Part shown: positions 1-64,000 of the stretch, piece after piece | Numbering within the stretch: position 1 is the first letter of the stretch | Layout of the letters: every line of letters starts with the position of its first letter | From: an uncultured Anaerolineaceae bacterium | GTDB lineage: Bacteria; Chloroflexota; Anaerolineae; Anaerolineales; Anaerolineaceae | Direction of reading: 5' to 3' | Assembly (NCBI GenBank): GCA_964437595.1 | Contig: CAYTHO010000008.1 | Location: 27,427-91,426 of the forward strand | DNA length: 64,000 bases | Translations under genes and position numbers: made by a program | Notes under the pieces: generated by a model | Databases searched by the model: none | The model's input: the letters and a program-made list of their open reading frames with translations, nothing else | What the model was told of the DNA's origin: nothing

Positions 1-1274
1 AAACCCCGGAAGGCCCCAAAAATCACATCAACTTTTCCCCAGATGGCGGCTGGGTTGCATACTACGCCCAGGAAGGCGAGGACGAGGGCTTCCGCAACAT
101 CAACCTGTGGGTGGCGCCCGCGGATGGCTCTGCCCCGGCGCGCTGCCTGACCGGCGCGTATGATCTCAACGCCTCGGCCTGGACGATTAACGATGTAGGC
201 GAGCCGGAAACCATGCCGCCAACCTGGTCGAAGGACGGCCAGCGCATCTTCTTCCCGGTCACGCTGCACGGCTCGTCGATCCTCCAATCGGTGGCAGTGG
301 ATGGCAGCGACCTGCAAACCGTCATCGGCGAAGGGGGCGTGGTGGGCGCGTTTAGCTTCGACCGCGAACAGGGCAAGCTGGCCTATTTCTACGGTCGCAT
401 GGATGACCCCGGGCAGATCGTGGTGCGCGAACTGCCCACCGGCCAGGACCGCGTGCTGACGGAACACAACCGCGAGCTGCTGGACAGCATCGACCTGGGC
501 AGGGTGGAGGAAGTGTGGTTCAAGGGCCCAGACGGCAACGACCTGCAGGGCTGGGTGATGACCCCACCTGATTTCGACCCGCACAAGAAATATCCATCGA
601 TCATGGAAATCCACGGCGGGCCGGTGACGCAGTACGGAAAATTCTTCATGCACGAGTTTACCTTCCTGGCCGCCGCCGGTTACGTGGTGTACTTCTGCAA
701 CCCGCGCGGCGGGCGCGGCTACGGCGAGGCGCATACCCGGGCAATCTGGGGCAACTGGGGCGACCGCGACTACGCCGACCTAATGACCTGGGCCGATTAC
801 GCCCGGTCGCTGCCGTATATTGACCCGGCGCGGATGGGAGTCACCGGCGGCAGCTACGGCGGTTACATGACGGTGTGGATCATCGGGCATACGCAGCGGT
901 TCAAAGCGGCTGTTACCCAGCGCTGCGTGAGCAATTTCGTCAGCATGTGGGGCTCGAGTGATTTCAACTGGGTATTCCAGAAGGAGTTGAACGACAAGGC
1001 CCCGTACGAAGATTTTCAGTATGCCTGGGAGCATTCGCCCATTGCGTATATTGGCAATGCGAAAACGCCCACGCTGGTCATCCACAACGAGATGGATCAC
1101 CGCTGCCCGATCGAGCAGGGCGAGCAGGTATTTGTGTCGCTCAAGCGGCTGGGGGTGGATACGGAGTTCGTGCGCTTCCCAGAGGAATTCCATGGGCTTT
1201 CCCGCTCGGGCCGCACCGACCGGCGCATTGCGCGGCTGTATCATATCCGCCGGTGGTTTGACCGGTATTTGTAA
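1..1274 (+). CDS. S9-family serine peptidase (prolyl oligopeptidase / acylaminoacyl-peptidase type), 5' end cut by window edge
   Basis: Frame 3 is open from nt 3 ([21 protein letters not shown]...), so the listed ATG at 111 is internal. A propeller-like N-terminal part is followed by an alpha/beta-hydrolase part with the nucleophile elbow GGSYGG, HGGP, and C-terminal Asp/His motifs ([12 protein letters not shown]). Confidence 0.85.
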
Positions 1275-1283
1275 ACGGTTCTT

Positions 1284-1318
1284 CACCTGCCCCGCTGATC
1301 CCCCGGCGGGGGCAGGTG
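1284..1318 (+). terminator. GC-rich hairpin after the peptidase gene (CACCTGCCCCG ... CGGGGGCAGGTG), no clear U-tract
   Basis: An 11-bp inverted repeat with one bulged G lies 10 nt after the TAA at 1272-1274. It has no T-run, so terminator function is uncertain. Confidence 0.35.
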
Positions 1319-1330
1319 GATTGCCCGCGT

Positions 1331-1359
1331 TTGCAAGGATGCTTTTCCTCAACTATAAT
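1331..1359 (+). promoter_or_regulatory. sigma-70-like promoter TTGCAA-17 nt-TATAAT directly abutting the moaC start codon
   Basis: TTGCAA lies at 1331-1336 and TATAAT at 1354-1359. The ATG of moaC at 1367 is 7 nt after the -10 box, and there is no SD in between. Confidence 0.45.
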
Positions 1360-1366
1360 CGAGCGC

Positions 1367-1858
1367 ATGCCGAACAAACAACTTACGCATTTGGATGAAA
1401 GCGGCCAGGCCAAAATGGTGGATGTGGGCGCCAAGCCCGACACCGAGCGCATGGCAGTGGCGGGCGGTGAGGTGGTGCTCAAACCGGAGACGGTGGCGCT
1501 GATCCGCCAGGGATTGATGAAAAAAGGGGATGTGCTGTCGGTGGCGAAAATTGCAGGGATTATGGGGGCCAAGAAAACCTCCGAACTGATCCCGCTGTGC
1601 CATCCTATCGCGCTGACCCAGGTGGACGTGGATTTGCAGTTGAGCGAGGATCTGCCGGGGGTAGTGATCCGGGCGACGGCGCGGACAGTCGGTAAGACGG
1701 GCGTGGAAATGGAAGCGCTGACGGCGGTTTCGACGGCGGCGCTGACGGTGTACGATATGGTGAAAGCCGTGGAACGCACGGCGAAGATCCAGAATATCCG
1801 CCTGATTGAGAAGCACGGCGGGCGCAGCGGGGACGTGGTTGTGGAAAATGAAAATTAA
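1367..1858 (+). CDS. moaC: cyclic pyranopterin monophosphate synthase MoaC
   Basis: [28 protein letters not shown]...[15 protein letters not shown] is typical of MoaC. The ORF-track start at 1316 (GTG) overlaps the promoter, so ATG 1367 is preferred. Confidence 0.9.
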
Positions 1859-2558
1859 ACTCTTATTCTTTGCAACATTGAAAGACCGCGCCGGGTTGGG
1901 CAAGGTGGAAATGGAACTGCCCGATGGGACCACCGTGGCGGACCTGCGGGCGCGCTTGGCGGCAGATTATCCTGCGGTTGGCCCGTTACTGCCCCACGCG
2001 CTGGTTTCCGTGAACCAGGATTACGCGTTCGATGAGGACCGCATTCCGGACAATGCCGAGGTGGCGCTCTTTCCGCCGGTTTCGGGCGGCGCGGGGTCCG
2101 GCGAACTGCCGACCATCCTGCGGGTGGACCGCGAGCCGATCGACCTGGATGAGCTGGTGGCGAAAATCACCCTGCCAACGACTGGCGCCGCGGCGATTTT
2201 TACCGGGATGGTGCGCGGGGTAACGCGGCGCGGAGACCCGCACGAGACGGTCTACCTGGAATATGAGGCGTATGTGCCCATGGCCGAGAGCAAGATGGGA
2301 CAGGTGGCCGATGAAATTCGCCAGCGCTGGCCAACCGTAGAGGGTATCGCCATCGTTCAGCGCATTGGACGGCTGGATGCAGGCACCCCAACGGTGCTGA
2401 TCGCCTGCACGGCGGCGCACCGCGACACGGGAGTGTTCGAGGCCGCCCGCTACGGCATTGACCGGCTGAAAGAAATTGTGCCGGTGTGGAAAAAAGAGGT
2501 CGGCCCAAACGGTGAGGCATGGGTGGAAGGGGACTACATGCCCAGGCGGGGGGATTAA
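1848..2558 (+). CDS. fused molybdopterin synthase small (MoaD) and large (MoaE) subunits
   Basis: The N-terminal 82 aa, [16 protein letters not shown]...ALFPPVSGG, form a MoaD/ThiS-like ubiquitin fold ending in GG. The rest (AIFTGMVRG...YEAY..MAE...IVQRIGRL..G...V.IA..A.HR..F.A..Y.ID.LK...P.WKKE) is MoaE. The ATG at 1848 overlaps the moaC stop at 1856-1858. Confidence 0.85.
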
Positions 2559-2727
2559 AATCAGCCCCTTGGATTAAATGCCCTGCTGGATTAAAATAAG
2601 GCCATAACAATTTATTCGGAACTGATGGAACGCAAGCTGCATCAGGCGGCGCCGGGGAAGGTTGGATAAGCTTTCCAGGCGTGAGGGATTGAGCGGCTGG
2701 CGCTCCCTGAGTTCCCGGGAGGTCATT

Positions 2728-3444
2728 GTGGAGAATCAACGCGTTCAACAGGAACCGCCGCAGGAGTTCGCGCGGCGCTTGAACCTGCCTTTTCGGGACT
2801 GGCTGCTGCTCAGCCGGGCGCTGACGCACCGGTCTTATCTGAATGAGCATTCCGATGCGCTGGAAGATAATGAGCGCCTGGAATTTTTAGGCGACGCCGT
2901 CCTCGACTTTGTGGTGGGGGCCTGGCTGTACAACCGCTACCCGGAAATGCCTGAAGGCGACCTGACGCGCATGCGCTCAGCGCTGGTGTATACCGAGTCT
3001 CTGGCAGAGTTTGGGCGGCAGGTACACCTTGGCAATGCCATGCGCCTGGGGCGTGGAGAAGCACAGGCCGGGGGACGCGACCGCTCGGCGCTGTTATGCG
3101 ATACGTTCGAGGCGGTGATTGGGGCGCTGTACCTGGATGTGGGGATCGATGCCGTGCTGGACTTTGTGGGGCCGCTGCTGGACCGGGCCTCGGACGAGAT
3201 CCTGGCCAACCGGAAAACAGAGGACCCCAAGAGCCTGTTCCAGGAATGGGCGCAGTCAGAAGGGCTTTTAGCGCCGCTGTACGTCACGCGCAATTCCCTG
3301 GGGCCGGACCATTCCAAGATGTTTGAAGTGGATGCTACCGTCGGCGGGAAGGTTTATGGAAGTGGACAGGGGCACAGCAAGCAGTCGGCTGCTAAGGAAG
3401 CTGCCCGGGATGCATTACGCCGGCTGGGGTTAATTAACGAATGA
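2728..3444 (+). CDS. rnc: ribonuclease III
   Basis: Carries the RNase III signature NERLEFLGDAVLDFVV and a C-terminal dsRBD (GPDHSKMFEV...GSGQGHSKQSAAKEAARDAL). GTG 2728 is preceded by GGGAGG (2717-2722), which I prefer to the track's TTG at 2662. Confidence 0.9.
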   Translation: MENQRVQQEPPQEFARRLNLPFRDWLLLSRALTHRSYLNEHSDALEDNERLEFLGDAVLDFVVGAWLYNRYPEMPEGDLTRMRSALVYTESLAEFGRQVHLGNAMRLGRGEAQAGGRDRSALLCDTFEAVIGALYLDVGIDAVLDFVGPLLDRASDEILANRKTEDPKSLFQEWAQSEGLLAPLYVTRNSLGPDHSKMFEVDATVGGKVYGSGQGHSKQSAAKEAARDALRRLGLINE

Positions 3445-6400
3445 CACTACGGCTGAAGGCTCTCGAACTGCACGGCTACAAAACTTTTGCCAGCCGGACG
3501 TTATTTGAATTCCCCGGTGATATTACTGCCGTCGTGGGTCCAAACGGTTCGGGAAAGTCGAACATTGCTGATTCCATTCGCTGGGTGCTTGGCGAGCAGT
3601 CGTATTCGCTGCTGCGCGGGCGCAAGACGGAAGATATGATCTTCGCCGGTTCGGAGCTGCGCCCGCGGGCGGGCATGGCATCCGCCACCATTACGTTCCA
3701 TAATGAAGACGGCTGGCTGCCCATCGATTTTAACGAGGTTTCGATCACCCGCCGGGCCTACCGGGATGGGCAGAACGAATACCTGCTGAACGGTCAGCGG
3801 GTGCGGCTGAAGGAAATCTCGGAACTGCTGGGGCGGTCGGGCCTGGCGGAGCGGACGTATACCATTATCGGGCAGGGGCTGGTCGATGCAGCACTGTCCT
3901 TGAAACCGGAGGAACGCCGGAGGTTTTTCGAAGAAGCCGCCGGGATCGGGCTGTACCGGTCGCGGCGCGAGGAAGCGCTTAACCGGCTGGATACCACCCA
4001 CCGCAACCTGGAACGGGTGCTGGATATCCTCAGCGAGCTGGAACCGCGCCTGGGCAGCCTGGAAAAGCAGGCCCGGCGGGCCATGGAATATGACCACATC
4101 CGGGCTGATTTGCGCCTGCTGCTGCGCGACTGGTACGGCTACCAGTGGCACCGCACGCAGCAGGAAGTTGTTCACCACCACGAGGTGGTGCGCGCCCAGG
4201 AAAGCCGCCTGGAACGCGCGCGCGAGCGGCAGGCGGAAGTGGAAGTGCAGTTGGATGATCTGCGTGGAAAGCTCCATGCTTTACGCGCGGACCTGAACGT
4301 CTGGCATGGCAGCGCGGCGGCTGTGCACACGGAATGGGAAAAGGTCAGCCGAAGCCTGGCGGTGATGGAAGAACGCCAGCGGGCCCTGCTCAGCCAGCAG
4401 CAGAACCTGCAGAAAGATCTGAGCCGGGTGGAAGAGGAACAAAAAGCGCGCCAGCAGCGCCTTCAGGACCTGGAAGCGGAGCGCGACCGGCTGCAGGTGG
4501 AACTGGACGATGCCGAAGCGCAGGTGCAGGAAGCGCGAAAGAACCTGGAAAAACGCCTGGCGGAACGCGGGCGCATCGAACAGGCCATCCGCGACACACG
4601 CCGGCTGCTGGTGCAGTGCGAAACTGACCAGGTGCAGCGCAAGGCGCACCAGAGCGAACTGCTGGGGCGGGTAGATACGCTGCGCAAGAACCAGCAGTCG
4701 CTGGCAAAGACGCTGGATAATGAAAAACAACTGCTTCAGCAGCTTCAGGCGCGGCTGGAAAAACAGGCCGAGTTGAAGGAGCAGGCTGAAGAACAGCAGA
4801 AAAAGGCCGAAGAGGCGCTGCGGGAACACCGTACAGCGCTGGCTGAGCTGGAAACCCAGCGCAAGCAGGCCCAGGATGAGCGCAGCCGCCTGGAGGGCGA
4901 GCGCGCGAAGCGAACCGCGCAGTTAGAAGTGCTGGAACAGGCCGAACGCTCGTTGAGCGGGCTGGCAAACGGGGCGAAGTTCCTGCTGCAAGAAGCGCAG
5001 CAGGGCCGCCTGAAGGGGCGCTACCAGCCGCTGGGGGCGCATCTGGTGGTTCCGGCAGAATATGAGACTGCGGTAGCCGCGGCGCTGGGCGAGTACCTGG
5101 ATGCGGTGGTGCTGGAAGGCGGCACCGATCCAGAAGACGCGCTGTTGATGCTTTCCCGGTCCGATAAGGGCAGGGCGGTGCTGCTGCCGGTGGATTGGAC
5201 GCGCGCGCCGGATGCGCTGGATGCTCCGCTGGACACGGGCTGTATCGGTGTGGCATCCCAGTTGGTGCAGGCGCCCGACAACCTGCGGAATATCCTGTGC
5301 CTGCTGCTCGGGCAGGTGTTGATTGCCCGTGACCGCAGCGCGGCCCGGCAGCTTGCAACCGGCCTGCCAGCATCCGCCCGCGTGGTGACCCTGCAGGGTG
5401 AGGTATTCCACGGCAGCGGGATCGTTGCGGCGGGACCGGAAAAGCGGGCCGGGACGATTGGCCGCCCGCGCCGCATTCAGGAACTACAAAGCGAGCTGGC
5501 GGAAGCCGAGGAACTGGTGAAATCCGTCCAGCAGCGCCTGCGCGAGGTGGAGACCGAAACCAACCGCAAGCGAGCCCAGGAAGGCGAATTGGATAAGGCC
5601 GCGCGCCAGGCTGTACAGGGATTCAATCAGGCCAACCAGGCGCACCAACGGGCGATCCTGGAGGTCGAGCAGGTGCGCCAGCGGCACGAGTTCCAGGCGC
5701 GGCAGCTCACCGGCCTGGATGGGCAGATCCAGCAGGCCGAGCAGGAACTGCGCAAGGAACAGGCGGAAATTGAGAAGAACAGCCAGAAAATCAGCGAGCT
5801 GAATGACCAGATCCGCGAGCACAACCGTAAACTTGCCAACCTTCCGGCGGAGGAACTGCAGACGCAGTTGGTACACTGGAATACCAGCGTGGCGGTCACC
5901 AGCCGGGCGGTTAAAGATGCTGAGCGGCGGCTGACCGAACACCATGAATCCGTCGCGGCAGGAACGCACCAGATGGACCTGTTCAAACAGCGGCTGCAGG
6001 AGACGGCAGCCGGCCTGGAAAATCTGGGTCAGGAGAAAACGCTACTGCATGATCAGGAAAGCGTGTTGGGAGGCCGGATCGAAGAACTGCGTCAGCAGAT
6101 CGAACCGGCGGAAGCGCAACTCCAGGCGGTTGAAAATGAATACGGAGAGCACCAGGAAGTCTTAACCGCGGCCCAGCAGGCGGTTTCCATCGCCGACCGG
6201 CATTCAACACAGGCGCACCTGGAACTGACGCGGGCGCGGGAAGCGACCGATTCGCTGCGGCGCAGGATCGAGGAAGACTTTGGCCTGGTGGCATTCGAAT
6301 ACCGCCAGGAGATTTCCGGGCCGACCCCGCTGCCGCTGGATGGCATGGTGGAACAGTTACCCAGCCTGACCGAGATCCCGGCGGACCTGGAAGATAATAT

Positions 6401-7046
6401 CAACCGCGCGCGGGCGCAGCTCCGGCGCATGGGGCCGATCAACCCGGATGTGCAAAACGAGTACAAAGAGGTCAAGGAACGCTTTGACTTCCTCACCCAA
6501 CAGGTGGCCGATTTGCGCAAAGCGGATACCGATCTGCGCGAGGTGATCGCTGAGCTGGATGAGCTGATGCGCAGGGAGTTCCGCAAAACGTTCGATGCGG
6601 TGGCGGCAGAGTTCAAAGGCATGTTTACCCGCCTGTTCGGCGGTGGTTCGGCGCGCTTGATCTTGAGCGACGCGGATAACCCCACCGAGGCAGGCATCGA
6701 TATTGAGGCGCGGCTGCCCGGGCGGCGCGAACAGGGCCTCTCGCTGCTCTCTGGCGGCGAGCGCAGCCTGACCGCGGTGGCGCTGATTTTCTCGCTGTTG
6801 AAAGTATCGCCTACCCCATTCTGCGTGATGGATGAGGTGGACGCGATGCTGGATGAGGCCAACGTGGGCCGTTTCCGCGACCTGCTGCAGGAACTGAGCG
6901 ATAAGACGCAGTTCATCCTGGTTACGCACAACCGCAACACCGTCCAGGCGGCCAACGTGATTTATGGCGTCACCATGGGCCGCGATTCGGCCAGCCAGGT
7001 GATCAGCCTGCGGTTGGACGAAGTCAACGACGAGTTAGTCCGGTAA
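3441..7046 (+). CDS. smc: chromosome segregation protein SMC
   Basis: 1201 aa with Walker A GPNGSGKSN, long coiled coils, a central hinge, C-terminal signature LSGGERSL and Walker B FCVMDEVDAMLD. The start overlaps the rnc stop (ATGA). Confidence 0.95.
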   Translation: MTLRLKALELHGYKTFASRTLFEFPGDITAVVGPNGSGKSNIADSIRWVLGEQSYSLLRGRKTEDMIFAGSELRPRAGMASATITFHNEDGWLPIDFNEVSITRRAYRDGQNEYLLNGQRVRLKEISELLGRSGLAERTYTIIGQGLVDAALSLKPEERRRFFEEAAGIGLYRSRREEALNRLDTTHRNLERVLDILSELEPRLGSLEKQARRAMEYDHIRADLRLLLRDWYGYQWHRTQQEVVHHHEVVRAQESRLERARERQAEVEVQLDDLRGKLHALRADLNVWHGSAAAVHTEWEKVSRSLAVMEERQRALLSQQQNLQKDLSRVEEEQKARQQRLQDLEAERDRLQVELDDAEAQVQEARKNLEKRLAERGRIEQAIRDTRRLLVQCETDQVQRKAHQSELLGRVDTLRKNQQSLAKTLDNEKQLLQQLQARLEKQAELKEQAEEQQKKAEEALREHRTALAELETQRKQAQDERSRLEGERAKRTAQLEVLEQAERSLSGLANGAKFLLQEAQQGRLKGRYQPLGAHLVVPAEYETAVAAALGEYLDAVVLEGGTDPEDALLMLSRSDKGRAVLLPVDWTRAPDALDAPLDTGCIGVASQLVQAPDNLRNILCLLLGQVLIARDRSAARQLATGLPASARVVTLQGEVFHGSGIVAAGPEKRAGTIGRPRRIQELQSELAEAEELVKSVQQRLREVETETNRKRAQEGELDKAARQAVQGFNQANQAHQRAILEVEQVRQRHEFQARQLTGLDGQIQQAEQELRKEQAEIEKNSQKISELNDQIREHNRKLANLPAEELQTQLVHWNTSVAVTSRAVKDAERRLTEHHESVAAGTHQMDLFKQRLQETAAGLENLGQEKTLLHDQESVLGGRIEELRQQIEPAEAQLQAVENEYGEHQEVLTAAQQAVSIADRHSTQAHLELTRAREATDSLRRRIEEDFGLVAFEYRQEISGPTPLPLDGMVEQLPSLTEIPADLEDNINRARAQLRRMGPINPDVQNEYKEVKERFDFLTQQVADLRKADTDLREVIAELDELMRREFRKTFDAVAAEFKGMFTRLFGGGSARLILSDADNPTEAGIDIEARLPGRREQGLSLLSGGERSLTAVALIFSLLKVSPTPFCVMDEVDAMLDEANVGRFRDLLQELSDKTQFILVTHNRNTVQAANVIYGVTMGRDSASQVISLRLDEVNDELVR

Positions 7047-7080
7047 TAAAAAAAAGGCGACCGCGAGGTCGCCTTTTTTA
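7047..7080. terminator. bidirectional Rho-independent terminator between convergent smc and PPIase genes
   Basis: Sequence is A9-GGCGACC-gcga-GGTCGCC-T6. The 7-bp GC stem is flanked by an A-run and a T-run, so it works on both strands. Confidence 0.7.
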
Positions 7081-7093
7081 TAGTCTTTCATGC

Positions 7094-8461
7094 TTACGGC
7101 TCGGCTGTAATCATCATTTGCTCAAGCTGCTGCTGCTGAAGCTGATTGGTAAGCTGTTCGATCTGCCGCTGCACGTCTGCCGGGATGGCCGGGTCTACGG
7201 GGACAACGCTGTTCCAGGTTTCAAAGGTCTGGACGTTGAGCTCTGTCTTGGCGTTCTCGAGCCATTCCGAATACTTGGTCTGTTTTGCCTGCTGAAGCTC
7301 GCTGCTGTCTAACGGGCGATCTTCATGGCCCAGCACCTGAATGATGTGGTACCCAAAGGTTGTCTTGACCGGGTCGCTGATCTGGCCGATTTCTAGCGCA
7401 TAGGCCGCGTCTTCAAATTCCTTGACCATTGCGCCTTTGGCAAACCAGCCCAGGTCGCCACCGTTGTCTTTGTTGCTGTCATCGGTCGAGTACTGTTTGG
7501 CCAGGTCGGCGAAATTACCACCGGCTTTCAGCTCTTCGGCAACTTTTTTAGCCGTCTCTTCATCCGCGACCAGGATGTGGCGCGCCCAAACCTTCTCGCT
7601 GGTGCCCGAGATTTCCTTGGTTACGGCGTCGAACACTTTCTGGCGAAGGAGCTGGCGGCGAATCAGGCTGCGCAGGTCTGCCGCTGAATAGCCAATCGGC
7701 TTGAGATCGGCTGAATAGGTAGCCACCCGGTTCTCAAAGCCTTCCTTGGTAAACGGGGTAGGCGTGAGGGTAACGGTGGGGGTGACTTCCGGCGTCTCGG
7801 TCACCACGGGGGTCGAGGTAGGCTCGGCGGTGGGGGTCGGCGGGGTGCCGGTGGCGGTGGGCGTGGCGCTGGGGATGGGCGTTTCGGTAGCCGTCGCGGT
7901 AGGGGGCACGAGCGTCTGCTGGAGCGAGGAAAGCGTGGGCGTGATGAACGTTGTGCTGGTAACGGTTGGCGAAGGCGTGCCGTTGGCGAAATACCCAAAG
8001 GCCTCCTGGTAAGCGGCCTCAACCTCGGCGTCGGTCAGCTTGATACCGAGCTTCTCCGCCTGCTGGGCCACCACGGCGTCTTCAATCAATTGATCTAAGA
8101 CTTCTTGCCCCATCTGCGTGCTGTCTTGCAGCTTGTTCGCGAGCTGGGCGATGTACGACCCATACACCTGCATGATGAATGAATCGCTGGTGTAATTTTG
8201 CAGTTGGGTTATCTGCTGCGCCCGCTGAAAACGCACTTCCTTCTGGAACGCGGAGGTAGTAATGTTCTGCGTACCTACCCGGGCAACCGGGCGCATTGCC
8301 TTGATAACCGTCTGGTCTAAAACACCATAAATGATAAGGGCAAGGACGATGATGATGACAGCGACCGCACCAATAACTAAATAGCGTTGTTGGGTTCGCT
8401 CCTTCTCCAGCCGCGCCTGGTGTTTCTTTGTCAGGATTTTCTTCGTAGGCTCTTTGGCCAT
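7094..8461 (-). CDS. membrane-anchored parvulin-type peptidyl-prolyl cis-trans isomerase (PrsA/SurA-like)
   Basis: Has an N-terminal TM helix (YLVIGAVAVIIIVLALIIYGVL), a SurA-like helical domain, a roughly 60-aa Pro/Thr linker, and a C-terminal parvulin domain (ARHILV...GGDLGWF..G.MV.EFE.A...L..G.IS.PV.T.FGYHII). ATG 8461 has a GAGAGG RBS; the track's TTG 8479 is less likely. Confidence 0.8.
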   Translation of the reverse strand: MAKEPTKKILTKKHQARLEKERTQQRYLVIGAVAVIIIVLALIIYGVLDQTVIKAMRPVARVGTQNITTSAFQKEVRFQRAQQITQLQNYTSDSFIMQVYGSYIAQLANKLQDSTQMGQEVLDQLIEDAVVAQQAEKLGIKLTDAEVEAAYQEAFGYFANGTPSPTVTSTTFITPTLSSLQQTLVPPTATATETPIPSATPTATGTPPTPTAEPTSTPVVTETPEVTPTVTLTPTPFTKEGFENRVATYSADLKPIGYSAADLRSLIRRQLLRQKVFDAVTKEISGTSEKVWARHILVADEETAKKVAEELKAGGNFADLAKQYSTDDSNKDNGGDLGWFAKGAMVKEFEDAAYALEIGQISDPVKTTFGYHIIQVLGHEDRPLDSSELQQAKQTKYSEWLENAKTELNVQTFETWNSVVPVDPAIPADVQRQIEQLTNQLQQQQLEQMMITAEP

Positions 8462-8544
8462 GGGCGACCTCTCGATCAAAAAGGTAACTTAAATAACGGG
8501 GCATAAGCCAGATGCCCATGCCCCGCCACAATCATCGGACGGAA

Positions 8545-8823
8545 TTAGAAATCCCCAATTTCTCCGGTAAACGCGAAAGGCAGCAGCGCCAGGTGGCGAG
8601 CGCGCTTGATGGCGGTCGCCAGCTCACGCTGGTGTTTTGCGCAGGTTCCCGTTTGGCGTCGCGGGCGAATTTTCCCATCTTCGGTTACGAAGCGGCGCAG
8701 GAAATCGGCTGCTTTGTAATCAATGAGGGTGTTTTTATCGGCACAGAACTGGCAGATCTTGGGTCGGGCTACATAGCGCCGAAAAGATGGCTGCTCATTC
8801 TCGTTAATGTTATCGTCACTCAT
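8545..8823 (-). CDS. rpsR: 30S ribosomal protein S18
   Basis: [60 protein letters not shown] is the classic bS18 sequence. A GGAG RBS is present. Confidence 0.95.
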
Positions 8824-8837
8824 CTGTCTTACTCCAA

Positions 8838-9248
8838 CTAGAATGGATACTCATCTTCAACTTGGTCTTCATCAGCCATGGGCGTTTCTGCGGGCTGTTG
8901 GGCGCCGGAGTCACGGCGATCACCGAGCATCATCATTTCACTGGCGACAATTTCAATGCTGGTATGTTTGGCGCCTTCGCTGTCTTCCCATCGTCGGGTC
9001 TGCAGCCGGCCTTCCACATACACCTGCTGCCCCTTGGTGAGATACTGCTTGCAGATTTCAGCCAGGTTGCCCCAGGTGACCACATTGAACCACTCCGTTT
9101 CGGTATGGCGCTCGCCGTCTGTAGAATTCCAGGTGCGGCTGGTTGCCACGGTGAACGTTGTGACGGGCTTCCCGGATGGCGTGTAGCGCATTTCCGGATC
9201 GCGGCCCAGGTGTCCAATGATCATTACTTTGTTCAATCCTCGGCTCAT
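8838..9248 (-). CDS. ssb: single-stranded DNA-binding protein
   Basis: Has an OB fold ([33 protein letters not shown]...[14 protein letters not shown]) and an acidic C-terminal tip DEYPF. A GAGGAG RBS is present. Confidence 0.95.
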
Positions 9249-9334
9249 CTTGTGCTCCTCGATTGACGACCCAACTCCACGTCTTGCCTTTCAGGCTGCC
9301 CCTGGTGGGTTTCCCAGGAGAATGGAACGATACC

Positions 9335-9616
9335 TTACTTGCTGATGATCGAATAGCGCATAATGGGTTCTACAAACCGCATATTGCGATCGAGTTCAGC
9401 ACTGAACGAAGGGGCAAACTGTGCTTCCATGTACACATACTGCCCTTCGCGCTGCTTGCGGATCGAGTAAGCCAGCCGGCGCTTACCCCACATGTCGACT
9501 TTGTCGACGCTGCCGCCAGCGCCCGCGATCCATCCCTGGACACGATCAACAACACCCTTCAGGGCAGTTTCGTCCAGGTCGGGATGGACGATCAGAACAA
9601 CCTCGTAGTTACGCAT
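9335..9616 (-). CDS. rpsF: 30S ribosomal protein S6
   Basis: MRNYEVVLIVHPDLDE...VDMWGKRRLAYSIRKQREGQYVYME is bS6. ATG 9616 has a GGAGG RBS; the upstream TTG at 9754 in the track is unlikely. This is the first gene of the rpsF-ssb-rpsR operon. Confidence 0.9.
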   Translation of the reverse strand: MRNYEVVLIVHPDLDETALKGVVDRVQGWIAGAGGSVDKVDMWGKRRLAYSIRKQREGQYVYMEAQFAPSFSAELDRNMRFVEPIMRYSIISK

Positions 9617-9811
9617 GATGGGAACCTCCTTTCCTCGGGATTGCCCTCTGACGACGCCGTGGGCGGGCAGAGAACGGAAAGTAACAACTGGGTTGGATAA
9701 CCGCCCTAGTTTATCATATCGAACGCAGTTTGAGTAGGGTAAATTAAATGTCAAATGCGATCGCGGTATAATACGTTGCTGCGAATTCTATACCACATCA
9801 AGGAGACGGGC

Positions 9812-11323
9812 ATGGCAGAACATGAGACAAACCGCTGGCGCAAAACAGGAGCGGCGGCGGTGCGTTCTGGGGAACGGCTGCTGGATGCGATCTTCTATTC
9901 CGGTACGGACCATTTCTCGCGGGTGGTAGGCTGGGCCTGGCTGGCTGGGCTGCTGCTGTTTGGCGTTTACCTGTGGGGGATATTTTACAGTTGGGGCAAT
10001 ATCTCGATGGATTTTCTGGATTGGGCTGAGGTGACCGGGCCGCGCTACGCGCTGTTAAAAGATGCGATCACCCGCGGCGAACTTCCGCTGCATGCGGGCA
10101 ACCTTACCGCGCTGCGCGGAGTGACCGACCGCTATTTTGCGATCCCAGATACGCCGTTTTCTCCGGAGATCATCGCCTTGCGTTACCTGGGAATCGGGCA
10201 GTACCTGTTTTTGGATACTTTGCTGTGGTACGGGGTTGGTTTTGTGGGGCTGGTACTATTGGGGCGAAAGTACAGGCTCTCGCCGCTGGTATTTGCGCTG
10301 CTTTTCCTACTGTTCAACTTCAACGGCATCCCAACCGGGCATCTGGCGGTTGGCCACTCGATTTATACGGCTTATTTCCTATTGCCTTACTTTGTATTGC
10401 TGGTAATGGAACTGCTGGAAAATGAGCAGGTCGGCTGGAAGTGGGTGCTGGGGTTTGCCGTGCTGCAGCTGGCTATCCTTCTGCAGGGGCTGTTTCACCT
10501 GTACGTGTGGTGCCTGATGTTCCTGGGCCTGCTGGCATTGTTCAACCTGCGCCTGCTGCGCCCGGTGATCTGGGCAGGGGTCTTCTCGGTACTGGTGGGG
10601 CTGCCGCGGCTGCTGCCTCCGGCGCTGATCGTGCAGAAAATCACCCATGAGTATTTAGGCGGCCCGGCCACGGTGACGGACCTGTTTGCCAGCCTGGTGA
10701 TGCTGCGCGACCCGGACCGGGCGATGGTGCTGCCGTCGCAGGTGTATCCGCTGCGCTGGTGGGAGCAGGATTATTTCATCGGGCTGCTGGGGCTGGCATT
10801 GGTGATTGGTTTTGGGGTGCTGGTGCCGCTGTGGCGCGACCGCTCCCGCAAGTCGGTGCATGTGCAGCTGCTGGTGGCCTGCCTGGTGTTCGCCATACTA
10901 ACCATTGGGCAGGTGTTTGGCGCAATCATCGAGCTGGTTCCCGTCCCGCCGATTACCGGAGAGCGGGTATCAGCGCGCTTCTTCGCTGTTCCGCTGGCGG
11001 CGCTGCTGGTGCTGGCGGCCATTTTCATGCAGCGAGCGTTGAATCAGCGCAAAATCCCTGCCTGGGTGCAGTTGATCCTGCTGGCTTTGAGCGGGGTGGT
11101 GTTCCACGATTTGAACCAGCATTTGCAGGCCTGGCGCATCCGCTACCTGGATGGGCTGGTGTACCTGTTCCCCAAGGTGCCGTTTGATGCAGCGCAGCAC
11201 ACCATCAGCAACCACCCCGACCCGCAGTACATTGCGCTGCTGGGAGGCGGCGCGGGGGTGGCCGTACTGGCATTGATCTTCCTGGTGGTGATGTCCTGGC
11301 GAACGAGGAAAGGAAAAGCTTAG
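9812..11323 (+). CDS. polytopic integral membrane protein, function unknown
   Basis: About 12 or more hydrophobic helices run through the whole length. An AAGGAG RBS precedes ATG 9812, and a TATAAT lies at 9767-9772. I recognise no catalytic motif. Confidence 0.6.
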   Translation: MAEHETNRWRKTGAAAVRSGERLLDAIFYSGTDHFSRVVGWAWLAGLLLFGVYLWGIFYSWGNISMDFLDWAEVTGPRYALLKDAITRGELPLHAGNLTALRGVTDRYFAIPDTPFSPEIIALRYLGIGQYLFLDTLLWYGVGFVGLVLLGRKYRLSPLVFALLFLLFNFNGIPTGHLAVGHSIYTAYFLLPYFVLLVMELLENEQVGWKWVLGFAVLQLAILLQGLFHLYVWCLMFLGLLALFNLRLLRPVIWAGVFSVLVGLPRLLPPALIVQKITHEYLGGPATVTDLFASLVMLRDPDRAMVLPSQVYPLRWWEQDYFIGLLGLALVIGFGVLVPLWRDRSRKSVHVQLLVACLVFAILTIGQVFGAIIELVPVPPITGERVSARFFAVPLAALLVLAAIFMQRALNQRKIPAWVQLILLALSGVVFHDLNQHLQAWRIRYLDGLVYLFPKVPFDAAQHTISNHPDPQYIALLGGGAGVAVLALIFLVVMSWRTRKGKA

Positions 11324-12513
11324 CCCGGTTTAATCCGCCCGATGAGATCTGCGGCCTGGAAGGGCCCCGGCTCGGCGATGACCTGGCGGGCGGCATCCAG
11401 GCCGCGGGACATATTCCACAGCAGCACGCCGCGCACGCGGTTGCCATCCAGGTAGTAGGCCGTCCCTTTGATGAAAGGTTCCTCCCAATCGTACACGATG
11501 GGCAGGCGCGGGTCGAGGTTGCCAACGGCATCATAATGCAGGTCGAATAAGGTGGAGTAAACGCTGGAGAGCGTTTCATAGCGGCCTGGCTGGCCGGCCA
11601 TGCCCTGACCGGCCAGCATACCGGTGAGGTTGGCGTTTTCCTCGTGTTCGGCGCGGATGCGCCTGCCGAGCACGGGATGGTAGTAATTGGCGGCATCGCC
11701 GGCAGCAAAGATGGCAGGCTGCGAGGTCCGCATGGACTCGTCCACATGGATGCCATCGCCGGTGACCAGCCCGGCGGCCTGGGCCAGGGCCACATTGGGG
11801 CGGATGCCCAGGCCGGCCACAACGCCATCCACCCGCAGGATTTCGCCCTGAGCGGTGGTGACGGTGACGCCAATTTCATCTGGCTCAATCGACTGCGCCA
11901 GGCGCCCCGCAAGCACCTGCACGCCGCGGGCCTGGAACGTCTCATTGAGATAATCGGAAATATCCTCTGGAAGGACGCGCGCGCCAATACCCGTCTCCGG
12001 GAAGATCATCACCACGTCTTTCTCCAGCCCGGCTAAGGCAGCGGCTATCTCTGAACCAACGAACCCACCGCCGATCACGGCGAAGCGATGCCCGGCCTCG
12101 GTCAGGGCGCGCAGGCGGTGATAGTCGGCCAGGGTGCGGAAGTAGATTACGCGCTCGCTGGGGGGACCGAGCTGGATGGGATCTCCGCCGGTAGCCAGGA
12201 GCAGGGAATCGTAGGTGAATTCTTCCCCCCGGCTGCCGGTGACGCGCTTTTGGTCCGGGTCCAGATCGACAACCGTGCACTCCAGGTGCAGGTCGACCCC
12301 CAGGCTGGCGGTGTTGCGCCAAATGCGGGAGAGCGGAAATGGGCGCGGGCCTTTTTTCCACAGGTTCTTTGAAAGGGGAGGCCGGTTGTAAGGCGGGTCC
12401 GGTTCGCGGCTGATCAGGCCAATGGGGCGGTCGGGGTCCACCTGGCGGATGCCGCGGGCCGCGCTGTCGGCGGCCATGCCGCCGCCGATGATGAGATAGG
12501 GGTAGTGCGTCAT
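11320..12513 (-). CDS. FAD/NAD(P)-dependent oxidoreductase (ferredoxin-reductase / AIF-like pyridine nucleotide-disulfide oxidoreductase family)
   Basis: Has two Rossmann dinucleotide motifs (YLIIGGGMAADSAA and FAVIGGGFVGSEIAAAL), plus TGD..V and AAGDAA. ATG 12513 overlaps the upstream stop (ATGA). The track's 501-aa version runs into the upstream gene. Confidence 0.85.
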   Translation of the reverse strand: MTHYPYLIIGGGMAADSAARGIRQVDPDRPIGLISREPDPPYNRPPLSKNLWKKGPRPFPLSRIWRNTASLGVDLHLECTVVDLDPDQKRVTGSRGEEFTYDSLLLATGGDPIQLGPPSERVIYFRTLADYHRLRALTEAGHRFAVIGGGFVGSEIAAALAGLEKDVVMIFPETGIGARVLPEDISDYLNETFQARGVQVLAGRLAQSIEPDEIGVTVTTAQGEILRVDGVVAGLGIRPNVALAQAAGLVTGDGIHVDESMRTSQPAIFAAGDAANYYHPVLGRRIRAEHEENANLTGMLAGQGMAGQPGRYETLSSVYSTLFDLHYDAVGNLDPRLPIVYDWEEPFIKGTAYYLDGNRVRGVLLWNMSRGLDAARQVIAEPGPFQAADLIGRIKPG

Positions 12514-13091
12514 GCTTCGCAGGTAGCGATGTAGTGGAGCAGGGCGCGGGTGAGCAGCGTATCGGCAGTGGAGCGGTGGGCGTTGGGCAGGCTGATGTGG
12601 CAGTGACGCCCGGCGGAGGCCAGGGAATGGTAGCGGTATGAGCGCCGGCGGGGGTCCCACTCGCCGTTGAATTCGGCGTACAGCTTGAGCAGATCGAAGG
12701 TAGTGAACTTTTCTTTCCAGGGCAGGCGGTAGCGCGTATGCGACTGCTGCATCATGCGCAGATCGAACTCCTCGTTGTAGATCACCACAAGGCGGCCAAA
12801 GAGTGCCGCGCGTACTTCGGGCCATACAACCGGCCAGGTGCGCGCACCGCGCACATCATCATTGGTGATGCCGTGAATGCTCGTGGAGTCGGGTGGAATG
12901 AGCTGGCTGGGTTTGACCAGGGAGCTGAATAGCACTTTTTCATCATCATCGATGATGGAGATTTCGATGATCTCATCCGTGCGCTCTAACCCGGTTGTTT
13001 CGGTATCCAGGTAGACGGGGCGCTTTTCAAGAATCGTTCGCGCGGTTTCAACGGCGCGGCGGCGGACAGCGGAGGAAGGTGAATTGATCAT
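12510..13091 (-). CDS. DEDDh 3'-5' exonuclease (DnaQ/epsilon-like)
   Basis: Exo I is VYLDTETTGL, Exo II is VIYNEEFDLRMM, and Exo III is NAHRSTADTLLT (H-x4-D). Confidence 0.8.
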   Translation of the reverse strand: MINSPSSAVRRRAVETARTILEKRPVYLDTETTGLERTDEIIEISIIDDDEKVLFSSLVKPSQLIPPDSTSIHGITNDDVRGARTWPVVWPEVRAALFGRLVVIYNEEFDLRMMQQSHTRYRLPWKEKFTTFDLLKLYAEFNGEWDPRRRSYRYHSLASAGRHCHISLPNAHRSTADTLLTRALLHYIATCEA

Positions 13092-13092
13092 A

Positions 13093-13974
13093 TTATGGCA
13101 GTTTCCACAGAGAAATTTCGTCCATCTTTACCGTAAAACCGGCGGTGTCATTCGCGGCGACCAGCGCGCCGAAGCTGCCCTGCGCATCGTAGGCGCTGTC
13201 AGTGATTTCCTGAAGCAGGATACCATTCGCGTACAGGGCAATCTTATTACCATTCGCCATCACGCCCAGGCGGTTGGTCTGGTTGGACCCGGCCAGGATG
13301 GCGCTGTTGGAGGTGAGCTGGATGAGCGCGCTGTCGGTCCCGGCCTGAAAATCGCGGGCATGCAGGTTGAAGCGCCCATCACAGGTCACGCCGAAGAAGT
13401 AGCCCGAGTCGGCGTTCGGCGCGCGGAATACCAGCCCATACATATCGGCTGCCAGGCAGGATTGTGGAATGAAAACAGCTTCCAGGTAGAAGTTGCGAGC
13501 GGGCTGGCTGTAGGTCAATGACCAGCCTGTCCAGCCGTTGGCGGCCAACCCGGTGAGCGCGAGCGCGCCGTTTTCCAGCACAACACGGGTGTTTTCGTTC
13601 TCGTACTGGTAGAAGGCCTTGCCCGAATCGAGCGTATTGCGCCAGGTGGGGCTGCCGAGTGCGCTTTTAGGATCGGTGGTAGAAACCGTTGGCGTGGCGG
13701 TAGGCTGGCTGGCGGGCGGCGCCTGGGTAGGGGCCGGTTCGGTTGGGGCAGTGGTGGGAGGCTGGGTGGTTGCCGTGCTGGCTGGAGCGGGTGTGGCAGT
13801 AGGTGCCGGGGGCTGGGTGGGAGCGGGTTGGGTATAGGTTGGCGCGGCGGTCAGCAGCATCGACACCTGGGTGGCAACCTCGTCGGCGGTAGGGGTGGCG
13901 GCAGCCGGCCCGGAGGGCAAATTGCAGGCTGTGAGCAGAAGAAGCAAGAGGATTGAAAGAGATTTTTGAAGCAT
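13093..13974 (-). CDS. secreted lipoprotein with Pro/Thr/Ala-rich linker and C-terminal beta-sandwich (ConA/LamG-like, tentative) domain
   Basis: Has a lipobox signal peptide (MLQKSLSILLLLLLTAC), a roughly 80-aa PT-rich low-complexity linker, and a roughly 190-aa beta-rich domain. The fold assignment is only a guess. Confidence 0.6.
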   Translation of the reverse strand: MLQKSLSILLLLLLTACNLPSGPAAATPTADEVATQVSMLLTAAPTYTQPAPTQPPAPTATPAPASTATTQPPTTAPTEPAPTQAPPASQPTATPTVSTTDPKSALGSPTWRNTLDSGKAFYQYENENTRVVLENGALALTGLAANGWTGWSLTYSQPARNFYLEAVFIPQSCLAADMYGLVFRAPNADSGYFFGVTCDGRFNLHARDFQAGTDSALIQLTSNSAILAGSNQTNRLGVMANGNKIALYANGILLQEITDSAYDAQGSFGALVAANDTAGFTVKMDEISLWKLP

Positions 13975-14112
13975 AGGCGCGTAACTCGATCGGGCTGTTC
14001 TTGAATTGATTTGAAATGCGTGTCTTCGAACCGGGCTTATCCGAACTTCGAAGGCAGGCTTGCGGGTTTATTATAGCCGGATTTACGCAATCTATAATAA
14101 AATGGACTGTAC

Positions 14113-14919
14113 ATGGACGAATTTATCTATATCGCCTTCTATAAACCTTATGGTGTGTTGACGGCCTTCACCGATGCGGAGGGCCGCGAAACACTCAAGA
14201 AGTATATTGACATTCCCGATATCTACCCGGCTGGGCGGCTGGATATGGACAGCGAAGGGCTGCTGCTGCTGACCAATGATGGGGGGCTGGCGCACCGCCT
14301 GACCGAGCCGCGTTATAACCATCCCAAAACGTACCTGGTGCAGGTGGAGGGGATCCCCACGGAAGATGCGCTGGCGAAGCTCGCCGGCGGCGTGGAGGTA
14401 AAGGGGGAGGTAACCCGGCGCTGCCAGGTAATGAGCGTGCCCGAGCCTGACCTGCCGCCGCGGGCAAAGCCGGTTACACCGCACGGTCCGTCAAGCTGGC
14501 TGCGCATCGTGCTGCGCGAGGGCAAGAAGCGCCAGATCCGGCACATGACGGCGGCAGTCGGGCTGCCAACGCTGCGTATTCTGCGCATAGCCATTGGGTC
14601 GGTGACGTTAAAAGAACTTCAACCGGGGGAGTGGCGGAATTTGACCCCGGTTGAAGTAGATGCGCTGAAGAGCCTGACAGCGGTTGGAAAACGGCCAATG
14701 ACTGGAAAGCAGCTGGCGGCTAAGAAGCCGGTGGATAAGCCGCCGGAAGCCAAGCAACCGGCGGCTAAGAAGCCAGCGGCTAATAAGCCGGAGACTAATC
14801 CACCGGGGATGAATCGACAGAAGGCTAAGGCTGAGGCTGAGAGAAAGCCTGGAGCGTCTTCAGGTAATAATCGGGGATCCCGATATCGAAGCGCTGGCCG
14901 TCGATCACCAGGCCGTTAA
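14113..14919 (+). CDS. pseudouridine synthase (RsuA/RluE family) with Lys/Pro/Ala-rich C-terminal tail
   Basis: YKPYGVLTAF..., catalytic GRLDMDSEGLLLLTNDG, and KTYLVQVEG...KKRQIRHM. The last roughly 80 aa are an AAKKP-type repeat tail. Confidence 0.85.
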   Translation: MDEFIYIAFYKPYGVLTAFTDAEGRETLKKYIDIPDIYPAGRLDMDSEGLLLLTNDGGLAHRLTEPRYNHPKTYLVQVEGIPTEDALAKLAGGVEVKGEVTRRCQVMSVPEPDLPPRAKPVTPHGPSSWLRIVLREGKKRQIRHMTAAVGLPTLRILRIAIGSVTLKELQPGEWRNLTPVEVDALKSLTAVGKRPMTGKQLAAKKPVDKPPEAKQPAAKKPAANKPETNPPGMNRQKAKAEAERKPGASSGNNRGSRYRSAGRRSPGR

Positions 14920-16753
14920 AGCCATCGATCTGGCGCAGGCGGTCGAGCGCGCCGGTAAGCTGGAACTCGCCGCGCTCGCGGACGTTGTTCTTGATATTGC
15001 TGTCCAGCAGGTCGAATAATTCGGGCTTGATCACGTACTGGCCGAAGACGGTCAGGTATTCGTCATCGGGGAGAGACGGCACGCGCAGGTTGGTCTGGGC
15101 GTAATCGAGGTTGGGTTTTTCAGCGAACTCGGTGATGCCGAGCAGCCGGTTATCGTCGATCCATACGCCGTTGACCACACCAAAGTTCGCGATCAGGTTC
15201 TGCGGGGTGCGTTTCAGCCCGACCACGCTGGTGCCATAGTGCTGGTAGGCATCCAGCATCTGCTGGGCGCAGGAAACGGGACCATTGGAGCGGTAGATAT
15301 GATCTCCGAGCATGAGCAGGAAGGGCTCGTCGCCAACGGCCTCGCGCGTGCTGTACACAGCATGGCCGAAGCCTTCCTGATTCTGCTGAATGACGTATGA
15401 AATGTGCTGGCCCATCTCCAGGATGCGGCGGGAATACTCCTGGAAGTGCGGGGGCAGCTTGTTGTAGTTCTCGATGGAGATCTGCCGGTTGAAGAAGGAT
15501 TGGAAGTCGTTCAGATCATCCTTTTGAACAATGATAATCACCTCTTCGATACCGGCCTGGAGGGCCTCTTCAACGATGATGAGGATGGCCGGTTTGGCAA
15601 TACCATCGCGGTCGATGACCGGGAAGAGCTCTTTCTTGGTGGCTTTGGTAGCGGGGAATAAACGGGTGCCGAAGCCCGCAGCGGGGATGACTGCTTTACG
15701 CACCTTGGGGCCGGAATGCAGGGTGAGCTTTAGCGCAGGCATGTGGAAATCACGCTTGAGGATTTCGATTACACGGTCCTGATCCTCGGGGCTTTTCACC
15801 AGGAACTGCGCTGTGCCATCGCCCTGCGAGCCAACGCCTTTACCGCCATAAATGTGCGGGCGCAGCGGTTCGTGGTTGAGCACTTTGTGCAGGACCGGGG
15901 CGCCCAACTCTTCGGGGCAGACCGGTGTGGCAAAGCTGTCAAAATACGACTGGGCTTCGACCATCACCGCTCCCAACTGCTCGGGGTCGGAATCCTCAAT
16001 CGCCCGAATCGCGCGGTGGACGATCTCTTTATTGATCGGCCCGAGCAGCTGCTGTACGTTGTGCTCGGTCTCATTTTCGGCGATGGGGAAGCAGCGGTTT
16101 AAGCGGTTGAGGATCTCCATGGTGTCTTTATGAGATTGGAGATCGACAACGACCAGGTGAAAATCGCGCTTAACCTGGATTTCCTTGGTTTCGAGCCGGT
16201 CACCGTCGAAGGTCATCAACACGGGGCGGTTGCCAAAAGCGCAGCCCTGGTCCATACGACCACAGCGGGAGGGGGTGGTGATTTCACCCTGGTAGGCCAG
16301 TTCCATCTCGCCGCGGATGGTGAGCTTGAGATCGTACATGCGGTTGAACGCCCGGGCGGTGAGCACGCTGATGGCGGCGCTCGACGAGAGGCCTTTCTTG
16401 ATCGGCATGTCAGTCTTATAGTTGTTGATTACCAGCCCGCGCACATGATAGTTGGTCAGCACCTGGTAAGCGACACCGGCGGCATAGCTAAAAAAGCCGC
16501 CCTTTTGCGCTTCTTCTTGCAGGGCATCGGCGCGCATCGGTATTTCATAAGGCCCCAGGGTTTTGCCATCCGGCATGCTGGATGTCAGAACGAGGGAATT
16601 CGGGTGCGGCTCGACTTCCGCATAAATGCCCTGATTCGTACCGCAGATCAGGGCATAACCTTTTTCGATCTCCGCATTGATGCGCCGGTATCCGCCGGCC
16701 CAATCGGAATGCTCACCGAGCAGGCAGATACGCCCAGGCACAAATAGTTTCAC
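14825..16753 (-). CDS. bifunctional GHMP-family sugar kinase / UTP-sugar-1-phosphate uridylyltransferase fusion
   Basis: The N-terminal roughly 340 aa carry GHMP motifs (PGRICLLGEHSDW, KKGLSSSAA). The C-terminal roughly 300 aa are GalU-like (KAVIPAAGFGTRLFPATKATKKELFPV..., GFGHAV, LLMLGDHIY). Confidence 0.8.
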   Translation of the reverse strand: MKLFVPGRICLLGEHSDWAGGYRRINAEIEKGYALICGTNQGIYAEVEPHPNSLVLTSSMPDGKTLGPYEIPMRADALQEEAQKGGFFSYAAGVAYQVLTNYHVRGLVINNYKTDMPIKKGLSSSAAISVLTARAFNRMYDLKLTIRGEMELAYQGEITTPSRCGRMDQGCAFGNRPVLMTFDGDRLETKEIQVKRDFHLVVVDLQSHKDTMEILNRLNRCFPIAENETEHNVQQLLGPINKEIVHRAIRAIEDSDPEQLGAVMVEAQSYFDSFATPVCPEELGAPVLHKVLNHEPLRPHIYGGKGVGSQGDGTAQFLVKSPEDQDRVIEILKRDFHMPALKLTLHSGPKVRKAVIPAAGFGTRLFPATKATKKELFPVIDRDGIAKPAILIIVEEALQAGIEEVIIIVQKDDLNDFQSFFNRQISIENYNKLPPHFQEYSRRILEMGQHISYVIQQNQEGFGHAVYSTREAVGDEPFLLMLGDHIYRSNGPVSCAQQMLDAYQHYGTSVVGLKRTPQNLIANFGVVNGVWIDDNRLLGITEFAEKPNLDYAQTNLRVPSLPDDEYLTVFGQYVIKPELFDLLDSNIKNNVRERGEFQLTGALDRLRQIDGFNGLVIDGQRFDIGIPDYYLKTLQAFSQPQP

Positions 16754-16852
16754 AGGATTTTCCTCCGCAGGTTATTCGATGTGTCTGCTGCAATTTTACG
16801 GTGATCAGCCGAATTATGCAACACGATCTATTGTATAATTCAACCACCCGGA

Positions 16853-18433
16853 ATGAAGACGTATATTGTCCAGCTTGAAGACCACGATGATGTAATATCC
16901 GCCCGGGATAAGATTTCCTGGAGCAAGGCCAGGCGCATCCTGCTGGTTTGGCCGCGCAGGGGGCGGGTTCTGGAAAGGCGCGTTGACCTCCAGCTCTTAC
17001 TGCGCTGCAGTCAGTCGTTGGGCGGGCAGCTTGCGCTGGTTACGCAAAGCAGCGCGGTGAAAGAACAGGCTGCCGAGCTGGGCATCCCGGTGTTCAGCGA
17101 TGCGCTGGAGGCGCAGGAAGCGAGCTGGCGGCGGCTGCGCAAGCGCAGCAAGCTCTCTTTGCGGAATGCGCGGTTGAAAAAGAGAAAGTTCTCCGATCCA
17201 CAAATGGTTCGGGTGGAGCGCCTGGCTGCGCTGCGAGACCGGCGGGCGGGTTTGGCGGCGCGCATGGCTGAAAACCTGTGGGTGCGGTTGGGAGCGTTTA
17301 CGCTGGGTATCGCGGCGTTTCTGATGCTGGCGCTGGCTTTTGTACCGGGCGCTGAGGTGGTCGTGAAACCAGAGCGGATTCCACAGCAGCTTGAGATGGC
17401 CGTTTGGGCCAACCCCGAAATCACCACGCCGAGCGTATCCGGCGGGCTGCCAGTAGAAACCATGCGGGTGGTTGTTGAAGGCCGAGACCAGGTGGAGAGC
17501 AGCGGGCAGCAAAAAATCCCCGATACGTATGCCACCGGCCTGGCAGTGCTGACGAACCTCACCGACCAGGGTGTAGAGGTTCCACAAGGCAGCATTCTAT
17601 TGACAACGTCTACCCCGCTGGTGCGCTTCATCACCACCGAAACGGTGAAGGTCCCGGCGGGGCCCGGCAAGGATAACTGGGTATCGATCCGGGCGGAAGC
17701 GCCGGGCAGCGCCGGAAACCTGCCAGCGGGTAAGATCCAGGCGATGGAAGGCGCGGTTGGGCTGCGCCTGCGGGTGAGCAACAGTGTGGCTACCAGCGGC
17801 GGCGGGGATCGATCCAGCCGGGCGCCGACTGCCGCGGATTACCAGGCCCTGCGGGCGAAGCTGATGGACAACTTGCGGGCGAATGCGCTGGAAGAAGCGC
17901 GGTCGCAGATCAAGCCAGGGCAGCGCCTGCTCGAGGGCGCGCTGAACCTGCGCGGCGTATTGGAAGAAAAGCGCGAGCCAGCCGAAGGCCAGCCTGCCGA
18001 CCGGCTGCAGTTATCCATGCAGGTGGAGTTCGCGGCATGGACGGTGCGCGAGGCAGACCTGCAGGCGGTAGCCCAGGCAGCGCTGGACGCCAACCGCGAT
18101 AAACTTTACCAGCCTGTACCCGGGTCGCTGAATATTATTTTCACCAGCGAGCCATCATTCACCGCGGGGAGCGCTGATACGGCAGGTGCTCAAGTGCAGG
18201 CCGCTGCTGGCGCAGGGGTGGCGCGGTGGACTATGCGGGTAGAACGGACCCTGGAAAAAAGCTGGACGCAGGAAAGCGTGGTTCAGTCGATCCAGGGGAA
18301 ACAGATGGCTGAAGCAAAGCAGATTCTGACGGCAGGGCTGCGGCTGCGTGAAGCGCCGCAGATTAATATATTTCCCGGCTGGTGGGGCTACCTGCCGTTC
18401 TTACCGGCGCGGATCGAGGTGATAAGCCAATGA
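16853..18433 (+). CDS. single-pass membrane protein with baseplate-J/gp47-like extracytoplasmic region (tentative)
   Basis: A cytoplasmic N-domain is followed by a TM helix (LGAFTLGIAAFLMLALAFV). The region VRFITTETVKVPAGPGKDNWVSIRAEAPGSAGNLPAGKI resembles baseplate-J family proteins. The stop overlaps the ruvX start (ATGA). Confidence 0.55.
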   Translation: MKTYIVQLEDHDDVISARDKISWSKARRILLVWPRRGRVLERRVDLQLLLRCSQSLGGQLALVTQSSAVKEQAAELGIPVFSDALEAQEASWRRLRKRSKLSLRNARLKKRKFSDPQMVRVERLAALRDRRAGLAARMAENLWVRLGAFTLGIAAFLMLALAFVPGAEVVVKPERIPQQLEMAVWANPEITTPSVSGGLPVETMRVVVEGRDQVESSGQQKIPDTYATGLAVLTNLTDQGVEVPQGSILLTTSTPLVRFITTETVKVPAGPGKDNWVSIRAEAPGSAGNLPAGKIQAMEGAVGLRLRVSNSVATSGGGDRSSRAPTAADYQALRAKLMDNLRANALEEARSQIKPGQRLLEGALNLRGVLEEKREPAEGQPADRLQLSMQVEFAAWTVREADLQAVAQAALDANRDKLYQPVPGSLNIIFTSEPSFTAGSADTAGAQVQAAAGAGVARWTMRVERTLEKSWTQESVVQSIQGKQMAEAKQILTAGLRLREAPQINIFPGWWGYLPFLPARIEVISQ

Positions 18434-18870
18434 GCCTGAATATGCGCGGGCGGGTGCTGGCAGTGGACCCGGGCGAAAAACGACTGGGCATCGCGGTCAG
18501 CGACCCTACGGCGACCATTGCGCGCCCGCTGCAGGTGTTGAAACACGTCTCCCGCGCAGTGGACGCGGCCATGATCGCCAGCCTGGCAGCCGAACAGGAG
18601 GCAGCGCGGATTATCGTTGGCGCGGCGCTGGATGATGAAGGAAATTCAACACCGCAGTCGCGCCACGCCGAGCGGCTGGCGGAAGCCATCCGCCAGCAGA
18701 CGGCCCTGCCAGTGGAACTGTGGGATGAGAGCGGAAGCACCCAGGCAGCGCGCAGCGCGCGCATTGCAATGGGCGTTTCGCGGCGCAAACGCAGCGGTCA
18801 CCTGGATGAGATGGCCGCAACGGTCATTTTACAAACTTACCTGGATGCACATGAACGAACAGAAACCTGA
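18430..18870 (+). CDS. ruvX: Holliday-junction resolvase-like nuclease RuvX/YqgF
   Basis: RVLAVDPGEKRLGIAVSD...IIVG...DEGNSTPQS...LWDESGST..A is the YqgF signature. ATG 18430 overlaps the upstream TGA. Confidence 0.9.
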   Translation: MSLNMRGRVLAVDPGEKRLGIAVSDPTATIARPLQVLKHVSRAVDAAMIASLAAEQEAARIIVGAALDDEGNSTPQSRHAERLAEAIRQQTALPVELWDESGSTQAARSARIAMGVSRRKRSGHLDEMAATVILQTYLDAHERTET

Positions 18871-20113
18871 CCTGGGATCAAAACGCCCCGAAAGCCGTTC
18901 CGCAAATAGGGTGAAAGAACGCGAAGAGATCACCCAGCAGGTGCGAACCCGGCGGCGCAGAGAGAAAGAAAACCGGGGGAGTGGGGTTGCATCCTTTGTT
19001 CGCCTGGTGCTGCTGCTGGCCGGGATTCTGCTGTGCCTGGCATTGGCGGCTGGGGCCGCGGCCTGGGTGCTCGTGCCGCGGATGGCGGAGGAAAAGTTCG
19101 GCCCGTTCGGGGGGAACCTCAGCCCGACGCAACGGGTAATTTATTCGGCGCGCCTGCTGGCTAGCGAGGACAGCCTGCTGACGGCATTTGACGCGGAAGG
19201 GAAGAAGCGCTCATTTAACGTGGCCCTGGGCGAATCGGTTAACTCGATTGCTACCCGGCTGGAAGAGAAGCGTTTTATTCGAAATGCTGACGCGCTGCGC
19301 ACGTACCTGATCTATGCTGGCCTGGATACAGGCGTGCAGGCGGGCGCTTACCAGCTCAGCCCGGCGATGACGGCGGTGCAGATCGCGCACGAACTGCAGG
19401 ACGCTGTACCCGAGGAAGTGACGTTTATTATTCTGCCCGGCTGGCGGGCGGAGGAAATCGCCGCCGCGCTGCCGACTTCGGGGCTGAGTATTTCGGAGGA
19501 GGAATTTCTCCAGGTGGTGCGCAATCCGCCAGATGAAATTGTTCCGGAGGGGGTCCCGAAAACAACAGGCCTGGAGGGCTATCTTCTGCCAGGGGAGTAT
19601 CAGGTCAAGCGCGATACTACCGTGCAGAAGCTGGTGGCGTTGTTTGTGAGGCGGTTTAATGAGACCGCCGGAGCGGAGCTGAGCCAGGCCTTCAGCGCCC
19701 TGGGGCTGGATTTAAACGAAGCCGTGATTCTGGCCTCCATTGTCGAGCGCGAGGCGGTGGTAGCGGATGAGCAGCCGATGATTGCCTCGGTATTTTTCAA
19801 CCGCATCCAGAATGGCATGAAGCTGGAAAGCGACCCAACGGTTCAGTACGCGCTCGGGTATGATCCGGTCAAGCAGACCTGGTGGAAGAATCCGCTTTCA
19901 GCGCAAGATCTACAAGAAAATTCTCGCTATAATACATATGTGTATGCGGGGCTGCCGCCAGGGCCCATTGCCAACCCAGGCATCGAGGCGCTGCGCGCGG
20001 TGGCCTACCCCGCACAAACCGGTTATTTCTATTTTCGGGCAAAATGCGATGGGTCTGGGCGGCATGCTTTTTCGTACACTTACGATGAGCATTTGCAAAA
20101 CGCCTGCCCCTGA
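18845..20113 (+). CDS. mltG: endolytic murein transglycosylase MltG (YceG-like)
   Basis: Has an N-terminal TM anchor and the YceG domain motifs (EGYLLPGEY, LASIVEREA, VFFNRI..GM.L.SDPTV.Y, YNTY...GLPPGPI.NPG). ATG 18845 or 18851 overlaps the ruvX 3' end. The track start at 18617 lies inside ruvX. Confidence 0.9.
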   Translation: MHMNEQKPDLGSKRPESRSANRVKEREEITQQVRTRRRREKENRGSGVASFVRLVLLLAGILLCLALAAGAAAWVLVPRMAEEKFGPFGGNLSPTQRVIYSARLLASEDSLLTAFDAEGKKRSFNVALGESVNSIATRLEEKRFIRNADALRTYLIYAGLDTGVQAGAYQLSPAMTAVQIAHELQDAVPEEVTFIILPGWRAEEIAAALPTSGLSISEEEFLQVVRNPPDEIVPEGVPKTTGLEGYLLPGEYQVKRDTTVQKLVALFVRRFNETAGAELSQAFSALGLDLNEAVILASIVEREAVVADEQPMIASVFFNRIQNGMKLESDPTVQYALGYDPVKQTWWKNPLSAQDLQENSRYNTYVYAGLPPGPIANPGIEALRAVAYPAQTGYFYFRAKCDGSGRHAFSYTYDEHLQNACP

Positions 20114-20142
20114 GTTTAACTATTCAGGCGAGGAGGAGAAAA

Positions 20143-20886
20143 ATGGCTGTTTTAGGAATTGATGTAGGAGGATCGGGGATTAAAGGTGTTCCGGTCGATG
20201 TTGACTCAGGGGAATTTCTTGGAGAGCGTTTTCGCCTGCCAACGCCTGATGAAGCCAGGCCAGAGGATGTAGCGGATACCATCGCTGAGTTGGTAAAACA
20301 TTTCAATTACGAAGGGCCGATTGGAGTCGGTTTTCCGGCGGTGATCCGCGGCGGAATTGTGTACACGGCTGCCAATGTTCACGATAGCTGGATCGAAACC
20401 AACATTGAAAAACTGCTCAGTAAAAGAATTGGCTGCCCCGTTCACGCGCTCAACGATGCGGACGCGGCAGGAATGGCCGAAATGAAGTTTGGCATTGGTC
20501 GAAAGCACTCCAAAGGGGTGGTGATGATGATCACCATCGGCACCGGGCTGGGGACAGCGCTGTTCGTGGACGGCAAGCTGGTGCCCAATACCGAGCTGGG
20601 GCATATTGAAATTCGCGGCAAAGATGCCGAAACCCGCGCAACGGACGCAGCGCGGCAGCGTAAAAATATGTCTTGGGAAGAATGGGGCGGCAAATTTAAC
20701 GAGTACCTGAGCCGGTTGGAGGCGCTGTTCTGGCCTGACCTGTTTGTGCTGGGCGGCGGGACGAGCAAGTCGTTTGATAAATTCAAGCCGTACCTGAACC
20801 TGCACACGGAGGTCATCCCAGCAGAGCTGCTCAACCAGGCCGGGATTATCGGCGCGGCGCTGTACGCAGATTTGAAGGCTGGCTAA
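20143..20886 (+). CDS. ppgK: polyphosphate/ATP glucokinase (ROK family)
   Basis: LGIDVGGSGIKG..VD...G...RFR.PTP and ALNDADAAG.AE resemble actinobacterial PPGK. A GAGGAGGAG RBS is present. Confidence 0.85.
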   Translation: MAVLGIDVGGSGIKGVPVDVDSGEFLGERFRLPTPDEARPEDVADTIAELVKHFNYEGPIGVGFPAVIRGGIVYTAANVHDSWIETNIEKLLSKRIGCPVHALNDADAAGMAEMKFGIGRKHSKGVVMMITIGTGLGTALFVDGKLVPNTELGHIEIRGKDAETRATDAARQRKNMSWEEWGGKFNEYLSRLEALFWPDLFVLGGGTSKSFDKFKPYLNLHTEVIPAELLNQAGIIGAALYADLKAG

Positions 20887-20893
20887 AGCGATT

Positions 20894-21760
20894 TTATTTC
20901 TGGAGGAATGCGTCGATTGCTTCGAAATATTCCTGTTGATGGGTGATAGCGGCATCGTGGCTGGCGCCTTCGATGACGTGCATTTTTGCATTGGGGTATA
21001 GGGCCAGCATAGCCGCGCGTTTTTCGGGGGTGGCGGCGGGATCATCGCTGCCGAACAGCAGCAGAATTTGCCCTGGCCAGGTATTGAGATCGTCCGGCGT
21101 GAAGGTGTAGTTCTTGGTCTGATCCACCAGGCGGCTCATGGAGGCGATAAAATCCGCGCGCTGCATGCGCGTGTAGAGAATTTCTTTCAGGTGCGCCAGT
21201 AGAAACTGCTGGTTCGGCTGGCCTGGTTTGAACAGCTTGCCAAAGGTGCGCATCAGCATATTGCGGATCATGAAAGCAGGGAACAGGCGCAGCATGGGCA
21301 GCATTTTTTCGATTTCGCGGCTGTTTTCCGGGTTGGGCGGCCCAACGGCGGTAAGCACCATTTTCGGAATACGGTCGGGGCAGTAGCGCACCAGGGACTG
21401 TGCCATCCAGCCGCCGTAGGAACCGCCCATCAGGTTGAACTGATCTATCCCAAGGTAATCCAGCAGGCCAACAGCGCCGCTGAGCATTTCTTCCAATTTG
21501 CCGAGCGGCGGGTAGTCGGGCGCAATAACCCGGTAGCGCTGGGCCAGGTGTTGCAGGGATTGGAAAGACGTTTCGGCGATGTTGGTGCCGCCAGCCAGGA
21601 CGAGCAAGACCTGGTCCCCCGCGTCGGTATCGATATAACGCCAGGTTGTGCCCTGGATTTGAACCGTCCGATAGGGGTAGCGATTCCGGAAATCGAGCAG
21701 GTGTTTGCGCTGCGCATCCGGCACATCCGCGTAGAAGCGGTCAATTTTCAATGGATCCAT
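20894..21760 (-). CDS. alpha/beta-fold hydrolase
   Basis: Contains the nucleophile-elbow-like motif LMGGSYGG, plus LLLFGSDD...ASHD. ATG 21760 has a GAGGAGGG RBS; the track start at 21787 overlaps the upstream gene. Confidence 0.75.
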   Translation of the reverse strand: MDPLKIDRFYADVPDAQRKHLLDFRNRYPYRTVQIQGTTWRYIDTDAGDQVLLVLAGGTNIAETSFQSLQHLAQRYRVIAPDYPPLGKLEEMLSGAVGLLDYLGIDQFNLMGGSYGGWMAQSLVRYCPDRIPKMVLTAVGPPNPENSREIEKMLPMLRLFPAFMIRNMLMRTFGKLFKPGQPNQQFLLAHLKEILYTRMQRADFIASMSRLVDQTKNYTFTPDDLNTWPGQILLLFGSDDPAATPEKRAAMLALYPNAKMHVIEGASHDAAITHQQEYFEAIDAFLQK

Positions 21761-21773
21761 TAAAATCCCTCCT

Positions 21774-23234
21774 CTAACCACCTCCACCTACGCCGCCGGC
21801 AATGCCGCCTTCCGTGAGGCGGCGCAGGTTGCCGAGAGTGCTGATGACTTCTTCCGCGGTAACCAGGCGATCGTCGTCGCGGTGTTTGAGCAAACCCTGG
21901 TTGATTTTTTCCAGGGCAACTTCCTGGATGGTGATATTGCGGGCCAGGGCTTCCTTCACCAGGGCAGCGCCGGCGCTGTAGCCGATCAACGGGTTGAGCG
22001 CGGTCACAACAATGGCATTGCGCGCCAGCCAACCCTCGGCCTTTTCGCGGTTGGCCTGCACGCCAGTCACGCATTTTTCAGTGAAAGCGCTGACCGACCC
22101 AATGACCACCTGCATCATCTCGAATAGGTTGTGGGCGATGATCGGCATCATTACATTCAATTCAAGCTGCCCGGCCTGGGCCGCGAGCGCAACGGTCGTG
22201 TCGCAGCCGATCACGTGGAACATGGCCATGTCGAGCATTTCCGCCAGGACGGGGTTGACCTTGCCGGGCATGATGCTCGACCCGGGCTGTACTGCCGGGA
22301 GGCGCAACTCGTCCAACCCGGTGGATGGCCCGGAGGCCAGCAGGCGGAAATCGTTGGCAATGCGCACCAGGGTCACCGCCAGAGTGCGGATCGCGGCGGA
22401 GAAATCCACGGCGTCGGCCAGGGACTGCATGCCCTCGAACAGGTTGTCTGATTCGGTGAGGGGAATGCCGGAGATTTCGGACATGCGCCAGACCATGCGC
22501 GCATGGTATTCCGGATGGGCGTTCAGGCCGGTGCCGGTGGCGGTTCCGCCAATGGGCATCCGGCGCAGTCCATCGGCGGCGCGGCGGATGCGCTCCGCGT
22601 CGCGCTCGACGGCCTTCGCATAGCCACTGAATTCCTGGCCCAGGCGTACGGGCACGGCATCCTGTAAATGCGTGCGGCCCGATTTGACAATATCATCAAA
22701 TTCGATGGACTTTTGATGCAAGGCAGCCGCTAAATCATAAACTGTACAAAGCAGCTCTTCCAACCTCCATAACGCGCCCAGGCGAATGGCGGTGGGGATG
22801 GTATCGTTGGTGGACTGGGACATATTGACGTGATCATTGGGGTTCACGCGATACTCACCAAGATTCCCGCCCAAGATCTGAGTCGCACGGTTGGCGATCA
22901 CCTCGTTGGTGTTCATGTTGTGACTGGTGCCAGCGCCGGCCTGGAAGGGGTCGACGACAAACTGGTCATCCCACTTCCCTTCCATGACTTCGGTGGCAGC
23001 CTGGGAGATGGCATCTGCCAGCGCGGGGTCGAGCAAGCCCAGGTCGCGGTGGACTTCGGCTGCCGCGCGCTTGACGAGCGCCATGGACAAGATAAAGGCT
23101 CGCCAGGGGCGCAGCCCGGAGATGGGGAAGTTCAGAACGGCGCGCTGTGTCTGAGCGCCGTATAAGGCCAGGGAAGGTACGCGCACTTCACCCAGTGAGT
23201 CGCGCTCAGTGCGGTACGTAACCGGTTCGCTCAC
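21774..23234 (-). CDS. aspA: aspartate ammonia-lyase (class II fumarase/aspartase superfamily)
   Basis: Carries the signature GSSIMPGKVNPV, plus GRTHLQDAVP and GQLELNVM. The pattern NPV...E.. matches Bacillus-type aspartases better than FumC (NPTQ). GTG start with a GAGGTGAT RBS. Confidence 0.8.
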   Translation of the reverse strand: MSEPVTYRTERDSLGEVRVPSLALYGAQTQRAVLNFPISGLRPWRAFILSMALVKRAAAEVHRDLGLLDPALADAISQAATEVMEGKWDDQFVVDPFQAGAGTSHNMNTNEVIANRATQILGGNLGEYRVNPNDHVNMSQSTNDTIPTAIRLGALWRLEELLCTVYDLAAALHQKSIEFDDIVKSGRTHLQDAVPVRLGQEFSGYAKAVERDAERIRRAADGLRRMPIGGTATGTGLNAHPEYHARMVWRMSEISGIPLTESDNLFEGMQSLADAVDFSAAIRTLAVTLVRIANDFRLLASGPSTGLDELRLPAVQPGSSIMPGKVNPVLAEMLDMAMFHVIGCDTTVALAAQAGQLELNVMMPIIAHNLFEMMQVVIGSVSAFTEKCVTGVQANREKAEGWLARNAIVVTALNPLIGYSAGAALVKEALARNITIQEVALEKINQGLLKHRDDDRLVTAEEVISTLGNLRRLTEGGIAGGVGGGG

Positions 23235-23279
23235 AGATCACCTCATTTCGATCGCAGTTCGAAAGGCATTGATATATTG

Positions 23280-23327
23280 AGCACAAACGTGCTTGAAGCA
23301 CAATAGTGCTTGAGGCACATACGTGCT
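23280..23327. repeat. three tandem 17-bp units, each containing a GCAC-N4-GTGC palindrome
   Basis: aGCACaaacGTGCt (23280-23293), aaGCACaataGTGCtt (23296-23311) and GCACatacGTGC (23315-23326). The period is exactly 17 bp. The array lies between the ferredoxin terminator and the aspA start. Confidence 0.6.
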
Positions 23328-23330
23328 CGG

Positions 23331-23365
23331 GAAAAAAAGAGGAAGTCAGGTTTTTCGACTTCCTC
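23331..23365 (-). terminator. Rho-independent terminator of the ferredoxin gene
   Basis: Read on the minus strand it is GAGGAAGUC-9 nt loop-GACUUCCUC followed by CUUUUUUUC. It starts 23 nt after the ferredoxin TAA. Confidence 0.7.
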
Positions 23366-23387
23366 ATGGGGTGTATCCAGCAGGATA

Positions 23388-23795
23388 TTACGCGGCGGAA
23401 TAACCGGGGCCTGACTGGTAGTAGTCGTAGTTGGATTGGATGTCTTTCGTCAGGTCAAGTTTTTCACCGGCAGAGAGCGTATGGGTCGCTTCCAGGTGAA
23501 CCGGCTCGCCTTCATGGTTGGTGCCATCGTAAACTTCGGCGTACCCGGCTGTACCAACAGGCATGGACTGCACTTCACCACCCTTGGCTGTATAGGCTGC
23601 GGGAACTTCGTCTTCGGGGAAAATCGCCATATACGGGCACTCGGGAACGCACGCTCCGCAGTCGATGCAGGTGTCAGGATCGATATAGTACCAGGGCCAC
23701 TCTTCCTGGGGCTTACCGGGCACGATACATTCTACCGGACAGACGGTTACACAACCCCCGTCGCGCAGGCACAAGCTGGTGATGATATGAGTCAT
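23388..23795 (-). CDS. 4Fe-4S ferredoxin
   Basis: Has two cluster motifs, CLRDGGCVTVCP and CIDCGACVPECP. 135 aa with a C-terminal extension. Confidence 0.85.
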   Translation of the reverse strand: MTHIITSLCLRDGGCVTVCPVECIVPGKPQEEWPWYYIDPDTCIDCGACVPECPYMAIFPEDEVPAAYTAKGGEVQSMPVGTAGYAEVYDGTNHEGEPVHLEATHTLSAGEKLDLTKDIQSNYDYYQSGPGYSAA

Positions 23796-24007
23796 AGAAA
23801 CCCTCCTGGTTTGCTATAATGCATCTGCGTACCCGGGCAGACTGATCGCACGCACCGACACCGGGTACCATGCTGTTTGTTAATTATTATATGCATTTGG
23901 CGTAAATTACAAGAGTAATCGGTGATTGTATATAGGGTATGGGTAGATCTGTGCCAGGGGAATGCACTGCCTGGTGTGCGGAGAACGCGCTTTGGGAGGT
24001 ATGACGG

Positions 24008-25015
24008 TTGAGTAATCGGGTAGAGAAAGAACACCGCGTGCTGCCGGAGGTGCGGCTGCCTCCGCTGGTGGTTTTATTCGCGGGTATTTTAATCGTTTCC
24101 ACCGCTTCCATTTTCATCCGGTTCGCGCAGCGGGAGGCCTCATCGTTGGTGATCGCGGCATACCGCCTGTCGCTGGCGGCGCTGATCTTGCTGCCCATCG
24201 CGCTGGCCGGGCACCGCGACGAGCTCAAACACCTGACGCACAGGCAGGTGACGCTGGTGGTGGTGTCGGGGGGATTCCTGGCGATTCATTTCGCCACCTG
24301 GATCTCTTCGCTGGAATATACCACGGTCGCCAGCTCGGTGGTGCTGGTAACAACCTCGCCGCTGTGGGTAGCGCTGCTTTCGCCGCTGGTACTGCGCGAA
24401 CGGCCCTCGCGAATGGTGGCGGCGGGGATGCTGGTGGCGCTGGTGGGCGGGATGCTGGTGGGAATGAGCGAGGCGTGCCAGATTGAAGCAGGCGCCATCG
24501 CCTGCCCGCCGGCGAGCGTTTTCTTTCAGGGAAAGGCCTTCCTGGGGAATTTGCTGGCGCTGGCGGGCGCGCTGTGCGCGGCGGCTTACCTGCTGGTGGG
24601 CCGCTTCCTGCGCCCGACCATGTCTTTGGTCGTGTACATCTTTACGGTATACGGCATGGCCGCGGTGATTCTGGCAGGCATGGCACTGTTTTCCGGCCAA
24701 CCGCTGGCCGGGTTTTCACTTCCCATATTCCTATTCTTCCTGGCCCTGGCGGTGGGGCCGCAGTTATTGGGGCATACTTCATTCAACTACAGCCTGCGCT
24801 ACCTTTCCGCGGCATTCGTTTCGGTCGCACTGCTGGGCGAGCCGATTGGCTCGGCACTGCTGGCGCTGGTGATTCTGAAAGAAATCCCGACCACGCTGGA
24901 GGTGGTCGGGGGTGTGGTGATCTTGGTCGGAATTTACCTGGCCGCCAGGGGGCAGCAAGAGGAAGATCCATTGAAAACAGCGAATGAGAAAGCGGACAGC
25001 GATGTGGTTGTCTAG
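24008..25015 (+). CDS. EamA/DMT-family transporter
   Basis: Has ten predicted TM helices in two repeated EamA halves. Start codon is TTG per the track; the exact start is uncertain. Confidence 0.8.
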   Translation: MSNRVEKEHRVLPEVRLPPLVVLFAGILIVSTASIFIRFAQREASSLVIAAYRLSLAALILLPIALAGHRDELKHLTHRQVTLVVVSGGFLAIHFATWISSLEYTTVASSVVLVTTSPLWVALLSPLVLRERPSRMVAAGMLVALVGGMLVGMSEACQIEAGAIACPPASVFFQGKAFLGNLLALAGALCAAAYLLVGRFLRPTMSLVVYIFTVYGMAAVILAGMALFSGQPLAGFSLPIFLFFLALAVGPQLLGHTSFNYSLRYLSAAFVSVALLGEPIGSALLALVILKEIPTTLEVVGGVVILVGIYLAARGQQEEDPLKTANEKADSDVVV

Positions 25016-25037
25016 GTCTAGTCGAATGAGAAACGAG

Positions 25038-26594
25038 TTACGCCATATCCTTCGCTTTGGGGCTGACCTTGATGGCCTTGCCTGGTTCTGCCAATTCTTG
25101 ACCGAGCATGCGGCTGTAAAGGAAGTTGGTTTCGCGAATTCGGGCGGACAGCTTTTCATTCATCTGTTCGGGTAAAACTCGCCAGCTCCAATTGCCGCCC
25201 AGCCGCCCAGGCAGGTTCATGCGCGCCTCGGTGTCCAGGCTGAGGAAGTCTTGCATGGGGGCCAGGGTGAAGGCCGCCACGGAAGACCATACGGCGCGGA
25301 TCATATCCCAGGCGATATCCTCTGCGGGGCGAGCCAGGTAGCGGCGGCAGAAATCGCGCTCTTTTTCCGGCGCGGCCTTGTACCAGCCGACACTGGTGTC
25401 GTTATCGTGGGTGCCCGTGTAGGCCACGCAGTTGACCGGGTAGTTGTGCGGTAGGAAGGGGTCATCCGGGTCGGTTTGGAAGGCGAACTGGAGAATTTTC
25501 ATCCCGGGCAGGCCCAGGTTTTCGCGCAGCTCGATCACGTCGGGAGTGATCTCGCCCAGGTCTTCGGCGATAATGGGCAGGTCTTTCAGCGCCTCGCGGA
25601 TGGCGATGAAGAGGCTTTCCCCGGGGCCGGGCGCCCAGCGGCCCACTTCGGCGGTGGGCATACCGGCGGGAATTTCCCAATAGCCGGCGAAGCCGCGGAA
25701 ATGATCCAGGCGAATGATATCGTACAGCTTGAGCGTCGCGCGGATGCGCTCGATCCACCAGGCGTACCCGGTTTCTTTATGGATATCCCATTGGTAGATG
25801 GGGTTGCCCCACAGTTGACCGGTAGGGGAGAAATAATCTGGCGGAACACCGGCTACGAAGGTGGGCTGCCCGGCTTTATCCATGAAGAACAGATGGCGGT
25901 TGGCCCAGGCATCCGCGCTGTCGAAGGCAACGAAGATAGGGATATCGCCAACGATCTGGATGCCCAGCGAGTTGGTGTAAGCATGCAGCTTGGTCCACTG
26001 GCGGAAGAAGAGGAACTGGCGGAAAATATGGCGCTTGATATCTTCGGAGTGTTCCGCGTTGAATTTCTGAAGTGCCTTCTCGTCGCGCATGCGCAGCGGC
26101 TTCGGCCAAGAAATCCATCCCTGCATGCCCTGAGATTCTTTAATGGCCATAAACAGCGCGAAATCATCCAGCCAACTGGCCTCGCTGGCCTGGAATTGGG
26201 CCAGCTCGCGCTTGATCTCAGGGGAAGCGGCTTTTTCAAAGCGGGCAAAAGCGCGGTCGAGCAGTTTGAGCTTCCATTGGATAACCGGACCATAATCGAC
26301 CCGATCAGGCGGGAAATCGGGGCGGTCGGCCAGGTCGGCGGCATCCAGCAGATCATCTTCCAGCAGCAGCGCCGGGCTGATCAGGTAGGGGTTTCCGGCA
26401 AAGGCGGAGAAGCTCTGGTACGGCGAGTCGCCGTAGCCGGTGGGGCTCAATGGGAGCAGCTGCCACAACCCCAGACCGCATTCTTTGATGAAATTCACCC
26501 ACCGGTAGGCCTCTGGGCCGAGATCGCCAATGCCATCGGGGCCGGGCAGGCTGGTAGGATGCAAGATAATACCCGAGGACCTAGTAAACTTCAT
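25038..26594 (-). CDS. malQ: 4-alpha-glucanotransferase (amylomaltase, GH77)
   Basis: The N-terminus [26 protein letters not shown]......G.W.LLPL.PTGYGDSPYQSFSAFAGNP is typical of MalQ. The start overlaps the glgC 3' end by 14 nt. Confidence 0.92.
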   Translation of the reverse strand: MKFTRSSGIILHPTSLPGPDGIGDLGPEAYRWVNFIKECGLGLWQLLPLSPTGYGDSPYQSFSAFAGNPYLISPALLLEDDLLDAADLADRPDFPPDRVDYGPVIQWKLKLLDRAFARFEKAASPEIKRELAQFQASEASWLDDFALFMAIKESQGMQGWISWPKPLRMRDEKALQKFNAEHSEDIKRHIFRQFLFFRQWTKLHAYTNSLGIQIVGDIPIFVAFDSADAWANRHLFFMDKAGQPTFVAGVPPDYFSPTGQLWGNPIYQWDIHKETGYAWWIERIRATLKLYDIIRLDHFRGFAGYWEIPAGMPTAEVGRWAPGPGESLFIAIREALKDLPIIAEDLGEITPDVIELRENLGLPGMKILQFAFQTDPDDPFLPHNYPVNCVAYTGTHDNDTSVGWYKAAPEKERDFCRRYLARPAEDIAWDMIRAVWSSVAAFTLAPMQDFLSLDTEARMNLPGRLGGNWSWRVLPEQMNEKLSARIRETNFLYSRMLGQELAEPGKAIKVSPKAKDMA

Positions 26595-27840
26595 TGGGTA
26601 ACCTCCGTGTTTGAATATACATTCCTGAGCGAATAATTTCGCTGGAGAAGTCCGAGACGACTACGTCAACCCCAATGGATGCGCCGGGCTGCACAACCAG
26701 GTGCGGGGGCAAGATGGAATTTTTACCGATCATTGGGATGGATGTGGCATCGACATTCAGGTCGCCGATGATCGAGTTTTCACCAATGCTGACCCGTTTG
26801 TCTAAAATCGCCCGTTCGATGCGCGCGCCCCGGCCAATGGTAGTATCGGTGAGCAAAATGGATTCTTGAACGATGCTTCCGGAGCTAACATACACGCCCG
26901 GAGATAGGATGCTGCGGATCACCTGGGCGCCAGGCTCGACCACGCAGCCATCACAGACCATGCTGTCTTCCACAATGGCACCGCGCATTACCTTGGCCGG
27001 TGGGCGTTCCTCGGTACGGGTGTGCAGCACCCACGAACGGTCATACAGGTTAATGGGGGGTGGGTTATTGAGCAGGTCCATGTGCGAGCGCCAGTAGGAG
27101 GTGACCGTGCCGACATCCACCCAATAGCCCTCGTATGGGTAGGCGTATACATGCGCGCCCGAATTAATCATGTTTGGGAGGATATCTTTGCCAAAGTCGT
27201 GCGAAGAGTCCTGGCGCAGGTGATCTTCCCACAGGGCGGCATCCAGAGTGCGCAGGTTGAACAGGTAGACCCCCATATTGACCAGGTTGGATTGTGGGTC
27301 GGAGGGCTTTTCGGTAAAGGAGGTGATCCGGTGGTTTGCGTCAATCGTGACGATGCCAAAGCGTGAGGCTTCTTCGATGGGAACGGCAATCGTGCTCATG
27401 GTCACGTCGGCGCCATGGCTGATGTGGAAATCGACCATCGCGGTGTAGTCCATGGTATAGATGTGATCGCCGCCCAGTACCAGCACGTAATCGGGGTTGC
27501 CCCGTTTGATGAACGAAAAGTTCTGCTGAACGGCATCACCGGTGCCGACAAACCAACTGGCCGCGCGAGAGCGGAACGGGGTATAAATGCGGATTCCACC
27601 GGTAAAGTCACGGTTAAGGTCCCAGGGGCCACCTGCCCCGATATGCTCGATCAGGGAATGCGGGCGGTATTGGGCCATGATCATAACGTCAAAGATATTG
27701 GAGTTCACGCAGTTGGAAAGCGGAAAATCAATAAGGCGGTACTTGCCGCCAAATGGAACCGCAGGTTTTGCCCGTTTGGCGGTAAGTACGCCTAAGCGTG
27801 TGCCCTCGCCCCCTGCCAGAATAATCGAGCGGATCTTCAT
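26581..27840 (-). CDS. glgC: glucose-1-phosphate adenylyltransferase
   Basis: [41 protein letters not shown] plus a C-terminal left-handed beta-helix. Confidence 0.92.
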
Positions 27841-27923
27841 GGCAATTACTCCTGTATTATGGTGAACATTGATCGGTGAAGCGGCAATCGTTCACTACAC
27901 AAAATTACCTATGTAATGGAGAA

Positions 27924-29402
27924 CTACGACAGCAGTTTTTGATAAAGGGTAGCGTAGGATTGCGCTGAGCGCTGCCAGGAGAAGTTCTGCTGCATGGCAA
28001 AGCGCTGCCGGGCCTGCCAGTTATCTTGATCGGCATAGGCCGCAATGGCCCGCCTGAGTGCGGCGGCCAGCGCCGCGGGGGTGGCATTCTCGAATAGAAA
28101 ACCGGTGCTGTTTTCTGGGATTTGGGTATCCAGAATGGTGTCGCGCAGGCCGCCGGTTGCCCGAGCCACGGGCAGGCAGCCATACCGCATGCCGATCATC
28201 TGGGCCAGCCCGCAGGGTTCGTAGCGCGAAGGCATCAGCAGCATATCCGCGCCTGCATACATCCGGCGGGCAAGCTGGGCATCAAAACGGATGACGGCCC
28301 GAGCGCGGTAGGGGAACTCGGCTTCCAGCTCGCGGCAGGCGGCCTCCAGGCCGGGCTCGCCGGTGCCCAGGATAATGGCCTGCCAGGGAAGCCCGGCAAC
28401 CTGGCGCAGCCCCTCAATCGCCAGATCCACGCCTTTTTGCCGGTCCAGCCGGGTAACCATTACGATTAACGGCATATCTTCGATCCGCGGCAGAACGAAC
28501 TCGCGGAGGAGGGCCTGCTTGTTGACCTCGCGCCGATGCAGCCGCTTGCGGTCGAAATTCTCTACCAGCGCTGAATCTGTTGCGGGGTCCCAGGCCTGCT
28601 CATCCAGCCCGTTCAGGATGCCGGAAGTATCGGCGGCGCGCATTTGTAAGAAACCCTGCAGGTCGCAGCCGAATTCCGGGGTGAGGATTTCTCGGGCATA
28701 GGTGGGCGAAACGGTAGTGATATGGTCGGCGGTTGCCAGGCCCATGGGAAGCGGCTGGTACGATCCCCATGGCGGCAGGCGGTTATCGTACAACGGCGGG
28801 ATGCCATAATCCGTCAGAGCCTGTTCCGTACCGGCGCCCATGAAAGGCAGGTTGTGAACGGTGAGCAGCGAACGGATGTGGTTGAAGCCTGGGTCTTCGC
28901 CGCGGCGCCGGGCCAGCATATATACCGAAAGGGCCGTGTGCCAGTCATTGGCGTGGAGGATGTCTGGGGTCCAGCCTAAGGCGCGGGGCAGCTCGAGGAC
29001 AGCCTGGGAGAAGAAGGTGAATTTTTCACCGTCCTTGCGCGTGTCCAGGCTGTAAACCGGCGCCTCGGCAGGGATGGGGTCGCCGCCGATGAGGTAGACC
29101 GGAAGGTCGCCGACATGCGTTAGAAAAACCTGGGCGGAGACGGGTCCCGTGGGACGGGGTACATCAAATGTAGCAACCTTTTCCAGCTCGGTGATGCGCG
29201 TGCTGATGGCTGAGTGGAAGGGGATTGCCAGGCGAACATCGATCTGGCAGCCATTGGCTTTGGCGGGCGCCAGGGCGCGGATAGCCCGCGGCAGCGACCC
29301 CGTTACATCACCGAGGCCGCCGACTTTGATGATCGGGTCTGCTTCAGCGGCGACAAACAACACGCGCACTACTTTTTGAGAAGAAGCCATTGTTTGGGTC
29401 AC
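27924..29402 (-). CDS. glgA: glycogen synthase (GT5)
   Basis: VLFVAAEADPIIKVGGLGDV is the KxGGL motif region, and the C-terminal half is GT-B-like. GTG start with an AAGGAG RBS. Confidence 0.9.
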   Translation of the reverse strand: MTQTMASSQKVVRVLFVAAEADPIIKVGGLGDVTGSLPRAIRALAPAKANGCQIDVRLAIPFHSAISTRITELEKVATFDVPRPTGPVSAQVFLTHVGDLPVYLIGGDPIPAEAPVYSLDTRKDGEKFTFFSQAVLELPRALGWTPDILHANDWHTALSVYMLARRRGEDPGFNHIRSLLTVHNLPFMGAGTEQALTDYGIPPLYDNRLPPWGSYQPLPMGLATADHITTVSPTYAREILTPEFGCDLQGFLQMRAADTSGILNGLDEQAWDPATDSALVENFDRKRLHRREVNKQALLREFVLPRIEDMPLIVMVTRLDRQKGVDLAIEGLRQVAGLPWQAIILGTGEPGLEAACRELEAEFPYRARAVIRFDAQLARRMYAGADMLLMPSRYEPCGLAQMIGMRYGCLPVARATGGLRDTILDTQIPENSTGFLFENATPAALAAALRRAIAAYADQDNWQARQRFAMQQNFSWQRSAQSYATLYQKLLS

Positions 29403-29416
29403 GAAGGCGATCTCCT

Positions 29417-31390
29417 TTACATCGATTTTACCATTTCGATATAGTCGCTGAAAGTCGTTTCAGCCTCGGATGCGCCAAGGAATTCGATTAGTTCTTTTGC
29501 CAGGCGGGCTTTCCGATTAGCATCCTTGCGGCTCCAGGTGCGGCTCTTGATTTCCAGGAACTTTCCCAAGGCTGGTTTAATAATATCATCGATGTTGATG
29601 AAGAACTCGGTGTCTTTGAAGCGGACCAGGTAACGCAGGCGATCCTTTTCCACTTCCTTTTCCTCGACCGGTTTGAAGTACTCGCGGTAGAAGCGCAAGC
29701 TGTGTACCGCTGGCGCGTAGTAGCGGCTGCGCGACAGCAGCACCGACTGCGGGAACTTCGATTCTGGAGCGCCGATCAGTGTCAGGCGGGCGCGGACACT
29801 GGTGATTTCGCTATTTTTCTCGATGAAGTGATCTTCCCGGAAGCGCAGGTAGCCCTGGTCTGGGTCTTCAAAGGAGAAATAGGTATCGTATTCATGATAA
29901 TGCCGGTGGCGCAGAATTTCAATCTCGGGCCGGCGGAGCGCCTGGAGAATCGACTGCGGATCACGAATGCGCATCTTGCCCTGGATTTCGAAGCTTTCCT
30001 GTTCCATCGCGCCGCCAATGGCGATCAGCTTGGAGAGTACAGAGTGCTCGCGGTCGGTAAGAAAAGCATCGATCTGGCGGGCATACTGCTGGGCGCCGTT
30101 AATCAGCTCCGCTTCGTTCAGCGTAAGCAGTTGGTGGTCGTTCATTACCCAGCTTCCGTTAATCATCACATCCGTCACGTCGGTAGCTTTGGCGGCATAA
30201 ACAATCTGCGCGTAACGGGCGTTGGGATCGCGGTCGAAGCGCGGGGAGTTATGAATCGGCACAAGGTTGATGAGGATCAGGTCGGCGCGTTTTCCAGGTT
30301 CAAGGGACCCGGTGATATCGCCAATATGAAGCGCTTTTGCGCCAAGGCGCGTGGCCATTTGCAGCGCTTGCTGCGCGGGCAGGGCGGTGGGGTCGCCGCT
30401 GGACCCCTTGGCCAGGAAGGCGGTCAGGCGGATTTCCTCGAACATATCCAGGTCATTGTTGGAGGCCGGGCCATCGGTGCCGATGCCCACATTGAGGCCC
30501 GCATCCAGCATGCGCGTGACCGGGGCGATGCCGGAGGCCAGCTTAAGATTTGAAGAGGGGTTGTGGGCGATGCCAGCGCCAGCGTGCTGCAGGGTACGCA
30601 TTTCGCCCGCGTCGATGTGCACGCAGTGGGCCGCGAGCACTTTGGCGTCCAGCAGCCCCTGCTTTTTCACATAAGGCACCACCGGCATACCCTGTTCCTG
30701 GCGCATGTTTTCTACTTCCTGGGCGGTTTCAGAAATATGGGTGTGCAGCGGAACGTCGAATTCAACGGCCAGCTCAGCGGTAGCGCGCAGGATTTCTTCG
30801 GTGCAGGTATAGGGTGCGTGGGGAGCGACGGAAGGAACGATCAGCGGGTGCCCTTTCCAGCGCTGGATAAATTCACGGGCGGCAGCCAGGGATTCTTCGT
30901 ACGACTCGGCGTCTGGGGTGGGGAATTTGAGCACGGTCTGCGAGCAAACGGCGCGCATACCGGCCTCCGCGGTGGCTTTGGCGATATCTTCTTCAAAGTA
31001 GTACATATCGGCGAAGCAGGTAACCCCGCTGCGGATCATTTCCGCGCAGGCGAGCTGGGTGCCCAGGCGGACGAATTCCGGCGAGACAAACTCGCGTTCC
31101 ACGGGCATCATGTAACCCATCAGCCATACGTCAAGGCGCAAATCATCTGCCAGGCCGCGCAGCAGGGTCATAGGGACGTGGGTGTGCGCATTGACCAGCC
31201 CCGGCATGAGCACCTTCCCGCCGCAGTCGAAAACCTGTTTGGCGGTGTAGCGCTGGCGCAGATCGCTTTCCGGGCCGACGGCAATGATCCGGTCTCCCTG
31301 CACGGCAACCGCGCCGGGGGCATACTGATTCATGTTTTCGTCCATGGTAAGGACGGTCGCGTTGATCAGGAGGATATCAAGAGGGTCCAT
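29417..31390 (-). CDS. amidohydrolase (MtaD-like 5'-methylthioadenosine/SAH deaminase) fused to a C-terminal CYTH (triphosphate tunnel / CyaB-like) domain
   Basis: Residues 1 to roughly 440 are MPGLVNAHTHVPMTLLRG..., HISET, GTDG...NNDLD. Residues roughly 455-657 are a beta-rich domain with FEIQGK (EXEXK-like), RFRED and LEIKSR motifs typical of CYTH. Confidence 0.75.
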   Translation of the reverse strand: MDPLDILLINATVLTMDENMNQYAPGAVAVQGDRIIAVGPESDLRQRYTAKQVFDCGGKVLMPGLVNAHTHVPMTLLRGLADDLRLDVWLMGYMMPVEREFVSPEFVRLGTQLACAEMIRSGVTCFADMYYFEEDIAKATAEAGMRAVCSQTVLKFPTPDAESYEESLAAAREFIQRWKGHPLIVPSVAPHAPYTCTEEILRATAELAVEFDVPLHTHISETAQEVENMRQEQGMPVVPYVKKQGLLDAKVLAAHCVHIDAGEMRTLQHAGAGIAHNPSSNLKLASGIAPVTRMLDAGLNVGIGTDGPASNNDLDMFEEIRLTAFLAKGSSGDPTALPAQQALQMATRLGAKALHIGDITGSLEPGKRADLILINLVPIHNSPRFDRDPNARYAQIVYAAKATDVTDVMINGSWVMNDHQLLTLNEAELINGAQQYARQIDAFLTDREHSVLSKLIAIGGAMEQESFEIQGKMRIRDPQSILQALRRPEIEILRHRHYHEYDTYFSFEDPDQGYLRFREDHFIEKNSEITSVRARLTLIGAPESKFPQSVLLSRSRYYAPAVHSLRFYREYFKPVEEKEVEKDRLRYLVRFKDTEFFINIDDIIKPALGKFLEIKSRTWSRKDANRKARLAKELIEFLGASEAETTFSDYIEMVKSM

Positions 31391-31505
31391 AGTTGTTTTA
31401 TCTGTTTCCCGTTTGTCAGTTGGCGAGGAGGATCTTGTTTCGATAATCGAGGACTATTTGGCGCCTGAGCACCTGGATGGCGTTCATTAAGGCCGCTGCC
31501 TGCCG

Positions 31506-32657
31506 TCATTCCATGATATGGCGGCGCAGCATTTCAAGACCGGTATTGACAGCCCATGGGGCGCCCAGAGCGCGTTCGCCACCATAGGCGCGGGTATAGG
31601 GGCAGATCCCGCCAGGAGTGGAAACAACGATGTGTAGAATGTGGTTTTCCGGGGTCTGTTCAAGACTGATGCCGAGGCACGCGCTGGACTGGCATTCGTG
31701 CTGGAAGCGAGCCACATGCTCGCGCAGCGCTTCTGGTGAAGAGGGATCAGGAAGTACCAGAATGTTTCCGGCAGGGAAATGCGCGGGCTCCATGCGCTTT
31801 TGAAGGGCGCCGCCTATGCCGCATTCCACCATAGAAGCGGACCAATCCTTTATCCGTAAGGCGCCCAACACGGTTTCTTCCAGGGTCTCCTGGTCGACGC
31901 CGTACAGGCCTTCCGTGATCCGCTCGCGCACGAGGGCCTCCATTTCCGCGATCAGGTGGTCGGCCTCAGCCATAGAGTTCGCTTTGGCGGTGATGCGCAC
32001 ATCCACCTGCCCGGGGTGGGCCAGCAGGCCTACGGTTGGATTGGGGTTGGCCTCCAGGTCGCCGATCATCTCATCTACCGTGGATTCGCCTACACCGGCA
32101 ACGTGCAGCACCCTGGCTTTGATCGTCCCGGTCAGTTGGAAGCGGTCGCGCAGGTAGGGGAGGATGACATTTTGGGTGAGGTATTCCATTTCGCGGGGAA
32201 CGCCGGGCAGGCTGATGATGCAGGCGTTCACGGTTTCGCAGATGAATACCGGCGCCGTGCCAACCGGATTCTCTACTGGAATGGCGCCAGCGGGGATCCA
32301 GGCCTGGCGCCGGTTATTTTCGGATGGCGTCCGCCCATAACGCTGAAAGCGAGCCTGGATTTGCTCCCATAGCTCGGGCCGGAATTCTACATCTACGCCC
32401 AGCGCTCGAGCAACAGCAGCCCGGGTTGGGTCATCTACCGTTGGCCCCAGCCCGCCGGTGGTGATAATAATCTGGCAGCGCTGCATGGCTTCGCGGATCA
32501 CCTGCGCAATGCGCTCGGCATTATCGCCAATCAGTGTGGCGCGGAAAATATCGACCCCCAGGTCGCGCAGGTTGCGGGCCAGGTAGCGGGTATTGGTATC
32601 CTGAATTTCACCTAACAACAACTCCGTACCAATGGCGATGAGTTCGGCAGCGGGCAT
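31506..32657 (-). CDS. cinA: CinA-family protein (MoCF-binding N-domain; divergent C-terminal PncC-like domain)
   Basis: AELIAIGTELLLGEIQDTNTRYLARNL...ITTGGLGPTVDDPTR. The C-terminal region only weakly resembles the deamidase domain (VECGIGG instead of ESCTGG). Confidence 0.8.
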   Translation of the reverse strand: MPAAELIAIGTELLLGEIQDTNTRYLARNLRDLGVDIFRATLIGDNAERIAQVIREAMQRCQIIITTGGLGPTVDDPTRAAVARALGVDVEFRPELWEQIQARFQRYGRTPSENNRRQAWIPAGAIPVENPVGTAPVFICETVNACIISLPGVPREMEYLTQNVILPYLRDRFQLTGTIKARVLHVAGVGESTVDEMIGDLEANPNPTVGLLAHPGQVDVRITAKANSMAEADHLIAEMEALVRERITEGLYGVDQETLEETVLGALRIKDWSASMVECGIGGALQKRMEPAHFPAGNILVLPDPSSPEALREHVARFQHECQSSACLGISLEQTPENHILHIVVSTPGGICPYTRAYGGERALGAPWAVNTGLEMLRRHIME

Positions 32658-32740
32658 TAATCCTCCTCAAACAGGTTTTATTAAAAATGCAACCGGCGAT
32701 CCAGAGGGCTCACCGGTAATGAAAATCAAACGGTCGAAAT

Positions 32741-32808
32741 CTCATCCCGTAAGGTACAATTCATTTGGAATGGGTTGCCCGGGAGGCCAACAGGCTTACC
32801 GGGATGAG
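32741..32808. other. long imperfect inverted repeat in the divergent cinA/yraN intergenic region
   Basis: CTCATCCCGTAAG (32741-32753) pairs with CTTACCGGGATGAG (32795-32808). That gives 13 bp with one bulged C, enclosing 41 nt that contain nested TTGG/CCAA and GGG/CCC pairs. Confidence 0.5.
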
Positions 32809-32855
32809 ACAAGTTTAGCACGAATTTTGGAATTGTCAAAGTTGAGGATGATACA

Positions 32856-33236
32856 ATGGCGCAAACACGCAAGCAGCGCATTGGGCGGTGGGGCGAAACG
32901 GTGGCGGTATATTTCCTGGAACAGCGCGGCTACCAGGTGTTGGCCCAGAATGCCCGCACCGGGCGCGGGGAGATCGACCTGATTGCCCGCCAGAACAACG
33001 GCTTGCTGGTGTTTGTGGAAGTGAAAACCCGCACCAATGATGCCTTTGGGCTGCCGGAAGAAGCGGTAGATGCGCGCAAGCTGGAACACGTATTCCGCGC
33101 GGCGGAAACGTACCTGCAGGAACACAGCGAGCTTGATGGGCAAGAATGGCGCATCGATGTGGTGGCAATCCAGGGCAGGCCGGGTGATCGGGCCGAGGAT
33201 GTGCGCATTGAACACTTTGAAAATGTCTCTGCCTGA
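32856..33236 (+). CDS. yraN: YraN-family (UPF0102) endonuclease
   Basis: GE..A...L...GY.VL..N.R...GEIDLIAR......VFVEVKTR is the restriction-endonuclease-like core. Confidence 0.85.
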   Translation: MAQTRKQRIGRWGETVAVYFLEQRGYQVLAQNARTGRGEIDLIARQNNGLLVFVEVKTRTNDAFGLPEEAVDARKLEHVFRAAETYLQEHSELDGQEWRIDVVAIQGRPGDRAEDVRIEHFENVSA

Positions 33237-34170
33237 CCGCCCGCTGGTGGTCATCGTTGGGCCGACCGCGGTGGGGAAAACCGAGGTGTCGCTTCGCCTG
33301 GCTGAGCGGCTGGATGGGGAGATTATCTCAGCGGATTCGCGCTTGTTTTACCGCGGCATGGATATCGGCACAGCCAAGCCAACCGCTGAAGAAATGGCGC
33401 GCGTGCCGCACCACCTGGTGGATGTAGTCGCACCTGACGAGCCGTGGAGCCTGGCTGCTTTTCAAAGCGCGGCGGCGGAAGCCATTGCCGGAGTGCATGC
33501 GCGCGGGCGTCTGCCCTTCCTGGTGGGCGGCACCGGGCAGTACATTCAGGCTGTGCTGCAAGGCTGGGAGCTCCCACCACAGGAGCCTGACCCGGCGCTG
33601 CGCAATGCGCTGGAACGCTGGGGGCATGAGATTGGCTGCGAAGGACTGCACCAGCGGCTGGCGGTGGTGGATGCTGAGGCTGCGGCGAAGATTGATGCGC
33701 GCAATATGCGGCGCACCATCCGCGCATTGGAGGTTACGCTACGCACCGGGCGCCGTTTTTCGGAACAGCAGCTCCGCTCCAATTCGCCTTATTCGCTGTT
33801 CATCGTTGGGTTGAAGCGGCCTCGCCCGGAACTGTATCAAAGAATCGATGAACGCATCGAAGCCATGCTTTCGGCAGGGCTGGTGGAGGAAGTACGCGGG
33901 CTGCTGGATAAAGGTTACACCCCTGATCTACCCACGTTATCCGCTATTGGCTACCGGGAGATCTGCGCATACCTGCGGGGACAAATGACGCTGGAGGAAG
34001 CAGTGATCCAGATGAAACGCTTGACCCGGCGCTTTGTGCGCCATCAGGGGGCATGGTTCAGCGAAAAGGACCCGGCTATCCACTGGTTCGATGCCGGGCC
34101 TGGAACGGTGGATGCGGTGGAAAGGATGATCCGGAGGACGGAATCCTGGCAGCCGTTAAACGCGCATTAA
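33223..34170 (+). CDS. miaA: tRNA dimethylallyltransferase
   Basis: Has a P-loop (IVGPTAVGKTEVSLRLAE), ISADSRLFYRGMDIGTAKPT, and GGTGQYIQAV. ATG 33223 overlaps the yraN 3' end by 14 nt. The track start at 33070 is inside yraN. Confidence 0.92.
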   Translation: MSLPDRPLVVIVGPTAVGKTEVSLRLAERLDGEIISADSRLFYRGMDIGTAKPTAEEMARVPHHLVDVVAPDEPWSLAAFQSAAAEAIAGVHARGRLPFLVGGTGQYIQAVLQGWELPPQEPDPALRNALERWGHEIGCEGLHQRLAVVDAEAAAKIDARNMRRTIRALEVTLRTGRRFSEQQLRSNSPYSLFIVGLKRPRPELYQRIDERIEAMLSAGLVEEVRGLLDKGYTPDLPTLSAIGYREICAYLRGQMTLEEAVIQMKRLTRRFVRHQGAWFSEKDPAIHWFDAGPGTVDAVERMIRRTESWQPLNAH

Positions 34171-34318
34171 GGAAGAATTGCACTTGTAATACAATAAATG
34201 TGCCGCACGACATAAGCAAATAAATTATGCTATAAAATAATGTTAAATCCCTTATTATTTCGTAATATCCAGGTTTTATCGATTGGATGATTCTGATGGA
34301 TGACGCCACTGGAGAACA

Positions 34319-36829
34319 ATGAAAACCTCACTGCGGTTAGGGGTGTTTCTCTTTTTGGGGGGAATGGCAATCGTCATTAGCCTCACCGGCTGGGTTCTTT
34401 TCTCCACACAAGCAAAGCTGGCAGTGGTCAGCGGGCAGCCGCTGGCTGGTTGGCTGCTGCCCGTCTACTTGCTGGCAGCCTTGTTCATCGCGGCTATCTT
34501 CGCGGTAGGTTTCTCGAAATGGAACAGGGTTTCAGACCGTGCTGTGATTGAGAAGACCCAGGAACTCGTGCAAACGGAACTACACCGGCTGTCTGCCGGA
34601 TTAAGCAAACTTTCTGAAGGCGACCTGACGGTTCAACTCGACATGCAAACCAACCCGCTCGATGATACCTGGTATCCCGGGCTGCAGCCGCAGGTCAGGT
34701 TGTACAATCACCTCCTTCAAGAAATCCATCAAATCTATCAAAAGTTCAACCAGGTCACCGATGAACCCTGCCAGCGGTTGGTGTATGTTGGGGCCGACAG
34801 TTTTATGGAAGGAAGAACCTGCGCTGAATTAATGGGCCAGGTTCTTCAAGGGCAGGGGAACGTTGCCATCATCACTACCGTGCAGACCCACGCGATGGAA
34901 ATTCGCAGGGCGGGCTTCCGGTCCTTCCTGAGTGAAAATGTTCCGGGCATCCGCGTGGTAGAATTTCTGGACTGCCAGGGGCAGCTTGACAACGTTTATT
35001 CTATGGTGATGGATTTATTGAAGCGCAACCCTGACATAGCGGGCATTTATGTTACCAACGGGTCTACGCCGCATCTGGTTGTTCGTGCGCTGGTGGATGC
35101 CGGTAAGGCCGGTAAAATAAAAATGGTGTGCCACGACCTGGTAGACAGCACCATGCAGGCCATGGAACAGGGGGTGGTCACCACAACCATCAGCCAGGAC
35201 CCATTTGCGCAGGGACATGACCCGGTTATTTACCTGTATAACTACCTGGTGGCGGGAGAAGCGCCTCCCCGGGCAAAGATGACGACCCACATGGACCGTA
35301 TCACCAGTGATAACCTGCATGAATTTTGGGACCCAGAACACGGTGCAATTGAAAATGAAGTGACCCTGGAGCGCCGCGCACGCCCGGTGGAGGCGCTGTC
35401 GAACCGCGAGCTGCGCATTCTCTTTCTTGGGCGAGAGGATATTGCCTTTTATGGCCCGGTGAAGCGGGGAGTTTTATCGGCAGCGGAAGAGCTCAAAGTT
35501 CGCAATACCCAGGTTACCTGGCTTGAGCCTGAGTCGGCGCGCGATGGACACCGGTACAGCGCCGAAGATTATGGGCCTGAAATCGAGAGAGCGATCGCGG
35601 AAAAATGGGATGCCATCGCGGTGCCGGTATATGATAAAGCCCTGGTGCCTTACATCAACCGGGCGGTGGCGGCAGGTATTCCGGTAGCCACATTGAACAG
35701 CGAGCCCAGCAGCCTGCGCAACCTGATCAATCACTTAATCAACCAATCAGAAAACCTGCGGGAAATATCCATTCATCTCGCAGAGTCGGCGGCGCTTTCG
35801 GAGGTACATGCCAATCAGATCAGCGATTCGATTGGGGTGATATCACAGGCCCTGATGAGCGAGGTCCAGTCTGCTGTTGAGGCGATCCAGCATACCGATG
35901 ACATTGCCCAATCGATGACCCTCATCAACGACGGCGCTAAAGATCAGGAGAAAGCGCTCAACAGTGTCCTGGAAGCCATTGATGGCATTTCTTACGCGGT
36001 GAGCAGTACCAACTTTACTGTACTGACGAGTGAGGAAACCGCCGATCAGGCGGTTGTGATTGCCCAGGAAGGCGCAACGGTAATCCACGAGACCTTGAGC
36101 CAGATCCAGTCAATCAGCGAGGCGGTCAGTGCATCCGTCAGCCAGATTCACGAACTGAACAATATATTGAAGCAGATCGACTCCATTGTTGGCACGGTGA
36201 ACGACTTTACGGAGCAGACCAACCTGCTTGCGCTGAATGCTGCTATCGAAGCAGCGCACGCGGGTGAATACGGCGCCGGGTTTACAGTAGTTGGCAGTGA
36301 GATTCGAGACCTGGCGGTGAAATCGAAAGCATCGACCCGGAAAATTGCCCTGCTTATCCACGAGATCCAGAAGAGCTCGAAAAAAATGGTCTCGATGGTC
36401 GATAATGCGATGCTCCAGGTACAGTCGGGCAGCCAACTGGCCGCCCAGGCCGGGAACGCGTTGAATGATCTGATGAAATCCGCCGAGTTGATGAAAACGC
36501 AGATGGAAAACGTGATGCTGGCCAATGCCCGCGCGATCGACAGCCTCGACTACCTTAATGTCGCAAACGAACAGGTTTCTACGGTAGTCGGGAAAAATGT
36601 CGCTGCTACCGCGCAGGCAACCAGCGGCATCCAGCGCGCCGTTGACATGATCAACCAGATGACGGGTATCAGCATCGAGAATTCTAAATCGATCGAGGGG
36701 ATTGACGCCAGCGCTGAAGACGTCGTCACCCGGGCACAGCATTTGAAAGAAGCGATTTTGACGCTGGTCACCATGTCTGAAGAACTGCGAAGTTCCGCGG
36801 CATCGTTTAAGACCCAGGAGATCCAATAA
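34319..36829 (+). CDS. methyl-accepting chemotaxis protein with cytoplasmic, apparently circularly permuted type-I periplasmic-binding-protein (sugar-binding) module
   Basis: Two N-terminal TM helices are separated by only about 12 aa, followed by a HAMP-like segment (LSEGDLTV). A PBP1-like region lies at roughly 34772-35707. The C-terminal MCP signalling hairpin is EQTNLLALNAAIEAAHAGEYGAGFTVVGSEIRDLA. Confidence 0.85.
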   Translation: MKTSLRLGVFLFLGGMAIVISLTGWVLFSTQAKLAVVSGQPLAGWLLPVYLLAALFIAAIFAVGFSKWNRVSDRAVIEKTQELVQTELHRLSAGLSKLSEGDLTVQLDMQTNPLDDTWYPGLQPQVRLYNHLLQEIHQIYQKFNQVTDEPCQRLVYVGADSFMEGRTCAELMGQVLQGQGNVAIITTVQTHAMEIRRAGFRSFLSENVPGIRVVEFLDCQGQLDNVYSMVMDLLKRNPDIAGIYVTNGSTPHLVVRALVDAGKAGKIKMVCHDLVDSTMQAMEQGVVTTTISQDPFAQGHDPVIYLYNYLVAGEAPPRAKMTTHMDRITSDNLHEFWDPEHGAIENEVTLERRARPVEALSNRELRILFLGREDIAFYGPVKRGVLSAAEELKVRNTQVTWLEPESARDGHRYSAEDYGPEIERAIAEKWDAIAVPVYDKALVPYINRAVAAGIPVATLNSEPSSLRNLINHLINQSENLREISIHLAESAALSEVHANQISDSIGVISQALMSEVQSAVEAIQHTDDIAQSMTLINDGAKDQEKALNSVLEAIDGISYAVSSTNFTVLTSEETADQAVVIAQEGATVIHETLSQIQSISEAVSASVSQIHELNNILKQIDSIVGTVNDFTEQTNLLALNAAIEAAHAGEYGAGFTVVGSEIRDLAVKSKASTRKIALLIHEIQKSSKKMVSMVDNAMLQVQSGSQLAAQAGNALNDLMKSAELMKTQMENVMLANARAIDSLDYLNVANEQVSTVVGKNVAATAQATSGIQRAVDMINQMTGISIENSKSIEGIDASAEDVVTRAQHLKEAILTLVTMSEELRSSAASFKTQEIQ

Positions 36830-36836
36830 AGCGCTA

Positions 36837-36885
36837 GTACCCGGCGGCATAAATCCCTCTATGGTTAGCACGCGGCGCCGGGTAC
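36837..36885 (+). terminator. hairpin after the MCP gene (GTACCCGGCG ... CGCCGGGTAC), no U-tract
   Basis: A 10-bp perfect inverted repeat with a 29-nt loop lies 8 nt after the TAA. Its function is uncertain. Confidence 0.3.
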
Positions 36886-37021
36886 TTGCGCCAGGAGGCT
36901 TGGCGAAAACAGTCGGGCGGAACCGGCAAATAACAACATAGGTATTTACGCCCGACTGTACTAGATGGATTGTACAAAGAAACCCGGGCAGTCTTTGATT
37001 TGATAAAATGTCTTCATATGG

Positions 37022-38725
37022 ATGGAGACGAATGAGACGATGGGGACAATAATTGAGAAGCCCTGGCTGAAAATGTATGATTCTGGCGTACCAGAGCGGA
37101 TCGATTATCCGCAGGTACCCGTATTTCACTTTTTTGATGCAGCAGCCCAAAAGTATCCGGGCCTGGCCTGCACGGTATTCCGCGATGACGTGGTGACCTA
37201 CGCCCAGATGAGCGGGCTGGTGAACCGGCTGGCGGCGGCGCTGGCTGCCCTGGGGGTCAAAAAGGGTGACCGGGTGGGTTTATTCCTGCCAAACCTGCCG
37301 CAGTTTGTGTTGGCCTTCTACGCGGTGCTCAAGGCGGGCGGCGTGGTGGTGGCGATGAACCCGCAGTACAAGCAGCGCGAGCTGGAATACCAGGCCGCCG
37401 ACGCGGGGGTAGAGGTGCTGATTGGGCTGAGCAGCGCGTATGAACTGTTCCAGGTGGTGCGCCCGCGAACCCGCCTGCGAACGGTCATCTTAACGAATGT
37501 CGAGGATGCGTTTGAAATGGCGGGCTGGGCCGAGGGGCGCGAACCGCAGGCACCCCCGGCTGCGCCCACCCTGGCGCATGGCGACGCCTGGCTTGGACCG
37601 CTCATTGCTCGCCAGCCGGTTGGAGCGCGGGTGGAGGCGCTGGTCGGCGCGGATGATGTGGCGGTATTCCAATACAGCGGGGGCACAACGGGCATCCCGA
37701 AGGGGGCCGTTGGCCTGCACCGCAACCTGGTTGCCAACTCGCTGCAGTTCCGGCGCTGGCTGGTGGGGCTGGAAGAAGGTCAGGAAACAGCGCTGCTGGC
37801 AATCCCGATGTATCACGTGTACGGGATGGTGGTGGGGATGAGCGTCAGCATCCTGCTGGGGGCGAAGATGGTGCTGATCCCCGATCCGCGCAACCTGCCC
37901 GACCTGCTGGCGAATATCGAGAAATATCAGGCCAGCTTCTTCCCGGGCGTGCCGACGATGTACGCGCTGATCAATCAGAATCCGGACGTGCAGGCTGGCA
38001 AGTACAACCTGCGCTCGGTGCGGGCGTGCATATCCGGCTCGGCGCCGCTGCTGAAGGAAGTCCGCGAGCAGTTTGAGGGGTTGAGCGGGGCAAAATTGAT
38101 GGAGGGTTACGGCCTTTCCGAAGCGCCGACTGCTACGCACTGCAACCCGATGTTTGGCGAGAAACGCAGCGGCTCGATCGGCCTGCCCCTGCCGGACGTG
38201 GACTGCCAGATCGTCAGCCTGGAAGATGGCGTGACTCCGCTGCCGCCGGGAGAGATTGGCGAGCTGGCGCTGCGCAGCCCGCAAGTGATGAAGGGCTATC
38301 ACAACCGGCCAGAGGAGACCGAGGAGGCGCTGCGCGGCGGATGGCTGCATACCGGCGACATCGCGCGCATGGATGCGGACGGCTATTTCTACATCGTCGA
38401 TCGCAAGAAAGAGCTGATCAAGGTCAGCGGGTATCAGGTGTGGCCGCGCGAGATCGAGGAGGTAATTGCCGGGCACCCGGGCGTGCTGGAAGTCAGCGTG
38501 GCAGGCATCCCTGACCCTATCCGTGGGGAGGCGCCCAAAGCATGGGTTGTGCTGCGGCAAGACGCTGAGGTGAGCGCGGAGGAGATCTGCGCTTTATGTG
38601 AGGAGGCGCTGGTGTATTATAAGGTTCCTGTTGAAGTAGTTTTTATCGACGCACTGCCGCGCACGATGGTGGGTAAGGTGCTGCGCCGGGAATTGGTACG
38701 GGAACATTTAGCTGGAAACAAATAA
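37022..38725 (+). CDS. long-chain fatty-acid--CoA ligase (AMP-forming adenylating enzyme)
   Basis: Has the AMP-binding motif YSGGTTGIPKGAV, plus GYGLSE, TGD, and a C-terminal PRTMVGKVLRREL. Start could be 37022 or 37040. Confidence 0.88.
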   Translation: METNETMGTIIEKPWLKMYDSGVPERIDYPQVPVFHFFDAAAQKYPGLACTVFRDDVVTYAQMSGLVNRLAAALAALGVKKGDRVGLFLPNLPQFVLAFYAVLKAGGVVVAMNPQYKQRELEYQAADAGVEVLIGLSSAYELFQVVRPRTRLRTVILTNVEDAFEMAGWAEGREPQAPPAAPTLAHGDAWLGPLIARQPVGARVEALVGADDVAVFQYSGGTTGIPKGAVGLHRNLVANSLQFRRWLVGLEEGQETALLAIPMYHVYGMVVGMSVSILLGAKMVLIPDPRNLPDLLANIEKYQASFFPGVPTMYALINQNPDVQAGKYNLRSVRACISGSAPLLKEVREQFEGLSGAKLMEGYGLSEAPTATHCNPMFGEKRSGSIGLPLPDVDCQIVSLEDGVTPLPPGEIGELALRSPQVMKGYHNRPEETEEALRGGWLHTGDIARMDADGYFYIVDRKKELIKVSGYQVWPREIEEVIAGHPGVLEVSVAGIPDPIRGEAPKAWVVLRQDAEVSAEEICALCEEALVYYKVPVEVVFIDALPRTMVGKVLRRELVREHLAGNK

Positions 38726-38868
38726 AACCAGGGATTGTCCAAAAATACGTTTGGACGACCCCTGGTCCAATAGATATCGTTTTTGCTATTGTGAAACGGC
38801 ATATGTACCGTTTCACAACAACGATAAAAGACCCTTCAGACAGCCCCTGCTTTATCTGAGAAGGCTGT

Positions 38869-39360
38869 TTATTTTTGAGTGGGGTATCCGGCCTCTTCCC
38901 AGGCGCGGAACCCGCCGAATATCGGTTCGACGCGCGCGAACCCCATCTCGATCAGGATCTCCGCCGCACGGGCAGAGGATTCTTCGGCAGGTCAGGTGCA
39001 GTAAGTGATAATCCAATCATCGGCGTTCAACTCGCCGGCGCGGCTGGCTAATTCTCCAACCGGGATGTTGATTGCGCCGGGGATATGCGAGACGGCATAG
39101 GATTCCCGGCTGCGCACATCGACGAAGACGGCCTGTTGACTATCCAGGGCGGCTTTAGCGTCATCCAGCGTTACCCGTTGTATTTCTGGAAAGGGCAGGT
39201 TGGGGTCGTTGGTTGGCGCGGCCTGGGTTGCGGCGGCTTGCGGCTGGCCCGGGTTAAGGATTAACCAGATAACCGCGCCACCCATCAGCAGCAGGCCAAT
39301 GATAATCAGGACCAACGGCCGGGTGGACGTTGATGAAGGGTTGTTTTTTCTTCGTTTCAT
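38869..39360 (-). CDS. membrane-anchored single-domain rhodanese with in-frame TGA (38992-38994) at the catalytic-Cys position: candidate selenoprotein, alternatively a nonsense pseudogene
   Basis: The track ORF ends at the TGA after ...WIITYCT. The same frame continues for 40 codons (PAEESSARAAEILIEMGFARVEPIFGGFRAWEEAGYPTQK) to the TAA at 38869-38871 and completes the rhodanese fold. The N-terminus is MKRRKNN plus a TM helix. Confidence 0.6.
38959..38977 (-). promoter_or_regulatory. candidate bacterial SECIS-like hairpin downstream of the in-frame UGA
   Basis: The mRNA reads CUCUGCC-CGUGC-GGCGGAG. This gives 7 bp (one G-U) with a 5-nt loop containing GU. The stem starts 15 nt after the UGA. 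Confidence 0.35.
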
Positions 39361-39381
39361 AGGATATATTCTATCCGAAAT

Positions 39382-40701
39382 CTACTTAATTGAAACTTCC
39401 TGTGCAGGGTTTGCCCGCGTTGCATGCCTCGGAATATCGAGAAGGAAGAGGAGGAAACCAGCCAGGCTGATTGCGCCGCTTAAAACCAGGGATAGGTTGA
39501 ACCCGATCTGTGCCGCCAGCCAGGGCGCCAGCAGCGGCGCAACAATAGATGATGAATATTGGAGCAGCATAGCTACCGCGACAAACTTGGCGCTGTACTC
39601 CACCGGTACGGTTTTCATCAATTCATCGAAGAGGACCAGGTTGAGCCCGGCGGTGAAAATACCGTTCAGCCCGGCGTAGATGATGACGGGCCAGACCTGA
39701 TGGGTCAGCCCGACCAGGATGGGAAACAGGGAACCGCCGAAAGTTGCAGCTACCAGAACCCATCGCGATCCGCGCCGGCGTGATTGGAGCGTCCAGAAGA
39801 AGTAACCGAGGATGACGGTGATATTGGCGGCGATACTGATCAGCGCGATCGAAGAATCGGCGGCGTTGAGCGTGCGAACATAATAAATTGGCAGCAAGGG
39901 CGCGGCCAGGGCGCCGCCGGTGAGAAAAACAAAGCGCTTGATGATATAGGCGACAAACGGCTTTTCACTGAGAACGTGGTGTAAATAGTCGCGGACCTCT
40001 TCCTTAACGGGCCGGCGCTGGTGAACCTGTTCGTATTGGGGATTGTCTGGCAGAACGATCTGGCTGGAATAATAATAGCTGATCAACCCACCGGCGGAAA
40101 GGCCGATGAAAACGACCTGGTAATTGAGGGGAAAAGGCAGCCAGTCGAGAATCTGCCCGGCCAGCAGCGCGGTTGTGGCATTGGTTAACCCCATGATCGA
40201 CCAGCGGTGGGTCATCAGCTCGTAGCGCCCGCCCGGGCCAGCGACGGAGTTCATCACCACCGAAAAGCAAATATTGACCACCGTTTGAGGAACCGTGACC
40301 AAGGCCCAAACACCCAGGATTCCAATCACAGAAGCAGTCTGGGGCAGGAAGATGGTAATGATGCCGGTCATTGCATAGCTAGACAGGACAATCAGCCGGG
40401 CGGCGCTGAACCAGGGCACAATGTTGCGCCGGGATTGAAGGAACTGCCCCAGGGGGAGCGACAGCAGCATGCCGGTGACGGCGGGCATAAAGGTGAGCAT
40501 GGTCACCGCAAAGGTGGAGCCGCCCAGGCGGGTGAGAAGAACCGGCAGGAACGGCGCGGCTGTGCTGGCCAGGGCCACGCCAACCGCATCGATCTGCACG
40601 TTGCGGAAGTTGATGGGGTTCATATCCGGCGCGGTCTGTGGAACGGTAAACCACCGGATAATTCGGGTGCGGAGTAATTTGAGGTTGGTTCGGACGCTCA
40701 T
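39382..40701 (-). CDS. MFS transporter
   Basis: About 12 TM helices in two halves. Its ATG (40701-40699) directly abuts the TAG (40704-40702) of the upstream WD40 gene. Confidence 0.8.
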   Translation of the reverse strand: MSVRTNLKLLRTRIIRWFTVPQTAPDMNPINFRNVQIDAVGVALASTAAPFLPVLLTRLGGSTFAVTMLTFMPAVTGMLLSLPLGQFLQSRRNIVPWFSAARLIVLSSYAMTGIITIFLPQTASVIGILGVWALVTVPQTVVNICFSVVMNSVAGPGGRYELMTHRWSIMGLTNATTALLAGQILDWLPFPLNYQVVFIGLSAGGLISYYYSSQIVLPDNPQYEQVHQRRPVKEEVRDYLHHVLSEKPFVAYIIKRFVFLTGGALAAPLLPIYYVRTLNAADSSIALISIAANITVILGYFFWTLQSRRRGSRWVLVAATFGGSLFPILVGLTHQVWPVIIYAGLNGIFTAGLNLVLFDELMKTVPVEYSAKFVAVAMLLQYSSSIVAPLLAPWLAAQIGFNLSLVLSGAISLAGFLLFLLDIPRHATRANPAQEVSIK

Positions 40702-42996
40702 CTATAACTCAATGTCAAATTCACCGACCTGGATGGTGGCAGTCTCCGCCAGCTCGATGTCAAATCGCTGGCGCCAGAGCGCCAGGTGGAGGGAAAAGTC
40801 CAGCCACTTCTTTTCGGACGCAGACAGGTGTATATCCTTGACCCGTTCTTGCAGCGCGGCGGCGGCAGGCTGGGCCGCCTTTCCGGATAAGCGGGTGGTC
40901 AGGAAGGTGCGCAGGTCCCAGGCGTTGATGCGCCCGCCGCTGTCGGCGCTGTACAGGAAGTCTCCCTGCGGCGACAGTACCAGCCCGGTGAGCGGCTGGC
41001 GGTGACCGGAAAGCTGGTCGATCACCTGCCCGGTGGAAAGGTTCCATACGGTAATCATACCCTTACTGTTGCCACCGGCCAGCACCTGGTCGTTTGGGTG
41101 CATGCACAGGGCGGTCAGCGGGCCGGCGGCATTTTCAAAGGCGCGCACCAGGCCGCCGCTGGAGAAGTTCCATAAGCGGATCAGGCCTTCGCGCCCCGAG
41201 CTGGCAACCAGTTCAGAGGTAGGGCTGGCGGCCAGGTGGGTGATGGTATCGGTATGGCCTTGCATCTCGCGCGCCGCGGCGCCATCTGGCAGGGTCCACA
41301 CGCGCACCTGGCAGTCGGCCCCGGCGCTGATCAGGTGGCTTCCAGATGCGCCCATAACCAGGCTGAAGATTTCCGCAGCGGAAGGGCGGAGCAGGTTCAA
41401 CCCCGGACCATGGGGGAAGCGCCAGAAACGGAGGGTGCCGTCGAACCCGGCGCTGTACAGGCTGCGCCCATCGGGATGAACTGCCAGTGCGCGGATCATG
41501 GCATGGTGGCCTTCAAAGGTCTTTACCAACTGCCCGCTGCTCAAGCGGAAAATGCGGATGCGGTTGTCGCCGGAGGCGCAGGCAAGCAGCTCGCCATCCG
41601 GGCTAAAAGCCAGCGCGCGGGTAACGGGGGCCGGGCCAATCAGCGAGGTGGGAAGCAGGTCGCCGTCGGGCAGGTTCCACTGCAGGATGTACTGGTCGCT
41701 GCGGCCAGCGGCAAGAACCCTGCCAGCGGGGTGCATGGCCAGGCAGGTGATGTCGGAAATGGGCGGGGCGTACAGCAGTTTCATCGGGTGGATGGACAGC
41801 GGGCTGGCCAGGCAGGCGCGCGAAAGCAGTACCAGACGGGAAAATTCCTCCCGCTCCTGCGCGTTTTCCGGCTGCCAGTTGTGCTTCTCCAGCCAATCCA
41901 GGATGGCGGCGCTCCAAACCGGCGGGGCCACCTGGGCTAACCGCCATAACTCAGCATGCTTTTCTTGTTCAGACAGGCGGCGGATAGTCAAATTCCAATC
42001 CGCATCGGTCAGGTCCTCAAGCCAGCGGACTTCCGCGGCGCTGCCAGTTTCACTCAGCCAGTCTAACTGGCCGGTGTGGCGGCTGTGTTCTAGCAGGCGG
42101 CGGCGCAGCGACCGCCCGGCAGCTTCGTAAGCGTTCACCAGCAGGTGATGATCGAAGTCGAGGGCGGCATACTGCGGCCAGGCTTCGGCCAGGAAGAAAA
42201 ACAACGCGCGCTGCTCGGCGTCTTGCGGCAAGTAACCGCGCGAAAGGATCAACCGGCGGGCATCCGGGTCTTCGTGCCGGATGAAGAGCAGGGCCAGCGC
42301 GTTGCGCGCCGCTTCCTGGGCCGGGGTTGGGGGCGCGTGCGAGGCGTCGGGGCCAGCCAGCCGTTCAAGCTGTTGGAGAACGACGGCGCGCTCGGCAGGG
42401 CGGAAATACGGGTAGCGCTCCACCAGGTCCAGCAGTCGTTCGGCGGTCTCGTCCTGAACGCTGGAAATGATCCGCGCCCAGTTATCCATCTGAACCGAAG
42501 CTGCCGTGGCTATCAACCGGCGTTGAAGCGCTGGAGACGCTTCTTCAAAATATGCCTGGGTCAGCACCGGAATGGATTCTTCGGGATACGACCGGCGCGC
42601 TTCCAGGTGGGTAAACCAGTCGAAGAGGGCGCGCAGCGCCGGAACGCCCGGCTGCCAGCCCTGGGTGATGATCTGCTGGCGAGCCGCCGGAAGATCGTCT
42701 TCGACTGAAAGGCGATAGATGGCATCTATCGCCTGGATGCGGCCTGCCTGGGCCATGCGGAGCAGCGCCTGAAACGCCTGCCCGCGCACGCCTGGCAGGG
42801 AATGTTTTGCAGCGGTTTGGTGAAGCAGGGTGATGGGTGATGCGGCTTCCTGAGCGGCATCCTCCGCCGACCATTCTTCCAAAGTGGCGATGACGCCCTT
42901 TAATAACAGCTCCTGCTGCACCTCGGCGGGAAGCGCCTCATGGATGCTGTTATTGAGGAGATCGGTAAACACGCGAAGCTCTTCGGAAGTGTACAC
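40702..42996 (-). CDS. HEAT-like helical repeat + WD40 beta-propeller protein with conserved FDIEL...GEFDIEL C-terminal tail (paralog of 46390-49143)
   Basis: The N-terminal roughly 400 aa are helical. The WD40 blades include ITCLAMHPAGRVLAAG..WNL, ALAFSPDGELLACASGDNRIRIF, HHAMIRALAVHPDGRSLYSAGFDGTLRFW, GHTDTITHLA..., LIRLWNF, GMITVWNL and GRINAWDL. GTG start 9 nt after the radical-SAM gene stop. Confidence 0.8.
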   Translation of the reverse strand: MYTSEELRVFTDLLNNSIHEALPAEVQQELLLKGVIATLEEWSAEDAAQEAASPITLLHQTAAKHSLPGVRGQAFQALLRMAQAGRIQAIDAIYRLSVEDDLPAARQQIITQGWQPGVPALRALFDWFTHLEARRSYPEESIPVLTQAYFEEASPALQRRLIATAASVQMDNWARIISSVQDETAERLLDLVERYPYFRPAERAVVLQQLERLAGPDASHAPPTPAQEAARNALALLFIRHEDPDARRLILSRGYLPQDAEQRALFFFLAEAWPQYAALDFDHHLLVNAYEAAGRSLRRRLLEHSRHTGQLDWLSETGSAAEVRWLEDLTDADWNLTIRRLSEQEKHAELWRLAQVAPPVWSAAILDWLEKHNWQPENAQEREEFSRLVLLSRACLASPLSIHPMKLLYAPPISDITCLAMHPAGRVLAAGRSDQYILQWNLPDGDLLPTSLIGPAPVTRALAFSPDGELLACASGDNRIRIFRLSSGQLVKTFEGHHAMIRALAVHPDGRSLYSAGFDGTLRFWRFPHGPGLNLLRPSAAEIFSLVMGASGSHLISAGADCQVRVWTLPDGAAAREMQGHTDTITHLAASPTSELVASSGREGLIRLWNFSSGGLVRAFENAAGPLTALCMHPNDQVLAGGNSKGMITVWNLSTGQVIDQLSGHRQPLTGLVLSPQGDFLYSADSGGRINAWDLRTFLTTRLSGKAAQPAAAALQERVKDIHLSASEKKWLDFSLHLALWRQRFDIELAETATIQVGEFDIEL

Positions 42997-43005
42997 AAGC
43001 GGACC

Positions 43006-43587
43006 TTACCAGGTCAGCGGGTCAATGCCGCTGAGGACGATATCGCCATCGGGTTTTACGATGATTTCGGCCTGAGGTACGGCTTCCAGGTCCGCGAGGG
43101 TGTAGCGGCCCGTCAAGAAATGCGCAACCTTGTTAGACGAGCCGATCAGTCCCTGGGCAAGGCGGCGCGAGGCATCATAGCGGCCAGCGATCAGCACATC
43201 CACGTGGGCCAGGAAGCGGTCTATCCCTTTCAGGTGATGAAGCTCATCCCAATCATACCCGCTAAAGACCAGGATGGAAAGGTTCGTCTGGTCACGCACC
43301 TGCTGGAGGAAGCGGGCCAGGGCGCGGTGCTGGTGGAGCGGCTCGCCGCCGCTGATGGTGAGGCCTTCGAGACTTTCCCCACCGGCGCTGTTTTTGATTT
43401 CAATGATGCGCTCCACCAGCTTTTCAACTGGCCAAATTTCTCCACCGCGTACGGCATGCGTCTCCGGGTTAAAACAGCCCGGGCAGCCGAGGGCGCAGCC
43501 CTGCACCCAAACTACGGTTCGCAAGCCGGGGCCGTTCACCCGGCTGGTCGGTTCCAAACGGTGCAGGCGGATATTTTTTTCTTGCAT
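43006..43587 (-). CDS. small radical-SAM protein of the NrdG/PflA glycyl-radical-activase type
   Basis: VNGPGLRTVVWVQGCALGCPGCFNPETH carries the CX3CX2C cluster in the NrdG-like context. It also has ISGGEP and VLIAGRYD. At 193 aa there is no SPASM or other extension. Confidence 0.75.
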   Translation of the reverse strand: MQEKNIRLHRLEPTSRVNGPGLRTVVWVQGCALGCPGCFNPETHAVRGGEIWPVEKLVERIIEIKNSAGGESLEGLTISGGEPLHQHRALARFLQQVRDQTNLSILVFSGYDWDELHHLKGIDRFLAHVDVLIAGRYDASRRLAQGLIGSSNKVAHFLTGRYTLADLEAVPQAEIIVKPDGDIVLSGIDPLTW

Positions 43588-43591
43588 GGGC

Positions 43592-43807
43592 TTACGAGGA
43601 TGCTTTCAGGTGCTGATCCTGGTCGACGTCCAGCGGGTTCTCTTGCTCTAAGGCTTCCGGAGACATGATGCGGGCGATAATCTCCCCTCCCAGGGCTTCC
43701 TCCAACTCCTTGGTAAGCTCAAGGCATTTTAATCCCTGCACGCCGCGCACCTGTATCTGCACCTGCCCATCTTTACCAATGACCACTTCTATTTCTTGGA
43801 GTTCCAT
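43592..43807 (-). CDS. DUF2997-like small protein
   Basis: 71 aa. EIEVVIGKDGQVQIQVRGVQGLKCLELTKELEEALGGEI matches my memory of the DUF2997 pattern (I..DG.V...V.G..G..C...T..LE..LG). Acidic tail. AAGGAAGGA RBS. Confidence 0.6.
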   Translation of the reverse strand: MELQEIEVVIGKDGQVQIQVRGVQGLKCLELTKELEEALGGEIIARIMSPEALEQENPLDVDQDQHLKASS

Positions 43808-43825
43808 CTTTTTCCTTCCTTCGGA

Positions 43826-44206
43826 CTAAGCCATGCGGCGCAGGACGATGCGGATCTGCCCGGTCTCTTCGACCTTTTCCTCCACCATGCTGAATCCCTG
43901 CTGTTCGAGCTTGGCGCGGGAGGCATGGTAAGCGTAGCGCTGCATCAGCCTTTGGGTGAAATCCTTCTGGTTGATGCCGCGCACGCCGAACCAGTCGGCA
44001 ATGATCTCGTAGGTCTCTCCGCGTTTGCGGAGGCCGATATCGTAGCTGAGGGGCAGCTTGATGCGGATATCAACCTGGCTTTTTTGCCCGCCGAAGCCCC
44101 GAACTTCCTGTTCCCCTTCTTCATAGCTAAAGCCCAGGTCTTTGATGGCCTTGAGGGCAAATTCTTTATCCATGATCTTTGTCTGGATCCGCGAAAAATG
44201 CGACAT
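43826..44206 (-). CDS. DUF1257 (Ycf35-like) protein
   Basis: MSHFSRIQTKI.D...L..A..DLGF...VRGFGGQ...DI......YDIG.......YE.IADWF......F...L.QRYAY.....L..QGF is the characteristic DUF1257 N-terminus and layout. ATG 44206 has a GGAGAG RBS. Confidence 0.7.
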   Translation of the reverse strand: MSHFSRIQTKIMDKEFALKAIKDLGFSYEEGEQEVRGFGGQKSQVDIRIKLPLSYDIGLRKRGETYEIIADWFGVRGINQKDFTQRLMQRYAYHASRAKLEQQGFSMVEEKVEETGQIRIVLRRMA

Positions 44207-44218
44207 ATTTCTCTCCAA

Positions 44219-45838
44219 TCAGGTCAGTTTAACGACCGGGTAATCCTTATGGGTCAGACGGCCTGTGATGAGATCGCGCGCGGTAATGGTCAGGCGCTTG
44301 TTTTCATCTACTGAGAATTCTACCTCAAAGCGCGCTTCTCCGCGGCGGGCGGGCGGCTCGGCGGTGAGAAAGGTCTGGTTGTGCTCATTCATCCAGAACA
44401 TGGCGCGCTTTTCCTGCTCGGCGGGGGTCAGGCGGGTGATGCGCGCCGCGCCGCTGGGGTCGAAGACCAGCTCGATCGGCTGAGCACTGGTTTTCTGGCG
44501 CACCTCGCCCAGCTCGTAGATGGCGATACCGAGGTGCTTCTGGTCATCATAAGATGCTTTAATCGACAGGCGCGTGACGGGCTCATTGGTGGGGTAGGGT
44601 GTGCCGCGCTCGACGATGGTGCGGTAATCGTATTTGCCCTTTTCTGGGTTCACGTAGCGGATGGCGTAATCGTGCTGGATGTGGTCGAAGAAATCGATCC
44701 CCGCGATGAAAGAGGCCGCGCCGCGCGCCACGGCATCCAGCGGGCGCTCAAATTTGACCCGCTCGCGCCCAAAGATGTGGCGCAGCGTGCTCTGCACCGC
44801 CGGGATCTGGCTGCTGCCGCCTACCATCAGGGCGGCCTGGATGCTGGTTTCATCGTAGCCGCGCTCGGTAGCGGCGTTAATCGCGGAGCGGATAGTCTGG
44901 TTGATCTCGGTGAACAGGTCGTGGTCGTCGAGCAGCTTCTCAAAGCTGGCGCGGGTGAAATCCGCCGCCAGCACCGCGCCGGTTTCGGGGTTAACTACGC
45001 TGAGGTCAGCCTGCTCGGCAAAGGACAGTTTTTCTTTGATGCGCTCGCATTCCACCAGCAGGGCGGTGCTGATGCGGCGCACATCTTCGTCGCTGTCGGA
45101 ACGGTAGTTTTGGCGCAGTACATCCTGGAAGATCCACTGGTCGATGGTGGCGCCGCCGATATCGCGCCCGGCCTTGCCCAGCACCCGGCAGCGCCGCCCG
45201 CTGACCAGGGAGCCTGTGCCGCCCGGCTTGCTTTCTTCAGCTTCAATCAGCACCACCGCGGCATGCATGGTCCCGCCGCCAAAATCGAAAAGCAGGTACA
45301 CGCTGCCCGGCTGGATGTGCGCGCCGTAGCCCAGCGCAGCGGCGGACGGTTCATCGATCAGGCGGAAGCGCGGCATGCCGGCGCTTTCAGCTACGGATGC
45401 CAGCCAGTTTTCGTAGTGCTCGAAGGCTTCCACGGGCACGCTCAAGGCCACTTCTTCATCCCGGAAGCCGGTTTCCTGGGCGGCGAAGACCAGCACGCTG
45501 GTGAGAAAATCCTGACCGGCAGTGTAGGGCGTTATCTCGCGCCCTGCCACGCGCACTTTGTTCGGGCTGCGGTGGCTGATGTAGCGCTTCATCCAGCGGA
45601 AGGTGCTGGGCGACTGGCGCAGCCCGTGTTGAATGACCTGGCTGCCGATCCAGGTGCGGTTATCCGGCGTGTAATGGATCAGGGATGGGATCACGGAAAT
45701 GGTCTCATCTCCCTGCTTTTCAAGCATGCCAAATTCGGGGATGTGCAGCGGCACACCCTGTTGAAGAGTCTCATCCCACAGGGCAACAACGGTATTGGAT
45801 GTACCAAAATCGACAGCCAGGCGTCCGGGCATATCCAC
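44219..45838 (-). CDS. non-canonical Hsp70-family ATPase (actin-fold NBD + beta-sandwich, no helical lid)
   Basis: Phosphate-1 is LAVDFGTSNT, connect is IDEPSAAALGYG, phosphate-2 is LLFDFGGGTMHAAVV, and adenosine is ALMVGGSSQIPAVQSTL. A C-terminal beta-rich segment ends at aa 539 without a lid or EEVD. The start is GTG 45838, or ATG 45832 with a GAGGTG RBS. Confidence 0.8.
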   Translation of the reverse strand: MDMPGRLAVDFGTSNTVVALWDETLQQGVPLHIPEFGMLEKQGDETISVIPSLIHYTPDNRTWIGSQVIQHGLRQSPSTFRWMKRYISHRSPNKVRVAGREITPYTAGQDFLTSVLVFAAQETGFRDEEVALSVPVEAFEHYENWLASVAESAGMPRFRLIDEPSAAALGYGAHIQPGSVYLLFDFGGGTMHAAVVLIEAEESKPGGTGSLVSGRRCRVLGKAGRDIGGATIDQWIFQDVLRQNYRSDSDEDVRRISTALLVECERIKEKLSFAEQADLSVVNPETGAVLAADFTRASFEKLLDDHDLFTEINQTIRSAINAATERGYDETSIQAALMVGGSSQIPAVQSTLRHIFGRERVKFERPLDAVARGAASFIAGIDFFDHIQHDYAIRYVNPEKGKYDYRTIVERGTPYPTNEPVTRLSIKASYDDQKHLGIAIYELGEVRQKTSAQPIELVFDPSGAARITRLTPAEQEKRAMFWMNEHNQTFLTAEPPARRGEARFEVEFSVDENKRLTITARDLITGRLTHKDYPVVKLT

Positions 45839-45841
45839 CTC

Positions 45842-46393
45842 TTACTCCACAATGGCCTTGTAAACCGTCTTCCCCTGGTACGTCACGCCTGCAAAGCGGA
45901 CGGTTACCGCCTGACCAGCCTGCGGCTGGACGCTTTCGTTGATGGGGGTGTGGTGGTTCGGATCATAGGCGACCTGCTCGCCCACCTGCCCGGCGTATTG
46001 AATGCCATAGCGTTCGAGCGCGCGGGGGATGCGCCGGGCTACCGAGAGCACATCGCGCGCCTGGACGGGCTTCCCCTGCTTTTCAAGAAGGTCGGCCTGG
46101 GTGAGGATCTGGCTGGTAGGTCCGGCCAATTCGCCGAAGAGGCGTGCGAACTGCGCGTCCACCGTTTCAGCAATCACCTGTTCCTGGCGCAGGCGCAGGC
46201 GTTCGATTTCCTGCTTGAGGGCGGCAATGCTCTGGCGGCTGCTGTCCAACTCCATGCGCAGGGACTGGTTCTCTTTTTGCAAGCTGAGCCATTCCGCGGG
46301 CTGTACCGTCTGGGCGGTTGGGGCGGAGTGAACAGGACTCCCGGCAGCGGGTTCGCGCGCGGGTTTCAGAAGGTTAGAGAACCATTTTTTCAT
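45842..46393 (-). CDS. GrpE-like nucleotide-exchange factor
   Basis: An N-terminal coiled coil (LRMELDSSRQSIAALKQEIERLRLRQEQ) is followed by a C-terminal beta domain with VAYDPNHHTP...VTVRFAGVTYQGKTVYKAIV (compare GrpE FDP..HEA...GY....RV.RPA.V.V). ATGA overlap with the upstream gene. Confidence 0.7.
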   Translation of the reverse strand: MKKWFSNLLKPAREPAAGSPVHSAPTAQTVQPAEWLSLQKENQSLRMELDSSRQSIAALKQEIERLRLRQEQVIAETVDAQFARLFGELAGPTSQILTQADLLEKQGKPVQARDVLSVARRIPRALERYGIQYAGQVGEQVAYDPNHHTPINESVQPQAGQAVTVRFAGVTYQGKTVYKAIVE

Positions 46394-49143
46394 GCGGATT
46401 TTTCGGCCTCATCCAGGATAATATCGAACTCCCCGTACTGGATCAGCGGCGCTTCCTCAATCTGGATATCGTAACGGAACCGATATTGTAGCAAAGTTCG
46501 CAGAAATTTCAAGCCGTTGCGGACGGGTTCTGGCAGCGATTGATATTCACCGAGGGCCATTACCGTGGAGATCTGGTCGTGCGAAGCCGTCGACAGCGGC
46601 TGGGCAAACAGCTCGGGAATATCCAGCACGCGCAGGTCCCACAGCACCAGGGTGGCTTCGCTGGTTCCGGTGGCCATAAATGCCCCCTGCTGCGACACGC
46701 GCAGCGAAGTCAGCGTTCCCTCTGGCGCAAATCCCTGCCCCATCAGTCGCATATCCGGCCAGTGAATGAAGCGCATCTGGCCCTCAGCCCCAGCCGTTAC
46801 CACCAGCGGGTGCCCGGGTAGGAAATGGATTCCGCGAACCGGCTGGCTGTGCTGAGTCAGCACAGCCCTGCGCGGGCGCTGGGGCAGGGAGTTATGGTAG
46901 TACAGCCCCACCTGCCCATTATGCTGCCCGGCCAGCAGGTACTTCCCATCTGGCGAGAAGACGGCATCCTGAGCGGTGCCTTTCCGAAAGCCATCCGCGC
47001 GGGAGGCCAGGTATGGATTGCCAGGGACGAGGTTCAACTCGGGCAGGCGGACCAGGCTGAGGCGGTCGTGAAGCAGGGCGACGGTGGTATTATCTGGCGA
47101 AATGGCTGCCGAGCGCGCCCAGAAGAGGAACTTTTTCTCCGAAATTTTCTTTTTTCGGGCCAGGTCCCATAAGAAAACGTGGCTGTCGCGCCCGGCGGTG
47201 AGCAGCAGGTCATCGCCCACCGGCTCGAGCGCGGTAACGGTGCCCTCGTGGGCGGTAAGTTGGAAGGCTTCCTCCGGGCCGTAGGCGTATACCGAACACA
47301 TGGCATCGTTATTGGTGCGCTCGGCGCACAGCAGCAGCCCGCGCGGCGTGAAATGTACCTTCCCGACGGAGTGTAGAAAATCTTTCCATACTCGCTCGAC
47401 CGCGGCGGTCTGGAAGTTCCACAACACCACTTTGCGCTGGCTGGTGGCGATAGCCAGCACCGGGCGGTTGGGTGAAAAGGCAACATCATTGATGCGGCCT
47501 TTTACCTTCAAGGTAGCGCGAGAATGCGCCAGCGGTAAGACCCGGGTTAGCTCGGGTCCGGATAAGAGAATGGGCTGCTCGGATAGGCGCACCAACTCAT
47601 CATATACGCCCTGGTCGGCTTCCGCAGGCGGGTGCCAGTTGGCCCTGGACAGGATTTGGATGATTTCCAGGCTGAAAGGGAGGGCCAGGTCAGGCGCCAG
47701 GCGCCAGAGGCGCTCGTACTCGCGGTTTTCGGTCAAAACGCGGATCAGCAGGGCAGCCTCGCTGGGGTTGACCTTCTCCACCCGCGAGCGGTAGTCCACC
47801 CCGGCAAGGATGGTGAGGTAGTCGGTGCGCCTGGCAGCCTGCACGCGCGCGGCGATGCGCTGGCGCATCTCTGGTGGGCTGCCTTCATAAATCGCGCGCA
47901 GCATGCTCTGGTCAAAATCGAGCGCGTCATACTCGGCCCACTGGTCGGTAAGAAAGTAGAAGAGGGAGCGGGTTTCTGGCGCGCGGGGAGCATACCCGCA
48001 GGTCAATGCAACCTCCCTGGCTGCGGCCACATCCTGGGCCGCGGTTGGATCTTCGCCAGGGACATCGTTCGCTTCAATGGCTCGCCCGCACAATGCATCG
48101 CGCGTCTCCGCATCCTTCAGGTTCGCCAGTGCGCGGCGGGCATTCTGCTGGATGGTTTCATCGGGGTCGCGGGTGGCTTGCAACAAGAACGGCAGCCCCT
48201 GCGGGGTGGCTTTTTCGGCGATGTGCATTTGCCCGGCTTTGAGCGCAACCAGCAGGCGCACCCGGGCAGGGCTGCGTGCTTTATAGCCGGCCTGAAGCAG
48301 GGCGGTTTCAAGCAGCGGGCTGCGGTTCTCAGCCCACAGCCGGCAGAACTCATCTACGGCGGCCTGGTTATTGAGATGTGGAAGGCATTGGCGAGCGCGG
48401 GCGGCGATCTCTTTGTCGGTATCCTCGCAGGCAGCTACCAGTGGGGCCACGACCTCGGATCTGCCGCTCATGACGGTTTCGAGCTGGTTAATCAAAAGCG
48501 CGGAGAGCACGCGCGCGGCGGGTGGTTTTTGGGCTACGTAACCGGCCTGGCGCATGATCTCGGCCAGCGCGGGGCTGCGGCTGGACTGCCAGGCCTGGCA
48601 TAAGGAGTCGATCGAGGCGGGGTTGCGCAGGCCGCGGATGACCTCCCCGGCCCGGGCGGCGATCTGCGGATCGCGGTCCGAACAGGCCTGAATCAACGGC
48701 GCGACCAGGTCGGCGCTGCCGCGGGTGATAGTGTTCGCTGCGTCGGGGCGCAGCAGGCTGAGCCGCAGCGCGCTGAGCAGGCGCACGCTGGCGGGGTGGT
48801 CAGCGATGCGGTTGTAGCCCAGCGCGATCTGTTCCAGGTCGGGATGGCGGGTTTCTGCCCACACCCCCCACACAGCATCAATGCCGGTGGAGTAGTTGAT
48901 GCGCTGCAGCGTCTGCCCAGCCATGGCGCGCACATCGGCGTCGCTGTGAAAAGCCAGAACCACCGCCAGCGACTGGGCTGCCAGCCAGTTCCCCGCCAGC
49001 GCGGATTCGTTCAACGCCGCAGTGACCCGGCGGTGCATCCAGCCGCCGATGATGGGCACATCCTGCTCCAGTATCCAGCGCCAGCGTTGGATGCGCTCGG
49101 CTTCGTTATTTTCAGTTGGCCGGTTGGGTTGGTTCTTCGTCAC
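46390..49143 (-). CDS. HEAT-repeat + WD40 beta-propeller protein with conserved YDIQI...GEFDIIL C-terminal tail (paralog of 40702-42996)
   Basis: Three roughly 95-aa HEAT-like modules each carry ...VRLL.AL......APL..AC.D.D..IAARA.....L.N....D..C..W. A central helical region shares LF(F/Y)FL...W..Y.ALDFD with the paralog. WD-like blades include DVAFSPNRPVLAIATSQRKVVLWNF, LLTAGRDSHVFLWDL, AVFSPDGKYLLAGQHNGQVGLY, VVTAGAEGQMRFIHW and MATGTSEATLVLWDL. GTG start. Confidence 0.8.
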   Translation of the reverse strand: MTKNQPNRPTENNEAERIQRWRWILEQDVPIIGGWMHRRVTAALNESALAGNWLAAQSLAVVLAFHSDADVRAMAGQTLQRINYSTGIDAVWGVWAETRHPDLEQIALGYNRIADHPASVRLLSALRLSLLRPDAANTITRGSADLVAPLIQACSDRDPQIAARAGEVIRGLRNPASIDSLCQAWQSSRSPALAEIMRQAGYVAQKPPAARVLSALLINQLETVMSGRSEVVAPLVAACEDTDKEIAARARQCLPHLNNQAAVDEFCRLWAENRSPLLETALLQAGYKARSPARVRLLVALKAGQMHIAEKATPQGLPFLLQATRDPDETIQQNARRALANLKDAETRDALCGRAIEANDVPGEDPTAAQDVAAAREVALTCGYAPRAPETRSLFYFLTDQWAEYDALDFDQSMLRAIYEGSPPEMRQRIAARVQAARRTDYLTILAGVDYRSRVEKVNPSEAALLIRVLTENREYERLWRLAPDLALPFSLEIIQILSRANWHPPAEADQGVYDELVRLSEQPILLSGPELTRVLPLAHSRATLKVKGRINDVAFSPNRPVLAIATSQRKVVLWNFQTAAVERVWKDFLHSVGKVHFTPRGLLLCAERTNNDAMCSVYAYGPEEAFQLTAHEGTVTALEPVGDDLLLTAGRDSHVFLWDLARKKKISEKKFLFWARSAAISPDNTTVALLHDRLSLVRLPELNLVPGNPYLASRADGFRKGTAQDAVFSPDGKYLLAGQHNGQVGLYYHNSLPQRPRRAVLTQHSQPVRGIHFLPGHPLVVTAGAEGQMRFIHWPDMRLMGQGFAPEGTLTSLRVSQQGAFMATGTSEATLVLWDLRVLDIPELFAQPLSTASHDQISTVMALGEYQSLPEPVRNGLKFLRTLLQYRFRYDIQIEEAPLIQYGEFDIILDEAEKSA

Positions 49144-49181
49144 AATCTGCCTTTATCTTCTCGGTTCGCCGCTACCGGCGC

Positions 49182-49255
49182 GGCGCAACGTACTATTTCT
49201 GCGGCGCGAACGCCACTACTTGCGTGGCGCGAACGCCACTATTTGCGTGGCGCGA
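49182..49255. repeat. tandem roughly 23-nt repeats forming alternative hairpins at the AAA-gene stop / intercistronic region
   Basis: ggcgcgaacgccactacttgcgt (49203-49225) and ggcgcgaacgccactatttgcgt (49226-49248) are flanked by degenerate copies at 49182-49202 and from 49249. Read on the minus strand the array is CGCCAC-GCAAAUA-GUGGCG-UUCG-CGCCAC-GCAAGUA-GUGGCG-UUCG-CGCCGC. Confidence 0.7.
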
Positions 49256-50795
49256 TTTCCAGTCGGACAAACTGGTTCTCGGCATCCTGCGCTTCCACAA
49301 AAGAAGCCGATTGAGCGCGGCCTTCGCGCAGCCACTCGCGCAAGTAGTGGATCACCTCGCGCTGCGAGACGGAGAGCGGCACCTGGCGAGACAGCGCGCT
49401 CATAATGTCCGCGGTGGTGAACTCGCGCTCGTTGTCGTTGAAGCCAATGTACATGGCATCGATGATGGCTTGCTCGATCTCCGCGCCAACGTAGCCTTCG
49501 GAGGCGGCAGCCAGGCGGTCGAGGTCGAAATCCTGGGGCAGGCGGCGGCGCTTGCGCAGGTGTACGGCGAAGACCTCTTTGCGTTCCTCCAGGGTGGGTA
49601 GGTCCAGGAAGAAAATTTCGTCAAAGCGGCCTTTACGCAGCAGCTCGGGCGGCAGGCTGGAGATATCGTTGGCAGTGGCTACCACGAACACCGGGGCCTT
49701 TTTCTCCTGCATCCAGGTGAGCACGGTGCCGAACACGCGCGTGCTGGTGCCGCTGTCCAGCCCGCCGTGGGCCAGGGCCTTTTCCATTTCATCAATCCAC
49801 AGCACGCAGGGAGCGATGGTTTCGGCCAGGTGCAGGGCGCGGCGGGTGCGCTCTTCCGATTCGCCAATCAGGCTGCCGAACAGCGCGCCGACATCCAGGC
49901 GCAGGAGGGGCATGCGCCACAACCCGCCGATCATCTTGGCGGTGAGGCTTTTACCGGTGCCGGGGATGCCCAGCAGAGCAATGCCCTTGGGCATGGGCAG
50001 GCCGTATTCGCGGGCGCGGTCGGAGAAAGCCCGGTCGCGCAGGCGCAGCCATTCCTTGAGCACTTTCAGGCCGCCAACGTTATCCAGCGACTCCGTGAAG
50101 GGGAAGAATTCCAGGGCTTCGCTTTCGCGGATGATCTGCTTCTTTTCATCGGTTACCAGGTCGATATCGGTATCGTCGAGCATGCCGTTGCGCACGATGG
50201 CTTTGGCAAATACCCGCTGGGCCTGAGAAGCGGTGAGGCCTACCGCGGCCTTGACCAGCTTTTCTTTCCCTAAAGCCGTCAGGTTAATGCGCACGCCGGA
50301 AATGTGGGTCAGGTCATCGAGCACCTTCTGCAGCTCGCTGGCGTCGGGCAGGGGAACAGCCTCCAGGACGATCTCATCCTTTAGTTCATCGGGGATGCGC
50401 GAGGTTGGGGTAAGGATGAGGATGGATTTCTTGGTGAATTTCATTTCCTGCGAGAGACTGCGCAGCTTGCGGCGCACCTGGGCGTTCTGCCAGAAATCGT
50501 GAAAATCTTTGAGCACAAACAGGGTCGCCACCTGACCGTCCATTTTCCCAATCTGCTCCAGCGCTGCCAGCGGGTCGCGGGCGGCGGGTAAGCTGCCGCT
50601 GCTCGCAGAAACCCATTGGAATCCATCCGCTACGTCCCAACTCATGCTGCTGCGGTGCGTTTCCTCGCACATGCGTTTTATCATCTGCAGGGCGCGTTCT
50701 TCTTCGTGCGTGGTCAGGACAATGAAGGTGAAGCGCGCGCGCAGATAAGTGTCTAACTGCTTTTCAAACCTTGGCATTTCTTTTTCGATCGTCAT
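49239..50795 (-). CDS. Ycf46-type AAA+ ATPase
   Basis: The C-terminal AAA module has Walker A GIPGTGKS, Walker B VLWIDEME, and [21 protein letters not shown] roughly 250-aa N-terminal region lacks a P-loop. [48 protein letters not shown] strongly resembles cyanobacterial/plastid Ycf46 as I remember it. Confidence 0.8.
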
Positions 50796-51076
50796 TCAGG
50801 CCAGTCTCCCTGTGTTTTTCTGGAGCTTTTGGATTTCGATAGGAATGAGGATTCTTGCCCCGAATATTATATTTTACGCGCATTCGTTCAACTTTTCAAA
50901 TAATTCGAACAATTGTTTTGTTATTGAAACCAAAAATAAGCCATCCATCCTATTTGCTGATAAAATCCCAGGAAAAGGCTGGGGCAAAACTCGACACGTT
51001 CCGTTCTTTTCCCCGAAACCAATCGCAAAGGTAATCCACGTGGTTTGTCTAAGATGGTGAATTGAGGAGGAACAAA

Positions 51077-51949
51077 ATGGATCCCGTTGAACATATCGTT
51101 TCATCGCAGTGCAAGCTGGGGGAAGGCCCCGTGTGGCACCCGGTTGAGCAGGTCTTGTACTGGTTGGATATCTACCAGGGCCAACTCCATCGTTATGACT
51201 CGCACACGCAAGACCATGCTGTGGTGGAGTTAGGGCTGGTAACCAGCGCAATGGGTGTGAGGCCTGGGGGCGGGTTTGTCATGGCGACTCAGAAGGGGTT
51301 TGCCTTGTGGGACCCCAACTCCGGGAATTTTCAGTTCCTTGGGGACCCGGATGCCGATGAAACGGGCAGCACCCGCTTCAATGACGGTAAAACCGACCGC
51401 CAGGGGCGGTTTTGGGCGGGGAAAATGGGGCCTGACCCGGCCAACAGCCTCTTCCGCCTGGGTGCTGACCGCTCAATACAGCGCATGGAAAGCAGCATCT
51501 ACATCTCGAATGGTTTGGGCTGGAGCCCGGACAACCGGGTCTTCTACTTTACCGATTCGATGGCGAGGGCCATTTATGCGTACGATTTCGACGCCGATCG
51601 TGGTTTGATTGGCAGGCGCAGGATATTTGCACAGGTGGCAAACGATCCAAAGGAAGGCCTGCCGGATGGTCTGGCGGTGGATGCCGAGGGCTGCATCTGG
51701 AGCGCCCGGTGGGGCGGCTGGAAAGTGGTGCGTTATTCGCCGGACGGATCGGTGGAACGAGAGATACCAATGCCGGTGGAATTCCCAACCAGCTGTGCAT
51801 TTGGAGGGTCCGGCCTGACCGATCTTTATATTACCTCTGCCTGGGTTGAGGTACCCCCTGAACGGAGAGACAGCCAGCCTATGGCTGGGGATTTATTCCG
51901 CCTGCGGGCGGGAGTCAGGGGCCTGGAGGAGCCGCTTTACCTGGGATAG
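51077..51949 (+). CDS. SMP-30/gluconolactonase/LRE-family lactonase
   Basis: LGEGPVWHPVEQVLYWLDI..G.LHRYD, RFNDGK.D..GRFWAG, PDG...D.EG..W.A.WGG and LYITSA. GAGGAGG RBS before ATG 51077. Confidence 0.85.
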   Translation: MDPVEHIVSSQCKLGEGPVWHPVEQVLYWLDIYQGQLHRYDSHTQDHAVVELGLVTSAMGVRPGGGFVMATQKGFALWDPNSGNFQFLGDPDADETGSTRFNDGKTDRQGRFWAGKMGPDPANSLFRLGADRSIQRMESSIYISNGLGWSPDNRVFYFTDSMARAIYAYDFDADRGLIGRRRIFAQVANDPKEGLPDGLAVDAEGCIWSARWGGWKVVRYSPDGSVEREIPMPVEFPTSCAFGGSGLTDLYITSAWVEVPPERRDSQPMAGDLFRLRAGVRGLEEPLYLG

Positions 51950-51966
51950 GTTCCAGAACGAATAAC

Positions 51967-52017
51967 ATGCCAGAAGCAAATTTCCGAACGGAAAATCTGC
52001 TTCTGGCATTTCATTTT
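51967..52017. terminator. long hairpin between convergent lactonase and GH10 genes
   Basis: ATGCCAGAAGCA...TGCTTCTGGCAT forms a 12-bp outer stem. An inner ATTTCC/GGAAAT stem carries a GAAC loop. It is followed by TTCATTTTC. Confidence 0.6.
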
Positions 52018-52038
52018 CACCAATCGCCAGGAAGAGAA

Positions 52039-53058
52039 TTACGAAACGCTGGAGGTCTTCAGCATCGCTTCAAGCGTTCTGTGGATGCTTTCATACGCGG
52101 GTTTAGGCTGGTAGTACTGGTCGAAGATCAGCGGTTCATCCGGGTGCCCGGTGAAGCCGGGAATCCATGAATACCGGTCGGCTACGCCCCACAGGATACA
52201 CGCTTTAAACTGCGGGACGCGCAGCGCTGTACCCAGGATTTTTTCGTAAACATCCGCCTGCTGGCGCAGCCGGTCTTCCAGCGAGCCGGTGGCGTTCTGG
52301 ATAGCCACATCCATTTCGGTGATATGGATTTCCAGGCCCAGGTCGCCCAGGCGCTTCATGTTTTCGTACATCTCGTTTGTGTCAGGTGGTTTGGCAAGCT
52401 TTTCTGTGCCGTTGATGGCAATGTGCATTTGCATGCCAACCCCGTGGATGGGGACATTCAGGGCGAGCAGTTCTTTGGCGGTATTGTAGATGGCGTTGGA
52501 TTTACTATTTATCCCTTCCGCGCTGTAATCGTTGAGGAAAAGGCGCGCGGAGGGATCGGCTTCATGCGCCCAGCGGAAGGCGTACTCGATGTAATCTGGA
52601 CCAATGGTATGCATCCAGAAGGAATCGCGCAGGCTGCCGTCCGCCTCAATGGGTTCATTGACCACATCCCAGACTTCAATCTCTTCATGGAAATGGCCCA
52701 TGGTGGTGAAGATATGTTCGTGGAGCAGTTCGAGGGCCTGGTTTCGGTTGAAATCGCCCTCAATCAGCCAGGGCGGGTTTTGATGGTGCCAGACCAGGGT
52801 ATGACCACGGATGTGCATGAAATTGGCTTTGGCGAAAAACACCAGTTCGTCGGCGGGTCCAAAGTTGTACACTTTGGGCTCGGGGCAAAGATTGCCAAAT
52901 TTCAATTCGTTTTCGGCGGTCAGGAAATTGAATTCTTCTGCCAGGGTTTCCCGGTAAGCCGAATCGGTACGCAGCGCGTGGGCGTTTGCCGCAGCGCCCA
53001 TGTAAAATTCTTGCAGATCAGCTATTTCGCGTAAGGAAGCAGTATGGTCTGCTGTCAT
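52039..53058 (-). CDS. GH10 endo-1,4-beta-xylanase, no signal peptide
   Basis: TAENELKF, IRGHTLVWHHQ.P.W, WDVVNEP (acid/base Glu), LFLNDY, and IHITEMDV (nucleophile Glu). AAGGAGAGG RBS. Confidence 0.88.
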   Translation of the reverse strand: MTADHTASLREIADLQEFYMGAAANAHALRTDSAYRETLAEEFNFLTAENELKFGNLCPEPKVYNFGPADELVFFAKANFMHIRGHTLVWHHQNPPWLIEGDFNRNQALELLHEHIFTTMGHFHEEIEVWDVVNEPIEADGSLRDSFWMHTIGPDYIEYAFRWAHEADPSARLFLNDYSAEGINSKSNAIYNTAKELLALNVPIHGVGMQMHIAINGTEKLAKPPDTNEMYENMKRLGDLGLEIHITEMDVAIQNATGSLEDRLRQQADVYEKILGTALRVPQFKACILWGVADRYSWIPGFTGHPDEPLIFDQYYQPKPAYESIHRTLEAMLKTSSVS

Positions 53059-53141
53059 GAGCCTCTCCTTGCCATAGAGATAGGTGAATATAGTTTAGCA
53101 TAATCACTGTCAGACATTCATTCTGATTCGGACGTTACATT

Positions 53142-53170
53142 TTACATATTTGATAGCTGGAAGCTATAAT
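53142..53170 (+). promoter_or_regulatory. sigma-70-like promoter TTACAT-17-TATAAT with overlapping ATAGCT-gga-AGCTAT palindrome
   Basis: TTACAT lies at 53142-53147 and TATAAT at 53165-53170. The palindrome at 53153-53167 overlaps the -10 box. Confidence 0.4.
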
Positions 53171-53215
53171 GGAAGGAGCAGAGCCTTTGTGGAACAGTTA
53201 ATATGGAGGTTGATG

Positions 53216-54055
53216 ATGCGGTTAGGCGGTCCAATTTTTTCTGAGAAGATGGACCCGGAACATTGGGTCAATGCCGTGAAGGCGGCCGGCTACCGGGCTG
53301 CATACTGCCCGGCAGCCGGGAATGGCGCAGCGAGTCAAGAGGAAATCCGGGCTTACGCGGCAGCCGCAGCCCGAGCTGATATTGTGATTGCTGAGGTGGG
53401 CGCGTGGAGTAACCCGCTCAGCCCGGATGACGAAACGCGCCGCAAGGCAGTTGAATTGTGCCAGCGGCAGTTAGCGCTGGCGGATGAGATTGGGGCGCGC
53501 TGCTGTGTGAATATTGCCGGATCGCGGGGAGCGCAGTGGGATGGCCCGCACAAAGATAATCTGACCGCGGAAACGTTTGAGCAGATCGTTGCAACGGTCC
53601 GCGAAATCATCGATGCCGTGCGGCCAAAGCGAACGTATTACACCCTTGAGCCCATGCCGTGGGCATATCCCGACTCACCGGACAGCTACCTGGAACTGAT
53701 CCGCGCCATCGATCGCGAGCGGTTTGCCGTGCATCTTGACCCGGTAAATATGATCAACAGTCCGCAGCGCTATTTCAATAACGGCGTGTTTTTGCGCGAG
53801 TGTTTTGCCAAACTGGGCAGGTATATCCAAAGCATCCATGCCAAAGATATCCTGCTCAGCGAGAAGCTGACCACGCACCTCGATGAAATGCGCCCCGGGT
53901 TGGGAAATCTGGATTATCATACATTCCTGCGCGAGGCCGCTCAATTACCGGCGGATACACCGCTCATGCTCGAACATCTGCCAGAGGCGCAGGATTACCA
54001 GCTGGCTGCCGGGTACGTTCGTTCGGTAGCGGATGAGTTGGGCCTGCCTCTATAG
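53216..54055 (+). CDS. sugar-phosphate isomerase/epimerase (xylose-isomerase-like TIM barrel)
   Basis: Shows the AP-endonuclease-2/TIM-barrel pattern (..IVIAEVGAWSNP.., YTLEPMPW, VHLDPVNM, IHAKD, LMLEHL). GGAGG at 53205-53209 favours ATG 53216. The track start at 53150 lies inside the promoter. Confidence 0.8.
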   Translation: MRLGGPIFSEKMDPEHWVNAVKAAGYRAAYCPAAGNGAASQEEIRAYAAAAARADIVIAEVGAWSNPLSPDDETRRKAVELCQRQLALADEIGARCCVNIAGSRGAQWDGPHKDNLTAETFEQIVATVREIIDAVRPKRTYYTLEPMPWAYPDSPDSYLELIRAIDRERFAVHLDPVNMINSPQRYFNNGVFLRECFAKLGRYIQSIHAKDILLSEKLTTHLDEMRPGLGNLDYHTFLREAAQLPADTPLMLEHLPEAQDYQLAAGYVRSVADELGLPL

Positions 54056-54144
54056 CGCAGCGCGCTTGATGAGAGAAGAACCTTTTGCAGGCAAGTAAAC
54101 AGCAAGAGTATCAGTCACGATTACAACACACAGGAGATACAGCA

Positions 54145-54597
54145 ATGACGGATGGGATGGGAACCAATATTGTCGTACAGGTGGGCATCATCGTAAAAGA
54201 TATCGAGAAGACGCTGGATCATTACGTGGATGTCTTCCAGTTGGAAAAACGCCCGAATGTTTCCATCACGGATGGGCCGGAAATCGCGCATACCAATTAC
54301 CGCGGGCAGACTTCATCCGCCGTGGCGAAACTGGCCTTCATCAATATGGGGCAGTTGGACATCGAATTGATCGAGCCAATCGGCGCGCCGAGTACGTGGA
54401 AGGATTTCCTGGATGCGCACGGCGAAGGCGTTCATCACCTGGCTTTTTTTGTGAAAGGCACCGATCAGGTGGTGGCTTACCTGGAAGGCAAAGGAATTCC
54501 GAAGGTACAGCGGGGCGATTACACCGGCGGCATGTACACGTATATGGACAGCGCGCCGAAGCTCGGTGTGATGCTGGAACTGCTGGAAAACTTCTAA
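54145..54597 (+). CDS. VOC (glyoxalase/bleomycin-resistance/dioxygenase) family protein
   Basis: VQVGIIVKDIEKT...F..MGQLDIELIEP.....W.DFL...GEGVHHLAF.V is the methylmalonyl-CoA-epimerase-like paired beta-alpha-beta-beta-beta pattern. AGGAG RBS. Confidence 0.75.
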   Translation: MTDGMGTNIVVQVGIIVKDIEKTLDHYVDVFQLEKRPNVSITDGPEIAHTNYRGQTSSAVAKLAFINMGQLDIELIEPIGAPSTWKDFLDAHGEGVHHLAFFVKGTDQVVAYLEGKGIPKVQRGDYTGGMYTYMDSAPKLGVMLELLENF

Positions 54598-54655
54598 ACG
54601 AATTGCATCCCGAAGCGGACATGATTTTGCCCGGCAGGCATGCGAGGGGTTGCGT

Positions 54656-55435
54656 TTACTGCTGGTCGCAAATCGTGTAGGCTTCCTGCAGGGACTCGAA
54701 CAGGTCTCGGGTCGGGCGGAATTCGTGACCCACATAAAGATCGTAGGGTGTGGCGGCCAGTGCTTTGCAAAGGCCGGCGTAATTGACTTCCTGCGTATCG
54801 CCGATTTCGCACCGCCCGGGAACGCCGGCAGTGTGGAAATGCCCGATCCACTGGATATTATCGACAATGGTGCGGATCAGGTTTCCTTCCATGATCTGCA
54901 TGTGGTAGATATCATACAGCAGTTTCACGCGCGGACTGTTGACGCGCTTGACGACTTCCAGGCCCCACGCGGTATGATCGCACTGGTAGCCGGGGTGGTC
55001 AACGATGGTATTCAACAACTCCATGTTGAGGTTGACCCCCATTTTCTCGGCGTATGGGGCAATCTTGCGAAAACCTGCCGCGCATGCCTCAATTGCCTCT
55101 TCCTCGCTTTGCCCGGGCCGGCGGTTGCCGCTGAAGCAGATGACCCCGGGCACATTGAACCGGGCAGCCAGGTCGATAGACTCATGCAGCTCGGCGGCGA
55201 TGCGCTCGTGCTGATCCGGGTCATTCAGGCCGGTGGCCAGGCTGTCGTGCCCGCTGAAGCTGGCGATGCGCAGGCCGTGCTTCTGAGCCAGTCCGGCAAG
55301 CGCTGGAAAAGATTCGTCCGGCTTCCATAGCTCAATGGCGGCAAAACCAATGGCCGCAACGCTGGCAAGGAACCTGGGCATCGGCACAGGCAGGGGTTCC
55401 ATCATAGGGAAACAAACCGATTGTTTCATTCGCAT
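54656..55435 (-). CDS. sugar-phosphate isomerase/epimerase (hydroxypyruvate-isomerase-like TIM barrel)
   Basis: NLNMELLN, GYQCDHT, LLYDIYHMQIMEGN and GHFHTAG. The start is one of three in-frame ATGs (55447, 55435, 55429); 55435 has GGAG 6 nt upstream. Confidence 0.8.
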   Translation of the reverse strand: MRMKQSVCFPMMEPLPVPMPRFLASVAAIGFAAIELWKPDESFPALAGLAQKHGLRIASFSGHDSLATGLNDPDQHERIAAELHESIDLAARFNVPGVICFSGNRRPGQSEEEAIEACAAGFRKIAPYAEKMGVNLNMELLNTIVDHPGYQCDHTAWGLEVVKRVNSPRVKLLYDIYHMQIMEGNLIRTIVDNIQWIGHFHTAGVPGRCEIGDTQEVNYAGLCKALAATPYDLYVGHEFRPTRDLFESLQEAYTICDQQ

Positions 55436-55582
55436 AACTGGCTCCATAATAGGGCAGGGTAGGGCGTGATGAGGGGATCGGCGGCGATATATTAGGATCT
55501 TTCGTTATTATACCTGCGACCAGCGCTGTATCTTCGAGAAGGCGCCCAGTATTTGCTGGTCAAAACAGTGGTTCAGGTTATA

Positions 55583-55610
55583 TTGACTCTACTAAAATTT
55601 TAGCTATAAT
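55583..55610 (+). promoter_or_regulatory. near-consensus promoter TTGACT-16-TATAAT with a perfect 12-bp palindrome CTAAAATTTTAG in the spacer, upstream of the LacI-family gene
   Basis: TTGACT lies at 55583-55588, the palindrome at 55592-55603 and TATAAT at 55605-55610. The regulator ATG is at 55662. Confidence 0.5.
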
Positions 55611-55661
55611 CAATGTAAGTTTAGATAAAAAATTCGTTTTCAAAGAGAATAAATATCACCC

Positions 55662-56732
55662 ATGCCGAGCTCGAGAAAGAACCGCGTAAAGTTATTCGAT
55701 ATTGCTCAAGCGAGCGGCGTCTCCTTAACGGCTGTCTCTCTGGCATTGGGAGATAAACCCGGAATTTCTGAAGAAACCCGGGTCCGCGTACTGGAAATTG
55801 CCCGCTCCCTGGGATACCGGTTCAAATCCCCATCCGCGCTGGCGGCGGCAAAAAAAATAAAAACCATTGGGCTTTTGGTCAAATCCAGCCCGGACGATGA
55901 ACCCCAGGCGAACCATTTTTATTCGCATATCATCGCGGGGGTCGAATCGGCCTGCCGGCAGATGGGCATTAATTTGATGTTCGCGAACCTGCCGGTGGAT
56001 CGGGAGAATTTTCCGTTAGGAATCCCACCACTGTTGGAAAAGGATGATGTGGATGGACTGTTGTTGGCCGGTATGATTGTTGAGGATTCGATCAGCCGCA
56101 TCCTGGATGCCCGCCGCTGCCCGGTGGTACTGGTGGATTCATACTGTACCAAGCATGCCTATAACTCGGTGATTTCGGATAATATTCTGGGCGCGTACCA
56201 GGCGACCGAATACCTGATCCGCAAAGGGCACCGGCAGGTTGGTTTTATTGGCGGGCATGACCAGGCCTACCCCAGCCTCCGCGACCGCCGCACAGGCTAT
56301 CTACGGGCCCTGGCAGATCACGATATCAGCACCCCGTATTTTGCCGACTGCCTGATGAACCGCGTCGAGGTCAGCGCAGCCGTTTTAAAACTGGTGATGC
56401 AGCACCGCGAGATCACCGGGCTGGTATGCGTCAACGACGAAACAGCCATTTCAACCATGTATGCACTCATTGAAGCGGGCATTCGGGTACCACAGGAAAT
56501 TTCAATCATCGGCTTTGATGATATCTACCTGGCGGAGACCGTGGTTCCCTCACTGACCACCATGCGCGTCAACAAGCAGAGCATGGGCAGGCTGGCGGTC
56601 CAGTTGTTACTCAACCAGGTGTACCAGCCTGATGGGGGATGCATCACCTCGATTTTCCGCCCATCGCTGATTGAGCGAAATTCGGTTGTATCCGTTTGCC
56701 AGGGTGAAGATGTAGTAAGAGAAAAAGCGTAA
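55662..56732 (+). CDS. LacI-family transcriptional regulator
   Basis: N-terminal HTH (VKLFDIAQASGVSLTAVSLALGDKPGISEETRVRVLEIARSLGYR) plus a PBP1 effector domain. Confidence 0.9.
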   Translation: MPSSRKNRVKLFDIAQASGVSLTAVSLALGDKPGISEETRVRVLEIARSLGYRFKSPSALAAAKKIKTIGLLVKSSPDDEPQANHFYSHIIAGVESACRQMGINLMFANLPVDRENFPLGIPPLLEKDDVDGLLLAGMIVEDSISRILDARRCPVVLVDSYCTKHAYNSVISDNILGAYQATEYLIRKGHRQVGFIGGHDQAYPSLRDRRTGYLRALADHDISTPYFADCLMNRVEVSAAVLKLVMQHREITGLVCVNDETAISTMYALIEAGIRVPQEISIIGFDDIYLAETVVPSLTTMRVNKQSMGRLAVQLLLNQVYQPDGGCITSIFRPSLIERNSVVSVCQGEDVVREKA

Positions 56733-56792
56733 AGAACGGTATCCGTCTCGATCCCATATCCCTGCTGTTTGCTAGAAGAATTGGAGCTTTTT

Positions 56793-59267
<2,475 letters not shown>

Positions 59268-59277
59268 TTGAAAGTTC

Positions 59278-59319
59278 ATCCGCCGCAGCGCTTCACGCGC
59301 TTCGCGGCGGATTTTGTTT
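59278..59319 (+). terminator. Rho-independent terminator after the beta-mannosidase gene
   Basis: ATCCGCCGC-17 nt (itself AGCGC..GCGCT)-GCGGCGGAT followed by TTTGTTTC. Confidence 0.65.
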
Positions 59320-59427
59320 CTGCAACAATGATGCTGACACCTGGAGTTAAAAGTCACTGGCCTGGATGAGGGGGGCATCCAGGCCAGTGATGTTTAGATT
59401 ATAGCAGGTTTCCAAAAAATGGCAAGT

Positions 59428-59439
59428 GGTTTCGAAACC
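59428..59439. promoter_or_regulatory. perfect 12-bp palindrome GGTTTCGAAACC with central CG, candidate LacI-family operator upstream of the GH130 gene
   Basis: Perfect dyad 120 nt upstream of ATG 59558. A second dyad, TTGTA-gtg-TACAA (59501-59513), overlaps a TACAAT -10-like box. Confidence 0.35.
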
Positions 59440-59557
59440 CATTCACCCGAAAATCGCGCGTTTACACTTTACAAAACTGAAAGCTATACAAGGTTTGGAT
59501 TTGTAGTGTACAATACTTTTGATATCCATACATTATAAAACCCAGGCAGGAGCTGAT

Positions 59558-60541
59558 ATGAGCGTTCAAATCATCAACGGTGCATCGATCCCAAACCTCC
59601 CATGGGAGGATCGCCCTGCAGGAAGTTCAGATGTTATCTGGCGTTACAGCCAGAACCCGGTCATTCCACGCAATTTAAACCCCAATACGAACAGCATCTT
59701 TAACAGCGCGGTCATCCCTTATAAAGGTGCGTACGTGGGTGTTTTTCGGTGCGATGATAAGCGCCGGGTAATGAACATCTACTTTGGCAGCAGCCCGGAT
59801 GGTTTGAAGTGGCAGATCAACCAGAACCCGATTGAGTGGGTCTGTAATGACCCGGAGATTGCTAAATTCCAGTACCGCTATGATCCGCGCCTGACGTGGT
59901 TGGAAGATCGTTATTACATCACCTGGTGCAATGGATATCACGGCCCGACGATTGGCGTGGGATATACCCATGATTTCCAGACGTATTACCAGTTGGACAA
60001 CGCGTTTCTGCCGTTTAACCGCAACGGCGTGCTCTTCCCGCGCAGAATCGGTGGCAAATATGTCATGCTCAGCCGGCCCAGTGATAATGGGCATACCCCG
60101 TTTGGGGATATTTATTACAGCGAAAGCCCGGATTTAGAGCATTGGGGTCATCACCGCTATGTGATGGGAACAGGCTCCTGGTGCTATACCAAAGTGGGCG
60201 CCGGGCCGATCCCGATCGAGACATCGGAAGGCTGGTTGTTGATCTTCCACGGCGTACTAACTTCTTGCAATGGTTACGTGTACAGCATGGGCGCCGCGCT
60301 GCTCGACCTGGACCAGCCCTGGAAGGTGATCTACCGGGCGGAACCATACTTGATGTCTCCGCAAATGCTGTACGAATGCGTCGGTGATGTGCCCAACGTT
60401 GTTTTCCCCTGCGCTGCCCTGGTGGATGCGGATACCCAGCGCATGGCGATCTATTACGGCGCGGCAGACACCGTGACCGCCATGGCGTTCGCCCGGGTCG
60501 ACGAAATGGTGCAGTTTGTCAAAGACAACGCGATTAAGTAA
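59558..60541 (+). CDS. GH130 beta-mannoside phosphorylase/hydrolase family protein
   Basis: PWEDRP......IWRYS.NP.I.R.........IFNSAV.P....Y.GVFR.D and a five-bladed propeller pattern typical of GH130. AGGAG RBS before ATG 59558. Confidence 0.85.
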
Positions 60542-60560
60542 GCCTTGAGAAAACAAGCGC

Positions 60561-63500
60561 CTACATCTGCAGTTTGAAGGATACAATTTCGAACGGCCTG
60601 ATGGTGAATTCCAGTCCGCCGGTGGGCCAGTCGATCGGCGCGCCGGGTTCGGGGTCTTCGAGCAGGTTACAGCGCTGCGCCGATTTCACCGGCAGGGTGG
60701 TGCGCAGGCAAGCAGCGCTCTGCGCGCCGTGGGATTCGTATAGGCGAACGATGATATCGCCCGAATCCTCGGCTTTTTTGACCGTTTCAATAACCACAGC
60801 CGGGTTGTCGATGCTGAAAAACGAGCGCTGCGTCACCTCCGCGGCGGTGGGGAACACCTGCAGGGGAATGTTAAAGCGGTAACCTTCTTCGATGACGCCG
60901 GCGGTTTGCGGGGACCCGGGATGCGGTAGAAGCGCATAGCGGAAACTGTGATGGCCCTGGTCGGCCTCGGGATCAGGGGCGGTCGGCCCGCGCAGCAGCG
61001 AAAGGCGCATCACGTTGCCGTGGGTGGCATGGCCGTATTTACAGTCATTGAGCAGTGCAACGCCGAAGGATGAATCGGAGAGGTCGGCCCAGCGGTGCGC
61101 GACCACTTCAAAGCGGGCCATATCCCAACTGGTGTTGAAATGGGTGGGGCGCTGCAGGTGGCCGAATTGAATTTCGTAGGTGGCATTCATCGCGCGGACG
61201 TTCAGCGGAAACTCAACTTTGAGGAATTTGTGCTGTTCGTGCCACTCGACCTGCGTGTTGAAATCCAGGCGCGGCGAGACAGCCGTGAGGGATACCGTCT
61301 GTTCGATGGTACTGTTGGGGGTCAGATCGTACGCAAACGCAACCGAGACGCGCAGCGGTCCGCGCTCGATAATTCGGCACGACCTGGCTGCCGGACCTTC
61401 TACCCGCTTTTCCAGGTGAAAGGCATCCACATCCCAGGCGTCCCAGAAGACGGGCTGGTCGTCGAATAGAACGAAATGGTTGGCGGGCTGGTCGGGTTGA
61501 ATGCTTTCGCGCTGGGCGCGCTTGTCGAACAGGCTGGCGAGGCTGCCATCCCTGCGGAGCACGGCGCGCACGGCGTCATTTTCGAGTACAATCTGGTCGC
61601 CCTGCTCGGTGATCGACGCCTGCTGAATGGAATGGGCAGCAGGTGCGAATACGGCGTAGCCATACGCCGGGACGCTGGCGATAGCGAGGGGCTTCCCACT
61701 CGCGCCGGTTTGGGACGTAAGGCTGCCTTCAGGCAGTTCGGCAACCTCGCTGCGCGCGAAGCCGGTGGTATTGATGGCGCACACCTGGCTGCCCCGCGGG
61801 TCGGGGCTGCCGAGCAGGTTAGCGACCGCCTGGCTGCGCAGGGTGGCGCCGGCGTCCAGCACGTCCTGATAATGGCGGTCTGAATCCTGGTACACCAGGT
61901 CGATCGAAGAACCGGGGATGATATCGTGGAACTGGTTGGTCAGCACCAGTTTCCACATACGGTCGATCTCGGTGGTGGGATACGCCGCGCCCTGGCTGGC
62001 GTGCGCGACCGCGGAGAGGAATTCCACATCGTGGAGCATAAACTCGCTCAAGCGGTTATATTTTTTGTTGTTGGCCTGGGTGGTGTACGTCCCACGGTGC
62101 AGCTCAAAATACAGCTCGCCCACCCAGGTGAGCAGGTCCTGGCTGTTTTGTTCCAGGCGGTTGAAGAACTGGCTCGGCGAGCGCATCTCAACCCGAGGCA
62201 GGCCGTCTACATCCTTCATGCGCTGGATCAGTTCGAGCATGGGGCGGGTGGGGCCGCCGCCGCCGTCGCCAAAACCAAATAACAGGTAAGCCTCGGTCGA
62301 ACGGTCGAGGTCTTTGTAGTTGGATACGCTGTAGAGCACTTCCTGCACGTTGGCCACAGAGTTGTAGGTATCGGCAGGGGGGAAGTGGGTGAGCACGCGG
62401 CTGCCGTCCAGCCCTTCCCACCAGAAGGTGTGGCTGGAAAGCTTGTTGAACTGGTTCCAGGACAGCTTGATGGTGAGGAAGTAATTCATTCCCACCTGGC
62501 GTAGAATCTGAGGGAGCGCGGCAGAATAGCCAAACACATCCGGTTCCCAGAACTCCGCGCAGGTGATGCCAAACTCGCGGCGGAAGAAGCGCTGCCCGTA
62601 CAGGAACTGGCGCACCAGCGATTCGCCGGACGGCAGGTTGCAGTCTGGCTCAACCCACGAGCCGCCGGTAGGGATAAACTGCCCATTTTTCACTTTCGCT
62701 TTAATCCGCTCAAACAGGTCAGGGCAGCTTTCTTTGATCCATTCAAGCTGCTGCGCCTGAGAACAGGCAAAACGATACTCGGGGTATTCCTCCATCATGG
62801 TGACCGCGCTGGAGAAGGTACGCATACTTTTGCGGCGGGTTTCCGCCAGCGGCCATAGCCAGGCTGTATCGATGTGGGCATGGCCTACCGCAGAAAGGTT
62901 AAACTGGCCGTCTCCGTTGTGATCTGAAAGGTATTTCGCGGCGGTCTCACGGGCCGCGCGCCAGGTGGACCGGTCGGAAAGATCGATCTGGTTGACCATT
63001 TTGTTGGCAGCAAAAAGCGCCTGACCGCCGCGCGGCGAACTGGTCGGCAGCTCCTGGGCCATGTCAGCAATGACTTTATAATCCCAAAACAGGTCCCAGG
63101 CTTCGCGGTCGAATACGGCAATTTCGGCCTGCCGCAGCAGGCCAACCTCGGCCAGGCGGACCGCGTCGCTGCCGTACCCCTGGCCAAAGAGGTTATTTAC
63201 GGCCATTTCCACATACAAAATCACCGATTCCCCGCCGCTGGCTTTTCGAGTCAGGATAAATTCCGGGCGGGTGGCCCCCACAAAACCCGGATAGAATGCT
63301 CCTCCTGTGCCGGTGAGGCCTTGAACGGGTTTTTCATCCCGCCAGACCAGGGCTTCAGAGGTGGAATCCCAAAGGAAGTGCACCTCACGGCCAGCCCACG
63401 CCGTGGGAATCTCGGTTTCTACACGGAACCAGTGCGTCGACCAGAAGGGGCCAAAGTGCTGGCCTACGACCGCCGGTTGATAGTCTCCGTTCACTGCTTC

Positions 63501-63647
63501 GGCATACGAAATCCGGCCAGGCGCGGCGAATACGGATAGCTTCACAGGCGCTCGATCCGTATATATTTTTCCAAAAATGCCACGCTCTGTGGCAAAGGAT
63601 TGGATGCGTTTTCGGGTAAGCTCTGGATGTTTTTGCATGGGGTCCAT
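60561..63647 (-). CDS. GH38 alpha-mannosidase, cytoplasmic type
   Basis: GHAHIDTAWLWP (metal and nucleophile region), FWWEG.DGS.VLTHF and GDGGGGP. The 1028-aa length is typical of MngB-like GH38. Confidence 0.9.
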   Translation of the reverse strand: MDPMQKHPELTRKRIQSFATERGIFGKIYTDRAPVKLSVFAAPGRISYAEAVNGDYQPAVVGQHFGPFWSTHWFRVETEIPTAWAGREVHFLWDSTSEALVWRDEKPVQGLTGTGGAFYPGFVGATRPEFILTRKASGGESVILYVEMAVNNLFGQGYGSDAVRLAEVGLLRQAEIAVFDREAWDLFWDYKVIADMAQELPTSSPRGGQALFAANKMVNQIDLSDRSTWRAARETAAKYLSDHNGDGQFNLSAVGHAHIDTAWLWPLAETRRKSMRTFSSAVTMMEEYPEYRFACSQAQQLEWIKESCPDLFERIKAKVKNGQFIPTGGSWVEPDCNLPSGESLVRQFLYGQRFFRREFGITCAEFWEPDVFGYSAALPQILRQVGMNYFLTIKLSWNQFNKLSSHTFWWEGLDGSRVLTHFPPADTYNSVANVQEVLYSVSNYKDLDRSTEAYLLFGFGDGGGGPTRPMLELIQRMKDVDGLPRVEMRSPSQFFNRLEQNSQDLLTWVGELYFELHRGTYTTQANNKKYNRLSEFMLHDVEFLSAVAHASQGAAYPTTEIDRMWKLVLTNQFHDIIPGSSIDLVYQDSDRHYQDVLDAGATLRSQAVANLLGSPDPRGSQVCAINTTGFARSEVAELPEGSLTSQTGASGKPLAIASVPAYGYAVFAPAAHSIQQASITEQGDQIVLENDAVRAVLRRDGSLASLFDKRAQRESIQPDQPANHFVLFDDQPVFWDAWDVDAFHLEKRVEGPAARSCRIIERGPLRVSVAFAYDLTPNSTIEQTVSLTAVSPRLDFNTQVEWHEQHKFLKVEFPLNVRAMNATYEIQFGHLQRPTHFNTSWDMARFEVVAHRWADLSDSSFGVALLNDCKYGHATHGNVMRLSLLRGPTAPDPEADQGHHSFRYALLPHPGSPQTAGVIEEGYRFNIPLQVFPTAAEVTQRSFFSIDNPAVVIETVKKAEDSGDIIVRLYESHGAQSAACLRTTLPVKSAQRCNLLEDPEPGAPIDWPTGGLEFTIRPFEIVSFKLQM

Positions 63648-63842
63648 TGTTCGGGATACTGGTTATGAGGCGTTTGATTATTTTCGGGCGTTATCTGCGC
63701 CGGTGATATTGGCGCTGCTGGAGATTATATTATGAATTGAGCGCGCGCTTAGAAATACCTCTGATCCGTTTTTTGTGATAGTATTCAGGCAACCGGTGGT
63801 TAACCGTGATTCTACCGAAATGAAAAAAAGACGAGGGAAGGA

Positions 63843-64000
63843 ATGGCCGAAATCTCAGATGCGGAAATTCTTCCGCTGGCGCTGGAGCATAATTTCTGGA
63901 CCTGGTCGGCCCAGGCGCATGTAAGCCCCATTCCGGTGAAGCGAGCGGAGGGCGTGTATTTTTGGGATGTGGATGGCAAGCGCTACCTGGACTTGAACTC
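63843..64000 (+). CDS. class-III (omega) PLP aminotransferase, N-terminal fragment running off the window
   Basis: MAEISDAEILPLALEHNFWTWSAQAHVSPIPVKRAEGVYFWDVDGKRYLDLN has the AEG.Y..D.DG..YLD motif typical of the family. GGGAAGG RBS. Not in the ORF track because no stop is reached. Confidence 0.55.
   Translation, partial: MAEISDAEILPLALEHNFWTWSAQAHVSPIPVKRAEGVYFWDVDGKRYLDLN

Follow-up and report, generated by a model that had tools for sequence, protein, structure and literature searches.

Conflict systems that combine a GTPase with Hsp70 and GrpE are on record (PMC7159879), and CoCoNuT restriction systems carry Hsp70- and HEAT-containing CnuD proteins (PMC11090510). In cyanobacteria, duf2997, ycf35, and fed7 form a conserved cluster; Fed7 binds a DnaJ-like protein, and photosynthetic eukaryotes have Fed7 and DnaJ as a fusion (PMC4284462). 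Red-algal plastids lose ycf35 and ycf46 together (PMC5940233). The gene cluster described here ties two orphan genes of plastids, ycf35 and (provisionally) ycf46, to an Hsp70 system. It differs from the cyanobacterial housekeeping loci in that the pair of DUF1257 (Ycf35-family) and DUF2997 proteins, which is accompanied there by the [4Fe-4S] ferredoxin Fed7, is accompanied here by a radical-SAM protein. No description of the cluster was found in the literature and databases searched, and PADLOC returned no system match for the locus beyond generic IetA-like AAA matches; in both respects the original prediction, which knew of no characterized pathway or catalogued defense system with this composition, stands.

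Gene organization

An ORF and domain check of the window, a 64,000-nucleotide stretch of DNA from an uncultured Anaerolineaceae bacterium, places eight reading frames with domain assignments (G1-G8) on the minus strand at 40702-50795. These span 49239-50795 (518 aa), 46390-49143 (917 aa), 45842-46393 (183 aa), 44219-45838 (539 aa), 43826-44218, 43592-43807 (71 aa), 43006-43587 (193 aa), and 40702-42996 (764 aa). Gene calls by JGI on the 98-kb source contig in metagenome 3300023203 give the same proteins (917, 183, 537, 126, 71, 193, and 764 aa), and profile HMMs match every domain that had been proposed (AAA+, HEAT/WD40, GrpE, HSP70, DUF1257, DUF2997, and radical SAM). The tight junctions claimed for the cluster are largely confirmed: G1 and G2 are separated by 95 nt (49144-49238), the G2 stop and G3 start overlap in an ATGA (46390-46393), and the gaps of 12, 18, 4, and 9 nt between the later genes agree with the ORF coordinates, the first of these requiring that the ATG at 44206 be the DUF1257 start. 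The 3-nt gap ahead of the Hsp70 gene, however, depends on the GTG at 45838 chosen by the ORF finder; homologues and the JGI call use the ATG at 45832 instead, which gives a protein of 537 aa and a G3-G4 gap of 9 nt.

A sigma-70-like promoter candidate (50871-50899, minus strand; TTGAAA-17-TAAAAT), which is a consensus match only, at 10 of 12 positions, lies in AT-rich intergenic DNA, some 75 nt ahead of the AAA+ start. On the same strand, a tandem hairpin repeat (49167-49255) comprising about four imperfect copies of the 23-nt GC-rich unit CGCGCCACGCAARTAGTGGCGTT covers the G1 stop codon and occupies the G1-G2 spacer, the two best copies being unique in the window. The spacer that had been described as structured thus consists of these hairpin repeats, and its fold energy is ordinary (z = -1.4). 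Nor does the cluster end at 40702, as had been supposed. An MFS transporter gene (G9; 39382-40701, minus strand, 439 aa) begins directly after the G8 stop, with no nucleotide in between, and 21 nt further downstream lies a gene for a membrane-anchored rhodanese-domain protein (G10; 38992-39360, minus strand, 122 aa), so that the operon probably runs on to a total of ten genes in this lineage. An MFS gene occupies the G9 position in 16 of 42 loci recovered with Hsp70 as seed, all of Anaerolineae type, and in 3 of 19 recovered with the tail sequence discussed below; G9 is a lineage-specific appendix outside the cross-phylum core. The rhodanese gene, present in 9 of the 42 loci, is likewise lineage-specific.

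Conservation of the cluster

We surveyed 185,579 species genomes with Hsp70 as the seed, which gave 184 confirmed loci, 80 of which were retrieved. Most of these 80 belong to Chloroflexota, with 11 in Cyanobacteriota, 3 in Planctomycetota, 3 in Verrucomicrobiota, and the remainder in Moduliflexus and others. Among the 42 loci with full flanks, genes for HEAT/WD, DUF1257, and DUF2997 proteins are each found in 39, AAA+ in 35, radical SAM in 29, and GrpE in 20, always on one strand and mostly in one and the same order. A separate survey, in which a 45-aa C-terminal tail was the sole seed, yielded 58 metagenome loci; in the 19 with full flanks we find AAA+ (17), Hsp70 (13), radical SAM (13), DUF1257 (12), DUF2997 (12), and GrpE (7). 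The two surveys converge on one cluster, which is therefore real and kept across several bacterial phyla; accidental adjacency, which the original prediction had named as grounds for abandoning it, is not what we observe. The prediction of an eight-gene system survives as a conserved neighborhood rather than as a fixed unit. GrpE is absent from about half of the loci and the radical-SAM gene from all 11 cyanobacterial loci, and sub-variants contain AAA+ and WD proteins only, these two with Hsp70, or the DUF proteins with radical SAM, WD, and AAA+. The minimal core is AAA+ together with at least one tail-tagged HEAT/WD40 protein, to which Hsp70, sometimes with GrpE, and DUF1257-DUF2997, sometimes with the radical-SAM gene, are added as optional modules. 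Median identity is about 71% for AAA+, 65% for Hsp70, and 33% for the HEAT/WD proteins.

Properties of the encoded proteins

The AAA+ ATPase G1 (49239-50795, minus strand, 518 aa) matches the AAA and AAA_lid_3 profiles and, over its full length, phrog_8638 (E 7e-153). It matches the D2 domain of p97/Cdc48 (E 1e-49), and on sequence grounds we assign it to the Cdc48/p97-like proteins of the classical (threading) clade, as a single-ring enzyme. The Walker A (GIPGTGKS) and Walker B (WIDEME) motifs are intact, as are the arginine fingers; an N-domain of about 250 aa is family-specific, and identity across phyla is 65-91%.

G2 (46390-49143, minus strand, 917 aa; HEAT_2 and WD40 profiles) consists of a HEAT-repeat alpha-solenoid, a conserved helical middle domain, a WD40 propeller, and a C-terminal tail, and its orthologues hold the same position in most loci. 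Its paralogue G8 (40702-42996, minus strand, 764 aa; WD40 profile) has the same order, with a HEAT-like solenoid and a 7-blade propeller that matches bacterial and eukaryotic WD40 structures; an AlphaFold model (pLDDT 89.6) assigns helices to residues 1-310, the middle domain to 330-397, the propeller to 404-694, further helices to 696-743, and the tail to 744-764. That the two paralogues share a C-terminal tail proved correct, and the tail is also present in their relatives. In G2 the motif RFRYDIQIEEAPLIQYGEFDIIL (46414-46482, minus strand) leaves 7 residues to the C-terminus, and in G8 RQRFDIELAETATIQVGEFDIEL (40705-40773, minus strand) ends exactly there. The consensus R-[FY]-D-I-E-x(9-10)-G-E-F-D-I-E-[LI] is found in nearly all complete HEAT/WD40 proteins of the surveyed loci (94 scored), to which family it is confined, even though the bodies of these proteins are only 23-60% identical. 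In 81 of the 94 no more than two residues follow it, the spacer between its elements measures 9-10 residues in 85, and in the second element D is retained in 93, I in 91, F in 85, E in 84, and G in 83. The G8 tail is modeled with a pLDDT of 64-71, falling below 50 at residues 747-749, compared to more than 90 for the body, and is thus predicted to be unpacked. Each paralogue type, of 917 aa or 764 aa, is kept as a stable orthologue across Anaerolineae genera.

G3 (45842-46393, minus strand, 183 aa) had been described as a divergent GrpE. Taken alone it matches Pfam GrpE weakly (E 3.8e-5, below the curated cutoff), but its family profile matches the GrpE structures 8gb3, 4ani, and 1dkg (E 3e-7), the match taking in the coiled coil, the helical bundle, and the beta domain, and RefSeq (PGAP) labels the Pseudanabaena orthologue grpE; judged by these profile matches, G3 is a genuine though divergent GrpE-type nucleotide exchange factor. 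Domain analysis of G4 (44219-45832, minus strand, 537 aa; HSP70 profile) identifies a nucleotide-binding domain and a beta substrate-binding domain and, as foreseen, no helical lid. The catalytic residues K84, E163, D185, and T190 are invariant, the interdomain segment DF[YF]DHIQH is unusual, and identity across phyla is 56-91%. With no J-domain in the 82 related sequences searched, a lid-less Hsp70, and a divergent GrpE, we agree that this is not a housekeeping dnaK locus.

G5 (43826-44206, minus strand, 126 aa; DUF1257, E 5e-28) has an invariant N-terminal MSH-S motif, and its AlphaFold model (pLDDT 91) has no significant match among PDB folds. The family of G6 (43592-43807, minus strand, 71 aa; DUF2997, E 3.5e-16) has a single invariant cysteine and the motif ALGG, and DUF2997 always adjoins or sits near DUF1257, including in cyanophage P-SSM2. 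G7 (43006-43587, minus strand, 193 aa; Fer4_12, 3.5e-32) is a radical-SAM protein of the glycyl-radical-enzyme-activase type (NrdG/PflA class) with the motifs CX3CX2C, GGEP, and GSxNK..H; its C-terminus is extended by about 35 aa that are specific to the family. It scores 108 bits against TIGR02491 NrdG (cutoff 126), has PFL-activating enzyme as its closest solved structures (E 1e-10), and also matches phrog_626. No gene for a glycyl-radical enzyme is found near G7.

Functional interpretation

We tentatively favor, with a probability of roughly 0.45, a dedicated, horizontally spread, ATP-driven system that remodels tail-tagged HEAT/WD40 proteins, because the tail is universal, C-terminal, and predicted to be unpacked. 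Of the two hypotheses originally offered, this corresponds to the one in which the propeller proteins are clients or adaptors, and the stable orthology of the paralogues also speaks for it. The tail is probably the handle that the ATPases grip. Which partner binds the tag, which way the system acts, and what it does in the cell we infer as follows. The flexible tag R[FY]DIE-x(9-10)-GEFDIE[LI]-COOH would let a conserved machine recognize otherwise divergent HEAT-WD40 proteins; AAA+, the most constant neighbor of the tail-bearing proteins (17 of 19 loci), would bind it, most likely by its family-specific N-domain or its pore, and would then alter the conformational or assembly state of the tagged proteins, or of cargo held by the propeller or solenoid. 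The lid-less Hsp70, catalytically intact by its motifs, and its own GrpE may act alongside AAA+, much as DnaK/GrpE does with ClpB. DUF1257-DUF2997 with a [4Fe-4S] partner, here the NrdG/PflA-type activase, might supply an input that depends on redox state or on a radical, or might modify one of the components; this is the weakest step of the proposal. Several observations count against remodeling. Strong threading motors typically have an aromatic residue in pore loop 1, whereas that of G1 (GSL[IV]GESE) is invariant and non-aromatic; the tail is strongly acidic, unlike classical DnaK-binding peptides; no J-domain partner is encoded in the vicinity, nor is a protease or other output present in the cluster; and within 10 kb the Hsp70 stands alone in L061, L063, L065, and L066, as does a tailed protein in L181 and L185.

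The other hypothesis of the original prediction, a conflict or immune-type system, seems unlikely to us. Here, the variable HEAT/WD40 proteins would be sensors of, or decoys for, invader molecules, coupled by the common tail to ATPases acting as threshold-setting transducers, and the effector would be the radical-SAM enzyme or an unrecognized partner, a logic similar to that of NTP-dependent chaperone-based conflict systems in multicellular prokaryotes, with the GTPase-Hsp70-GrpE systems and the CnuD proteins as related precedents. Support comes from the patchy cross-phylum distribution. Combined with core proteins that are still very similar (56-91% identity), it implies that the cluster has moved horizontally, and most of the recipients are filamentous or multicellular (such as Anaerolineae, Caldilineae, Pleurocapsales, Pseudanabaena, and Moduliflexus). 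A locus holds anything from one tailed paralogue to six or more (L008, L029, L081), and about ten near-identical HEAT units in L022 point to recent repeat amplification. Moreover, one copy resides on a 226-kb Pseudanabaena plasmid among RelE/ParE, PIN, and MazF toxins and an AbiEii-type AAA_21 ATPase, and insertions of DUF559 and RRXRR are seen in cyanobacterial copies. Despite this plasmid copy and the toxin-antitoxin insertions of cyanobacterial copies, the data favor remodeling. The original prediction saw no obvious effector, and likewise none of the 138 loci encodes an effector of the nuclease, protease, pore-forming, or NADase kind; PADLOC offers nothing beyond the generic IetA-like matches; viral contigs in IMG/VR lack the cluster; and in the window and in Anaerolineae its chromosomal context is housekeeping, with conserved synteny. 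The HEAT/WD paralogues are, in addition, stable rather than hypervariable, being 60-64% identical in the close relative L002 compared to 70-80% for their neighbors.

It is quite improbable that the cluster serves to mature or repair a component that depends on a radical or on Fe-S. On this reading, the activase would place a glycyl or other radical, or a modification, on DUF2997, DUF1257, or the GEFDIE-tail glycine, while loading, protection, or recycling of that oxygen-sensitive protein would fall to Hsp70/GrpE and AAA+, as HscA/HscB handle IscU. G7 is a full-length NrdG/PflA-class protein with all motifs and no cognate enzyme nearby, DUF1257-DUF2997-radical SAM travel as one block (L048, L073, L177), and the DUF pair accompanies Fed7, a [4Fe-4S] protein that binds a DnaJ-like protein, in cyanobacterial housekeeping loci (PMC4284462). 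Also consistent are the occurrence of the radical-SAM gene in Chloroflexota, Planctomycetota, and Desulfobacterales loci and not in those of oxygenic cyanobacteria, the downstream rhodanese gene in this lineage, and the similar scores of G4 against HscA and DnaK models. The RVxG[FWY] glycyl-radical signature is, however, missing from the tail and both DUF proteins; these are equally conserved where the radical-SAM gene is lacking, as it is in 13 of 42 Hsp70-seeded and 6 of 19 tail-seeded loci; and a search of the cluster's cyanobacterial copies turned up no Fed7-like gene. We give very little weight to the idea that two or three independent modules (AAA+/WD, Hsp70/GrpE, and DUF1257/DUF2997/radical SAM) are juxtaposed by co-transfer or shared regulation and form no single machine. 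Mycobacteriophages and a Streptococcus satellite phage do carry AAA+ by itself, and the DUF pair stands alone in cyanophage P-SSM2 or with fed7 in cyanobacteria; Hsp70-only and AAA+/WD-only loci exist; and the order is rearranged in L048, L073, L076, and L187. Most loci, from at least five phyla, nevertheless keep the modules together on one strand with overlapping or near-zero junctions despite these rearrangements, and all modules are retained in a deeply divergent branch (L187, L194, L195) with identities of 57% for AAA+, 44-45% for Hsp70, and 36-40% for radical SAM.

Operon layout and genomic context

Eight ORFs are tightly packed on the minus strand of the window, running from 50795 to 40702 at the coordinates of the original prediction, which had described a fixed eight-gene operon. 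JGI metagenome 3300023203 includes the window in a contig of 98 kb, for which independent gene calls list proteins of 917, 183, 537, 126, 71, 193, and 764 aa as genes 2-8. In order, they encode an AAA+ ATPase (G1), a HEAT/WD40 protein (G2), a GrpE (G3), a lid-less Hsp70 (G4), DUF1257 and DUF2997 proteins (G5 and G6), a radical-SAM (rSAM) protein of the NrdG/PflA class (G7), and a second HEAT/WD40 protein (G8). The predicted junctions (a 95-nt spacer, an ATGA overlap, and gaps of 12, 18, 4, and 9 nt) hold, except that the gap of 3 nt placed before the Hsp70 gene is probably one of 9 nt, since this gene most likely starts with the ATG at 45832 rather than the GTG at 45838. Moreover, the cluster does not end at 40702 as had been supposed; an MFS transporter gene begins at 40701, with a 0-nt gap after the last WD40 gene, and is followed 21 nt later by the gene for a membrane-anchored rhodanese, both on the same (minus) strand (38992-40701). 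A promoter-like site lies ~75 nt upstream of the first gene. The context is an ordinary one for the chromosome of an uncultured Chloroflexota bacterium, the remainder of the window encoding SMC, glycogen-metabolism enzymes, MiaA, CinA, and glycoside hydrolases.

A 23-nt GC-rich hairpin unit is repeated imperfectly in tandem about four times at 49167-49255, overlapping the end of the AAA+ gene at its stop codon and filling the G1-G2 spacer; its two best copies are confined to this place in the 64-kb window. The spacer, which the original prediction called structured, is a local tandem hairpin repeat, and the predicted folding energy of its 95 nt is unremarkable (z = -1.4). Given this value, a riboswitch or attenuator is unsupported, and the repeats may be an mRNA-stability or processing element, or a small repeat insertion.

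Conservation and modularity of the gene neighborhood

A survey seeded with the Hsp70, covering one genome per species in 185,579 species, confirmed 184 related loci, 80 of which were retrieved. Most of these belong to Chloroflexota, together with 11 from Cyanobacteriota, three each from Planctomycetota and Verrucomicrobiota, two from Ca. Moduliflexus, and single loci from Armatimonadota, Bacteroidota, Acidobacteriota (Blastocatellia), and Desulfobacterales. The Hsp70 is 56-91% identical to that of the window across these loci, and the nearest relative locus (L005) shows 91% identity. When neighbors on the same strand are counted in the 42 loci with full flanks, the AAA+ is present in 35 (median identity to the window 71%), HEAT/WD proteins in 39 (~33%), DUF1257 in 39 (53%), DUF2997 in 39 (61%), rSAM in 29 (52%), and GrpE in 20 (39%), so that this survey reveals a strongly conserved cluster. 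The MFS and rhodanese genes, which lie downstream of the cluster in 16 (median identity 54%) and 9 (44%) of the same 42 loci, a subset of those of Anaerolineae type, are an Anaerolineae-specific appendix.

Because this survey was conditioned on Hsp70, we carried out a second one on metagenome contigs using only the 45-residue C-terminal tail of the HEAT/WD40 proteins as seed. Among the 19 tail-seeded loci with at least 5.5 kb on each side, the AAA+ gene is found in 17, Hsp70 and rSAM in 13 each, DUF1257 and DUF2997 in 12 each, and GrpE in 7. Several loci have a minimal arrangement of AAA+ and tailed protein (L212, L203, L171, L218), others add Hsp70 to this pair and have no DUFs (L191, L223), and one combines the DUFs and rSAM with the tailed protein and AAA+ and has no Hsp70 (L177). 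These variant architectures mean that the system is modular: its minimal core is the AAA+ with one or more tailed HEAT/WD40 proteins, to which are added an Hsp70 module (with or without GrpE) and a DUF1257-DUF2997 module (with or without rSAM). A deeply divergent branch (L187, L194, L195), with identities to the window of 57% for AAA+, 44-45% for Hsp70, 37-40% for DUF1257, and 36-40% for rSAM, retains every module in the order rSAM, AAA+, WD, Hsp70, DUF1257, DUF2997, and the association must therefore be old.

Neither a consistent effector nor a Fed7-like gene is present among the unassigned ORFs of the cyanobacterial, Planctomycetota, Verrucomicrobiota, and Moduliflexus loci, which encode only assorted toxin-antitoxin, DUF559, RRXRR, DUF3800, MBL, and MiaB-like proteins. 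Genes of selfish or defense type break up the cluster in cyanobacterial and Moduliflexus copies (plasmid pPg_01 of Pseudanabaena galeata, L081, 118362-143945; L034, L049, L062, L064, and L076). They encode toxins (RelE/ParE, PIN, MazF), an AbiEii-type AAA_21 ATPase and its small partner, and DUF559, RRXRR, DUF3800, and DUF2283 proteins.

The AAA+ ATPase

G1 matches PF00004 and AAA_lid_3, and p97/Cdc48 D2 with an E value of 1e-49; its Walker A and B motifs, sensor 1, second region of homology with arginine fingers, and AAA lid place it in the classical clade of AAA+ proteins, and the ATPase motifs are invariant in 46 homologues. Pore loop 1 reads GSL[IV]GESE throughout the family, with Leu replacing the aromatic residue, and the aromatic-hydrophobic-Gly form associated with substrate threading is absent from the G1 family; the loop is closer to that of p97 D1 than to that of D2. 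No Pfam or NCBIfam model matches the N-domain of ~250 residues. The overall architecture (~500 aa with a C-terminal AAA module) is compatible with that of Ycf46, for which neither database has a model. A conserved 21-residue extension past the AAA lid at the C-terminus (49239-49400) has no counterpart in p97/FtsH alignments.

The GrpE and the lid-less Hsp70

As a single sequence, G3 falls below the Pfam GrpE cutoff (23.9 versus 25.8 bits). A 16-sequence profile of its family, however, matches the GrpE crystal structures 8gb3, 4ani, and 1dkg over residues 14-172 (E 3e-7 to 2e-5), a range that takes in the entire fold of coiled coil, four-helix bundle, and C-terminal beta domain and identifies G3 as a GrpE. 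G4 is a member of PF00012 (E 2.7e-33). A profile of it aligns in the nucleotide-binding domain with structures of Hsc70/DnaK (E 6e-32), and this domain has the actin fold and the phosphate-1, phosphate-2, and adenosine motifs of an Hsp70; the catalytic residues K84, E163, D185, and T190 do not vary among 21 homologues. Residues 461-497 of Hsc70 are the part that the beta substrate-binding domain matches, and G4 stops ~20 residues beyond this aligned region with no helical lid. Since it lacks the lid and lies far under all DnaK and HscA equivalog cutoffs, G4 represents a distinct Hsp70 subfamily.

A tblastn search using the E. coli DnaJ J-domain as query gave no J-domain in the window or 81 related loci (best E > 8). 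The absent J-domain, the absent lid, and an identity of only ~25% between G4 and DnaK rule out a housekeeping dnaK locus (hrcA-grpE-dnaK-dnaJ), and the earlier claim that this is not the housekeeping chaperone locus is thereby borne out. Where DnaK has a hydrophobic VLLL-type linker, the interdomain segment of G4 (gene at 44219-45838) reads DF[YF]DHIQHDY, which is conserved strictly enough to be used as a search pattern, and there is a ~40-residue insertion in the substrate-binding domain.

DUF1257, DUF2997, and the radical-SAM protein

G5 scores 97.8 bits against DUF1257 (Ycf35), and G6 scores 59.2 bits against DUF2997, the Pfam gathering thresholds being 22.2 and 24.1, respectively. Sequence searches of the PDB with both DUFs return no relatives. 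Although the AlphaFold model of G5 is confident (pLDDT 91), comparison with solved structures gives nothing significant (the best match is Bcs1, E 0.01, TM 0.29), the resemblance to Ntn-hydrolase beta chains being faint and likewise non-significant.

G7 matches Fer4_12 (E 3.5e-32) and structures of PFL-AE (E 1e-10). It resembles the NrdG/PflA activases over its full length, with a CX3CX2C [4Fe-4S]/SAM site, a GGEP motif, and a C-terminal GSxNK..H motif; the activase motifs are kept in 50 homologues. Unlike these enzymes, G7 scores below the NrdG equivalog cutoff (108 versus 126 bits), carries a private C-terminal extension of ~35 residues, and has no cognate glycyl-radical enzyme (NrdD, PFL, or similar, with RVxG[FWY]), none being encoded either in the window or across the 138 related loci. 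The DUF1257-DUF2997-rSAM block travels as a unit (L048, L073).

The duf2997, ycf35, and fed7 genes form a conserved cyanobacterial cluster, in which Fed7, a [4Fe-4S] ferredoxin, has a DnaJ-like protein as binding partner and, in photosynthetic eukaryotes, exists as a DnaJ fusion (PMC4284462), and ycf35 and ycf46 have been lost jointly in red-algal plastids (PMC5940233). As in these systems, DUF1257 and DUF2997 here stand side by side and next to a [4Fe-4S] protein, with a link to an Hsp70 system and an AAA+ of ~500 aa that has its ATPase module at the C-terminus. The DUF pair, standing next to either Fed7 or rSAM, thus recurs with a [4Fe-4S] partner and Hsp70 links, and the window operon is the most complete assembly of these pieces. 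The Fe-S partner, however, is a radical-SAM activase rather than a ferredoxin, a single operon also encodes the AAA+, Hsp70, GrpE, and tailed HEAT/WD40 proteins, and G1 is only a putative Ycf46.

A conserved C-terminal tail on the HEAT/WD40 proteins

G2 and G8 are paralogues. The AlphaFold model of G8 (pLDDT 89.6) comprises an alpha-solenoid (residues 1-310), a conserved helical middle domain, a seven-blade WD40 propeller (404-694), two helices, and a 21-residue tail, and a fold search returns only generic WD40 propellers. The tail is unpacked in this model, with pLDDT values of 64-71 (< 50 at residues 747-749) compared to > 90 for the body.

The tail carries the motif R[FY]DIE-x(9-10)-GEFDIE[LI], which we scored in the 94 complete, motif-bearing proteins among 109 HEAT/WD40-family ORFs from the 80 Hsp70-seeded loci. 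Nearly all complete ORFs of the family have this ending, and the few lacking the motif are truncated or frameshifted (for example L005, L029, and L078), cut by a contig end (L006, L055, L060), generic WD40 proteins (L031, L064, L080), or have diverged tails (L056, L062). In the first element, R is found in 82 of the 94 proteins, F/Y in 91, D in 79, I in 81, and E/Q in 78, followed by I/L/V; the spacer is 9-10 residues long in 85; and in the second element G is found in 83, E in 84, F in 85, D in 93, I in 91, and E in 61, followed by L/I in 92. The motif lies 0-2 residues from the C-terminus in 81/94, on proteins whose bodies are only 23-60% identical to those of the window, and no protein of another type, whether in the loci or in the window, has it. 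Tailed copies range from one to at least six per locus (L008, L029, and the Pseudanabaena plasmid L081). Being strictly C-terminal, flexible, and invariant on divergent proteins, the tail bears the hallmark of a tag that docks a conserved partner, for which the AAA+ is the prime candidate because it is the most constant, and usually the immediate, neighbor.

The tail is equally conserved in cyanobacterial loci without an rSAM gene. This finding, and the lack of RVxG[FWY], make it unlikely that the tail glycine is a glycyl-radical site.

A Phormidiaceae MAG has a 1,216-codon open frame (L022, 2099-5749; 1,199 aa when read from its first start codon) in which the AAA+ N-domain leads directly into some ten 88-aa HEAT units that are almost identical, and then into the middle domain and tail; ATPase module and propeller are both missing. 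If the fusion is real, it ties the N-domain to the tailed proteins in the manner of a Rosetta stone; the alternative is an assembly artefact.

Comparison with known systems

No PADLOC-DB v2 system model matches the component set, as the original prediction had anticipated. The only PADLOC matches are generic: IetA-like for the AAA module, weak PDC-M61B (E 1.8e-5), pVip (E 0.003), and the WD40 stretch of HEAT-ARM_XIII. These results, and the different architectures in the Kaur 2020, Kaur 2021, and CoCoNuT papers, rule out a catalogued defense system. The conflict systems of Kaur, Burroughs, Iyer, and Aravind (2020) likewise combine a dedicated Hsp70 and GrpE with repeat proteins (beta-propellers, TPR) and show horizontal spread with a bias towards filamentous or multicellular lineages (PMC7159879). 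They are, however, built on MoxR-vWA or GAP1/DO-type GTPases, FNIII/DnaJ fusions, and effector/EAD domains, all absent here; the cluster proteins contain no MoxR, vWA, GTPase, or EAD domains, and the full text of that paper mentions neither DUF1257 nor Ycf46 (Ycf46 count 0). CnuD of the CoCoNuT systems (PMC11090510) similarly has an Hsp70 nucleotide- and substrate-binding unit, HEAT-like repeats, and no canonical co-chaperone set. In CnuD, which belongs to McrBC-type restriction, the ATPase motifs are degenerate and the protein goes together with the McrB GTPase, McrC, and HEPN nucleases, whereas the ATPase residues of G4 are invariant and McrBC components are absent from the cluster.

The ClpB/Hsp104-DnaK-GrpE disaggregase likewise pairs a hexameric AAA+ remodeler with Hsp70 and GrpE, and the ATPase motifs here are all intact. 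G1, however, belongs to the single-ring Cdc48/FtsH clade and has an unrelated N-domain and no M-domain, the docking site for Hsp70 on ClpB; in addition, there is no DnaJ, the Hsp70 has no lid, and the clients appear to be a defined family of tagged proteins rather than aggregates. The red-type Rubisco activase CbbX pulls the C-terminal tail of RbcL. Like CbbX, and like Cdc48/p97 with its adaptor-bound substrates, G1 is a classical-clade AAA+, one that would engage a folded client or adaptor at a specific short element of its terminus. In contrast to those proteins, the cluster has no UBX, SHP, or ubiquitin elements, its AAA+ pore loop carries no aromatic residue, HEAT/WD40 proteins would be the clients, and engagement of the tail is inferred.

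We found no description of this composition in the literature, and we put the chance that one exists in subscription-only literature at 15-20%. The cluster is a cross-phylum system that is undescribed in the searchable literature; in this respect, and in its non-housekeeping nature, the original prediction stands, while its fixed eight-gene composition gives way to a modular one.

Possible functions of the cluster

Our preferred but tentative interpretation, with a probability of about 0.45, is the first of two hypotheses in the original prediction, namely that the cluster is a dedicated remodeling machine. The AAA+ would recognize the C-terminal tag and act on the HEAT/WD40 proteins, or on cargo held by them, assisted by the lid-less Hsp70/GrpE pair, with the DUF1257-DUF2997-Fe-S module perhaps providing a redox or radical-dependent input. 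The non-aromatic pore loop, the acidic tag, the absence of a J-protein, and the lack of any visible output activity are weak points of this model. A housekeeping-type role is favored by the very high conservation of the core, by the finding that both paralogue types are stable orthologues across Anaerolineae genera, and by the chromosomal context. A conflict or sensor role, the other hypothesis, seems to us rather unlikely; in its favor are horizontal spread over phyla (mostly into filamentous lineages), variation in paralogue number, an amplified HEAT array in L022, and a plasmid copy interleaved with toxin-antitoxin and AbiEii-like genes. If the cluster were a conflict system, its architecture would be new, with repeat-protein sensors coupled to chaperones and no STAND NTPase.

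Two other explanations receive still less weight. We regard a radical or Fe-S maturation pathway as improbable, and a set of independent, co-localized modules as slightly more so. Returning to remodeling by the AAA+, a more speculative, and in our view doubtful, extension is that the bipartite C-terminal FDIE tail would be a portable recognition tag of a new kind (a "remodeling degron") that plugs open-ended HEAT/WD40 receptors into a Ycf46-type AAA+, gated by the radical-SAM/Fe-S DUF1257-DUF2997 module and aided by a J-independent, lid-less Hsp70, making the cluster a hitherto unrecognized machine for protein surveillance, or a sensor array, found across phyla. Such an arrangement, if true, would reveal what the plastid orphans Ycf35 and Ycf46, whose biochemical role has long been sought, actually do. 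Bolder still, and by analogy with Hsp104/Hsp70 and prions, the two pseudo-repeats of the tail might form a templating beta-arch, with the AAA+ and Hsp70 controlling an assembly switch.

DUF1257/Ycf35, DUF2997, and the Ycf46-like AAA+ have been "conserved hypothetical" proteins of cyanobacterial and red-lineage plastid genomes for decades. The cluster sets these orphan families beside an Hsp70, a GrpE, a radical-SAM enzyme, and defined tagged partners, so that Ycf35, DUF2997, and (provided that G1 is its orthologue) Ycf46 come within reach of functional experiments. It also presents the unusual cases of a bacterial Hsp70 that seemingly works without a J-protein or lid, a glycyl-radical-type activase without a glycyl-radical enzyme, and a C-terminal motif that varies less than the 700-900-residue proteins on which it sits.

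Relatives of single components in phages

The cluster is absent from IMG/VR, which contains only generic Hsp70s (21-29% identity), and phages encode the AAA+ alone or the DUF pair alone; a phage-borne cluster is thus ruled out. Full-length relatives of G1 constitute phrog_8638 (E 7e-153). Including the N-domain, they are 34-35% identical to G1 over 96% and occur in 57 phage records without DUF, Hsp70, or WD40 partners, standing alone in cluster-O mycobacteriophages (Corndog gp96; L084, 3402-5102) and a Streptococcus satellite phage (Javan368; L085, 3471-5048). Cyanophage P-SSM2 has an overlapping DUF2997-DUF1257 gene pair (PSSM2_178 and PSSM2_179; L083, 2308-2887), and phages therefore move the DUF pair as a unit. 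The "Nol" protein of P-SSM2 is ruled out as an AAA+ partner of this pair, being a carbamoyltransferase. Its gene and two DUF6561 genes adjoin the pair in this T4-like cyanophage.

Follow-up and report, generated by a model that had tools for sequence, protein, structure and literature searches.

Two proteins encoded in the window, by which we mean the whole 64,000-nucleotide stretch of DNA from an uncultured Anaerolineaceae bacterium that was analysed, share a C-terminal tail, predicted to be exposed, that characterises a large, unnamed protein family. We tentatively propose that this tail is a family-wide C-terminal module of adaptor or sensor subunits of an Hsp70-GrpE-AAA+ system, to which DUF1257, DUF2997 and an NrdG-like radical SAM enzyme are often added, and that it serves as a docking handle, for which we favour the Hsp70 substrate-binding domain as the reader.

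Two tailed proteins in one operon

Paralog A (917 aa, window 46390-49143, minus strand) ends in LRTLLQYRFRYDIQIEEAPLIQYGEFDIILDEAEKSA, its 37-aa tail being encoded at 46393-46503 and its stop codon at 46390-46392, and paralog B (764 aa, window 40702-42996, minus strand) ends in LHLALWRQRFDIELAETATIQVGEFDIEL. Translation of both ORFs bore out the position and sequence that the initial annotation had given for the two tails. The proteins are paralogs; BLASTP aligns them with 23% identity (E = 2e-25), and the alignment extends into the final residue. The resemblance of the tails is also beyond chance: their local BLOSUM62 score of 68 was reached by none of 20,000 shuffled tails (mean 19.4, sd 3.9, maximum 45). 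Eight of the 12 residues identical in the two tails are encoded by different synonymous codons, which points to selection at the protein level rather than to recent gene conversion.

Both paralogs are encoded in an operon (Table 1) in which the start codon of the GrpE gene overlaps the stop codon of A (ATGA) and the radical SAM gene directly precedes B. In the Hsp70-like ATPase a nucleotide-binding domain is joined to a beta-sandwich substrate-binding domain that has no helical lid; the protein stops after the segments that align to Hsc70 residues 144-444 and 457-497. The radical SAM enzyme scores 108 bits against the NrdG model TIGR02491, below the cut-off of 126, and PFL-AE is its only solved relative by sequence (E = 1e-10). 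By Pfam no operon protein contains a J domain, and hhalign gives a probability of 0.1% for the MID profile (see below) against the J-domain of E. coli DnaJ. Nor does the operon encode a glycyl radical enzyme, and there is no Gly_radical Pfam match. Among the named genome loci of our scan, the operon end formed by the MFS transporter and rhodanese genes is found only in those of Chloroflexota.

Table 1. Features of the operon and of paralogs A and B, in window coordinates
Feature	Position	Strand	Evidence
AAA+ ATPase, classic clade, first gene of the operon	49239..50795	-	Pfam AAA plus AAA_lid_3; NCBIfam CDC48/PAN/FtsH-like, below cut-offs
MID domain of A, about residues 365-535	47539..48051	-	phmmer, family alignment
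Seven-bladed WD40 propeller of A, residues 540-836	46636..47526	-	Pfam WD40/beta-propeller; AF2 strands E540-836
Amphipathic helix before exposed peptide of A, residues 872-888, ...GLKFLRTLLQYR	46480..46530	-	AF2 helix H872-888
Exposed C-terminal peptide of A, residues 889-917, FRYDIQIEEAPLIQYGEFDIILDEAEKSA	46393..46479	-	Translation; AF2 coil, pLDDT 47-54; family logo
GEFDI core of A	46420-46434	-	Inside exposed peptide of A
GrpE-like protein	45842..46393	-	Weak Pfam GrpE match, E = 3.8e-5
Hsp70-like ATPase	44219..45838	-	Pfam HSP70
DUF1257 (Ycf35-like) protein	43826..44218	-	Pfam PF06868, E = 5e-28
DUF2997 protein	43592..43807	-	Pfam PF11211, E = 3.5e-16
Small NrdG/PFL-activase-like radical SAM enzyme	43006..43587	-	Pfam Fer4_12 and Radical_SAM
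MID domain of B, about residues 240-405	41782..42279	-	phmmer, family alignment
Seven-bladed WD40 propeller of B, residues 404-694	40915..41787	-	Pfam; AF2; Foldseek
Helix before exposed peptide of B, residues 726-750, KKWLDFSLHLALWRQRFDIELA, including the first RFDIEL copy	40747..40821	-	AF2 helix H726-750
Exposed C-terminal peptide of B, residues 751-764, ETATIQVGEFDIEL	40705..40746	-	Translation; AF2 coil, pLDDT 44-51
GEFDI core of B	40711-40725	-	Inside exposed peptide of B
MFS transporter and rhodanese, tail end of the operon	39382-40701, 38992-39360	-	Pfam

The AF2 models of the two paralogs (pLDDT 91.4 and 91.5) place the tail outside the propeller, whose seven blades are closed without it, and the propeller is followed in each by a confident helix and then by low-confidence coil over the final 14-29 residues (pLDDT 44-54). 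The 10-residue blocks spanning the helix of A (871-890) have mean pLDDT values of 98 and 94, and the helix of B stays at about 94 to residue 740, falling afterwards. The tail could in principle be purely structural, serving either as the propeller's velcro strand or as a packing strand and leaving no peptide exposed, and it does come after the WD40 domain and shows a strand-like alternation of residues; however, besides the closed blades and the coil, the propeller of B superposes on 5yzv, a complete 7-bladed domain, with a TM score of 0.94 (Foldseek; rmsd 1.6 Å over 288 residues), and sister proteins described below carry a tail but no WD40 domain, so that we regard this explanation as scarcely credible. 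As the tail is low-confidence coil and is not needed to close the propeller, we read it as an exposed linear motif.

A family-wide tail and its gene neighbours

The initial annotation had called the tail private to the two paralogs, which proved wrong: the tail profile matched 425 protein clusters (representatives at 50% identity, E <= 1e-3), the tail occurs in 77 genome loci from many phyla, and orthologues conserve it in at least nine phyla. In about 135 of 149 matches GEFDI lies 2-5 residues from the C-terminus. The logo of 172 intact family proteins gives the consensus I-x-[VIA]-G-E-F-D-I, with frequencies of.98 (G),.91 (E),.92 (F),.98 (D) and.98 (I) for the core and of.87 (I),.29 (Q),.69 (V/I/A) and.98 (G) for the tetrad, which reads IQVG in B and IQYG in A; motif frequencies from the genome loci, which were picked with the pattern IxxGEFDIE[LI], are biased upward, and the profile-based matches and the Hsp70-anchored metagenome loci are free of this selection bias. 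The full-length alignment contains only two invariant columns, one of them G758 of B; D280 of B (in LDFD) is likewise invariant. The L/F/L/R positions of the helix preceding the tail are conserved in the tail profile as well. The tail is found on a WD40-only protein (locus L063) and, in locus L050, on a 61-aa mini-ORF of helix plus tail between a tail gene and GrpE, which together indicate that it is modular.

The internal signatures that had been noted in both paralogs, GYxP...RxLFxFLxxxWxxYxALDFD and LWRLA, are conserved motifs, in the alignment of the whole family, of a helical domain of about 165 aa that we term MID. This domain was detected by phmmer in 74 of 74 full-length tail-bearing proteins. 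Among the ORFs of the genome loci, 95 intact ones carry both MID and tail and none is a clear intact MID protein lacking the tail, the ORFs with only one of the two being mostly frameshift pairs in a single locus or cut at contig ends. The repeat domains, by comparison, vary across the family (HEAT plus WD40, WD40 only, or helical only). Neither the tail nor MID could be placed in a curated family, with no significant profile match in Pfam-A, NCBIfam, PADLOC or PDB sequences: each segment searched alone gave nothing better than E = 0.05 in Pfam-A, the profile of each gave nothing better than E = 0.1 among PDB sequences, and whole-protein searches of NCBIfam and PADLOC returned nothing for A and, for B, no more than a weak match of beta-propeller or HEAT/WD40 type. 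In their source records the family proteins are named no more specifically than 'WD40 repeat protein' or 'hypothetical protein'.

The initial annotation had proposed to check whether tail matches adjoin the same operon partners, and they do. The gene order AAA+, tail protein (1-5 paralogs), GrpE, Hsp70, DUF1257, DUF2997, NrdG-like radical SAM recurs in at least nine phyla across the genome and metagenome scans, and the cluster was seen in Chloroflexota, Verrucomicrobiota, Planctomycetota, Acidobacteriota, Desulfobacterota, Cyanobacteria, Actinomycetota, Armatimonadota and Moduliflexus. Of 113 tail genes, 26 are followed immediately by GrpE and 16 by Hsp70 (42/113 together), and 32 are immediately preceded by AAA and 20 by the radical SAM gene. 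Minimal loci in Gemmataceae contain only tail protein, AAA and Hsp70. Among the 19 genome loci flanked on either side by 6 kb or more, seven tail genes are orphans; they have none of AAA+, Hsp70, GrpE, DUF1257, DUF2997 or radical SAM nearby, and one of them has a rhodanese-like ORF on the opposite strand.

We also observed a sister system, which retains MID, GrpE, Hsp70 (31-35% identical) and AAA+; WD40 is absent from it, and frequently so is a radical SAM gene. Its MID proteins end in a related but different tail (...GLITVD...NAVEMED..) from which the glycine is mostly missing, and its AAA gene has moved away from the MID gene, to which GrpE-Hsp70 is still adjacent. The tail co-varies with the chaperone core.

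Candidate readers of the tail

That the extreme C-terminus would be a docking or recognition peptide, as first suggested, is supported by its conservation in at least nine phyla, its predicted exposure and its operon neighbours, and we infer that the tail docks, most likely tethering each family member to the chaperone machinery. Neither observation that the initial annotation would have taken as refuting it, a tail not conserved in orthologs or a velcro strand closing the propeller, was made. The frequent lack of a radical SAM gene in the sister system, together with the minimal loci that lack one, makes a reader in the Hsp70/AAA+ core more likely than the radical SAM enzyme. Within that core we would rank the Hsp70 substrate-binding domain ahead of the AAA+ ATPase, both being plausible. 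We count in favour of Hsp70 that the operon appears to supply a peptide-binding partner in its Hsp70-like protein with a beta substrate-binding domain. A precedent is HscA, a dedicated Hsp70 that recognises the motif LPPVK on IscU, its single client. As in that system, a specialised Hsp70 that retains a beta-sandwich substrate-binding domain is encoded beside a putative client (GrpE or Hsp70 lies downstream of the 42 tail genes counted above), and the client bears a short, very conserved, exposed motif; unlike it, the operon has no J-type co-chaperone equivalent to HscB by Pfam, the motif in the window is acidic and C-terminal, the putative clients are several paralogs, and the set includes an AAA+ ATPase and a GrpE-like protein. 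Against an Hsp70 reader we count the strong acidity of the tail, given that canonical DnaK prefers hydrophobic cores with basic flanks, and the position of the AAA+ gene, whose adjacency to tail genes is no less tight than that of the Hsp70 gene. The seven orphan tail genes also count against the docking explanation.

Less likely, in our view, is that the tail tags the protein for engagement by the AAA+ ATPase, whose N-domain or pore would recognise the unstructured acidic C-terminus and which would then remodel or unfold the HEAT-WD40 protein, by analogy with ssrA and ClpX, the ESCRT-III MIM and the Vps4 MIT, or the acidic tails of tubulin with katanin or spastin. AAA+ is the gene found most often immediately upstream of tail genes, shows very strong conservation across phyla (E-values around 1e-280), belongs to the classic clade with PAN, Cdc48, FtsH and CdvC, and is present in the minimal Gemmataceae loci; a terminal, predicted disordered peptide with the AAA+ gene adjacent is also what would be expected of a C-terminal AAA+ recognition tag. 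A near-invariant five-residue core, however, is not usually needed for pore threading, the AAA gene rather than GrpE-Hsp70 has left the MID gene in the sister system, and three loci (L028, L045 and L071) have a tail protein plus Hsp70 but no AAA within 7 kb. We consider it improbable that the tails instead associate with one another, with two amphipathic beta-strands (RFDIEL ... GEFDIEL) around an I-x-V-G core forming intermolecular sheets or assemblies among paralogs, in an RHIM/BASS-like or strand-exchange manner, and with Hsp70, GrpE and AAA+ acting as an assembly/disassembly machine. Such a role would suit a motif common to 1-5 co-operonic paralogs, its two pseudo-repeats with alternating hydrophobic residues, the disaggregase composition of Hsp70, nucleotide exchange factor and AAA+, and the many host lineages that are filamentous or otherwise complex, and the consensus IQVG can be read as the RHIM core tetrad, (I/V)-Q-(I/V)-G. 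Yet a net charge of about -5 over the last 21 residues would disfavour in-register stacking, only 29% of sequences have the Q of the tetrad, the first repeat is helix or coil rather than strand in the AF2 models, and the tail, in contrast with the low-charge N/Q/G-rich segments of RHIM/BASS motifs, is charged and not rich in those residues. Nor do we find the pairing of an effector C-terminus with an NLR N-terminus: the motif occurs only at the C-termini of MID or WD40 proteins and at the N-terminus of no partner gene, and the loci contain no NLR.

The initial annotation had also offered the tail as a substrate of the radical SAM enzyme. In such a case the enzyme would convert the near-invariant glycine to a glycyl radical or otherwise modify residues of GEF; our results weaken this reading to the point of being very improbable. 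It is true that the operon has an NrdG/PFL-AE-like, activase-type enzyme and no glycyl radical enzyme, that the glycine is 98% conserved in an exposed loop close to the C-terminus, and that the radical SAM gene lies immediately upstream of 20 of the 113 tail genes and, in the window, directly precedes B. The fingerprint around the radical glycine of glycyl radical enzymes is RVxG[FWY]; the tail, in contrast, reads IxVGEF, with no Arg and the aromatic residue shifted by one position, and its host proteins have a HEAT-WD40 fold (in AF2, a helical-repeat domain plus a WD40 propeller) rather than a 10-stranded alpha/beta barrel. The glycine is moreover not strict, being Ser in a variant encoded directly after a radical SAM gene (...IQLSDFDIAIE; L090/L096), Ala in another (...AAQFDIEF; L083, where the contig ends before any radical SAM position) and mostly missing from the sister tails. 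The NrdG-like gene was found in 42 of 75 annotated genome loci, many of these loci being truncated, and is absent from five loci with full tails and several kb of flank (L045, L062, L070, L071 and L074); it moves in one block with DUF1257 and DUF2997 rather than with the tail genes.

Relation to known systems and proposed mechanism

Acidic-hydrophobic C-terminal tips or tags are familiar from SSB (DDDIPF), Hsp70 and Hsp90 (EEVD, bound by TPR), ESCRT-III (MIM, bound by the Vps4 MIT) and ssrA (bound by ClpX). The tail resembles them as a short, disordered, acidic-plus-hydrophobic end, conserved far above the preceding domains and present on several proteins per machine; the GEFDI motif itself differs and matches no Pfam or PDB entry. 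The account of the chaperone-centred NTP-dependent conflict systems of multicellular prokaryotes (Kaur, Burroughs, Iyer and Aravind 2020, PMC7159879) describes a similar combination of a chaperone ATPase with proteins that carry WD40, HEAT or TPR repeats and vary in copy number, in similar taxa, some systems including HSP70 plus GrpE or a radical SAM enzyme; in the passages searched, however, HSP70/GrpE goes with GAP1-N2 GTPases, and the radical SAM enzyme belongs with FtsH/vWA systems. Pfam detects no GTPase, vWA or MoxR gene in the window operon, and the conserved gene set, for which the screen of related loci covered the operon's own families, contains none. The DUF1257/DUF2997 pair likewise adjoins an iron-sulfur protein in the cyanobacterial DUF2997 - Ycf35 (DUF1257) - Fed7 ferredoxin cluster (PMC4284462), but in our case the pair is joined by a radical SAM enzyme as its iron-sulfur protein, and all three lie within the Hsp70/AAA+/tail-protein operon. 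We found no description of MID, tail, DUF1257 and DUF2997 together in the literature searched.

For the docking handle that we favour, we envisage a module of two parts, an amphipathic helix (WLxFxxxLxxWRxR) that would pack on the body of the protein and an unstructured acidic-hydrophobic peptide ([FY]DIx[LIV]-x6-8-IxVGEFDIE[LI]) ending 2-5 residues past GEFDI. This peptide may be captured as an extended strand by the Hsp70-like ATPase of the operon, in the beta-sandwich substrate-binding domain that lacks a lid. As a common docking handle, the exposed peptide would allow the shared chaperone core to engage any paralog regardless of its repeat domain.

The two tails and their operon

The minus-strand translations of the two HEAT-WD40 genes, termed here A (917 residues) and B (764 residues), end exactly in the acidic-hydrophobic sequences, with their common GEFDI core, that the initial annotation had described. 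The coordinates given initially are correct, with the tails corresponding to the last 37 residues of A (46393-46503) and the last 29 residues of B (40705-40791). BLASTP identifies A and B as paralogs (23% identity, E = 2e-25), in an alignment that spans the helical middle region and the WD40 repeats and runs to the final residue. The tails by themselves give a BLOSUM62 local score of 68, against a mean of 19.4 ± 3.9 and a maximum of 45 over 20,000 shuffles. At the DNA level the aligned 63 nucleotides are only 57% identical, and 8 of the 12 identical residues are encoded by different codons; the likeness of the tails thus seems to be held by selection on the protein. Recent gene conversion between them is ruled out by the differing synonymous codons. 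The tail-coding region shows no unusual RNA structure (z = +1.7). Within the part of A that encodes the tail, at 46485-46512 (−) and some 90 nt ahead of the GrpE start, there is a σ70-like −35/−10 pair (TTGAAA, 16 nt spacer, TG-TACAAT; 10 of 12 matches). The number of sites returned by the promoter and terminator scan of the region is not above shuffle expectation.

Both genes belong to one tightly packed operon of 10 genes, joined by overlaps or very short gaps, in which the two small DUF genes had been overlooked initially; the genes on either side appear unrelated to the cluster.

Genes of the operon and its flanks in the window
Feature	Coordinates	Strand	Remark
MCP chemoreceptor with periplasmic-binding domain	34319-36829	+	flank
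AMP-binding acyl-CoA-synthetase-like enzyme	37022-38725	+	flank
Rhodanese	38992-39360	-	
MFS transporter	39382-40701	-	
B	40702-42996	-	MFS ATG directly after B stop, in frame (40699-40704)
NrdG-like radical SAM	43006-43587	-	
DUF2997	43592-43807	-	
DUF1257	43826-44218	-	
Hsp70-like	44219-45838	-	
GrpE-like	45842-46393	-	start overlaps A stop (ATGA, 46390-46393)
A	46390-49143	-	
AAA+	49239-50795	-	
SMP-30/gluconolactonase	51062-51949	+	flank
GH10 xylanase	52039-53058	-	flank

The Hsp70-like protein aligns to Hsc70 over the nucleotide-binding and β-sandwich substrate-binding domains and ends before the helical lid. Pfam detects no J-domain in any operon protein. The helical domain MID, described below, was considered as a cryptic J-domain and rejected (hhalign probability 0.1% for its profile against the E. 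coli DnaJ J-domain). By sequence, pyruvate formate-lyase activase is the one relative of the radical SAM protein with a solved structure, and no glycyl radical enzyme turned up in the operon of the window. Conservation of the AAA+ protein between phyla is extraordinary, with hmmsearch E-values of ~1e-280 for loci from Chloroflexota, Verrucomicrobiota and Planctomycetota, and it takes in both the N-terminal half of about 250 residues, which by eye looks like a degenerate AAA-type α/β domain, and the C-terminal ...EGRAQSASF.

A widespread family with a recurrent gene neighbourhood

The tail had been regarded as private to the two paralogs, a view that an exhaustive HMMER search overturned: with a profile of four tails against 1.84 billion representatives (clusters at 50% identity), 425 proteins match at E ≤ 1e-3 and 36 at E ≤ 1e-10. 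Word-index searches had returned two fragments for the tail, nothing for the MID of B and three fragments for a MID profile, and the exhaustive search shows that these low numbers reflect a limit of the index rather than rarity of the family. The match lies nearly always at the extreme C-terminus, with 2-5 residues following GEFDI in about 135 of 149 matches. Two size classes of full-length matches mirror the window paralogs, at ~745-780 residues (ending GEFDIEL or GEFDIQL) and ~875-905 residues (ending GEFDI[IL][LI]D), and a third, of ~760-835 residues, ends GEFDIEIEG.

The internal signatures GYxP...LDFD and LWRLA, also pointed out initially, belong to MID, a domain of about 165 residues whose consensus reads GYxPxDPxxRALFxFLTxQWxxYExLDFD ... 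LWxLAQxAPPxWS. The region is present in all 74 tail matches of at least 600 residues (phmmer E = 1e-9 to 1e-66). In the full-length alignments invariance is limited to two columns, one holding the final Asp of MID's LDFD and the other the GEFDI Gly. Neither tail nor MID has a meaningful match among Pfam families or PDB sequences, and source annotations of the family say only "WD40 repeat protein" or "hypothetical protein".

When a single genome of each species was scanned for the pattern IxxGEFDIE[LI], we obtained 77 loci, mostly from MAGs; since these were chosen by the tail pattern, their motif statistics are biased. They include Chloroflexota (among them locus L060 of the isolate Anaerolinea thermolimosa IMO-1, as well as a MAG labelled A. 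thermophila), Verrucomicrobiota, Planctomycetota, Acidobacteriota, Desulfobacterota, Thermoleophilia, Armatimonadota, Moduliflexus/UASB14 and Cyanobacteria, the last including an Obscuribacteraceae MAG. Orthologues from at least nine phyla keep the tail, and the gene cluster likewise recurs in nine or more. In the genome loci 95 intact ORFs carry both MID and tail; in most cases ORFs with only one of the two form frameshift pairs (long-read MAGs) or are truncated where a contig ends, and no clear intact MID protein without a tail was found among the genome-locus ORFs. Locus L063 (6721-7890) encodes a 389-residue protein of WD40 and tail that has neither HEAT nor MID, and L050 (5676-5861) a 61-residue mini-ORF of helix and tail that overlaps the tail gene before it as well as the start of GrpE. 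One representative protein, P0013 (1372 residues), carries the tail motif twice, internally at residue 835 and again at its end, and apparently represents two tandem paralogs joined by fusion or read-through.

When loci are annotated with profiles from the window proteins, a recurrent order emerges: AAA, tail protein (1-5 paralogs), GrpE, Hsp70, DUF1257, DUF2997, radical SAM. Chloroflexota loci often add a second tail protein, an MFS transporter and a rhodanese. The last three genes of the order form a block whose position in the cluster varies (43006-44218 in the window; most of loci L003-L105). Across 113 intact tail genes, drawn from the genome loci and the same-family or intermediate metagenome loci L080-L105, the immediate downstream neighbour is GrpE in 26, Hsp70 in 16, an MFS gene in 16 and a paralog in 11, and the upstream neighbour AAA in 32, radical SAM in 20 and a paralog in 11. 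A check proposed initially was whether tail genes always sit beside the same partners. They do so in the order that recurs across phyla; at 7 of the 19 loci with at least 6 kb on either side the tail gene is an orphan. Five orphans, from Verrucomicrobia and Moduliflexus/UASB14 (L014, L025, L055, L059, L076), have no AAA+, Hsp70, GrpE, DUF1257, DUF2997 or radical SAM gene within 6-10 kb either side; near the L014 gene a rhodanese-like ORF runs on the opposite strand. MAG H5_CFX5 has the system divided over L044 and L071, and both of these loci encode a tail protein of their own. Three to five tandem tail paralogs lie between AAA and GrpE in L026, L037, L046, L083 and L095, and a second DUF1257 paralog often directly follows AAA (L026, L046, L056, L058, L067, L083, L087).

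A metagenome scan, anchored on the Hsp70-like protein and so free of tail bias, recovered the same cluster with Hsp70s at least 56% identical. The locus nearest to the window is in a Chloroflexia MAG (L003), and the window organism itself, an uncultured bacterium of Chloroflexota-like affiliation, occurs in anaerobic-digester, manure and wastewater metagenomes. Two proteins depart from the motif Gly, which is otherwise 98% conserved: a B-type protein directly downstream of the radical SAM gene has Ser (...IQLSDFDIAIE; L090 7697-9988, the same as L096 2311-4602), and another has Ala (...IRAAQFDIEF; L083 7015-9528).

The same scan revealed a sister system, with Hsp70s 31-35% identical (L107-L114, L116-L119, L126) and the order MID protein, GrpE, Hsp70, (radical SAM), AAA. 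Its MID proteins mostly have ~390-480 residues, reaching ~820 in L116, L118 and L119, and WD40 repeats are absent from the five examined. Their tails are related yet distinct, ending ...LLQLLTLLQxYFLRGLITVDSxDDATESNAVEMEDLxDVEW or ...LEILCAFQAVFVGAGITVDASADAAHRHAIEVEDAPNEIF (in short form ...GITVD...HAIEVEDAPNEIF). They follow the scheme of the main family, with two short alternating hydrophobic/acidic segments after a helix, but are built from different residues and mostly lack the Gly.

Predicted structure and possible readers of the tail

AlphaFold2 models built with family alignments (B: pLDDT 91.4, pTM 0.83; A: pLDDT 91.5, pTM 0.71) contain a region of helical repeats, within which MID lies, and after it a complete propeller of seven blades (residues 404-694 of B, 540-836 of A); that of B superposes on a solved seven-bladed domain with a TM score of 0.94 and an rmsd of 1.6 Å. 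A fold search with the whole B model returned WD40 propellers only and is thus uninformative on the helical part. After the propeller come two short helices and a long one (726-750 in B, 872-888 in A), with pLDDT above 90 for most of the length, and then coil at pLDDT 44-54 in the final 14 residues of B and 29 of A. The docking view was to be refuted, by a condition set initially, if the tail proved to be simply the velcro strand closing the propeller; in the models the propeller is closed and the tail is left as low-confidence coil, which argues against this. That the most conserved residues are predicted to be unpacked in the monomer is typical of linear motifs that fold upon binding. We give very little credence to a purely structural role for the tail.

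The tail is a near-invariant terminal peptide, present on every paralog and genetically tied to the Hsp70/GrpE/AAA+ core; its exposure is predicted by the models. We hypothesize that it serves as a common handle, through which shared machinery would engage variable repeat-domain proteins. This docking onto the chaperone core, for which the Hsp70 substrate-binding domain is our first guess, we put at a little short of an even chance. This Hsp70 retains its peptide-binding domain and lacks the lid, and as Pfam detects no J-protein in the operon, some other targeting device would be needed. Moreover, the order tail gene, GrpE, Hsp70 is constant in the main and sister systems while AAA moves, and the stop of A overlaps the GrpE start. 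Disordered C-terminal tags are, on the other hand, a classical entry point for AAA+ unfoldases, and AAA is the commonest upstream neighbour of tail genes; that the tail is an AAA+ tag we consider somewhat unlikely.

Strand-mediated self-association of the tails, under a disaggregase-like Hsp70/AAA+ pair, is improbable given their strong negative charge. We also doubt strongly that the tail is a radical SAM substrate, with the NrdG-like enzyme, aided by DUF1257 and DUF2997, acting on the exposed G-E-F. Minimal Gemmataceae loci consist only of tail protein, AAA and Hsp70, several loci with DUF1257-DUF2997 have no radical SAM gene, and most sister loci lack it too, a division into core and accessory genes that points away from this enzyme as the reader. 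In addition, the glycyl-radical fingerprint is absent from the tail and its Gly is not strictly required.

Relation to known systems and implications

C-terminal docking peptides are a familiar device. The tail would work like C-terminal docking tips and dedicated chaperone client motifs, and it lies outside every curated family searched; it appears to be a new motif of a familiar type, with the attached domain and the system apparently undescribed. No description of the cluster was found in the searchable literature on DUF1257/DUF2997 and the gene combination. In spirit the system is close to the chaperone-centred conflict systems of Kaur et al. 2020 (PMC7159879); in the passages searched, HSP70/GrpE goes with GTPase systems and radical SAM with FtsH/vWA systems, and neither with this gene set. 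The literature offers a single link, to the cyanobacterial DUF2997-Ycf35-Fed7 (ferredoxin) cluster (PMC4284462), which the DUF1257-DUF2997-radical SAM block parallels, suggesting that both DUF proteins work with iron-sulfur proteins.

At least 425 clusters (50% identity) make up the unnamed family that the tail marks, together with the unnamed helical domain MID, and C-terminal I-x-x-G-E-F-D-I-E-[LI] provides a genome marker of the parent system of 8-10 genes, found in nine or more phyla. In that system the Hsp70, which has no J-protein, is joined by a GrpE-like protein, an AAA+ of the classic clade, DUF1257/Ycf35, DUF2997 and an enzyme resembling glycyl-radical activases, but no glycyl radical enzyme. 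Tail peptides of 7-14 residues are possible baits for finding the reader component, as are synthetic TATIQVGEFDIEL and APLIQYGEFDIILDEAEKSA. If the radical SAM reading were true, the HEAT-WD40 scaffold proteins would be a new class of activase substrate, whose C-terminus could be radical-bearing, cleavable or cross-linked and then handled by the Hsp70/AAA+ core. Two long-standing "ycf"/DUF families, DUF1257/Ycf35 and DUF2997, are now linked to a chaperone context, and the system provides an example from nature of an Hsp70 whose targeting may do without a J-domain.
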